From NCBI GenBank assembly GCA_024137785.1, contig JAHRHZ010000118.1, positions 1-63,600 on the forward strand: 63,600 nucleotides of DNA. Reading direction: 5' to 3'. Of the stretch, positions 1 to 63,600 are shown piece by piece; the first letter of the stretch is position 1; each line of letters opens with the position of its first letter. This stretch comes from Ginglymostoma cirratum (taxonomy: Eukaryota). Made by a program: the position numbers and the translations under genes. The notes under the pieces are model-generated. The model saw only the letters and a program-made list of their open reading frames with translations, was not told where the DNA came from and made no database searches.

Positions 1-11728: not shown

Positions 11729-14299
11729 ATAATTCTTAAAATACTTTTACAGCTGTCTTCTCTTTGTTAAAACTGTGCTCCTGCTAACTGCCTTAGCTAG
11801 TGCTGGGTTGGTATGTTTGGCCAGGGTGCTACCATGTACACCGGTAATCTGGGCCAGGGAAGACTCTCACTATCTGGCCATGTGTGTGTGTGACTGCCTG
11901 ATGAGGATAGGATTTGGATTTTCATGTTGTCATGGTTAGCCTGACTCCATCTGTTATATGGGCCCACACCTGAAAAATAGCTACTTTGATGTGTCAGAGA
12001 GCACTAGCACCTGTGGCTGACTCTAAAGGTGACCGGGTCACCTGGTGTCAGATCCCTACATCTTCCCCTTACACATTCCTCCTTCTCAGATAACCAAATT
12101 CCCTTTTCAATGCCTCTGTTGAATCTGCTCCAGTCCACACTGTGCATTTCAGATTCTAAATGCTTGCTGCATCAACAGGTAATTTGTGTCTCCATTGCTT
12201 ATTTTGCCAATTACCTGAAATCTATGCCGTCTGGTATTGGATGCTGCCACTATGGGAACAGTTTGTCTGCAGAAACTGACCCCTCATGATACCTTTATGA
12301 AATCTCATATTGATTACTATAAGTGAACTAAGTTTCTTGCCATTATTTGATGGTTGATTGACTTGTTTGATTCTAGGCACCTAAGTCTGGATACATTCAG
12401 TTCAGGCTTGAAAAGAGTGGGATTGTGGTTTGGAGAGATATCCTATCAAAGTTGAAACTTGTGAATTTCTACGTTGGGTTTCCAGTTAGTTTTTCTGCTC
12501 AATCCTCTTCTACTCAACTCCAGAAGGTGCTTTTCTTTTTGTTTTAAATCTATCTTTCTAATCAACCTGTTCAAGAGATGCTGTGACACATCTCTACAGC
12601 AGATGGGGCTTGAATCCAGGCCTCCTGGTCCAGGGACAGGGGCACTACTACTGCACCACAAGAGGGCCCCTGAAGATGCTGGTACACACTCCCAAATCAA
12701 TGCAGAATTAGCTGCTTTTCTGTTCTGCTTAGCCAAGAATAGATTGGAGCAAAGGAGTGAAGGTCAGTCATGATACCTGAGCTCCAGAGAACATGTTCAA
12801 AATTATGTTTAAATCCCCTATCTTCCTCTACCCTGCTCCAGTTCCACAACCCTGAGGTATCTGCACTCTTTGATTTCTGACCAGCTGCTAATTCCTGGTT
12901 TAACTGGTCCACCACTCCTTTAGGCATTTAGGAACTAAGTTCTGGAATTGCTTCCTGATAACTCTCTGCCTTTGCTCCTTTCTCAGATATTGCTTTTTAA
13001 AAATAAGACCTTTTCTTTGAGCAAGATTTTGATCCTAAAGTCCTTGTGTTGCTCATTGTCTTGCTGTTTGGCAATTGCTCCTATGAAGCACCTTGGGATG
13101 CTTTGCTATATTAAAGCAACTATATAAATGCAAGATGTTGTTGCAAAACAGCGTTTTTGTGACAGGATTGGATTGGAAAAACTTGACCAAAATTGTCCTT
13201 GATATTTTGTATAATTTTTAATCATCTCTCTGTCAAATTGCTGCCAGCAAATTTGATTTAAATTGGATGATTGCCATAATGGTGAATGTCTCCTACCCAA
13301 ACAATGGCTTGTTGTTGGGAGTGATTCTTGCAAAATAGGAATAACAAGGTATTGCAGAATGCTGACTCATCGTATAAATTTCTTGTGATATGAATTTCTC
13401 TTTGAAAGCACTTTCCAGTAATCTCTATATGACAAGCCTTCTGGAAAGCCTTCTTCTAAAAGAATTTGACTGCACAGTAAGTCATCAACTCTTCAAATTG
13501 GCCAGTTGCGTGTGGCAAAACTGAAGATACCAGCCCATTAGCTTTCAACTTCCACTCAGGAATAGGTTCTGTAAGCATTGATCCTACTGGAATATGGATT
13601 TGACAGAGGTGTCAGCGAACTGTGCAGTACAAGTCCCATACAGAAATATTCTCATTGTGTGAGCAAGTACCTATGAGCGCAGAAATGAAAAGTGGCCTCA
13701 TGAGGTGATGGAGGGTATTGTACAAGGGCTACATAGTATGATTGGGTGAAGAAGGGAGTGGATGTAGCTCAAAGAAAACTGGCATATCAGTAATAGGCCT
13801 TACATTGATCGATTGCCAAAACAAAAACCTGATTTTACAAAGCATCTTTGTGTACTGCTATACTCCCACTAGTGCTGTGGGAATTTGCTCATGTATGTGA
13901 CTGAGCAGGCAAGAATCTGATTTTATGTCTCATTGTATAAGGTCACTTCTGATAATGCATCATTCCATCAGTATCATTTGTGGCTTAAGTGCCAAAGTGG
14001 GAGCATGGACCCCACAACCTTCAACCTAGAGATCAGAATGCTACCCAACTGAGTGACAATGACATGTGGTTAGTAGAGTTCTCCATATCAACTCTATTAT
14101 ACTTGCACATACTATTTATAGGGCTTGCTGTTTAAGTGATAAAACATTGCAGATCGATAGGTGCAAGGGTGCTTTTTAAACGATAAAGTTGCTTTCTACT
14201 TTATCCAGTGAACAATAAAGCTTTTACCAAAATTCCTCAGCTTTTTATAATGGGAGTTGTCAGGGGGATTACCTAAAACCAGCATTTTTCACTCCCAAG

Positions 14300-14700
14300 G
14301 GTAGATGCAGCACAGGGTTAAATAAAGGTTAAACACAAAGTAAAGTTCCCTCAACACTGTCCCCACAAACAATCCTAGGACGGGGGTGGGGTGGGGTGGG
14401 GTGGGGTGGGGTGGGGTGGGGTTAGATACAAAGTAAAACTTCCTCTACTCTTTTAAACTGAATGCAAAGCTTCCTTGATACTGTCCCCATCAAACATTCC
14501 CAGGACAAGTACAGCATGAGCTAAGAAACAGAATACAGCACACAACTCTTTTAAACTGAAAGGAAAGCTGTCTCTACACTGTTATATCAAGCATTCCCAG
14601 GACAGATATAGCATGTACTTTAGATACAGAGCAAAGCTACCTCAATACTGTCCTCATCAGTTACTCCCAAGACAGGGATTAGATACAGATTAAGGATCCC
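14300..14700 (+). repeat. Degenerate ~65-70-bp satellite-like repeat containing (GGGGT)8; same family on the minus strand at ~58300-58745
   Basis: Recurring gttagatacagagtaaagct.cctctacactgtcc.catcaaaca.tcccaggaca. Confidence 0.75.
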
Positions 14701-15639
14701 GCAAGACAGCTTTCTTGCTTGGCAATTGGGAAACTCTACTCCCTTTGTGATTGTAACTTGCATCACCATGAGAAATTGGGTTGCTGCCCCTGGAGACTCC
14801 AGAAATTGAAAATTAGTTTCCAGTACTGCATCAAGTAAAACATTTTAAAATTACTTTTATTTGTTTAAAAAAAACTGAGAAGTTGGGTGGAGGAAGGTCT
14901 TTCAGTAATGGTCAAGCATAATTCAATTAGCAAATGAATTTATTTGCCTTCTGATTATGTGTGTGAAGGCAAGTTCTTGCAGTGATGAATGTGCTGAGTT
15001 ATCAATGATGATTATCTAAGAGTGAGCGGAATTTGGAGGCAGGAGATTGAGTAAGAGATCATCACCAGAGGTCTGTCCAAATAGACAGCTCCTGTAGTTG
15101 GTGGCAGCTGATTTCTTCTGGGTATGTCAGGGCAAACTTCTCCTTTCATTCTTAATCCACCTGAAATCTAGAGGTTGCTTTTATCAAGAGTGGATTTAAT
15201 TGAAGTATTTAAAATCATGATTGGTCTCAATAAAGTAGATAGGGGAAACTACTTCCACTAGTGTTTGGGTCAGTAACCAAAGGGCATGGGTTTAAGGTAA
15301 TTTCAAAGACTCTGGCACAGGAAAACAGACTGAAAACAAACTCTTTGTGTGGCATCATAAACAATTTAATGATTATGTCTTAAGTATTTGGTGCGTGGAG
15401 AGAATATAACCGCTTTGACTTCCAAAATCAGCAGCAAGCTGAGGGTTAAACAGCTTAAACTAGTCCAAAGTGTAAAAAACTTTCTGCAGTTACAAATTGT
15501 ATTGTTCAATCCAGGTTTTACTCCTTTAATGTTTTGAGACCCTATTGGAAGCTCCACAGCTCCATCTACAGGTATGTGCTTTCTTAGCTTATTGGGATCA
15601 GAGTTAAAAGATTCAGACAAACGGGAGAGATAATGACTA

Positions 15640-17205
15640 GAGATAGTAGGAACTGCCGTTGCTGGAGTCTGAGATAACAAGGTGTGGAGCTGAACACAGC
15701 AGGCCAGGCAGCATCAAAGGAGCAGGAAAGCTGACGTTTCGGGTTTGGACCCTTCTTCAGAAATGGGGGAGTGGGAGGGGAAGGGGACTCTGAAATCACA
15801 GGAGAGAGGGGGAGGTGGTGATTGAAAGTAGATGGTGGAGCAGATAGGTGGAGAGAAGACGGACAGGTCAAGGAGGTAGGGATGAAGCCAATAAAGGTGA
15901 GTGTAGGTAGGGAGTTTGGATGGGGGGCGGGGTTGGTCGGTGAGGGGGGGAGGGGCAGGTAGGTGGGAGGGAAGACGGACAGGTCAAGGAGGCTGGGATG
16001 AGGCTAGTAGAGGTGAGGTAAGTGTAGGTGGGGGTTGGTCAGTGACATGGGAGGAGCAGATAGGTGGGAGAAAAGATGAACAGGTCAAGCATGCAGGGAT
16101 GGCGGCGGGGGGGGGATGCTGGTCTTGGGATGAGGTCAGGAGTGGGAAGATTTTGAAGCCTGTAAAGTCCACATTGTGTTGTAGGGTTTCCAGGCAGAAT
16201 ATGGGGTGCTGGTCCTCCAGTTTTCAGGTGGCATCATTGTGGCACTGGAGGAGGCCCAGGATGGACATGTCCAAGAAGTGGGAGGGGGAGCTGAAATGGT
16301 ATGCGACTGTGAGGTGTTGTCGTTTGTCACGAAACAAGCGTAGGTGTTCCACAAAGCAGTCTCCAAGCCTCCGCTTGGTTTCGCCAATGTAGAGGATGCC
16401 ACAACGGGAACAGCGGATACGGTATAACACATTAGCGGATGTACAGGTGAACACCTGTTTAATGTGGAAGGCTCTCTTGGGGCCTGGGATGGGGGTGTGG
16501 TTACAGGGAAAGGTGCCGAGGGTGGTGGGGCTAGTGGGGATGTGGAATGGACGAGGAAGTCGCAGAGAGCGGTCCCTCTGGAAGGCAGATAAGGGTGGGG
16601 AGGGAAATATATCCTTGATAGTGGGGTTGGATTGCAGGTGGTGTAAATGGCGGAGAATGATGCATTGGATCTGGAGGTTGGTGGGGTGATATGTGAGGAC
16701 AAGGGGAATTCTGTCTTTGTTGTTATTGCAGAGAGGGGGTGTGAGGGCTGAGGTGCAGGAAACGCAAGAGATGTGGTCGAGGCTGTTTTTGACCACGGTG
16801 GGGGTGGGGAATTGCGGTCCTTGAAAAACGAGGACATTTGGGATGTCTGGGAGTGGAATGCCTCATCTTGGGAGCAGATGTGGCGGAGGTGAAGAAATTG
16901 GGAATAGGGGATAGAATTCTTGCAGGAAAGTAGGTGAGAGGAGGTGTAGGCTAGATAGCTGTGGGAGTCGGTGGGCTTGAAATAGATATCAGTTTCCAGG
17001 TGGTTACCAGAGATGGAGACAGAGAGGTCAAGGAAGGAGACAGAGGTATCAGAGATGGTCCAGGTGAACTTAGGGTTGGGGTGGAAGTTGTTTAGTAAAG
17101 TGGATGAACTGTTCGAGCTCCTCGTGGGAGCATGAGCCGCCGCCGATACAATCATCGATGTAACGGAGGAAGAGGTGGGGGATAGGGCCAGTGTAGCTGC
17201 AGTTA
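15640..17205 (-). mobile_element. Penelope-like retroelement (RT + GIY-YIG), 5'-truncated and frameshifted, with terminal repeat
   Basis: FLRYIDDCIG, FLDLSVSI...DIYFKPTDSHSYL (RT); CTSANVLYRIRCSRCGILYIGETKRRL (GIY-YIG); terminal hammerhead-like core at 15733-15760. Confidence 0.92.
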
Positions 17206-18334
17206 GGGTCTGTTCTTAGATGCTGGTTGAGAGATAAATATTGATCCAGAACACCAGGGAGAACTTTCCTACCCTTCTGTAGATCGTGTTTGGGATCCTT
17301 CACTAAGATGGAACTTTGGTTTATCATCTTAGTGCAATAAATTGATTAAGGCACAGTGTTTACATTGAGTCAGTCTACAGCACAGAAAATAGCCATTTAG
17401 CCCATATAGTCCATTCTGCTTTTTATGTGCAACAAACACCAACTTCCTTTCTAACCTATTGACTACCACCTGTCATATTTAAATAAACAATTAAGGGTAA
17501 TTTATGTTTGTTCATGTTGTACAAGGGGTTAAGCCTGAATATGTGATGTGCCAATGAGGCTTTTTTACGTCATCACAGAATGTGATGCAATGTCACCTGA
17601 TCTTGCTTTCTCTTGCCTTATGGCAAGATGAAGCCACAATAAAATATTTCTCAAATAACATTGATGCTTTCCATTCTTGTCTCTAGAAATATTCCTTAGT
17701 GGCACAATTACAATAAGAATATTATGGATGACAAGCCAATTTATCTGGATAATATGTTGCCCAAGCCGAAAGGTAAATGGCATCAGCTGTTGGATAGGCG
17801 TGGACAGGCCTGCATGAGTCAAAAAAGGAGGGCTGTTTCATGTGGGACTTGCCCTGGATGCGTTACAGCCAACATCCCTAACCTAGGCTGTCACGCCACA
17901 CCACCTTCTGTAATGCCTGTCTCAAAGAGCAACCCCCCTCACCCCAACACCCTCAGATCGAGATCCCCCCTCACCCAATAGCTACAGGATTTATGTTTTC
18001 AGGGCAGTTGTGAACCGCTTTAGGCTTCTTACTGCTCTGCTGCCAGTGGCCTCCTCCAGGAGTGATGGAACTGCTAGCCAGTCAAACTAGCTACCCATTC
18101 CTGAGGACAAGACTTGCCGTCGGCGAGGGGTGAAATTAGTTCCACTATTAAACAAGTTAGCCTGCTTGTAGCGTGTTGTGCTAATGGCTTTCTCGTGCAT
18201 TTCCTCTGACTCCACTCCTTCAAATGCAGTCCCATCTATCCACCTCAATGATTCCCTGAGATTCCCTATTTTCACCACCTTATAGTTAAAGAAATTTCTC
18301 ATGTATTCCCCACATGATTCACCAACTTTTACAG

Positions 18335-18715
18335 ATGCAACATTGATGCATTGATGCACAGCCCAGACCATCGCAGAAGCTAACCTTCCATTCATGAACT
18401 CCATTTACACAGCCCACTACCACAGAAAGGCTGCCAACATCATCAAAGACCCATCGCACCCAGGTTATTCTCTACTACAACCTCTTCCACCAGGCAGTAC
18501 AGAAGCTTGAACACAGACCAGCAGGTTCGAGAACAGCTTCTTCCCTGCTGTTATTGCTGAATGGACTGTCTAACTTCAAATAATGCTGATCTTTCCTAGC
18601 ACATGCCCTGGCGCTGTCACTTGTATGCCTCTGCCCAGTTTCTTTCATCCTATGATCTGCTTGTAAACAAATCTTTTTACTGTACTTGGGTACATGTGAC
18701 AATAAATCAATCAAA
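18335..18715 (+). mobile_element. Rex1/Babar-like LINE 3' fragment (also ~59550-59850, minus)
   Basis: Homologous to the 3' part of 52950-54085 (KAANIIKDPSHP; caataaatcaa tail). Confidence 0.7.
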
Positions 18716-18735
18716 CAGCAACAGTCCTGCATCAA

Positions 18736-18946
18736 GAGATAGTAAGAACTGTCGATGCTGGAGTCAGAGATAACACAGTGTTTGAGCTGGAGGAACACAG
18801 CTGGTCAGGCAGCATCAGAGGAGCAGGAAAGTTGATGTTTCAGGTCTGAAGAAGGGTCCCGACTCAAAACATCAACTTTCCTATTCCTCTGATGCTGCTT
18901 GACCCGCTGTTTTCCTCCAGCTCCACACTGTATTATCTCTATTTAT
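18736..18946. mobile_element. Fold-back Penelope-derived mini-element with 16-bp TSD
   Basis: Inverted arms of the Penelope terminal repeat; AACAGTCCTGCATCAA at 18720-18735 and 18947-18962. Confidence 0.85.
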
Positions 18947-19019
18947 AACAGTCCTGCATCAATTACTTTTACTTGCAATGTAAACATTTTCTTTACAACT
19001 TTTCAAACTCCTTCAAACA

Positions 19020-20185
19020 AGAGTATGAACTAGGAGCTGGTGTAGATTATGTAGTCCCTTGCGCCTGCTCCATCATTTAATAAGATCATCTCATTGAAAT
19101 CTAAAATCCAAGTTCCTGCTTACCCCCAATGACCTTTCACACCTTTTTCACTAAGAATCAATCTACTTCTGTCTTAAAAAATATTCAATGTCTTAGCTTC
19201 TGCTACCTTTTCAGGAAGAGAAATTGTGAAGACTCTCAATCCACTGTGAGGAAAAAAAAGTTCTCATCTGTTTAAATAGGCCACCACATATTTTAAACAG
19301 TGGCCTGTGGTTCAATATTTTTTCATAACAGGAAACAGTCCTCTCATGCATCTGTAAAGACCCCTCAGGACCTTACAAGTTATGATCAAGACTCCTCTTA
19401 CTCTTCCAAACTCCAGTGGATACTGGCCTACCCTGTGCAACCTTTTCTCACAAGCCAATCTGCCCATTCCAGTTATTAGTCTGATAAATCTCTGATTTGC
19501 TTCCAATGTATTTACATCCTTCGTTAACTACAGTGAAGAATACTGCACACAGTTCTCCAAATGTGGTCTCACCAGTGCCCTGCATTACTGAAGTATAGCT
19601 TCCCTACTTTTGCATTCAATTTTCCACACAATAAATAATAATCTATTAGCTTTCCTAATTACTTGTTGTACCTGCATACTGCCCTTTTATGATTAATTCA
19701 TTAGGAACCCAGAACCATCCGCGTCTTGGAGCTCTGCAATCTCTCACCATTCAGGTAGTTTGATATTTTACAAAATTCTTCCTGTCAAAATGGACAATTT
19801 CACATTTTCACATGTTCACATGTTATACTCCACTTGCCAGATATTTGCCCACTAGTTTAACCAATCTAAAGCCTTTCGTAACCTTTTTATGTCCTCTTTA
19901 CAACTTACTTATGTGTAATTAGCAAATTTTGCAACCATACCTTCCATCCCCACATCCAAGTCATTTATATAATTTGTAAAAAGTTGAGATCCCAGCACTG
20001 ATCCCTGTGGCACACCATTCATTACGCCCTGTCAACTGGAAAAAGGCTTTTTTATGTCTCCTCTCTGCTTCCTGTTATCCAGCTGATTTTCTATCCATTT
20101 CAATATGTTTCGGCTACACCATGTGGTTTTGTTTTCCACAATAAAAATGAAGAGATTTGATATGGCACTTTATCAAATGCCTTCA
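19020..20185 (-). mobile_element. Degenerate CR1-like LINE (RT to 3' end)
   Basis: Reverse strand gives PQGSVLG and ...QRFIRLITGM...L.RVG.YPLEF.R.RG.LI remnants. Confidence 0.8.
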
Positions 20186-20867
20186 TAATCTTAAAGACCT
20201 TGTTCATGTCTGGAGGAGAGTCCCACTAAACCTGCTTATCCTTTTCTGACCTGCATATCTCTCAAATTGATGAGAATTAGATAGAAATGAACAGTGTAAG
20301 GAAATTCATTCCTCAAGTATGACGCAAAAAACAGATTATCAGGTCACTGCCAAATTGTTGTTTGTGGGATGTTGCTGTGTGCAAATTGGATGTTGTATTT
20401 TCTATAATGACAACAGTAATGAGATTTTTGCTGTAAAGTGCAGTGAGATATGCTGAGGTTGTGAAGGGCATTAAAGAAATGCTTGTTTTTGTTTTCTTTG
20501 GTCAAAATCATAGATGTGATTGTAATAGAGTTTAGACAAAGTGAGATAGATGGGCCAAATGCCCTTTTCCTACTTTGAATTTGCATTATTTTCCTTGCTG
20601 AATTGTCCAGCTATTTGTCTGCAGGAGTAATTGCAATTAAGCCTGTTACAGATTAGAGTGTGCTCACTCAAATCATTTATATTACAAACTTGGGGTATGT
20701 CGCTCTCTAAATGATTTAATCTTCCCTTTGCATGTGCCAGAGCTGGTGAGTCCTGCTGTCATCTCCCTGAAACTACAGTGGATAAAACAAGACAACTTGA
20801 TCATCAAGGGAACCTATCAACACTGCATTATGATGTACAGTCAACTTCATTCCAAGAAATAGTCCTG

Positions 20868-21082
20868 TTATTCCTTCAAGCGATAGTTTGTCACATCAGC
20901 CTGTGCAGGATGGTCTCTGCTATTTCCAGCACCAACTTGATCACCACTCTGTTGTTCAGAAAGGATCATCGTGCAGATGAGAAAGCTCGGAAGGAAGAAC
21001 AGGATGAGTGATCCTGCTAGGATGAAGCCACCTGCAGTCATGAAGGATATGGTGTAACTTCCTGTTAGGTCCTCCAGAAACC
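20868..21082 (-). CDS. SLC16A11: SLC16A11/13-like terminal coding exon 4
   Basis: cccacttag|GG TTT CTG GAG GAC...GFLEDLTGSYTISFMTAGGFILAGS...RLKE*. Spliced CDS 205+144+789+215=1353 nt = 450 aa, no frameshift. Confidence 0.8.
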
Positions 21083-21942
21083 CTAAGTGGGAGAGACAAA
21101 TTAGAAGCACAAGTCACTAAACTCAATGTTTAATCTTTATCATAGTTGCAGCCTCAACCTCTTCATTCCTGGTTTTGATGGCTCAGAGCCACACCTATTA
21201 AAGGACGTTAGAACAAAATGCTTGGCTTGAAGGATAGAGATGAAGTGTACAAAAACAAACAAGAAAGTTATGCAGTTGATAAGAACTGTGCACACAACAA
21301 GTTATGTCCTAGAATTCGCTGCCTGCAAGAATGGAGGTAGCAGATTCAACAGCAACATTCAAATGAGAAATCAACAAATAATTGAGAGAGCAAATTAATA
21401 ATGCTCTGAGCAAAGAGCAGAGGGTGCAGGATTAATTGCATAACTTTTTCAAAGGTACAGAGACAATGACCAATTGTGATGAATGTTCTTTTTCCCCTTC
21501 AGATCTCAGCCCGAAGATAGAAGTTCAATCAACAATACCACAACTTCAATGAAGGAGGCAGGAACGTGAATATATCCTAGCTGAAACAGGGATCAAATTC
21601 CGTACTGGCACAATCTGATCCATAGCAGCCAGCTGAGCCAACCAACCTTCAACCCATAAGGGTTTGCTACTACCACATGTACCACCAGACCTACACAATT
21701 TTATATTGATTCAGTCCAGTGTCACTTATAGTTGGGTTTGCTTTATCATGAGGGAACTTAAATACACCAGGAAGTGGTGATTGATAGGACTCTATCTCCA
21801 GACACCAATAACCAATCCCAGCCAGTAAACCTCTGTGAAACATTATTATAACACATACATCTGACAGAGCTCCATAGAGATACAGTTGTAGCCAACTATA
21901 TATAGTCAATATCATATTAGAAAAAAAGGATCTCTAAAGCAT

Positions 21943-22160
21943 GAGATAACGAGAAGTAGAGCTGGATGAACACAGCAAGCTAGGCAGCATCAGAGAAGCA
22001 GGAAAGCTGACGTTTCGGGTCTGGACCCTTCTTTTCTGAAGAAGGGTCCAGACCCGAAATGTCAGCTTTCCTGCTCCTCTAATGCTGCCTGGCCTGCTGG
22101 GTTCATCCAGCTCTACGCCTTGTTATGTCAGATTCTCCAGCATCAGCAATTCCTACTATC
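21943..22160. mobile_element. Fold-back Penelope-derived mini-element with ~13-bp TSD
   Basis: Near-perfect inverted arms centred at ~22034; ATCTCTAAAGCAT at 21930-21942 and 22158-22170. Confidence 0.88.
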
Positions 22161-23514
22161 TCTAAAGCATTCTTTAAATAAGTTTTATCCATGTCATTTT
22201 TCTGCCTACAAGATTTATTTAACACTTGTAACTGGATAGTTCAAATTCATAAATTCAAAACTGGACAAATTAGAAACAGAAATCTGTTTTTTCCCCCTTC
22301 AGCACCTTTCACAGGATGTCCAAAAGTACTTGACAGCAAATGAACCACTTCTGAAGTGAGGTCACACAAATAGGTAAAATCATTTACTCATAATCCTGTG
22401 AGGGGTTTGACATCTTTTGACTTTAGTTATCTTTCCTAAAGTTTCAATTTGAACATGATGAAAGAATCTAGTGGTGGATTTGGGACATTCAGCCGTGCCA
22501 GAAAGAGACCCCAAGGTGGAGTGGGAGAAAATTGGATTCATTTGTCCACGGGCTGGAGAAACCCTGGCACTAAGTGGCCAATACCACTCCCAGGAAAGAG
22601 AGTCCTCGCCTCATCCAGGAAACTAGGCCCCACTGCCGCACGGTTCCTGCTGCTGGCCCCAATTGGAAAATTAAGCTCTAGGTGAAGATTTAGTGAGTGG
22701 TTTGGTAACACAGAAGTTGAATATTGCCAAAAGAAAAATGACACACTGGCAAAACCTTTTGTATTGCACTCATACAGCCTGCCTGTTGTTGCGATGTAAT
22801 GGCTATGTATCTGGCATCGCACCACACTGAATTTTATACATCAAATTACTCATTTATGCACTTGGAAAAACTTCTTTTAAAATTGAATTACTGCTGATAA
22901 ATATATTCATTTTGTTGTAATTTCATTGGCAGCATGTTCTAATTTTAAAACAATTATTTCTTGTTTGCCTAAATTCCAACCAGATTCTTTTAGAAACCTG
23001 AGATGTTATACTTTCTATGTGTCACATCATTCATCTATGGCACTTTCTTTAAATGGTTTTCTGCCTTGTTTGCAGGAGGGTTTTGGTCCAAAGTACTTGA
23101 ATGGTGTTCACAGATGCTGAGTTAGGGTCAGGTTATATTGCTGTACTAGATCCTGACAGCAGGAGAATTGACGTCTGAGCCTTATCAATCTTAATAAGAG
23201 AGTGCTTTATGATAATTTAGGGGAACTGAAGTGAACTGCTATGACATACTAGCAAATTGTCCAATAATGAACACAGAACAGCATTTCAAAGTTCAACCTG
23301 AATTTTTGTCTATTCTACTCTCATAGTATTTTCAAATGGATCAAATTAGCTCTTTCTTTTGCTCCTACAAAAATTTTCTCTATGATAGGGACGTCCCCAC
23401 TAATGGATCTCCAAAGGAGGTGAGGGTGTGAGATGATATGGGGCAGAAGGAGCCTGCTGCCCTTTCCAAAAGGGTCCTTCTATAGACTACCACTGGAGGA
23501 ACACCTCCATGAAG

Positions 23515-25750
23515 AGGAGTCATGGAGTCAAACAGTGCAGAAACAGACTCTTTGGTCGAACATGTCCATGCTGACCAAGTTTCTCAAACTAAACTAGTCC
23601 TGCTTGCTTGCATTTGGCCCGTATCCCTCTAAACCTTCCCTATCCATGGTCAAAAGTCACCCCAACACCAAGTTATAGTCCAACAGGTTTATTTGAAATC
23701 ACAAGCTTTCACAGCATTGCCCCTTGGTCAGGTGAAGTGAAGAAAGCACCCAGGCACAGACTTTATAATCAGGGATATCAAAAGATCATACAAATCGTGT
23801 GACTGGAATGTTGACAGGCCAAATAATAGGTCTCTTGCAGGTGATCAAGAGCGTCAGATGGTGTGAGTAAACTGTCTACAGCCGAATAACAAGAGAAGGG
23901 ATGACCTTTACTTCGATTAATTGAGGCAGAGAGATAATTACAGAAGATTAAAATTAATGTGGTGCTGGAGACAAACCAAATGACTGGAATAACCTGCTAG
24001 GTATTAGAGTCGCATACCAAGGGTCTAATCAAAGTAACAAGTAATCCAAAACTGTATGAACTAATTAAGGTAGTGGGATCATAACAACTCATCAAAATAA
24101 TGGTGTCAAAACAGGACAGTACAGAAGATTTTACAGGACAGCATGGTGGGGTCACATGTAGCGCAACATGAGCCCAAAATCATGGTTGAGGCCGTCATCA
24201 TGGGTACGGAACTTAGGTTTTAGTTTCTGCTCAACAATTCTGCATTGCTGTGTATCTCAAAGGCCGTGTTGGAGGACGCTTTCCCACAGATCAGAGGCTG
24301 AATGTCCTTGACCACTGAAGTGTTTCCCAACTGCGAGGGAACATTCCTGTCTGACAATTGTTACGTGGTGTCCATTCATCTGTTGTCTGAGCATCTGCAT
24401 GGTCTCGCCAATATACCATGCCTCAGGGCATCACTGCCTGCAGCGTATGAGGTAGACAATATTGGCTGAGTCACATGAGTATCTGCCATGTATGTGGTGA
24501 GTGGTATACCATCACACATGTGAACAGCACCCACCACGTACATGGTAGATACTCATGTGACTCAGCCAATGTTGCTTACCTCATATACTGTAGGCAATGA
24601 TGCCCCGAGGCATGGTATATTGACAGACCATGCAGATGCTAAGACAATGGATGAATGGACACCATGCAACAATTGCCATACAGGAATATTCCCTCGCAAT
24701 CGGGGAACACTTCAGTGGTAAAGGACATTCAGCCTCCGATCTTCGGGAAAGCGTCCTCCAACGCGGCCTTCAAGATACGCAACAACGCAGAACTGTTGAA
24801 CAGAGACTGATAGCCAAGTTTCGTACCCATGAAGATTGCCTCAACCGTGCTGTTGGGTCCATGTGGCGCTACAAGTGACCCACCATACTGTTCAGTAAAA
24901 TCTTCCTTACTGTTCTGTTTTGACACCATCACCTTGATAACTAGTTATGATCTCCCGACCTAATTAGTTTGTACAGTTTTGCATTACTTGTTACTTTGGT
25001 TAGACCCTCGGCAAGTGACTTTTATACCTAGCATATTATTCCAGTCATTTGATTTGTCTACAGCAGCATAGTAGTTTTAATTTTGTGTAATTATTTCTCT
25101 GCCTCATTTAATCGGATTATAGGCTATCCCTTTGCTTGTTATTCAGCTGTTGACACTTTATTTACACCATCTGACACTCTTGATCACCCACAATAGACCT
25201 GTTATTTGACCTGTTGATATTCCAGTCACACCATTTGTATGATCTTTTGATCTCTCTGATGTTAAGTCTGTGCCTGGGTGCTTTCTTCACTTCACCTGAC
25301 CAAGGGGCAGTACTCCGAAAGCTTGTGATTTCAAATAAACCTGTTGGACTATAACCTGATGTCATGTGACTTTTGACCTTGTCCACCCCAGTCTGACACT
25401 GGCACCTCCACATCTTTCCTATTTATGTACCTGTCCAAATGTCTTTTAAATGTTGTAACTTTACCTGCATTTACCACTTCCCCTAGCAGTTCATTCCACC
25501 TACAAACTATCCTCTGTGTGAAAATGTTACCCCTTAGGTCCCTTTTAAATCCATCTCCTCTCACCTTGAAAATATGCTCCCTAGCTTTGAACTCCCCCAT
25601 CCTATGGAAAAGACTTTTGCTATTCTCCTTATCTACGCCCCTCATGATTTTATAAACCTTTAGATCTCACCTAAACCTCCTATGCTCAAGTGTAAAATGT
25701 CTCAGCCTATCCAGACTCTCCCTATAACTCAAACCCTCCAGTACCAGCAA
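23515..25750 (-). mobile_element. CR1-like 3' fragment split by the Penelope palindrome
   Basis: 25414-25750: MRGVDK...RGNIFTQRIV..WNEL..EVV.AG...TFKRHLD; its 3' UTR continues at 23515-23648. Confidence 0.85.
23649..25413. mobile_element. 1.76-kb palindromic (inverted) Penelope-like element of a second family, nested in a CR1 3' end
   Basis: 23649-24505 is the reverse complement of ~24525-25380. Arms encode a GIY-YIG C-terminus (QTMQMLRQWMNGH...EHFS..GHS..DL...E..LI.KF.T). The interrupted CR1 continues on both sides. Confidence 0.88.
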
Positions 25751-26419
25751 CATAATATGGCATCCCAGTGTTATAGAAGGTCCTGGGAATTAGCTCCTTC
25801 ATTTGTCCTTGCAATGGCTTAAACATCCATCTTACACAGCTGGATGCCTAACTCAAACCTGGTATCAACATTCTTAAGATGACCTTGGATGCAAATGTTA
25901 ACTCCCTGAAGCTATGCTTTGTTATGTCCAAATGGAACAATATTATTTTCAGGAAAAGCTTTCAGCTATTATGACTAAATAATCCATCGATTCAATTTAT
26001 AAACCAACATTCTATATTGGTTTATGTTTGAATTCGAATGACTTTCGTAATAAATTTCTTATTTTTCCATGAGTTTGTCTCCTGAATTATGTGACTGGGG
26101 TCTTAGACAATCCTGGTCAGTTGCAATGTAGGAAATATGTCAACCAACATAGCAATGCCTGGAAAACAGCCATGCGATATTTCAATTACTGGATTATAGG
26201 ACTGGATCACTAGTGATATTACCATTATGTCACTGCCTGCCCCAAAATCTGTGAAGAAACTAATGAGCAGGAGTAGGTTATTTGGTCCATTAAGCGTGCT
26301 CTGATTGCGGCCTTAACTCCACTTCCCTCTGCCCTCCCATAACCTTCCTTTGTTGATCAAAAATCTGACCAACTCAGCTTTGAATATATCCACTGATTTC
26401 TGGATCATGGTTATAGCCA

Positions 26420-26920
26420 CAGAGTCATGCAGCACGGAAACAGACCCTTCGGTCCAACCAGTCTGTGCCCAGCATAATCCCAAACTAAACTAGTCTACCT
26501 GCCTGCTCCTGGCCCATATTCCTCCAAACATTTCCTATTCGTGTACTTATCTAAGTGTCTTTTAAATGTTGTAATTGTGCTGACATCCACCACTTCCTCA
26601 GGAAGTTCATTCCACAAGCGAACCAACCTCTCTGTAAAATATTTGCCTCTCATGTCTTTTCTAAATCTCTCTCTTCTCACCTTAAAAATGTGTCATGAAA
26701 TCCCCCATCCTAGGAAAAAGACACCTATCATTAACCCTATATATACCTCTCATAAATTTATAAACCTCTATAAGGTCACCTCTCAACCTCCTATATTTCA
26801 GTGAAAAACGTCCCAGCCTATCGAGACTTTCTTTATAACTCAAACCTTCCAAACCTGGCCACAACCAGGTAAATCCTCTAGCTTAATAATAACCTTCCTT
26901 CAATTGGGTAACCAGAGCTG
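26420..26920 (-). mobile_element. CR1-like LINE 3' fragment
   Basis: LEGLSYKESLDRLG.FSL..RRLRGDLIEVYK; WNELPEEVV...TFKRHLDKY. Confidence 0.88.
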
Positions 26921-28578
26921 AGGAATAGAATTCCATAGACCAATGACCTCATTAGAGAAGGAATTCTCTTTCATCTCTATCCTGAATTGGATTCTTTATT
27001 TTGAACCTGTGACCCTAATTCTAGATTCCCACATGAGTGGAAATATCCTTCTCAGCACCTACCCTGTCACATCCCCTCAGAATGTTATATGCTTCAATAG
27101 GATCGCCTCTCTTGCTCAAACTAAGGCCCTGTCTGCTTTTTCCCTAAGTGGATGTAAGATTGCTTGTTGCTATTCAAGAACAGGAATGTTTTTCCAAGTG
27201 TTCTGGCCAATATTTATCATGCAATTAAAATCAATAAAAGCAGAGTGTCTTCTGTCTTCATGTATAAGGATCAGGGTATGGACTTCTTTTATCCACTTCT
27301 GGGCAAAGTCATGCAGTGGTTTGCCATTTCCTGTGTAATGGTTGACCACGAGATTCACCCATCTTACAGCCTGCTTTCAGTTTTACTTAGAAGGATTTAC
27401 TGGCTTAAAATCAGCCTGTTTTGAAATCACCTTCTGTGGTCAATGTGTTCTAGTATTCCACTCAATTCTGGAGTTTCTGACTAAGTGGTAGGGATGCTAC
27501 CCACTGTTCTGCAAGACCTATAAAGACAGATTATCCATAATATCACTGTTTTTTGTGGAATCTTGCTGTGCATAAATTGGGTGCTGTGTTTCCTACATTA
27601 CGATAGTAAATTCAGTTCAAAATGTACTTCATTGGCTGTTAAGCAATTTTGTATGTTCTCAGGCTCCGAAGTCATGAATATTGCAGTAGAGTCCTTTAAC
27701 TGTGGCTTCAAAAGCAGGCCACATAAACACCCAAATGTCACAACTACGCTCCCAGGCCTAAGCCAAATACGAGCAGAGCCACAAGCTGTCTGTAAATGGC
27801 AGTACTCCTGGCAATGTTTATAAAATTTACTTTTTAAAGATCATTAAATATCGAATAGCTCAGCTCCGTCTGCAGATCAGCTGGTTAGGAGATGACTACT
27901 GAGTTATGTAGTTCATAAAAATTGCCTTTTCGAACTTCCTATGTTAGCCTACCTTAGACAGGGATTAGTAGAGGGTGTCATTATTGCCTTTAGTTATTTT
28001 TCCCAAGGAAAGGAAAGTTGTCAGAGTTCCCACTCCTGTTTTGATAACCATTACCATTTGTTGCATTTGGACACCACATGGGGACATGACCTGTGATGTC
28101 TCTACTGGTTGAGATGGTTGCAGAATGATCAGCCTTGCACAGTAAGAATTGTATAGAAATCACAGTACAGGAACCGGCCATTCAACCCAACAGATCTACT
28201 CTAGTGTTTTTGCTCCACGAGTTCCCTCACATCCTGTTTCATCTCATTCTATCAATATGTCTTTCTGTTCTTTCTCTGTTGTGTGTTTAGCTAGGTGTTC
28301 CCTTAAATGCATCTCTAAAATCACCTGAAGCAGTCCATGAAGTAGCAATTCCTATATTCTCAGTTTTCTTTGGGTACAGAAGTTTCACTAGAATTCCTTC
28401 TTAGACTTGTTAGTGAATATCTTATATTTAAGAGCCATGAATGATTACTTAGATGAGGCAGTGGATTTTGTCAAAACTCTTTAGAATTGTATCCCAATAG
28501 AAGTCAACATACCTGGTGAAAGTGATAATGTAAATAAGAACAGAGGGGAATGAAACACAGAACAAGACATTTTATTAC

Positions 28579-29367
28579 CTGACAGGGGAGGCCCAAGGAG
28601 TCCGCCAATACTTAGGAGCATCAGAAAGAGCCCAGTTGCATTGAGAATCCGTCCAATTCCTACGATTTCTGGGAGGGTGGAGAAGAAGAGTGGGGCAAGG
28701 CCTCCAGAACAGAAGCCATAAAAAAAACTGAGCCCTACTAGACTATAGTACGTGCTCCCAACAGGAATGAGGAGAAGGCTGATTCCAGTGAGAATACTCC
28801 AAAGGAATAACATGTGGATTTTTCGGATCAGCTTGAGATCTGCCAGCCAACCAGAAAATAGCCGTGCAACAGTCTCAGAGATGGCAGTGACAGACAACAG
28901 GAAGGCAGCCTCATAATCACTCAATCCAAGATTCTTTCCATGGGCCACCAGATGGATATAGGGGACAAAGTATCCTGTGGTCATCAGGGTTACTGCAAAA
29001 CTGTACACCATAAAGCCTCGGTGCAGGAAAAGGGTCAAATCAAAGGCAGACGTCACTTTGTCGCAACACTCGGTACTTTTCTTCACATTTTCAGGATGTC
29101 CCCTTGATTCAACAAGAAGGTCCTCTTGGATGGTGATGGGTCTAAGCAGGGCTGCACAGACACAGAGGTTCAACATCATTGCAGATAGGATCTGGATAGC
29201 CCCACGCCATCCATACCTATTGATCAGGAGCTGAAACAGTGGAGAGAAAAAGAACGAGGCAACTCCCACTCCTGTGAACGCTAAACCGGTCGCCAAGGCT
29301 CTACGCCTCTTGAAGTATCTGGAGATCATGGCCATTGTGGGGGTGAAGACCAAAGCCCAACCAAAAC
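28579..29367 (-). CDS. SLC16A11: SLC16A11/13-like coding exon 3 (789 bp)
   Basis: tgtccag|GT TTT GGT TGG ... YFKRRRALATG...WRGAI...GYFVPYIH...NATGLFLMLLSIGGLLGPPLS, donor TCAG|gtaata. ATGLxxMLxS resembles SLC16A11 more than SLC16A13. Confidence 0.82.
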
Positions 29368-30195
29368 CTGGACAGCAAAGCAAGACACAATGAAGCATGT
29401 TCTCTCGATTAGAGTGTAGCCATTACATAGTCACCAAGATCTCAAAACTTGAATTCCTCACCTCCCACTGTCTTCCCTTTGTCATTCAGGCATTTAAAAC
29501 CAAAGCTTGGCGTGATGTCATCACTGCTTTTCAAACTATACCAACTTCTTTTCTCACTCTTTCAAATGTGAATTGAATAAATATTTTAAGAAGAAATGAA
29601 TTGAATGGCTTGGGGTAAAGAGTAACTGACTAGGACTAATTCAATAGCTAGCAAAGAACTAGTACAAGCGTAATAGGTCTTATAGCTTCCTGGGCTAAGA
29701 TTCTACGATGAGATGTCATGTGATGAAAAGTCATGTGACCTCCAGAAATCTTTCCAATTAGAGTTAGTAAAGTAGTGGAACTGTACAAGAAACTTATCAT
29801 TCATGGTGAATGGACATTTGATGGATACAGGGTTGTGTTTGGCTATGATGGTCTTCCAAGTGGGTTAGCCAGGCAATATTCAATATCAAAGCTCTGTATG
29901 CAAAATGGCCATTTGGGCAAAAAAAATTGGAGGACAGCCACTGCCTGTGGAATCCATTTCCAGGTGAGAGAGTCACATTTTTAAGGAGGAAATAATTGGA
30001 GAGAGACAGATAATCACATATCCAGGATGGACAATACATATTGCAGCTCTCACACATTTCTCCTTGTTTGAATATAACCCATCATGAATGTTGAGGGTTT
30101 GTGCAACTGCAGAGTTAACAGAGAGTTAAGAGAACAGAAATAAACTCAGATAAAGAAATCTGACAAAGGGCTTACATTAAACACATTGTGCTGAC

Positions 30196-30339
30196 CTGTC
30201 AGAAGTCCAATGGAGAGGTACATGTGCAGAAGGTTCTGTCCAAATGAAGCTGTAAACATTCCCAGGAAAGCTAAAATTGCACCAACCATCACCACAGGGC
30301 GAGCTCCATAGTGCATCCCAAATACACTCCCCACTGGAC
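30196..30339 (-). CDS. SLC16A11: SLC16A11/13-like coding exon 2 (144 bp)
   Basis: tttacag|GT CCA GTG ... SPVGSVFGMHYGARPVVMVG...MYLSIGLLT, donor ACAG|gtcagc; phases match both neighbours. Confidence 0.82.
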
Positions 30340-31052
30340 CTGTAAATTGAAACAAAATGGGAAATTCGGTCTGTATCTTTAAAAACTATAGACAGGCACA
30401 AAACAATAAATAAGGCTAACGGATATGAGGTCTTGTAGTGTAGCCTCTAAGCCAGAGGCTCAGGTTTCGTGTCCCTGTCCGGCAGCTGACGACCAAAGAA
30501 TGTAACTGTCAAATCCCACATCCTTCCAACAAATGCTTATGGCAGGCAGTAAGAAGATAAAAATTTCACAGTCAATCATATGATGGAATGGAAATTGAAG
30601 TTTCTGCCATCACTATCCATGCTCCAGACTATTCATGAATCTAAAAGTATATGTTGCCACAGGACTACTTGGCTGCAAAGTTGTTGTGGATGAGATTGGT
30701 GCCAATAGAATGAGGTTTGATCACTATTTTACTGGGCTGATTATGGAATCTGCTGCCTTGACCTAGCACTGGTGGATGTTTTGATGCTGTAGGTCAGACC
30801 TTCCTTTGGGCAGAGAACTCAAGAAGAGCAAAAGGGCTAACAGTTTGTTAGCACTCAATTCAGGGAGGTTTGAAATTTTTGTTACAGCCCTGTGACCACA
30901 GTTTTTGTTTTAATCTTTCATGGTATGTGAGTGCTGCTGGTAAGGCCAACATTTGTTGTCCATCCCTCATTGCCCTTGAATTGATGAGTTACCTAGGCCC
31001 TTTCAGAGGGCAGACAAAAGTTAACTACATTTCTGTGGATCTGGAGTCATAT

Positions 31053-31890
31053 GCAGCCCCACCACACCCGGCACATTTCCCTGCAACCGCAGGAAGTGCT
31101 ACACCTGCCCCACACCTCCCCCCTCACCCCCATCCCAGGCCCCAAGAAGACTTTCCACATCAAGCAAATGTTCACCTGCACATCTGCTAATGTGGTATAC
31201 TGTATCCGCTGTTCCCATTGTGGCCTCCTCTACATCGGGGAAACCAAGCGGAGGCTTGGGGACCACTTTGTGGAACACCTAAGCTCGGTTCGCACTAAAC
31301 AACTGCATCGCCTAGTCGCGAACCATTTCAACTACCCCTCCCATTCCTCAGACGACATGTCCATCCTGGGCCTCCTGCAGTGCCACAATGATGCCACCCG
31401 AAGGTTGCAGGAACAGCACCTCATATTTCGCTTGGGAACCCTGCAGCCCAATGGTATCAATGTGGACTTCACAAGCTTCAATATCTCCCTTCCCCCAACC
31501 GCATCCCAAAACCAGCCCAGCTTGTCCCTGCCTCCCTAACCTGTCCTTCCTCCTACCTATCCCCTCCTCCCATCTCAAGCCCCAACCGCATCTCCAACCT
31601 ACTAGCCTCATTCCGCCCCCTTGACCTGTCCGTCCTCCCTGGACTGACCTATCCCCTCCTTAACTCCCCACCTACACTCATCTTTACCGGCTCCATCCCC
31701 GCCTCTTTGACCTGTCTGTCTCCTCTCCACCTATCTTCTCCTTTATCCATCTTCTATCCACCTCCCCCTCTCTCCCTATTTATTTCAGAACCCCCTTCTC
31801 CTCCCCCATTTCTGAAGAAGGGTCTAGGCCTGAAACATCAGCTTTCCTGCTCGGCCTGCTGTGTTCATCCAGCTCTACACCTTGTTATCT
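31053..31890 (+). mobile_element. Penelope-like element 3' part (GIY-YIG + terminal repeat)
   Basis: ORF 31051-31539: CTSANVVYCIRCSHCGLLYIGETKRRL...EQHLIFRLGTLQPNGIN; same family as 15640-17205. Confidence 0.92.
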
Positions 31891-32708
31891 CGTATGCAGG
31901 CTAGACTGTGTAAGAATGGCGGGTTTACTTAAAGAACATTAGTGAATAGGATAGATTTTTATGACTATCAGCAATACATGCTCACCATGATACTTTTTTT
32001 AAAATTCCAGATTTTATTGAATTCAACTTGGATAGTTTGCCATGGTGAGCATTGACCTGGGGCTCTTTATCACTATTACGCCAGTACTTCCTCTCCTCTG
32101 GAGCACTGCATTCAGTTCTGCGCATCACTGCATTATTCTTGAAGAGGGGATGCAGTGCAGAATCACCACAATAATATTGGGCTAAAAGCATTGAGTTATG
32201 AAGACTTTGTTGCGTAGTGTTGCCTTGACTGTAGAAATTTAAGGATGATCCAATTGTGGTAAGGTGATTGAAAGATTTGATTGGATTGATAGAAATGATT
32301 TTGACTAGTGGTAATAGTCCTGGACAAGTAAGTGGAGGCTTAAATCAAAGTCAGGCTGCTCAGGGATGATGTCAAGAAGCACTTTTTCACATAAAGACTA
32401 ATTTCCCCTCAAAAATCTGTTGAGGTCAATTGAAAATGTTGAAACTGAGATTAATAACTTATTTTTGTTCAGTAAAGGCATTAAAGCATAAGGAACTAAG
32501 TTGGGTAAATACATTTAAGAAACATATCAGCCACGATCTAATTTAACGTTAGAATAGATTTGAGAAGTTAAATAGCCTCCTTCAATTCATGAGTATCCCT
32601 CCAGAAAACAGTAATTGGGCTATTTGACCTCACCAGGTCTGTTGAGGAGAGATGTTCTTTTAAAAGGATGTAAATTTGAAGAGCAAGAAAAGAGGAACCA
32701 GGACTAAC

Positions 32709-32913
32709 TTGCAAACTGTTGCGTTGCCATAGCGATGGAAGTAATCCACGAGACACGACTAGATGACTCCTGGAAGTATTGGGTGAAATGAATGAAGAAT
32801 ACTCCAAAGGATCGTGTGACACCAACCAACAGACAATTATTCAAGAAGCCAGCCAAAACGATCATCCACCCCCAACCCCCATCTGGAGATTCACTGATGG
32901 CTGGCTTGGCCAT
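32709..32913 (-). CDS. SLC16A11: SLC16A11/13-like transporter, coding exon 1 (205 bp)
   Basis: MAKPAISESPDGGWGWMIV...RSFGVFF...VSWITSI...QQFA; donor GCAA|gttagt. An acceptor (tctccacag) 18 nt upstream of the ATG implies an upstream non-coding exon. The A11 versus A13 label is inferred. Confidence 0.8.
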
Positions 32914-33737
32914 TGCAGGCTATGATGGGACCTGTGGAGACAACACAATACTGAGTAGATCAGCAGGGAGACCCAATCCTCTCCCTGACCCTTGGCCATC
33001 AAACACTGACCAGCAAAACTATCTTAATATTTTCCTCTTACAGGCTTCAAACATGTCCAGATAGTTTCTGGGTTGGGTGCACTTTCTTTGCTGATGTGTG
33101 AGGCTAATGGGTTGTGATAATGGATTGTGGGGCCCCTCCCAAATCTTTACTTAATTAACTACAGGTGTGGCTAAAATTATCCTGAATTGACTTGGGCTGG
33201 AGATGGGGAAATAAATCAGCCTGTGTTCCTGCATCTGAGCATGGTCAAGCTAGCTTGACTGAAAAGCATTTGTGAGTGATGATGTTGATTGAGGATAAAA
33301 TTTAACACTGCCATGATCCACCCCTGCTGTTACATAGTCGACATCTGATCTCAGACAAACCTACCACCAGATTTCTGAATATGCTCCCAGCATATGACAT
33401 TCCAGAGCTGGAAGGGCAATTATTTCTGATGCCTTTTGACCCTGCGCTGCAGTTGAAGTGAGAGACAGGGTTTAATGTGAGTCATGGCTGCACTTCTGTG
33501 GGGCATTTCTTGTTGAATTGATGATTCTGGTATGGAGGCCTGCTTTTAGGAGAGGTCTCTGAGCGTGAATCTGGTGGTCAGGGGGCTGAGGTCAGAGAGG
33601 GGTCTCAAAGTGAGTTTGCTTCTGTTAGGATGAGAAATACTTCAGTGTTCTATGCACTCTCTCTCTTCCCTTCTACGTGTTGAAGTTCTGACTTCCCCTT
33701 GATGCTTTCTCTCAGCCTTCACCTGTTCCCACAATTG

Positions 33738-34080
33738 GGAGGTGATGGCCTAGTATTATTTGCTGGACTGTTAATCCAGAGACCCAGCTAATGTTCAGGG
33801 GACCTGGGTTTGAATCCCACCATGGTGGAATTTGAATTTAGTAATTTAAAAAATCTAGAATTAAGAGTTTAATGATGACCATGAATCCATTGTTGGAAAA
33901 TCTCATCTGATTTCCTCATGTTGTTCAGGGAAGGAAAGTGCCTCTGTACCTGGTCTGGCCTATTTGTGACTCCAGGTCCACAGCAATGTGCTTGATTCTT
34001 AACTGTCCTCTGGGCAATTAGGGATGGACAATAAATGCTGACCTCATCAGAGATGCCCACATCCCATAAGTGAATAAAAA
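33738..34080 (+). mobile_element. tRNA-derived SINE with LINE-like tail (related pieces ~51112-51275, ~30895-31050, and LINE 3' end ~46345-46645)
   Basis: A-box/B-box-like tggcctagt...gggtttgaatccc; 3' tail ggcaataaatgctg...cccacatcccat.a.tgaataaaaa shared with 46590-46645. Confidence 0.65.
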
Positions 34081-35449
34081 GAAATCCACATGATTAGTGT
34101 TCTGTCATACACATTTTCCAGACTTTTTCTACATTTTGTTTCATTTTTGCCACAGCCCTGTCCCATGCTCTTCAGACTTCTTAATTTAAGATTTGAAACA
34201 ATTTCTCCAGCGTCCCCTTCCCCCAGCACTGGAATGAAGATTTGACAGATATGCTCTGTTACGCAAGCTAGGAGGGATTAATCTTTTCTCTCTTACGTGT
34301 GAAATGGCCTACTCTGAATTGCCACCATTTTACATTTTTAATCCTGTTTGGCAATTTTGTTTTGTACAGAAGGTGAGGTTACTAAGCAGCTTTTCTATGT
34401 TTTGTGAATAAGACTTGTAGTGCTCAAAAGACTTTTGAAATCTTGGAACATCTCTAAGGTGGTTTAAACTCGAAATACTTTTTTTGAAGAGTTGTCACTG
34501 CTGCAATGTTGGAAATGTAGTAGCTAATTTGTGCACAGCAGACTCTTATAAATACGATCAAAGAGCGCACCATCTGTTTTTAGTAATGTCGATTGAGGAA
34601 TAAATATGGGCCAGGACACTAGCGGGTGGATAATTCGGCTGCTGTTCTGCAAATTGTACCATGCCCTATTTTTCATGACTGATTTGAGAGGCAGACAGGG
34701 TTGTAATTTATCCCCTTCATTTGAAAGACAGTGCAGTATTTCTTCAGGACTAAATGCTCAAGTCTGTGGAATGAAGCTTGAACCCCAAACTTTTGGCTTA
34801 AGGTGAAAAAATGCCACGCACTGATTCACTGCTTACGTGGTTAATTGCTAAATGTCCTTGGAGATTAAGAAGAGCCTCTGTCATTACCTGAGACATTGGA
34901 AGGACTATGACTGAAAAACTATCCGATTTCTTGCTCTAAACAAGGTTACACCCTTAACACCTGTACCTATTTAAAGTGTTTGCAATTATTTAAGAATCTT
35001 ATTAAACCAGCAATTCCAGTTAACCTGTTGTAACAACTTACCGATTGTAGTAAGGGAGTTGTGAGGGGAGGAATGGCGAACAGACAGATATTGTCAGCAC
35101 AAGAATTTTGGTCGACAGATGAGAGGGTACTATCCCTGGGAGCAGCAGAGTTAGCGAACAACAAGTGGTGAAAAAATTAGGCTGGTTAAAGAATAACCAC
35201 AGTAAGGTTAGAGTTAGGGATAGTGTACAAATCACTTCCAATACTAGTGAATGAACAAATGAAAAGTAAAGGGATTAGCATTTTGATGGATCAATTCCTC
35301 AACCCTTCATTCAATTGTGAACCCCAGTTTCTTTCTTCCAACTGTAATGCAGAAGGTCGTAGTGAACTGCCATTGTAAACTACTGCAGTCCTTTTGGTGC
35401 AGGTACACCCAGGCTGCTGTAATGAAGAGAGAACAAAGGAATGACACGC

Positions 35450-36165
35450 TTGCCGTCATTGCTCAACAGGTGAATATCAGGGTTGGGAAGTCATGTTGCA
35501 GTTGTACAGGACGTTGGTGAGGCCACTTTTGGAGTATTATGTACAGTTCTGCTCACCCGGAGACAGGAGGGATATTATTAAATTGGAGAGGTTGCAGGAA
35601 AGATTTACAAGGATGTTACTGGGAGGGTTTGAGTTATAAAAAAAAAGGCTGGATAAGCTGGAACTATTTTACTAGAATGTTGGAGGTTGAAGGGTGACCC
35701 TATAGAGGTTTATAAAATCATGAGGGGCATAGATAAGGTGAACAGCAAAGATATTTTCCTCAAGGTAGGTGAGTTAAAAATTAGATGGCATAATTTTAAG
35801 GTGAGAGGAGAAAGATTTAAAAGGGACTTGAGGGGCAACCTTTTCCAACAGAAGGTGGTTCATTTGTGGAACGTACTGCCAGAGGCAATGGTAGATGCAG
35901 GTACAGTGACAACATTTAAAAAACATTGGACAGGTACATGAATAGGGAAGTTTTAGAGGGATATCGGCCAAACACGGGCAAATTGAACTAATTTAGTTTG
36001 AGAAACTTGGTCAGTATGTACACGCTGGACCAAAGAGTCTGTTTCTGCACTGTATGACTCCATGACTCCCTTTCATGGAGGTGTTCCTCCAGTGGTTGGC
36101 ATATATGAGTTGGACTGAAGGGTCTGTCTCTGTGCTGTATGACTCTATGAATGACTATATAATTC
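35450..36165 (+). mobile_element. CR1-like LINE 3' fragment with duplicated 3' end
   Basis: LYRTLVRPLLEY...GDPIEVYKIMRG...WNVLPE...TFKKH; two successive 3' UTR tails. Confidence 0.88.
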
Positions 36166-36289
36166 CAAATCAGGGTGGTTTGTGATTTGGAGAGGAACTT
36201 TCAGGTAGCAAATGTTCCCAATTTTGGGATGACCTCTTTTGAATAAGTTTTGGACATGCGGCCCAGGAAACCTGTTCAAGGGAGAGGGT

Positions 36290-36500
36290 CAACTGGGTGA
36301 GGTACCAGAAGGGTCAGTGAGATATTGAGGGTTAGTGAGGTAACAGAGGATGAGAGTGAATGTTCAGTATGAGATATCAGAGACTGGTTCTGCTATCAGA
36401 GGATAGGTGATATGTCAGGTGAATGAGGTATCAGAGGGTGGGTGTGGTTGGGTGAAAGCATGAGAGGGTGGGTGAGGTATTGGAGGGCAGGCGAGGTAAC
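36290..36500 (+). repeat. Degenerate minisatellite (ggtgaggtatcagag-like)
   Basis: Repeated gtgag(g/a)ta(t/a)cagag units. Confidence 0.6.
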
Positions 36501-36721
36501 AGAATAGAATAGCCTTCATTGTAACAGACAACAGCAGAGAGTGGCTGATCTTTGATTAGGCCGGTGAGGGATCAAGACGGTGCACCAAGAGCATGATTTC
36601 GAGAATTGGGCTTGGCAGCTGGCCTAGTCCTCAGACGCAGATGGCTCATATCATCCTTGACTCGCTTCACTTGGTTTACTGATTGAAGCAATGGGCACTC
36701 TTTACACAACAGACAAAGGGC

Positions 36722-36820
36722 AGAGATAAAACGTTGTGGAGCTGGATGAACACAGCAGGCCAAGCAGCATCAGAGGAGCAGGAAAGTTGACGTTTCGGGT
36801 CGAGACCCTTCTTCAGAAAA
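36722..36820 (-). mobile_element. Solo Penelope terminal-repeat fragment with hammerhead-like core
   Basis: CTGAAGAAGGGTCTCGACCCGAAACGTC on the minus strand, 36816-36789. Confidence 0.85.
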
Positions 36821-36959
36821 GGGCAGGAGCTGTTTTTACAGAATTGGTGAGGTTAGAGCTGAGGCACATCGAAGATGAACATAAACTAACAGGACAGCCA
36901 ACTCGAGGACACTAAAACTCACCAGGAGCCTTCCTCCCTCATTCTGCTCTGTTCAGTAC

Positions 36960-37510
36960 ACTGCTCTTCCCCGTGTTGCCCGATCCACCAATCACAGCCC
37001 TTCGCACCATCCGAACCCCACCCTTCCCTCGCGCACTTTCCGTTGATATTTGAAATCCCCACCACACCTGCCGCTGCGCGCGGCCTGATTCACCAATCAC
37101 AGCCCGTCTTCCAGCTCCGACCCCCTTCCTCCCCTTGCGCACTATCCGTTGGGATTTGAAAACCCCACCACGCCCACTGCTCGTGGCGTGCCTGACCCAC
37201 CAATCACAGCGCGTCCTTCTTTTCCCGCTCGCGCTCGACGGGCTGTAGATGGTCGGTTCGTTTTTTCGAAGCTTGGCTCACGTTTGCTCTACTGCCCTTT
37301 CCCCTCAGCATCGGGGTGTCTTCTCTCTCGGCCTCGCTCCTTTCACACAACATTTATGCAGAATCCAATGTGAAAAAGGAAGGAGTGAGTGCGGCGGGTT
37401 GGGGGACGTGGTGCTCACGGGGAGGCGGGGGGGAATGGAGCGAGTTGTGGGGAGCGGGAGGAGCAGGAAGTTAGACGACACCTCGATATCCTCATCGGAC
37501 CTCAAACCGT
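36960..37510. promoter_or_regulatory. CpG-rich promoter-like island with ~106-bp tandem units (CCAAT, CCGTTG, TTTGAA)
   Basis: High CpG density against a CpG-depleted background. CCAATCACAGC at 36988, 37093 and 37200; CCGTTG-N3-TTTGAA at 37040 and 37146; candidate + strand donor GA|GTGAGT at 37384/37385. Confidence 0.7.
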
Positions 37511-38129
37511 CGGAATTGGTTGCCCAAAGAATCTGGAGGGGACTTTTAGGGATTTTCTTTTCCCTTCATCACCTGTAGTGGGAGCTGGATCAAGACAGAC
37601 CTTCAAAGGAAATTGAACCTTTATCTGAACAGAGAAAAAGAAGCAGGTTCACAGGAGAGTGGCACGAGCCGAATTGCTGTTGCAAAGAGCTGGCCTCTTC
37701 CTGGGCTGTGATTCAAAGAAAATCAAACAAAATACAGAATGCTGAAAAATAGTTGAAACTGAAAGCCAATTAAATGGTCAGTGGGTTTCCACTTGAAGAT
37801 CAAATCGAGGGATCTCATGGAGAGGTGAAATTCAGGTCTTAAATAGGGGGTCGCAAACTGCAGAAACCCAGTATGTCTCAGCATCAGTGGAGACAACGTA
37901 CTGAATCAGGTGTAACTTTTCTTCCAGAACTCTTCATAAAATGAGAAATGGAAGCATCTCAGTATGGGGAACGGACATGGGAACCAGCTCCAGTTAAAAA
38001 TAAAAGGTGCATAATGGATGAATATATTGTGGAAACAGTGTTAGGATTGGAGCCTGGTTTTCAGTCATTACCTGACCTGACCCTAACGAACCTTTAAAGA
38101 ACGACAGCATCTCTCTCCAAACATCATCC

Positions 38130-39510
38130 TTCGCAAAGGCATATTCCTAGAAGGGGGATGTGTGACAGTCTTGTCCACTCCGCAGTCACTTCAAGGGCAG
38201 CGTGTGATGGTGCGTAGAGTCTGGGCGTACATTAAGGATCTCACAGGTAGGGCCCTTCTCACCACCAGCCAAACTATGTCTTGGTGCTTGTTAGAAAGTT
38301 TTGGTGATGAAGCATTCTGCCAAAAGATTTTGACAATCTGCTCAGGGAACCACCCAACCCAAGGAACCCTCTCCTTTTCCCACGGGATCTCGAGGGTGCT
38401 CAATGCTGACCACTCCATGATGGGCACTGGTCAAAGGTGTTTTTCTAAACAAGTTTCTCCACAAAGGACAGGTGATACAAAATCATCCAACTACTTGGAG
38501 CATACCATGGCAACGAGGCCAGACCCATTCTCAACACCAGGGACAGGTAGAACCTCTGTAAGTAGTGTTACAGGGTGTTTGTATACTGAGGGTCCACACA
38601 CAGCTTGATGCAGCGACGTATGAAGGTGGCCAACAGGATGAGGGTAGCGTTGGGTACATTCTTGCCTCCGCTTGTCTAACACTTGATGTGCCTTCAGACC
38701 TGATCCATCTTTGACCTCCAAATGAAGTAGAAGATGGTTTGGGTGACTGCAGTGGTGCTGGCTCAGGGAATAGTCCACAACTGTGCCACAAACCGCAATA
38801 CCAAGAGGACCTCACACCCGATGACGAGAGTTTTTTCCTGCAATGGAGAGGGAGTGGCTCTCCAATCCACCCAGTTTCTGCATCATCTTGGCGATATGCT
38901 CCTTCCAGTGGCTTGACACTGGTGGATCTAAGAGAGAACGTGTGGGATGCAAACAGGAAATCTTATCCTTGAGCATTCTGGCTGCAACCAGGAGTATCTA
39001 TGCTGTGCTCTGTCTGCAGGGGTGCTGAAAATATTGTGCAGCTTGGCATTTTTAATTGTTTCCATCAGGAATCTAAATGTGGTGTCCAGTTTGCTGTCAG
39101 CCCATCTGGATTCTCCATCTTCACCGATGATGCAGTTGAAGCCTCTTGCCAGAATGACTGGCTTGTACATTGCCAACAGCAATGGGAGCTGCTGCAGGAC
39201 AACGGGCTGCTCACTGTTTGCTGTCTGTACGTAACATTTGCTATGAAGAGACACCCGCCCAGCGCCTCCTTCACCTTGGAGATGGTGAAGTTTCCTCCTC
39301 GCATCACAGCACCCAAGCCAGAGGAACAGCAGTTGTTGCTCCCGACAAAATCGAAGGCCTGTGGGTCCACAAGCTCGACCATTTCCAGTAGCTGAGGTGC
39401 AGTATCCTGCACTCCTGCAGAAACAGGAGGTCCGCCTTTATGTTGGCCAGGTAGGCCAAAATGGAGACATATCATGTAGTCGATTTAATACTACGCACAT
39501 TAATATTAGT
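38130..39510 (-). mobile_element. Tx1-like LINE, internally deleted (APE endonuclease + C-terminal zinc-binding region)
   Basis: LQQLPLLL...VIL.xFNCI...YSW.QP.CSRI (APE); WQNASSP.LSNKHQD..WLVVRRALPVRS...RCP (C-terminal); no RT core seen between them. Confidence 0.75.
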
Positions 39511-39889
39511 GATTTTTAAACTCATTTAAAATTTATGAAAGTTGCCAGAAACCCAATTTCCATTTGTCCAAGGCCTCATCACTGGGGAGTCCCTCAGTTC
39601 ACAGTTGAATTAGTCTGGATTATGTACTCGAGCCTTTGGAGTGACACAAACTCCAAACATCTTGACTCAGAGGAGACAGTAGTAGCTACTAAGATACAAC
39701 TGACTGGAGACTGCAGCTTCTGCACTTATATTTTTTTGGACACTGAAGCATAGCAATAATTGTTTCTACAACAGACAGTTGACTGATGAACAATGAGGGA
39801 ATGACAGAACATGGACAATCAAGGGTAAAAGAAATGCCATTAAAGACTGAATATAGATCAAGCATCTGTTGGTGCAATGACAACAGAAT

Positions 39890-42800
39890 AGGGTAAACAG
39901 AACATTTTGGGGTATTTAGTATTTAGTAAGGACAGATGAAAAGGAAATACTGTGGAGTTGAATTGCTGGTTAGAGAGGAAATTTACGCAATAGTGAGGAA
40001 GGATATTATCTTCAATGATGTGGAATCTGTATGGGTAGAGCTCACAAATACCAAGGGGCAAAAAACATTATTAGCGGTTGTATATAGACCCCCAAACTGT
40101 GGGATGATGTTGGGAATGACACTAAACAGGAAGTTGGAGTTGCATGCAGTAAAGGAACATCTGAAGTTCTGGGTGACTTTAATCTGCATATGGATTGGGC
40201 ATATCAAATTAGTAATAATACCACAGAGGAGGAATGTCTATACAGAGGAGTGTATAATGGATGGTTCTCTGTACCAATACATTGAGGAACCAACTAGAGA
40301 ACAGGCCATCCTAGACTTGGTATTGTGTAATGAGAAAGGAATAATTGGCAGTCTAATTATGCAAGGCCCTCTATTGACCATAATATGATTGAATTCTTCA
40401 TCAAGATGGAGAGTGACATAGTTGATTTTGGAGACTACAGTCCTGAATCCAAAATGTGGAAAATACAGTGACATGAGGCTGTAGATATGAGGCTGTGATA
40501 GATTGGGAAATATTACTTAAAAGGATGACAGTGGAAAGGCAATGGCAAACATTCAAATGGCATGACAATTGTTCATTCCTTTCTGCGTAAAAGTAAAACA
40601 GGAAGAGTGGCCAAACCATGGTTTACAAGGGAAATTAAATAGTATTCAATCCAAGGAAGTGGCATGCAAGTTGGCCAGAAAAAAAAACAGCAGACCTGAA
40701 AGAGGGCAGTGGTGGAGTGTTGTTTTTCAGACTGGAGGTCTGTGACCAGCAGTGTGCTGCAGGGTTCGGTGCTGGGTCCACTATTGTTCGACATTTCTAT
40801 AAACTATTTGGATGAGAATTTAGGAAGCATGATTGCAGATGACATCAAAATTGGTGGTAAAGTAGACAGTGAGGAAGGTTATCTTAAATTACAAAGGGAA
40901 CTTGATCAATAGGGCCAATAGGCTGAGGAGTGGCAAATGGAGTTTAATTTAGATCAATGTGACATGATCGCATTTTGGTAAGATGAACAAGGGCAGGCTG
41001 TGGGGACTATTGTAAAACAGAGGGGTTCAAGTATGTAGTTCATTGACAGTTCCATCCCAGGTAGACTGAGTGGTAAAGAAGGCATTTGGTTCTCATGCCG
41101 TCATTGTTCAGACCATTGAGCATAGGAGTTGGGATGTCATGTTATGATTCTATAGGACATTGGTGAGGCCACTTCTGGAGGGCTATGGGCCAAATGCAGG
41201 CAAATGGGACTAGTTTAATTTGTGAAACTTGGCATGGATGAGTTGGACTGAAGTCTCTGTTTCCATGCTATTTGACTGTATGACTCTGAGTGGGAGCAGT
41301 TTCGAATTCAGCAAAGGAGGATAAAGGGATTGATTAAGAAAGGAAAAATAGAATACGCATGTCAGTTCGTGGAGAACATAAAAGATGATTATATAAGTTT
41401 GTATAGGTATATGAAGAAAAAAGATTGAAAAGAAATATAGGTCCCTTACAGTTAGAAACAGGGGAATTTATAACAGGGATCAAAGAAATGGCTCTTCAAC
41501 TAAATATATATTTCAGTTCTGTCCTGACAAAGGGTTTTGGCCCAAGCATTGACTTTTCTCCTAGTTGGGTGCTGTCTGACCTGCTGTGCTTTTCCACCTT
41601 CGCATTTATTGACTCTACCTTCCAGCATCTGCAGTCCTTTATATCTCCTACATACTGGTATTGTTGGGGAACACAGGGTTTAGTGAAGGAAATCATTATT
41701 AGTAGGGAAATAGTGTTGGGAAATTGATGGGATTGAAGGCCAATAAAACCCCAGGGCCTGATAATCTACATCCCATTGTACTTAAATTGTCTGAGAAATA
41801 ATGTCATTTTCCAAGATTCTGTTGACTCTGGAACAGTTCCTACAGATTAGAGGAGAGGGTACTGGATGTGATTTATTTGGATTTTTAGAAGGCTTTCAAC
41901 AAAGTCCCACATAAGCGAATATAATGTAAAACTAAATCATATGGGATTGGGGGTATTCAGATGGCTAAAAACTGGCAAATAAGAAGCAAAGTAGGAATAA
42001 ACTGGTCTTTTTCTGTGGAACATTGCAGACTTCAGTGTTAGGACTCTGAGTATTAGTGATTTAGATGAGGGAACTAAATGTAAAGTTTCCAAATTTGCAG
42101 GCAACACAAAGCTGTGTGGAGGATGCAGACATGCTCCAGTGGGATTTGGACAGGTTGAGTGAGTGGGTAAATGAATGGCAGATGTAGTATAATATGGATA
42201 AATTTGAACTTATCCACTTTACTCGTGAAAACAAAAAGTGGACTGGCCGAATGGTTGTTAATTGAGAGAGGGAATATGCGACCAGACCTTGGTATCCTCC
42301 TATAACAGTTGCTGAAGATAAGCATGTAGATGTAACACATAGTTAAAAAAAAAGCCAAAGGTATGTTGGCATTCTTAATGGGGGAATGAGAGTACAAAAA
42401 CAGTGTCTTACTGCAAATAATTAAGCCTCATTCCACACCTGGAATATTGTGTGCGGTTTTGATCTCCTTAACTGAGGGAGAGTGTTCTTGTTATAGAGGG
42501 AGTGCAGCAAAGGTTTGCCAGACTGATTCCTGTGATGGCAGGGCCAACTATAAAGAGAGGTTGAATTGGTTAAGGTTATGTTTGGTGAAGTTCAGAAGAA
42601 TTAGGCAGGGTGGGGATGTCTCATAGAAACCTATAAAATTCTATCAGTACTAGATATGGTAAATGCAGGAAGGATGTTCTTGATGGCAGGGGAGTCCAGA
42701 ACCAGGGATCACATTCTGAAGATACAGGGCAAGCCATTTAGGACTGAAATGAGAATGTTTTTCACCCCAGAGACTGGGGAGTCTATGGAGTTCAATGCTA

Positions 42801-42990
42801 GTGAAAGCAGTTGAGGCCAAAATGTACGATTTCAAAGAGTTGCACATAGCACTGGGGCAATGGGGATCAGAATGATGTAGGGGAAAACTAGGAACAGGCT
42901 ATTGAATAGGTTGATTAACTACAATCATAATGAATGGTAAAGCAGGCTAGAAGGGCTGAATGAACTATTCCTGTCCGTATATTATATGTT
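39890..42990 (+). mobile_element. Long degenerate CR1-like LINE (EN-RT-3' UTR) with nested CR1 (~40700-41290) and a Penelope-type end (~41523-41650)
   Basis: ESVWVEL...VVYRPP, EEPTREQAILDLVL (endonuclease); SDWRSVTS.V.QGSVLGPLLF...ADD.K (RT); DV.YLDF.KAF.KVPH. Confidence 0.88.
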
Positions 42991-44813
42991 TCTAAGTTTT
43001 AGACTTGAAAAGTTTGGAATAGAGAGAAGAGATTACCTGTGCATAGATTTAATGTAGTTCTAAGAGAAAATTTAACTCAATATTTCTACTGAATAGTTGT
43101 AGAAAAATATTGTGAATTTGGAACTGAAACCGTTCTTGTGCAAATGTGGATTATATTGATATGGTGGTATTTGAACTCTTAATCTATATTAGCCCAATAA
43201 CATTTTCACTGTACATAACTGTTTGTACATGGAGTCTATACCATTAAAAAGCCTGGAATTATGGCTGAATTTCCGAGTCACTTTGACGATGAAACAATGC
43301 GTCTTTTGATAATTGTCGTTGACCAGTGAGGTGGAGATGTAACATTGACCACGGTCTGATCTTTCTAATCAGTCCACTATGTTTCATTAACAGGTCTTTT
43401 GGTCGTAACGTAGCAGATATTACAACTGTTCATCTGATGGAAATGGAGAGTGGGCAATCTAAATAAAAATGAGGTTTCTTTTCATTCCACAGTTTTTGAT
43501 CTGGAAATGCAAGTGAAACAAGATGGGGCCTGTACTGAAGTCCATGATATTTAAACAAAATTAATTCTGGAGAAATATTTTCCATCAAAAGCTTGATGCT
43601 TAAGCAAACCTAGTGAGGATTATATGGTCAAACTGCTCGAGTGTCCTCAGGTCCAGTTTTTCAAAACCAGTTATCTGAGCAATGGTACAAAAGATGTACA
43701 AGTGAAAACCAGAAATATCTGTGCTGCACTGCGCCCAGGTCATTGTTCAGCAAGTCTGCAGTATCCTTATTTTCATTTGCAATGTTATTCATATGTTTTT
43801 TAAGGGCTTATATTACTTGACTATACATTTTCTTCTAACTTTGTTGTAAAAATCTAGTTGATCATGATAGGCTTCTCTTTTTTTTGTATACTTTTTAATC
43901 GCTATTGCTATCTTTGGTTTTCTTTTTATTTCTTCTGGTTGTCTGGATTCACCTGTTCATCTGTAGTTTTACATGGTGACAATTTCAAATAAGGACATTG
44001 TTGCTAATGGCAGGATACAAATTTTAGGTAAGTGTCAAGAAACTGAGGCAGTTTGAGAGATTTGTTTAAATTATGAAGTTGTTGTTATCCTGAATGCAAC
44101 GCCAGCAAGGGTGGTCGAAACAGATTGAATAGTCACTTTCAAAAGGAAATGGGTAAATACATGAAGGGAATAAATTTCTAGGATAATGGTGAAAGAGATC
44201 AGGAAATGTGATTAACTGTGTAACTCTAACAGCGATCCAGCACAGGAACAATGGGCTGAATGGCCTTCTCCAGTGCTGTGTTTTCCAAAGAACAGAACCA
44301 CAGTCTTTCCTGATAGGTATATTCTCTCAGTTTTGTTATCATCGTTGTGAATCTATTTTGTATCATCCCCACTACTTTTATATTTACTTTGTAATATGCA
44401 GATAGTACTGCTCACAGTACTCAACATCCAGGACTTTGTTTAGCGCTTCTAGGCCAGTGCCTTTGGAAGGTTGGTTAGTCTTCAAAGCAACCATTACCTC
44501 CTCCAATATTATCTTTCCAAGAAGAATGATTGTACTTCAATCAAGCACAAGAAGCCCTAAATTTTCCCTTCTCTGTCTATTTCTTGGAGCACTGGGGTCA
44601 ATTATAACATTTTCACTGTAATATGAGCTGAAATCAGGCAATTTAGGATAAACCAAGAATTAAATATTGGAACTTGTCAATTTGTGTATCTCTTTGCTAT
44701 ATCACAGTGTAGTTACCCAATGAACCAAAGATAGCTCCATGATAAGAGATTTATTAGTTCAGAATTCAGCTTCAAAATAAAGGTCTAGAAGGAAAGGACA
44801 AAGAAATGCTTAT

Positions 44814-45018
44814 TTGCAAACAAAAGTGTGGCCATCGAGTTTGAACTGATCCAGGAAAGGTGGCTAAATGACTCGTCGTAGTGTTAAGTGAACTGGATAG
44901 AAAAGACTCCAAAATAACATACAATTCTGGTCACCGAACGGTTTTTCAAGAATCCTGCCAGAACCACTATCCAGCCCCAGCCCCCATCTGGTGGCTTTCT
45001 GTAGGTAAGCTGGGCCAT
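44814..45018 (-). pseudogene. Inactivated duplicate of SLC16 coding exon 1
   Basis: Manual translation MAQLTYRKPPDGGWGWIVVLAGFLKNRSVTRIVCYFGVFSIQFT*HYDESFSHLSWISSNSMATLLFA. Same 205-bp length as 32709-32913; in-frame TAA at 44886-44884; donor reads GCAA|ataagc (GT>AT). Confidence 0.85.
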
Positions 45019-46649
45019 TCTGGACTAGTGTGACACCTCTGCCAGACCAGATGGAAAAAGAATAGTTGACCTGGAGGCATAAAGAAAACTTTCACAACCT
45101 TAGGATGCTCCAAAGCATTTCACATCCAATGATGTAGTTTTGCATTGTAGTCACTGTTGTCATGTAAGAAACGCAGCAGCCATTATATGCACAGTAAGTT
45201 CTCATAACCAATAATGAACTTAAAACAAAGTCAGCTTTAGTAATGTTGATTGAGGGATACATATTGGACATAACTTCCTTCCTGTTGAAGTAGTGCCATG
45301 TAAGATTTAACATTCACCTGAGAGGACAGATGAAGTTTCTGCTTAACATTACAATTAAATGATGATATCTCACTCTTTGCAACATTGGAGTGTCAGTTTC
45401 AATGCTTATATTCAGTCTCTGGAATGGGACTCGAAGCCACAACTTTTTGATTCAGAACCAAGAGTGCTAGCCACAGATCCTCCGCTAACTCTTGGGCAAG
45501 AAATGTTTTATAGTTTCTTTTCTTTCTTTACAACTCTGTGAAGACAGTCATTGTATCCTTAACATGGCAGAAGTTCAAAGGCTTAGCTTTACAATATTTG
45601 AGTTGACCTCCGTTGGCTGCAAAATGGTCGGATTTCTTAGATTCTATTGAAAAATGCTGATTCTATTCATATCTTTGATCACAAACCTAGCTGTGAACAG
45701 GAACCTTCATAGCAAGGTAACCAATCATTATTTTCAGATTCAGTTTGTTTTGGATCATTTTCTGGGTAAGGGCATAAGAAAAATTAAACACAAAATTTCA
45801 ATAAGACCATTGAACCTGACCTGTAACTTAATATTGTCATTGAAGCCTATCCATCTGGTATTCCAACTCGCATGGAAGCCAAATCACCCCTATATTCTGA
45901 TACTCCTATTGATGCCCGTCTGTCTACTGCCCTAACTATTACAGAATCATGGAGTCATACAGCACAGAAACAGATCATTTGGTCCACCTTGTCCATGCTG
46001 ACCAGGTTTCCCAAGCTAAACTAGTTTCAGACAAAAACAGAAATTGCTAGATAAACTCAGCAGGTCTGGCAGCATCTGTGAAGTTAATATTTTGGTTTGA
46101 GTAACCCTCAGAACTGCCCCATTTGCCTGCACTTGGCCATATTCTTCTGAACCCTTCCTGGTCATCTACCTGTCCAACTGACTTTTAAATGTTATTACTG
46201 TATCTGCATCTACCACTTCCTCTGGCAGTTAATTTCACATGTGAACCACCCTCAGTGTGGAAAAAAGTTGCCCCTCAGGTCCCTCAAATTTTTCTCCTCA
46301 CCTTAAAATTATGCCCTCTAGTTTTGAACTCCCCTACCCTTACAAACCCATGACTATTTCCATCAAGAAGGACAAATGTAGTAGATACATGAAAACACCA
46401 CTACCTCCAAGTTCCCATCCAAGGCACTCGCCAACCTGACTTGGAAATATAAAGCTGTTCCTTCACTGTTGCTGGGTAAAAATCCTGGAATTCCCTCCCT
46501 GATGAAATTGTGAGTGAGCCAACAGCAGATGGACTGCAACAGTTGAAGAAGGCAGCTTAGCATCACCTTCTCAATGGCAACTAGGCATGGGCAATAAATG
46601 CTAGCCAGCCAATGATGACCACATCCCATGAATGAATTAAAAAAAAGAC

Positions 46650-47450
46650 TGCATGAGCACCATCTCCAACAAACTCAATCCCAGGCAGGCCAAAGCTGCC
46701 CTGGTTGACTGGCACCACGTCCACAAACATTTAGATAATTTACAAAGAAGATATTCTGCCACTGTCGGAGAACCCACTGATGACGTCACATCCGCCACTG
46801 CCGGGTACCCCACTTCCGGGACAGCGAACGCCGCCGCTGCTGAAACCACCGCCTCCATCTCCGAAACCAACACCACAGACACTACCGTCATCGCTGCTGC
46901 CGCTGCCGCCGCCGACGCCGCTCCGCCCACCGTCGAAGCCGACATAACACCCACCGCCGACGCAACTCCGCCCACTGCTGACGTAACGCCACCCACAGCC
47001 GACGCCGACAACGCTCCGCCCACTGCCTCCACAGCCAGCAGCTTCAGAGGAGACAGCAACACTGAGCCCTGCTGAGTGTTCACCATCCCCCCAGACCTCC
47101 CCCTCACTGAGGACGAACGGTCAGTCCTCAGTAAAGGGCTCACCTTTGTCCCCCTCCACCCACATATCAACGAATACTGCTCACGCTTGGATATTGAGCA
47201 GTTTTTCCGCCGCCACGCTTACTTCTCCAACCGCGAATCTAACCCTCCCTCTACTGACCCCTTCTCCCGCCTCCAGCACAAGCCCCCTCCTGGACACCAC
47301 CCCAAGGCCTCTTACCCTCCCTCGACCTCTTCATCCCCAACTGCAAGCATTTCTGATGAAGGGTCTAGGCCCGAAACGTCAAGTTTTCCTGCTCCTATGA
47401 TGCTGCTTGGCCTGCTGTGTTCATCCAGCCCCACGCCTTGTTATCTTGTA
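46650..47450 (+). mobile_element. Internally deleted Penelope-like element: Ala/Thr/Pro repeat region + RT N-terminus fused to terminal repeat
   Basis: VFTIPPDLPLTEDERSVLSKGLTFVP...DIEQFFRR is a typical PLE pre-RT motif; CTGATGAAGGGTCTAGGCCCGAAACGTC at 47353-47380. Confidence 0.8.
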
Positions 47451-50400
47451 TTCTAAAATGCTACTTCTGTTAATTCCAGGGAGATCTCTCTAGGTATGCA
47501 TTTTGTTTCTATTTTGAGTTTTCTTGATTGGAGAGACTCGCTTCCCTGGTTGGAATGGAGTAGCATACTTCTTGTGTAACTTTAGTTATTCTCCACTTGT
47601 CATTCAACCCAGTTCTCACTCGATATTCATGTGCAGTTTTTAGGCATTTTTAAGCAAAGTCTATATGATCTATTTTGGAATTCAGTTGCTTGCCCTCCAG
47701 TCGGTCATTCAAAAGATCATTCTTTTTGAGAGACTATTTAACCACAGCAGAACTGATCCTGTTCTCACATGCTTTCCAGTCAGTCAATAAACAGGGATCA
47801 GGAGAGGGATCCTATTTAGTTGTTCATCTAATGTACGGGTGCTGAGGCAGATACTGATGATCCTACTGCTTTTCAACTATGGACTGGAGATGGAAACTGA
47901 GATTTTCTGGTCTAGATGGCTGAGCTAATCTCTGTCTGTATCCACTGAGTCCTATCACTAGAAGACTCATCTCAGAATGGCAGCAAAGATTTCCAGAGTT
48001 GTACCATACATCACAGATATCTGCCACACCCTTGACAAAGTTTCTTGCTCTTTCTTTTATAGCAGCATTGAAACAACAAGCTTCTTAGCTTATGATCCTG
48101 GCAGTGTGTGCTCTGCATTATTAGACACAGCAAAGTAACTGAAAGTTTTACGGATTTACTAACAGCTGTATTTTCCAACTGACTGACCAACAAGCTTGAA
48201 TGACAGCTCAGCATTACATAAAAAAAGAGGGTGTTATCAAAAATGGTTATTGTTGTTTGCAGCGTAAAACCCATCCTATCAATAGAATTGGAAACTATGC
48301 CTATTATTCTTATATTTTTGTGTGTGAATATAAACACAATTTATAGTGAGTTCCAGTAACTTGTTTTTAAAAGTCCAACTCCTATCACAGTCCATGGTTC
48401 AAAGCAGTATCCTATACCTATTTTCGTCTACAAATAAAAATAAGGAAAAATAAAAAAAAGGTGTGGTCTTCATGTTTTAAAAAAATATTCTTAGAACCAG
48501 TCTTTTTTCCCTCAAACTGAATGTAAAATTCTGTCATATCACGGTAGCTAATACCTAGGGGCACCTTCACTGTGAAATCATTAATTAATCCTACCTTGTC
48601 ACACAAGACAATGTTTAGTATACCCTGCTGTCTGGTCAGCTCCAGAATGTACTAATAAACTACCCCAAACACATCTACAAACTTCTAGGGTACCTTCGCC
48701 CATCTGATTTTTCCAGTCTGTAGGTAGATTAAAATCTCCCATGGTGATCACTATGCTTTTCTGACAATCTCCCATTATTCCTCTTTATACCCCAAACATC
48801 TCTCTAATTTCATAAACTTAGGCCTTCTGTTTCTTTATTATGCTAATACCACGATTTAACAAGTAGACCACCTCATCCATTTTCCTAGCTTCCTGTCTTT
48901 TCACCCCTCCACCTTTCCCTAGCTTCCTAAATGACTTGTACCGTTCAATATTCAGGTCCCAATCCATGTCATCTGGTAGCTATGCCTCTGTAATGACCAT
49001 TTGCACTTGTTTTGAATGCCAAGTGCATTCATGTAATGAGTCTTTCATTTTATCTTTTTATTTGTAAATTGTAGTTCATGTAACAATTTACTCTTAGACT
49101 TCTAGTTTGTATTGTATATTCCTTCCGAGCCTGGTGTATCTATCATTTCTTGTATTAATACCTTTTTTTTTCTCTTGCCTTGTCTCTGCAATAACTTCAA
49201 GAGGCTGGTATTCCATCACCAAGTCACCTTTTACTTACACATGGCGGTGGCCTTAACTTTGATCCAACTCCATCAAAGCCAGCTCTCAGAATGAATAGGA
49301 TGCCTGACACTCCTGTTCTTATCTTTCAGGCAGGGCTCCCTGATTGGATCAGATTAACAGCCCTAATCAAGGAACAAGGAGTTGGCCACCTGGCCAACTT
49401 AGTTCCAATCACTACAGTGTATGCTGTTTAATTTGTCACATCTCCCAAATTTCATCTGTTGCCCCACTAGTAGGGATTCTATGATTCTATTTTAGTTTGA
49501 AATTATCTCTATTTTGCTTACACAGCTTGCCAGAAACCAGTACCAATATGGTTTAGGTGGAGACTGCTCTGTCCCAATTTCACATTGCACTGGTGCCAGT
49601 GCCTCACAAAACAGAACCCACTCTTTCCACATCAGTCTTTGAGCCAAACATTTATCTTCCTTATCTAATTAATTCTGTAATCTGATCTCTCCAATCTAAT
49701 TTGCATGTGGCTCAGGTAATAATCCAGAAATTGTGACCTTTGGGGCCTGTTTCTTAATTTGGTGCACAGCTCCCAACGCCAATTATGCAGAACCTCCTTT
49801 GTTCTGCCTATGCAATTGATACCAACATGGACAACAACCAGATTCTCTCCTTTCCACTGTAAATTTCTTTCCAGCTCTGAGCCTGCAAGAAAGGATGGAA
49901 TAGAATGTTCTAATGAAAGATGTAGTTAAAGAACAGTATTATGTACAATATTATAAATAAATGTATTTGTAGAACCTACTAGAGTCAGACAACTTGCTCA
50001 AAAGTGAGTGGAAACCATTTCAGGCAACAAACTATCAGAAGTGGCAAGGATAGCCATCTCTCATAGCAGTGTGCAGGATAGAAGTTTGAGTCACAAGTCT
50101 CATAGTAACACAAACCACTTACAGAGCGAGAGATTTTCAGTTTGAAGAAAATGAAAAGCAGCTTAACTTAGGGCAAGTTGCAGCTTGTGTGATTATAGCA
50201 AATTTTGGGCCACCATATGCTGTTTTGATCCAGAGTGTACCACAATGTTGTCTTAGTTCCTTAACAGTTTATCAATTCAATATCATATAATTTTCACAGT
50301 GCAGTCAGAGGCCATTTGGCACACTACGTCCATGTTGGGTCTGCAAGATCCTAATCACACACTGCATGAAAACACTTCTATTCATGTCACCTTTGGTACT

Positions 50401-51764
50401 GTTGTCTTTCCCTTTACCTTAGGCTCTCTACTGTTGTGGCAATGGGAATAGATTTTCTGTTCTGTCCAGATCCATCATGATTTTGGGTGTGTTTGCAGAG
50501 AAAGCTTCATCCAGAGGCAGATTGCTGATTGGTTTGTGCAATAAGGCTCAGTTGTGGAGGCCAAAAGTCACCAACATGACAACAATTCACTGATTGGCTC
50601 TTTGTGAGGTGGACATCTTGACTGAGTGAACAATACAGGGAAGAAGCCTCCGGAATGCAGCAGTGAAAGGGTCTATCACTGTCAGTGATATAACTAAAAC
50701 CTGGAAGATAGCAAGCTGTTCTTTCCCATCAGTTGTGATAAACTGTTGCCTCTAACCAGTGACTGAAAACTATAATAAGTGTGCCAATTGTATTATTTCT
50801 TCAGAACAGTGAAAGGATCTGGATAAGAAGATTAGAAAACAGAGGTCTTCGAAACAGCAAAATCAATGCCTCATTGAATCTTGAACAAAAACAGAATTGC
50901 TGGAGAAGCTCAGCAGGTCTGGCAGCATCTGTGAAGGCAAAAAACAGAGTTAACGTTTCGGTTCCTCATGATGGGTTTTTATTTACCTCATTGAATCTTG
51001 TGGGCTGGTGCTATTGAACTATGTTTCTCTAGTATTTTCCCTCCTCCCATAATATCTATATTTGTTTATTTGTCAAGGTCTTGTCTGCATGTCTGTATAG
51101 GAGTTTTGGGGAGGAGATGGTGTAGTGGCATTGTTGTTAGACTCTTGATGTAGAGACCCAGCTAATGTTCTGGTGACCCTGGGTTGAATACGGCCAAGGT
51201 AGATAGTGGAATTTATATTCAGTAAAAGAAGTTTCTGGAATTACGAGTCCCATGATGCCCATGAAACCAATGTAGATTAAGAAAAAAGAAATAAGAGGAT
51301 TGTTGGGAGAGGGGAAGCAGCTAATACAGGTTAAGAAAGAGAAAGGAAGAGGGGAAACATTGAGAGAAATGTGTGACTGCACCAAACTGTTCCTACACAC
51401 ATGTACACAATTCCCTGGAAGCTGCTGTGCTTCTTTTAACCTAACACAAGTACCTCAGTTTTTCCAGATACTCACACAGGTCCTTAGTTTGTGTCTGCAG
51501 AACAAGGGATGTTTTTTCAGTACATTGCTGATAACTGTCTTTAGGTGGCTGCAAATGGAGCATGAAAGGACTACACAACAGCAAAGTGCTGACCTGCAAT
51601 ACAATAGGGCTGGCTGTTGGCACCTTGAAGGTGTGTTTTAGGTGTCTTGGATGTACTCATGCTTGAAGTGCACTTGATAAACTGGATCTGATTTTTGAGT
51701 TAGATCATTGATCCTCCCCTCAAGCCAATCATTTATGGACAAGAAATGCTATAAAAGATCATAT

Positions 51765-52135
51765 GAATCCCTACAGTGTGGAAACAGGCCCTTTGGCCCA
51801 ACGAGTCCACACCGACCCTCACACCCAGGTCCATCCTCCTATAACACACCTAATCTACATGTCCCTGGGCACTATGGGACAATTTAGCATGGCCAATCCA
51901 CCTAGCCTCCACATCTTTGGGCTGTGGGAGAAGACCAGAGCACCTGGAGGAAACCCACTCAGACACAGGGAGAATGTGCAAACTCCACACAGACAGTCAC
52001 TTGAGGGTGGAATTGAACCCAGGTCCCTGGCGCTGTGAGGTAGCAGTGCTAACCACACAGACAGTCACTTGAGAGTGGAATTGAACCCAGGTCCCTGGCA
52101 TTGTGAGGTAGCAGTGCTAACCACTGAGCCACCTT
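51765..52135 (-). mobile_element. HE1/V-SINE-like tRNA-derived SINE with duplicated 5' head
   Basis: Minus strand: ggtggctcagtggttagcactgct...gggttcaattcc (A/B boxes), V-domain-like gtgtggagtttgcacattctccc, ccacactgtagggattc tail. Confidence 0.85.
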
Positions 52136-52949
52136 CGACTTCAACCCTTGGTTTATTAGTACCTTATCTGGAGGTCTGGAGAAGGAATTACCCTTCCTTG
52201 CCCGGGCAAGCTCCTGATTGCATCAATCTGAGATGGATGTCAGCATGCAGTCTTTGGTGGCAATGGTAAAAAGTATCTTCATTCTGTAAACATTCTTATT
52301 GAGAGTTTTAGTACACGAGTACACAAACATTTTTAGCAAGTGATTTGAAATTGTCATCTGCTTAATTCTGCTACATTCAAAGATTTGAAGTGAAACTACC
52401 ATGCACCCATCAGTGATTGAGGTGACAGGCATCCTGCACTCATAAATGCTCCTCATATTGATTTGGAAGAAGTGGACACAGGCTGCTCATCTCTCATGCT
52501 AAATTTCATTAAGGAGGTTGGTGAAATGGCTCATTGTGCAGGGACCTGATGGTAATGTACTTCAGACAATGGATTCTGCATTATCACAGAGGCAGCTACT
52601 GCGTTAGGTGGGACCAGCTGCTGGGGCACAGCAATTGCACATTTCAGTAACCATTGTGAATGTCCTGTTAAGGGAAAACACCTCCTATTTATTCCATGAA
52701 TCTTAGCACTCATTTTAAGCCAATGCTCCTGATTACTGAATGAACCTTGTACCTTTGCGGGGAGTTATGCTGCTGTTGCATCCACCCTGAGTGATGCCAC
52801 ACTTGTCTCTCCATGGGATTAGCCATTCTTTCATGATTGGATTGCTTGGTTGAGCCCCCAAGGCAAGATAGAGCACACTCCTGTTATCGACTCCTGAATT
52901 TGCAACACATGGACTTGCTTTTTTGTTTTACAAAACTACTGGGTGTTCA

Positions 52950-54085
52950 CACATCTAGATAACAAGGATATCTACATCAGGCTCCAACTTATTGACTACA
53001 ACTCTGCCTTCAACACTATAACTCAAACTAATGTCCAAACTCTGAGACCTAGGTTTTTGCTCCACCTCTGCTAATGGATCCTAGACTTCCTGACTCACAT
53101 ACTGCAGTGGGAATTGGTAACAGCACTTCCTTGACAATCCTCAATACCGGCCCCCGCAAGGCTGTGTACTCAGCCCCTTACTGTACCCCCTGTACACTCA
53201 TGACTGTGGGGCCAAATTTTGTCCTAACTTCATGTACAAATTCGCTGATGACACCACTGTTGTAGTCAGGATGTCAAATAATTACGAGACAGAATACAGG
53301 AAAGAGATAGAGTGCTTGGTGGTATGATGTAAAGATAACAATCTCTCCGTCAGTGTCAGCAAAATGAAAGTACTGGTCATTGACTTCAGGAAACAAGGTG
53401 GAGGGCACACCTCCATCTACATCAATGGAGCTGGGGTGGAGATGGTCGAGAGTGTCAAGTTCCTAGGAGTGACAATCACCAACAATCTGTCCTGGTCCAC
53501 CTACTTTGATGCGATGGTCAAGAAAGTACAACAATGCCTCTACTTCGTCAGGAGGCTAAGGAAATTCAGCACGTTCGTAAAGACTCTTAACAATTTTTAT
53601 ACATACACCATAGAAAGGATTCTATCTGGATGCATCACAGCTTGGTATGGTAACTGCTCTGCCCAGGACAATAAGAAACTACAGAGAGTTGTGAACATAG
53701 ACCAGTCCATCATGCAAACTAACCTTCCATCCATTGACTCTATCTATACTTCTTCCTGCCTTGGAAAGGCAGCCAACATAATTAAAGACCCCTCCCACCC
53801 CAGTCAGAATCTCTTCTAAATGGTGGGCAGAGAATACAAAAGCTTAAACATACATACCAACAGATTCGAAAGCAGCTTCTTCCCCGATGTTATAAGACTT
53901 CTGAAAGGATCTCTCAAATTTCATATTTAATGTTGATCTAACTCTTTCTGCACCTTTTCTGCAGCTGTAACATTGTATTCCTCGTTTGGTTCTGTTACCG
54001 TAATGCACATTGTATGGTATGATCAGCCTGTACTGCATGCAAAATCTACGGAACACGTGACAAGAATAAATCAAATCAAATCAAC
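52950..54085 (+). mobile_element. Rex1/Babar-like non-LTR retrotransposon, 5'-truncated
   Basis: DYNSAFNTI, PQGCVLSP, KFADDTTVV, VIDFRK...KFLGVTI.NNLSW...ILSGCITAWYG...KKLQRVV; (aaatc)n tail. Confidence 0.88.
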
Positions 54086-54940
54086 ATATGCTGCTGATGC
54101 TCCAAATATTGTCCTCCTTAGGGTGATACCTGAGGCCCTATCTCTACATATATTGGAGCTTTATTGTGACTTGCCTCCCTCCTCCAAGGGTGCTATACAT
54201 AGGTGTTGCTGATTCAGTTCCTCCACCTGTGCTCATGCAGAGCCCTCACCACATACCACTAACTAAATGCATGCAGCATCCTTCTGATGTGCTACCAACT
54301 ATGTTGAGGAAATACAGGCTAGTTAAATATGCTGCTGCTTCCTTGAACGTCTCTTCTTCCTAATGCCCAAGGTATAAAGTTTGTCCAATGGATTGGTGGG
54401 TGGAGGGGAAAATAGTAAGTAAGCATGCTGGGACTTATGTGAGATATAAAAGAATGTAATGAGGCTTTGCCCTTCATATTGAGAGAGCCACATTGAAATA
54501 TGCAATTGCCTTTAACCTCTAACGACTATTGTGCTGCTCTTATCATGCAACCCAACCTTGTACTTGAGATGTAAGGTTGTGACTTATATATACTTTAATA
54601 CTGTGTGTTTGCACTATACTAGTTGCACACTAGTAGTATATGGATTAGGTGTGTCTGAAGGGTTTTAGAAGTTAACCTGTAAGGAGTATAGTACAGATGA
54701 GAAGCAGGGGACTTGTACATTTTCCTTCTGCAATCAAATGGCACTAAGGCCATCGATTGTAACAGCTTCAGCACAGTTGTTGGGAAAGTGTGGACCCCAG
54801 AATCTCTTGGCTTAGCACAATACAGAATAGCAATTATATGAAATGTAAGAAACTTAAAGGCTCCTCTAATTTGACTTCTTGTCGAGATAACCAAGAACAC
54901 TTCAATTAAATATGGAAACCATACATTTCTTTTTAAAAAG

Positions 54941-54946
54941 TTTATT
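54941..54946 (-). terminator. Candidate ACAP1 poly(A) signal
   Basis: AATAAA on the minus strand about 680 nt after the stop in an AT-rich 3' UTR. Confidence 0.35.
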
Positions 54947-55623
54947 TTTGAAAACTTCAAGCAAAGCTCTGTTTCATATAAATACATCATTACAAACTAA
55001 TGTATTATTTAAAAAGACTTTCAAACTGAACTTTATCACTATTTAATATATTGCCTCAAATTTCTGATACATTTCTTTTGAATCCTGCTGTTCATTATTG
55101 AATTTAACAGCTTCTGCTTTGGCACAACTGATTTCTGCAGCCTTAAGCTGTGCATGGGGCCTGGAGTAAAAAGTTGCCCCTCACATAATTCTGAATTTGA
55201 ACCTCAAGATCTGTTTAGATTAGTGACTTTGGATATGTAACAACTAATAGGAGTATGATTGAAACTTTATCTGGAAATGTTATCCTGAGATGTTCCACAG
55301 CTGTAGCTGAATTCAGACAGATTGAGAACAGCATTAGTTGAGTTCCAGAGTATGGAGGTCAAGAAGAACAGTGCAGCTAGATTGGATTTCAATATAGTGA
55401 GATGGAGGAAGCAAGCGTCTCCTGGTGCTGGAAAGGAAACGGGGTTCCTCAGTTCCTCAATGCTATTGAATTTTTTAAAATGAAATTCCTGCTTTATGTG
55501 GACAACCAGTTTGATTTTCACTCTTTGTGCTTTAGTTGGTTTGGAAGAAGCATGTTGCACCTGGTGACAGAATCGTACAGCCAGCCTCTAGGATATCTCT
55601 GGGTGACTGCCGGGTGGTAACAT

Positions 55624-55730
55624 TTAAAGTGTTGAGGTTCTGAGTTCATGACTCTTACGTTTTAACTTCTCTGGGTTGTTTGAGGCCATATGCGAGAAAT
55701 CTCGGAAAATGTCGTTGTACGTTTCATCTC
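55624..55730 (-). CDS. ACAP1: ACAP1 terminal coding exon
   Basis: cctttcag|GDETYNDIFRDFSHMASNNPEKLKRKSHELRTSTL*; conserved ACAP C-terminus, with a tail resembling ACAP1 (RRSHDLHTL). Confidence 0.85.
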
Positions 55731-56025
55731 CTGAAAGGAGAAGAAAAAGATATAAAAAGAAAACAAGGGATCAGAAAAGTGAGAAACTGAAACCCTCTGA
55801 CCCACTCCTCAGCATCAAGTATAGTCAGAAGCACACAGGCAAAGAGAGGCTTGGTGAGCAAATATCCTGTGCTTGGTGTAATGCTACGTAGAAGTAGTGT
55901 TTATTTCCACCCACAGCACCCACATTGTGTGTGCGTATTGATTTGGTTTTCACAGTCCATATTAATTTAACACCTCATGATTTAAACCCTGATAGATGAC
56001 ACGCATTGGACACAAAAATACTAAC

Positions 56026-56087
56026 CTGCTTGTCCAAAGACACCCTCTGCTTCTCGCATCTCCTCATTCATCTTAGCCAACCGAAGC
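56026..56087 (-). CDS. ACAP1: ACAP1 penultimate coding exon
   Basis: ttttcag|LRLAKMNEEMREAEGVFGQA(G)|gttagt; 62 bp. Confidence 0.85.
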
Positions 56088-57698
56088 CTGAAAATTCAGT
56101 GTGCAGATTATTAGGGTTTAGCATAAAGAGTCTTATATGCAGAACCATAAAATCAAAGAAAGATAATTCAGCCCATCATGTCTATTCAGCTCTTTGAAAC
56201 AGCATCCTGTTGTACTACTGCCCCACCTTTTCCTAATAATCCCGATTTTTGTCCTTCAAGTAAAGAAAGAAAGTAGGGGGCAGACAGAGCTTTAGATTAA
56301 CATTGGAACTGGAAAAAAAAATCCAGTTCTCTTAAAAAAGTTGCCATGATATACATAGGTTCTTGATGAATATTAAGGGACCCTCCACTCAAGGGGACAA
56401 GATGATCTAAAAACATGGTATATCTAAAATCAATGATGCTGGACTCAGGACAGCTGGAGCGCTCCCCTTGGCCTCTACTCAAATTTTATGGACCAATGTC
56501 TTTTTTTACCCTCTGCAGCCACGTTAGAAGTCCTTCACTCCATCTTCCTTCTGACCACCGCATACCCCACTTCTTCCCTCTGCAATTTCATGTGACACCC
56601 TTCACCCAGAGTCTAAAAATCTAGTACTTAATCTTTCAAGAATTACATTAAGAAATACTTCACACAAGGTGGGAATGTGGGACTCTGATGGTAGATCAGT
56701 TGTCAGTTTTTTAGGGATGGGCAACAAATGCTGGCCAACCCAGCAATGCCCATTCCATGAATGGTTAAAAAAATGATTTCTGTTAACCAAAGGCTTGGTA
56801 ATATATTGGGAAAGCTGGAGATGTGGAGTTAGGTCACAGATCAGGCATAGTTTTATTGAATGGTGCAACAGGTTTGAGATATATAACGGCTTTTGCTTCT
56901 TTTGGCTTTTATTGTGATGTATAATGGCTGCCTCCTTTTCCTATCCTTCCCCTGCAGTCCTGCATTAAGGCTGGTCTTATCTTTTCTCCAGAGGTGATGA
57001 GTTGGAGCAGACAGTTTGCTTGAGCTGTATTTAACTCTTCTTTTAGCATGGTTAACCACTTCCACTCACTGGGGAGTGAGATGGGCAGGAGATGGCTGTC
57101 CACTAATTAACATTGTTCCAACTTTGCAGATAATTCATTGGAAGCATGAGAACTAGGACTAGCCTTCCAGAATTAGGTTTCCAGAGTAAGGCCAAATTAC
57201 CAGTTAATAGTGAGGACTATCATCAGAACTACATACCCTGCTCACAGGCTTTTCTGCTAGCATAAATTTTGAGGACAGTAGTTTGTGTTATTTAACCATA
57301 GAGAACAGAAATATCATACATTCAGTCTCATGTCTCTGCCAGCTTAGTTGAGTTTGGGCAGTACAAATCATCAACTGCTATAAATGATTTTAGGTCTACT
57401 GAAATAGTCAGGCTATAAAAGGAAAAGTAAGCAAGGGTTTATGCTTTTTCGTCATTATTCATTGACTCACAGGGATGTCAGCTCACCATAAACCAACATC
57501 CCATGAACATTCATTGCCTTGAAGCAGCCATGAGGAATGAGCCCTTGCATGAGGAACCAAGAGCTGACCGAATACTGCTGTAGACAACCCAGTGAAAGTG
57601 AGTGTCTTTGAGAGTGGGGAAGGAAGGTAGTAGAAGAGAGAGTGGAGAGGTAGAGAATAGAGGGTAAGAAAGATATCCTGGATGTTGTTGGTACTCAC

Positions 57699-57809
57699 AG
57701 CGTGACAATGTCTGCATTTGCAGTGTCGATAGCAATTGTAATTGGATTTTTGCCGTTTTCATCTACTGCAGTTTGGCTTGCTCCACGTTTCAAGAACAGA
57801 CACACTAGA
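57699..57809 (-). CDS. ACAP1: ACAP1 exon (ankyrin repeat)
   Basis: ttatag|LVCLFLKRGASQTAVDENGKNPITIAIDTANADIVT(L)|gtgagt; 111 bp, phase 2/2. Confidence 0.88.
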
Positions 57810-58575
57810 CTATAATAAATCACAGATTATAATAAACAGAGCATAATAAAAACACAATTTAAGAGTTGGCATTCGTAACTTCAATAGGTGTCAACTGAAT
57901 AATTATTTATCTTGATAACAATACACCAACTTCAATGAAGCTGCTGTAGTTATTGAAACGTCTCGTGAGTGTTCTGCATTAATGTCATCGGGCAAATAGA
58001 CAGTTAATGTGTAGATAAAAGCAATGCAGTATGATGTCAACTTGCATGTATCTAGCCATGTTAAATCAGTGAAACAATCCATAGCACTACAGAAGAATTT
58101 AGCACTGACTGAGTGATCTGAGATGGTATTATGATAGGTAACCAAAAGCTATGCCAAAGAGACTTAGAGATGACAAAGTGAAGAGACTAAATGGCCTTTT
58201 CCTATTTCAGTATCTCTAAACCAAAAAAAAAGTCACCTTCTTCCTCTTCTGCCATCAGAATGGAGGATGAAAAATGCTTCTGTAACTAATTTTTACTGTA
58301 CCTGCCTTGGGTATTTAATGATAGGGAGGTGTAAAGAGACCTTTATTCTGTATGTAACCCATGCTATACTGGCCAGAATTGTTTTTGATAGGGACAGTAT
58401 AGATAGAGTTTTAACAGTATCTAATCCTGTGCTGTACCTAGCCTGGGAATATTTGATGGGAACAGTGTGCAGGGAGCTTTAGTCAAATGTCTAACTCGTG
58501 CTGTACTGACCGTTCTTTCTGATGGTGACACTGTTGAGGGAAGTTTGCTTTGTATCTAACTCTGCTATACCTGTG

Positions 58576-58697
58576 ATAACAAGCATGGGGCTGGATGAAC
58601 ACAGCAGGTCAAGCAGCATCATAGGAGCAGGAAAACTTGACGTTTCGGGCCTAAACCCTTCATCAGGATTCTCCAGCATCTGCAGTACCTTTTATCT
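58576..58697. mobile_element. Penelope-derived mini-element (inverted junction) with 16-bp TSD
   Basis: CTCTGCTATACCTGTG at 58560-58575 and 58696-58711; intact hammerhead-like core on the minus strand, 58666-58639. Confidence 0.85.
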
Positions 58698-58975
58698 CTG
58701 CTATACCTGTGCTGTGAATATTTGATGGGACAGCATAAAGGAATATTTTTCAGTGTTGTTTTGAGCTGTCTAAATCTGGCTGAAGTTTTTGAACAAAAAA
58801 AATTGCTAGACATGAGATAGCAAATCATGATCTTTCACTATGAATCAATTTTGGCTTCTCATTTAGAACTAGCCACATTTCCTTTTTAAATGACTTAAAT
58901 AACTTATGGTGTCAAATCAGCAGGCATGATCAATTTTGCAGCGTTAGATGCATCAAATGCCATTGCCTGCCTTAC

Positions 58976-59085
58976 CCAGTGTGTCCATGGATAGTGGCAT
59001 GGTGGAGAGGACCACGACTGTGGATGTCCGTCTGGTTCACATTGGCTCCGTTCTGCAGCAGAAATTCACAGGCTACCAAGGAACC
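58976..59085 (-). CDS. ACAP1: ACAP1 exon (ankyrin repeat)
   Basis: tttcctag|GSLVACEFLLQNGANVNQTDIHSRGPLHHATIHGHT(G)|gtaagg; in phase with the adjacent exons. Confidence 0.88.
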
Positions 59086-60826
59086 CTAGGAAACAAATCA
59101 TGGAGCCGAAGAGAAGGAATGTAAAGAGGGAACAAAAAAAATCAATGGTTAGTCCAACTATCTAGGATATGAATCACATTTTTCAATGATTTGAGGAGCA
59201 GGATCTTCACATCAAGTACATGTAATTCAGCACAGAGTTATCCTTCTGTCTTTGCATGATTTGACCAGATTACCCACCTAATATACACTTGCCCAATGTT
59301 TTCATTTTTGTTCAGTCATGAGGGATAATATTTCAGGAAGCAATCTGGGCTATTTTACCTTCCACTCTCGGGAATCCCTGTAGAAAAATACTCACTTCCT
59401 ATTAGCTCTCATTAAGAAGGTACCCATTGATGTAAATCACATACACACACATGTTAAAGCAAGTACCACTACAGTTTTTAAAACAAAATTATTAGGTCAA
59501 GATTTCAAGTGAAACGGAACTGTATGGCATTGCTTAATCAAGCTATGGTAGATTTGTTTGATTTATTGTTGTCACATGTACCTAAGCACAGTGAAAAGTT
59601 TTGTTTTGTTGGCAGTACAGGTAAATGATAGCAAACAAGAACAAACAGATCATAGGGCGCTTAGACAGAGCGAGGTGTACAAGGTTACGCCTGCACAGGT
59701 GATGCACGAAGCAAGATCAACAGTAGACTTGAAATTAGAGAGGTGCATTCAGCAGTCTAATAACAGCAGGGAAGAAGCTGTTCTTGAACCTTCTGTATCT
59801 TCTGCCTGACAGAAGAGGTTGGAAGAGAGTATTACCGGGGTGGGAGGGATCTTTCATGAGCATTGATGAGATTGTGGAGCAGGAATTATTGTTGGATTGC
59901 TCTTGTTTCAGCTGTGCCTAGATGGCAGCACTGAACTTAAAGTCAAAAGGCTGGGGTCAGACATGTTAAACACTTAATTGTACAACAAAAACAGAAATTG
60001 CTAGAAAATCTCAGCAGGTCTGGCAGCATCAGAGAGAGAAATCAGAGTTAACATTTCAGGACCAGTGACCCTCCTTCATAACTGATGGTAGCTGTGCAAT
60101 TCAATCCGGCATTCCTGTGTACTATTGACGAATTACTGCACTGCCAGAGGTGCCATTGTTTGGATGAAACAGTAAACCAAGGCCCTCTACCTTCTCAGAT
60201 GGCTGTTAAATCACATGGCACTATTGGAACAAGATCTCTGATATTTTGGCCAACCTCAATCTTTAAATACTACTGCCAGAAATATAGACTGTCTCGGTAC
60301 TTATCTCATATGCTTGTTTGAGAGAGTTTGCTGTTCATAAATAGGCTCCTGTGCTTCTCTCATTGCAACAGGAACCACTTTAAAAGTAATTAAATAACTC
60401 TGAAATGCGTTGAGATATCCTGTGGACATTAAAATCATTATAGAAATGCAAGTTCTTTCTCCAGTGAAAGGTCACTAAACTTGATACATTAAGTAGTGGC
60501 CTCCAGTACTATAAAATTGTAATTTTGTGTCTGAGACACCAAAGCAATATATCCTTCCTTAGTCTAGTGATTTTATTTACATCTGCAAACCTCTGCAACC
60601 TCAACATGGTAAAAGTTAGGCAATATCTGCATTCATTCATTGTTTCCGCACTTTTCCAAGGAATTTTAAAACTGAATAAACTATAGAGCTTTTTAAAGGT
60701 TTTCAATCTATATATTGCTTAGTAAGAGAAACATAATCAATGAAGCCATCCCTTCATTGAATAGATGTAGAGCTATATTGAGCAAATATCACTCTCTCCA
60801 CCGAATATAATGAATTCCAATTTTAC

Positions 60827-61023
60827 CGGTGTCACTGCCTGGATAAGTGGAGTTTTGTTCTCATCTGATCCATTCACCCAGTTCACATCAGCCCCATGTG
60901 CCAGTGCATCGGCCATGACTGGGAGATTTTGGAGTGCAGCGGCTTTGTAAAGCAGTGCCCCTGGATGGAGGTCTCGCAGCTCGTCACAGCTCTCAGCACC
61001 TGAGGTTTCTTTATCATTGATAT
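60827..61023 (-). CDS. ACAP1: ACAP1 (ArfGAP with coiled-coil, ANK and PH domains) exon, start of the ankyrin region
   Basis: tttgtag|...LRDLHPGALLYKAAALQNLPVMADALAHGADVNWVNGSDENKTPLIQAVTP|gtaaaa; LHPGALL and MADALAHGADVNWVNG are ACAP1-like. Confidence 0.85.
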
Positions 61024-62735
61024 CTACAAACAGGGAACAGGAGAAAGAGAAACTGAAATTAGTGAACCTTTAGCAGTTTACATTTACAAAACACCATTTA
61101 CATAGTAAAAACATTCCAAGGAGCAGCTAGGTAAAGGAATATTGACAATGAACCAAAAAATTGAAGGCATTGAGACAGATATGGGAACTTGGGACATTGG
61201 AGCAGAAAAACAGAAAACAGTTCTTCAAGCCTGCTACTTCATTCATTAATAAGATCATGGCTGATCTGGTTGTTGTCTCACTTCCACTTTCCAGACAGCA
61301 CCAGTCTCTGGGGCAGTAGGGGTACATCAGGGCTCAGCAACTGAGTCCCAGATCTCTGGGCCCCACTGTGCTTGTGTGGGGGCAAGGCTACTGTGCTAAG
61401 TTGGGGTCCTGAACCAGTAGCAACACCGAGGTCCTTGATTTCTGTATCGACCCCTGGTCTGCATCCTATTACCTTCAATTCCCATGTTTATCAAAAATCT
61501 ATCTCATCCCTGTGTAAATTTATAGATCAGTTACCTTCTAGAGAAAAAGAATTCCTCACTCTTAACTGACCTTGGGAGACTAAAATTCTCTTTAACTCTA
61601 TCATAAAAGTGAGATCCTTTGTTCTTCAAGTATGTCCCCTAGTTTTAGTCTTCCCCACGAAAGAAACCCATTGCTATTAGCCAAAGGGCCTCAGAAAAAG
61701 AATGCAGCAGCTTAGAAAACTGAAATGGATCAAATGCAAAGTCTAAATGGACAGCTGAACTGATTGACACCCAAACAAGATCAGATGAGAGAATTTTGAA
61801 GTATTACAGTTGAACAAAATTATGATAAATCCCAACATAGGAGATATTCTTGTGAACACAACATTGAAAAAAATTAAAAATGAAGCCCTTTGTTTTAAAG
61901 TTTACATCAGTGCAAGATGTCAGAAACGTGAAACTTCTTGTTTTTAATCAGGTTTCCTAAGCACATCTGTGATGCGTTCTCGAGTGCAGAAGAGTTTGTA
62001 ACTTTACTTGTGAGAAAGGGAAGGAAATATTGCAATTTAGCTTAGAAAGGTAATAAGATCAGATTAGTAATACAAAGGTACTCAGTGACTGAAACTCACT
62101 TTTGGTGGGGCAGTAGATGTGGTGTTTTTCTTAGCAAAAATATTGGAAGAAATTGTAAAAAGCATTTGAGTAGCAACAGTCATTGAATGCTATACGATAA
62201 TAAGTCACTATAGAGTAAAATACACTCAACAAGTGTGCGAATGAAGAAAAGACTGAGGATTGATTTTGCATTTTTAAAACAGATATTGGAGAATGGAGAA
62301 ATCTCCAAGTTGGAATGGGTGGATAGAAGGGGTCACCGAGTGAATTTTTGTTTAAACAAAAGAGCAAATCCTCAGAAACTGTCATCCATACTGGAAAAGG
62401 GATACTTAGAAAGTCAATATGCAAAGAAAAAATGGGAATATAGCATGTAGCATTTTGTATGACTTGTTTTATTTGTCTTAAAAAATATTGATTTAAAAGG
62501 ATAAAAGGGAATCTATTATTGTATAATATAGTCTAAAGGAATGCCTGAGACCTTAAAATTTAATGGTAGGCTTTATATACCTTCACACTTGATCTGAAAC
62601 ACCATTTAGAAAAAGTGTTTCTCCTGAGGTACATGATACAAAACATGACTTATATCCATTCCTCCTCCCCTTACCCCCCTCCAAACAAAAATACAAAATT
62701 TTTTCATTTCTTAACTTTTAACTTATATTATTATT

Positions 62736-63292
62736 TTACGCTCTGGGCAATGCATCTGCAACCATATTATTTGTTCCAGAAATATGAATAACCTTACCAT
62801 TAAACAGTTGAAATAACATTTTCTGAGTAGTCTTACATTTCAAGTTTTGAACTTTTCAATGAACGCCAGTGGGTTATGGTCACTGTAGATTAATGTATAT
62901 CTGTTACAATGTCAAACACAGACTTCAAAATGTTGAAGAGCCAATGACAATCTTAAAGTCTCCTTCTGTTTAGTAAAATACTTCCACTGAGAAGTATGAC
63001 CTAATAAGTTACTGCTACTCTTGTGAATGCACTTTTGGACAAGTTTATTGCAAAACCAGTGAAGTGTAATTGCTTAAGCGAGTCTGCTACTTGTCTCAGA
63101 TGTTCCTCTCATGTGTTACTACATATTTCAGCTATGACTTGATTGGTTAGCCTTTCGAATGTAGTTGGGGCATTCATTAATCCAAGTTGCATTACTTGAC
63201 ACAGGTCTAATCCATTTTGAGTCACAAAAGTGGATATCTTCTTCCTGTTTGATGTTAATAGCACTTGCCAGTACCACTTCAATAGATCAATC
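62736..63292 (-). mobile_element. Degenerate Ty3/Gypsy pol fragment (RT + RNase H) in an ACAP1 intron
   Basis: IDLLKWYWQV...FVTQNGL...VMQLGLMNAPTTFERL...EEHL...INLSKS; LALQHFEV...YSDHNPL...ISGTNNMVADALPRA*. Confidence 0.8.
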
Positions 63293-63474
63293 TTAGAAAC
63301 ACAGGAACATGTGAAGGCTACTCACCCTGTTCCACCATTCAATGAGATCATGGCTAATCTGTGGCCTAACTCCATTTATCTGCTTTTGGCCTGTACCCCT
63401 TAATAACATTTGGTTAACAAAAAAATTGTCTGTCTCAGACTTAAAATTAACAACTGATCTTGTATTCACTGCTT

Positions 63475-63600
63475 CAGAGATAGTATGAACTGCAGATGCT
63501 GGAGAATCTGAGATAACAAGGTGTAGAGCTGGATGAACACAGCAGGCCAAGCAGCATCAGAGGAGCAGGAAGGCTGACGTTTCGGGCCTAGACCCTTCTT
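63475..63600 (-). mobile_element. Penelope terminal repeat (runs off the window), inserted in a CR1 3' fragment (63295-63472)
   Basis: Same sequence family as 15640-15760. Confidence 0.85.

Follow-up and report, generated by a model that had tools for sequence, protein, structure and literature searches.

The short hammerhead-bearing repeats scattered through the genome of the shark Ginglymostoma cirratum are probably decaying stubs of a Penelope-like element (PLE) whose terminal repeat (pLTR) carries a minimal type I hammerhead predicted to cleave itself, the stubs having been made by reverse transcriptase (RT) running off an uncut transcript. We analysed a stretch of 63,600 nucleotides (contig JAHRHZ010000118.1, positions 1 to 63,600), here called the window, for which an initial annotation had proposed minimal hammerheads of Penelope origin. 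That origin was borne out, the cores sitting in the pLTR of a PLE, and the motif at 47353-47380 (CUGANGA, helix II, GAAA and GUC) is present as stated, reading CTGATGA-A-GGG-TCTAGG-CCC-GAA-ACGT-C on the plus strand. Positions are numbered with C3 of CUGANGA as +1 and the preceding base as 0, which puts the predicted cut at +28/+29 in family A (helix I arms ATTT/AAGT). The focal copy comprises the following features:

46758..47344, plus strand: ORF fragment of the same element, lying ahead of the focal core and 91% identical to unit positions 743-1333
47349..47352, plus strand: helix I 5′ arm ATTT, whose first bases are the start of about half of the short genomic copies
47353..47380, plus strand: minimal type I hammerhead core (CUGAUGA, extra A, GGGU/GCCC, GAA, ACGU, C17), read from sequence
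after 47380, plus strand: predicted cut, from sequence
47381..47447, plus strand: helix I 3′ arm AAGT, plus tail to the first tail end (+94)

Helix II, previously given as a 3-bp GGG/CCC stem, is actually 4 bp (GGGU/GCCC) with a 4-nt loop. The palindromic ACGT helix III without a loop is as had been described, and so is the weak pairing of helix I, which has three Watson-Crick pairs and one G-U in the focal copy, two contiguous pairs in the copies at 15760 and 36816, and none at 58666. The focal copy is composite, a ~590-nt ORF piece (743-1333) being followed by 3 foreign bases and then by -4 to +94, and the joining of this piece to -4 of the hammerhead may reflect a template jump or an internal deletion.

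A fuzzy 28-mer search of the window returned exactly the four intact cores that had been claimed, at 47353 (plus) and at 58666-58639, 36816-36789 and 15760-15733 (all minus), two of them with N7=A (CTGAAGA), which still satisfies CUGANGA. The degenerate copies reported near 18846, 22036, 31812 and 41524 likewise exist, with G12>A at 18846, C11.1>T and G16.2>A at 31812, G8>A at 41524, and at 22036 an intact catalytic core with C15.2>T; the one reported near 63575 is also there, and its CUGA end would lie beyond the window. These copies are arranged as follows:

58575..58703, minus strand: young copy in an intron of an ACAP1-like gene, sense, with core 58666-58639 intact
36724..36823, minus strand: stub whose core 36816-36789 (N7=A) is intact, with a 2-bp helix I and a 9-bp target-site duplication
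15639..17196, minus strand: older 5′-truncated element with RT end, GIY-YIG, 3′ UTR, core 15760-15733 and tail to +128
31054..31895, plus strand: 5′-truncated element with GIY-YIG, 3′ UTR and decayed core 31812-31839
21943..22163, both orientations: head-to-head pair of a direct stub from -2 (core 22036-22063) and an inverted stub from +6, forming a long hairpin
18735..18939, both orientations: older head-to-head pair, direct core 18846 with G12>A
41524..41647, plus strand: old stub that begins at C3 and has its core broken by G8>A
63474..63600, minus strand: copy sense to the ACAP1-like gene, ending at +6 with the window

In the two head-to-head pairs the inverted partners (21943-22031 and 18735-18850, minus strand) have no CUGA. 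An Rfam scan of the window at E<=1 matched no hammerhead family and gave four matches, all miRNA-like hairpins, which are the inverted (head-to-head) stub pairs. Both pairs would form hairpins of 70-140 nt in any read-through RNA, burying the ribozyme, and their scores as miRNA precursors fall short of the gathering thresholds.

Complete units were found by a genome search with the focal upstream ORF piece, after which 40 stretches were retrieved. They consist of a hammerhead, a 138-nt spacer, an ORF from +167, a C/T-rich 3′ UTR, a second hammerhead and a tail, as in units L061 (3,546 nt, with an 11-bp target duplication) and L047 (3,568 nt), both of which have a hammerhead at each end. A further locus, L042, shows an inverted 5′-truncated copy typical of EN+ PLEs, so that between them these three loci display the EN+ traits of partial tandems (pLTR), inverted 5′-truncated copy, optional tail of 30-40 nt and target duplication. 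The single ORF encodes a protein (P0001) with PF00078 (RVT_1) at 306-449 and a C-terminal PF01541 (GIY-YIG) at 680-757, its nearest named relatives being carpet shark proteins (93% and 89%). Its linker, CNRRKCYTC, conforms to CX4CxxC, and the available text of PMC8557442 gives a CX2-5CxxC RT-EN linker motif as the mark of Neptune and Nematis elements; the shark linker, which is also common to Nematis, puts the element putatively in the Neptune clade.

Giant stop-free ORFs spanning several units, of up to 8,772 codons, were rejected, being N runs open in all six frames (4 loci examined), and the real ORFs have about 780-1,070 codons. The AUG within the core (CUGAUGA) begins a frame of just 15 codons, and copies of the N7=A subfamily do not have it. 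At L061 (minus strand, 6315-6150) there are two upstream ORFs, one of 15 codons from the core AUG and one of ~39 codons from +45 that stops 2 nt ahead of the main AUG, a spacing that suggests reinitiation. We also noted that the sequence after the cut site in family B resembles a 3′ splice site, with a branch-like CTGAT, a stretch of pyrimidines and a CAG immediately before ATG (L156, minus strand, from 6027), and that family A has a splice-acceptor-like TTTCAG 24 nt upstream of the core; these could possibly belong to a pLTR intron, as in other PLEs.

Six families emerged from a descriptor that made no demand on helix I, and their helix I arms are ATTT/AAGT, AGTT/AACT, AGTC/GACT, TCAC/GTGA, CTGCA/TGCAG and AGCT/AGCT. 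The catalytic core CUGANGA...GAAA...UH is unchanged across all six, and is found in the four intact window copies and in that at 22036; helix III is ACGU in families A, B, C, E and F and AGCU in family D, the family with arms TCAC/GTGA. The covariation analysis that had been proposed gave a positive result, in that the helix I arms covary across the six families, with 22/24 and 20/24 cells Watson-Crick, values reached by 1 and 4 of 720 permutations in a test using one copy per family, hand-picked for an intact 5′ arm. MAFFT put family D one column off, and pairs were therefore counted anchored on the core. Together, the constant core and the covarying helix I arms show that the hammerhead fold is selected in master elements. 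Conservation of the core over its flanks, also anticipated, is seen numerically among copies (1.6% against a flank mean of 8.9% and median of 4.1%) in an alignment-biased comparison, and because local alignment favours matching 5′ edges we relied on the cross-family test instead.

Other members of these families were encountered beside the focal one. Family B is about as common as family A in sampled DNA, with 109 readable copies, and has left decayed stubs, absent from the initial annotation, on the minus strand of the window at 46031-46110, 50884-50965 and 59985-60094. A 1.9-kb inverted repeat at 23489-25362 represents a single insertion from family D, likewise Penelope-like, with a GIY-YIG remnant at 24624-24875 and hammerheads at 25297 (plus) and, as its mirror, near 23732, both broken by G8>C. 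Elsewhere in the genome (G000:C87:27750057-27750226), a 35-nt unit consisting of the hammerhead alone (-3..+31) is repeated head to tail at least five times, a natural multimer suited to dimer cleavage tests.

Within family A (241 copies), the only non-CpG variants of the 28-mer that are shared lie at N7, in loop II and at one U-G/U-A pair; the extra base after A9 is A in 147/150 and G10.1 is G in 148/152. The catalytic CpG change G12>A occurs in 30/186 family A copies and the non-catalytic CpG change G16.2>A in 37/196, and since the former is as frequent as the latter, inserted copies decay neutrally, without selection. The description 'ribozyme-bearing family' is thus apt for the master elements, and not for most of the dispersed copies, which are decaying stubs with this rate of G12 loss. 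Helix I is weakest in family A, having four pairs (one of them G-U) in the youngest subfamily and two contiguous pairs in older ones; it is of 4-5 bp in families B-F and, with its one G-U, in the focal copy. Moreover, in the three copies that keep helix I the hammerhead fold lies 4-6 kcal/mol above the minimum-energy fold. Self-cleavage activity in family A is therefore uncertain. Individual inserted copies are most likely inert. The hammerhead was the minimum-energy fold in 0/11 copies, and no ACGU dimer appeared when two strands were folded together; the folding program does not model the core, so these results carry little weight.

The density claimed earlier, about one per 7 kb and very high copy, is supported by a sample not chosen for the element (the window and 48 stretches), in which 45 tail-bearing pieces in 333,693 readable bases amount to 1 per 7.4 kb, or by extrapolation ~590,000 pieces in the whole genome. 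Exact intact cores number 81,651 genome-wide (4.36 Gb) and exact matches to a 31-nt tail piece 156,717, with 0 in the control for each. The bare pattern CTGATGA-N5-30-GAAAC is weak by itself (2 matches against 0.35 expected, 5/100 shuffles reaching 2), and the full descriptor gave 188 matches in 1,229,543 readable bases, a set in which many loci were picked because they hold elements, against 0 in the reversed sequence.

The stubs proved informative in where they start. From 334 alignments, 241 had a tail anchor, and 205 of these had readable 5′ flanks (36 dropped). Fifty-three of the 205 read through seamlessly into the 3′ UTR and 152 end in -39..+50; among these 152 short family A copies, 73 have 5′ ends at -6..+2 (mode -2), only 3 at +27..+31 and 4 at -39..-7. 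A blind subset gave 18/26 ends at -6..+2, and the stop rate per base was 0.062 at the boundary versus 0.003 and 0. Family B, of different sequence, has 52/97 ends at -6..+2, the same distance, and stops at GTT. The boundary is weak in family D (5/11) and was not seen in family E (0/1), where 6/7 copies read through. At the boundary, 31/53 junction copies have an extra T, 34/53 keep A(-3) and some re-copy CTGA, and 5 of the 12 copies with an exact target duplication (71 tested) abut that duplication bluntly at TTT. Ends also gather, to a smaller extent, at the T-run +33..+37. The 3′ ends form two clusters, one at +92/94 and one at +126/130; what was counted at +81 and +114-118 reflects alignment breaks at subfamily differences. 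RNA reads (60,749, from one unstranded run dominated by passenger copies; a second run gave 38 reads) point to the same place, 11 of the 15 best-supported joints having an end at -6..+2 (276 further joints exist); there was no spliced joint among those 15, and no pile-up of read ends in that run, including at the cut site.

Because the stubs hold the whole ribozyme, the RNA from which they were copied must have been uncut or rejoined, and a hard stop with added bases would most simply be explained by the template's 5′ end. In our preferred reading, run-off on an uncut transcript, RT would start in the tail, 65-100 nt past the predicted cut site, and run off the uncut 5′ end of a transcript beginning likely 2-4 nt before CUGANGA; A(-3) sits in an initiator-like context in families A and B. 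A G from a capped transcript is confounded at this boundary, G standing before ATTT in 6,392 of 15,443 non-C cases, A in 6,219 and T in 2,832 (by difference). A cap-derived G did not emerge clearly: G is enriched over T, but about half of 20 inspected G cases were re-copied CTGA, inverted partner or target.

A boundary made in DNA, by an endonuclease cutting at ATT or by a joining process favouring T-runs that anneal to AT-rich targets, would be in keeping with the preference of the anole enzyme for ATT (available text of PMC11167929) and with the lesser end cluster at +33..+37. It seems to us quite improbable, since 0/53 passing copies end in -39..-16, a stretch containing TATTTATTTC, family B stops at GTT, and several duplication-flanked copies join without microhomology. 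Copying from an antisense or self-primed template (PMC3846280), with the boundary lying where that process ends, is suggested by the head-to-head pairs with palindromic junctions that are common here; sense RNA with internal initiation nevertheless reproduces the tail in vitro (PMC11167929), and the ends of solo stubs that have target duplications but lack an inverted partner fall at this position too, which makes this explanation very improbable.

Not every cDNA stops. Of those reaching +2, 57/130 pass the boundary, and such passage needs tandem templates, homology-guided transfer across -3..+28, or circles. In the circle model of PMC4209133, both repeats are cut, the unit RNA is ligated to a circle and reverse transcribed for more than one round, and the pile-up at -2 would be RT stalling past the ribozyme. 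That model would accommodate complete insertions exceeding one unit, the seamless read-through of 53/205 copies and, as occasional cut but unligated RNA, a small excess of starts at +29. As the source of the boundary, however, we regard it as unlikely, because a circle has no end at -2, the stop is sharp and at the same distance in two families of different sequence, and the extra T and re-copied CTGA are as expected at a template end. Starts at +29 are moreover few, being 1,010 among 93,113 copies, compared with 338 at +31 and 266 at +25. Of these, 902 are genuine truncations where a pair of neighbouring positions would predict 444, about twofold over a flat expectation, and cut-site starts amount to 1.1% raw or 1.9% corrected, the excess of ~1% being partly attributable to fold-back of the AAGCTT palindrome or to A microhomology. 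Thirty +29-start loci were inspected: 3 were not truncated, 2 were unreadable, 9 were inverted-partner junctions, 4 had duplications (with 1-3 nt of microhomology in 3) and 12 were other cases. As cut-site starts are about twice the flat expectation, some templates may be cut.

A non-homologous, end-to-end jump onto a ribozyme-cut 3′ end, which predicts core|TTTCTGA duplications, found no support: the genome has 132 short duplications with a 0-30 nt spacer, and among the 100 listed the majority retain AAG or AGC beyond the cut site. Given that cut-site starts are few and that this jump is unsupported, the ribozyme would likely do its job in the 3′ repeat of the master elements, its activity being low and assisted. 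Activity of that kind has been measured for related motifs (PMC4209133, PMC11167929, available texts). A possible, if doubtful, extension is that the element RNA runs from the first base of the hammerhead to the cut site of the 3′ copy, the ribozyme then forming a 31-nt terminal redundancy like retroviral R; stubs would be strong-stop DNA, and full-length copies would arise via strand transfer across the ribozyme. If true, the Penelope hammerhead would gain a defined job and more-than-unit-length cDNA would be explained without circles, on evidence to be read in fossil copies that number hundreds of thousands in each shark genome.

Sense copies in ACAP1 introns had also been claimed. An ACAP-family gene does lie on the minus strand, and the 58666 copy is intronic, between two of its exons, and sense; the copy at 63575 is also sense and ends with the window, and the gene is best called ACAP1-like, on the strength of one exon that scores best against ACAP1 (8e-17), over ACAP2 (8e-14). 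Downstream lie two convergent genes, at 8371-10400 (plus) and 20871-30385 (minus), which from their translation we take to be monocarboxylate transporter-like (SLC16-like). That such sense copies are active ribozymes influencing host pre-mRNA processing is an idea to which we give hardly any credence. Both copies in this gene are sense, 81,651 intact cores exist and copies are transcribed (60,749 reads); however, 2/2 in sense is chance-level, copies lose G12 as fast as neutral CpG decay would have it, the cut site shows no pile-up of read ends, and single minimal motifs went uncleaved in vitro (PMC4209133, available text). The 58666 copy itself starts at C3 and is preceded by an inverted tail piece (+95..+132) that replaces the helix I 5′ arm, so that helix I is lost (first pair C.A). 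It is probably inert, and an effect on ACAP1 is unlikely because it has neither helix I nor a dimer partner. Nothing in the window copies within the ACAP1-like gene pointed to host function.

As a sequence feature the shark hammerhead is ordinary. The function of hammerheads in PLEs is, however, stated to be unclear (PMC8557442, available text), and a young shark family that is very abundant, includes near-intact copies and has a 5′ boundary both sharp and countable suits its study, as well as the question of how PLEs make more-than-unit-length DNA; both are approachable from genome data and an existing in vitro system. The new point is the fixed 5′ boundary of the stubs, which is not described in the available text of PMC4209133. 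Our literature search turned up nothing on hammerheads of shark PLEs or on PLE stubs with a fixed start, most subscription papers and Repbase lying outside that search.

The comparisons that follow draw on the available parts of the papers cited. Animal non-LTR retrozymes are PLE pLTR-derived, have type I hammerheads and are present in one cartilaginous fish (Li et al. 2026, 10.64898/2026.07.22.740005), but are tandem repeats with at least two complete hammerheads, whereas the window copies are solo or head-to-head; no head-to-tail arrangement with at least two complete hammerheads was found in the window, and 132 short direct duplications exist genome-wide. The shark motif instead joins the minimal hammerheads (min-HHR) described in pLTRs of metazoan PLEs by Cervera and De la Peña (2014, PMC4209133), a known motif in a known element class that is notable here for copy number. 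It is like them in its core, in the extra base between 9 and 10.1 and G10.1-C11.1, in the palindromic 15.2/16.2 without loop 3, in its pLTR location and in occurring mostly as solo copies from truncated elements. The helix I of 4-5 bp described for them is seen in shark families B-F and, with one G-U, in the focal copy, and is partly mismatched in family A. Differences are that shark helix II is 4 bp only, and that the 81,651 exact cores compare with ~4,000 in coelacanth and ~9,000 in Xenopus; sharks are not named in the text or supplement file 2 of that paper, as available.

The second comparison is with Poseidon PAc of Anolis carolinensis (Frangieh et al. 2024, PMC11167929), which likewise combines RT and GIY-YIG with a pLTR hammerhead. 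In vitro, its RT initiates at two internal sites of the RNA and favours RNA that is uncut, while the hammerhead depends on the protein. The two tail ends in shark resemble these two internal start sites, and the systems are alike in uncut RNA as template and in having no RNA-seq ends at the cut site. They differ in that the PAc ORF starts within the hammerhead, whereas the long shark ORF starts at +167, and in the Neptune-type cysteine linker of the shark protein. Finally, Penelope of Drosophila virilis has an internal TATA-less promoter that initiates within the pLTR (Schostak et al. 2008, PMC2377424), which is what the shark boundary would imply; in the fly, a 75-nt intron lies between the start and the hammerhead region, whereas the putative start in shark is the first base of helix I.
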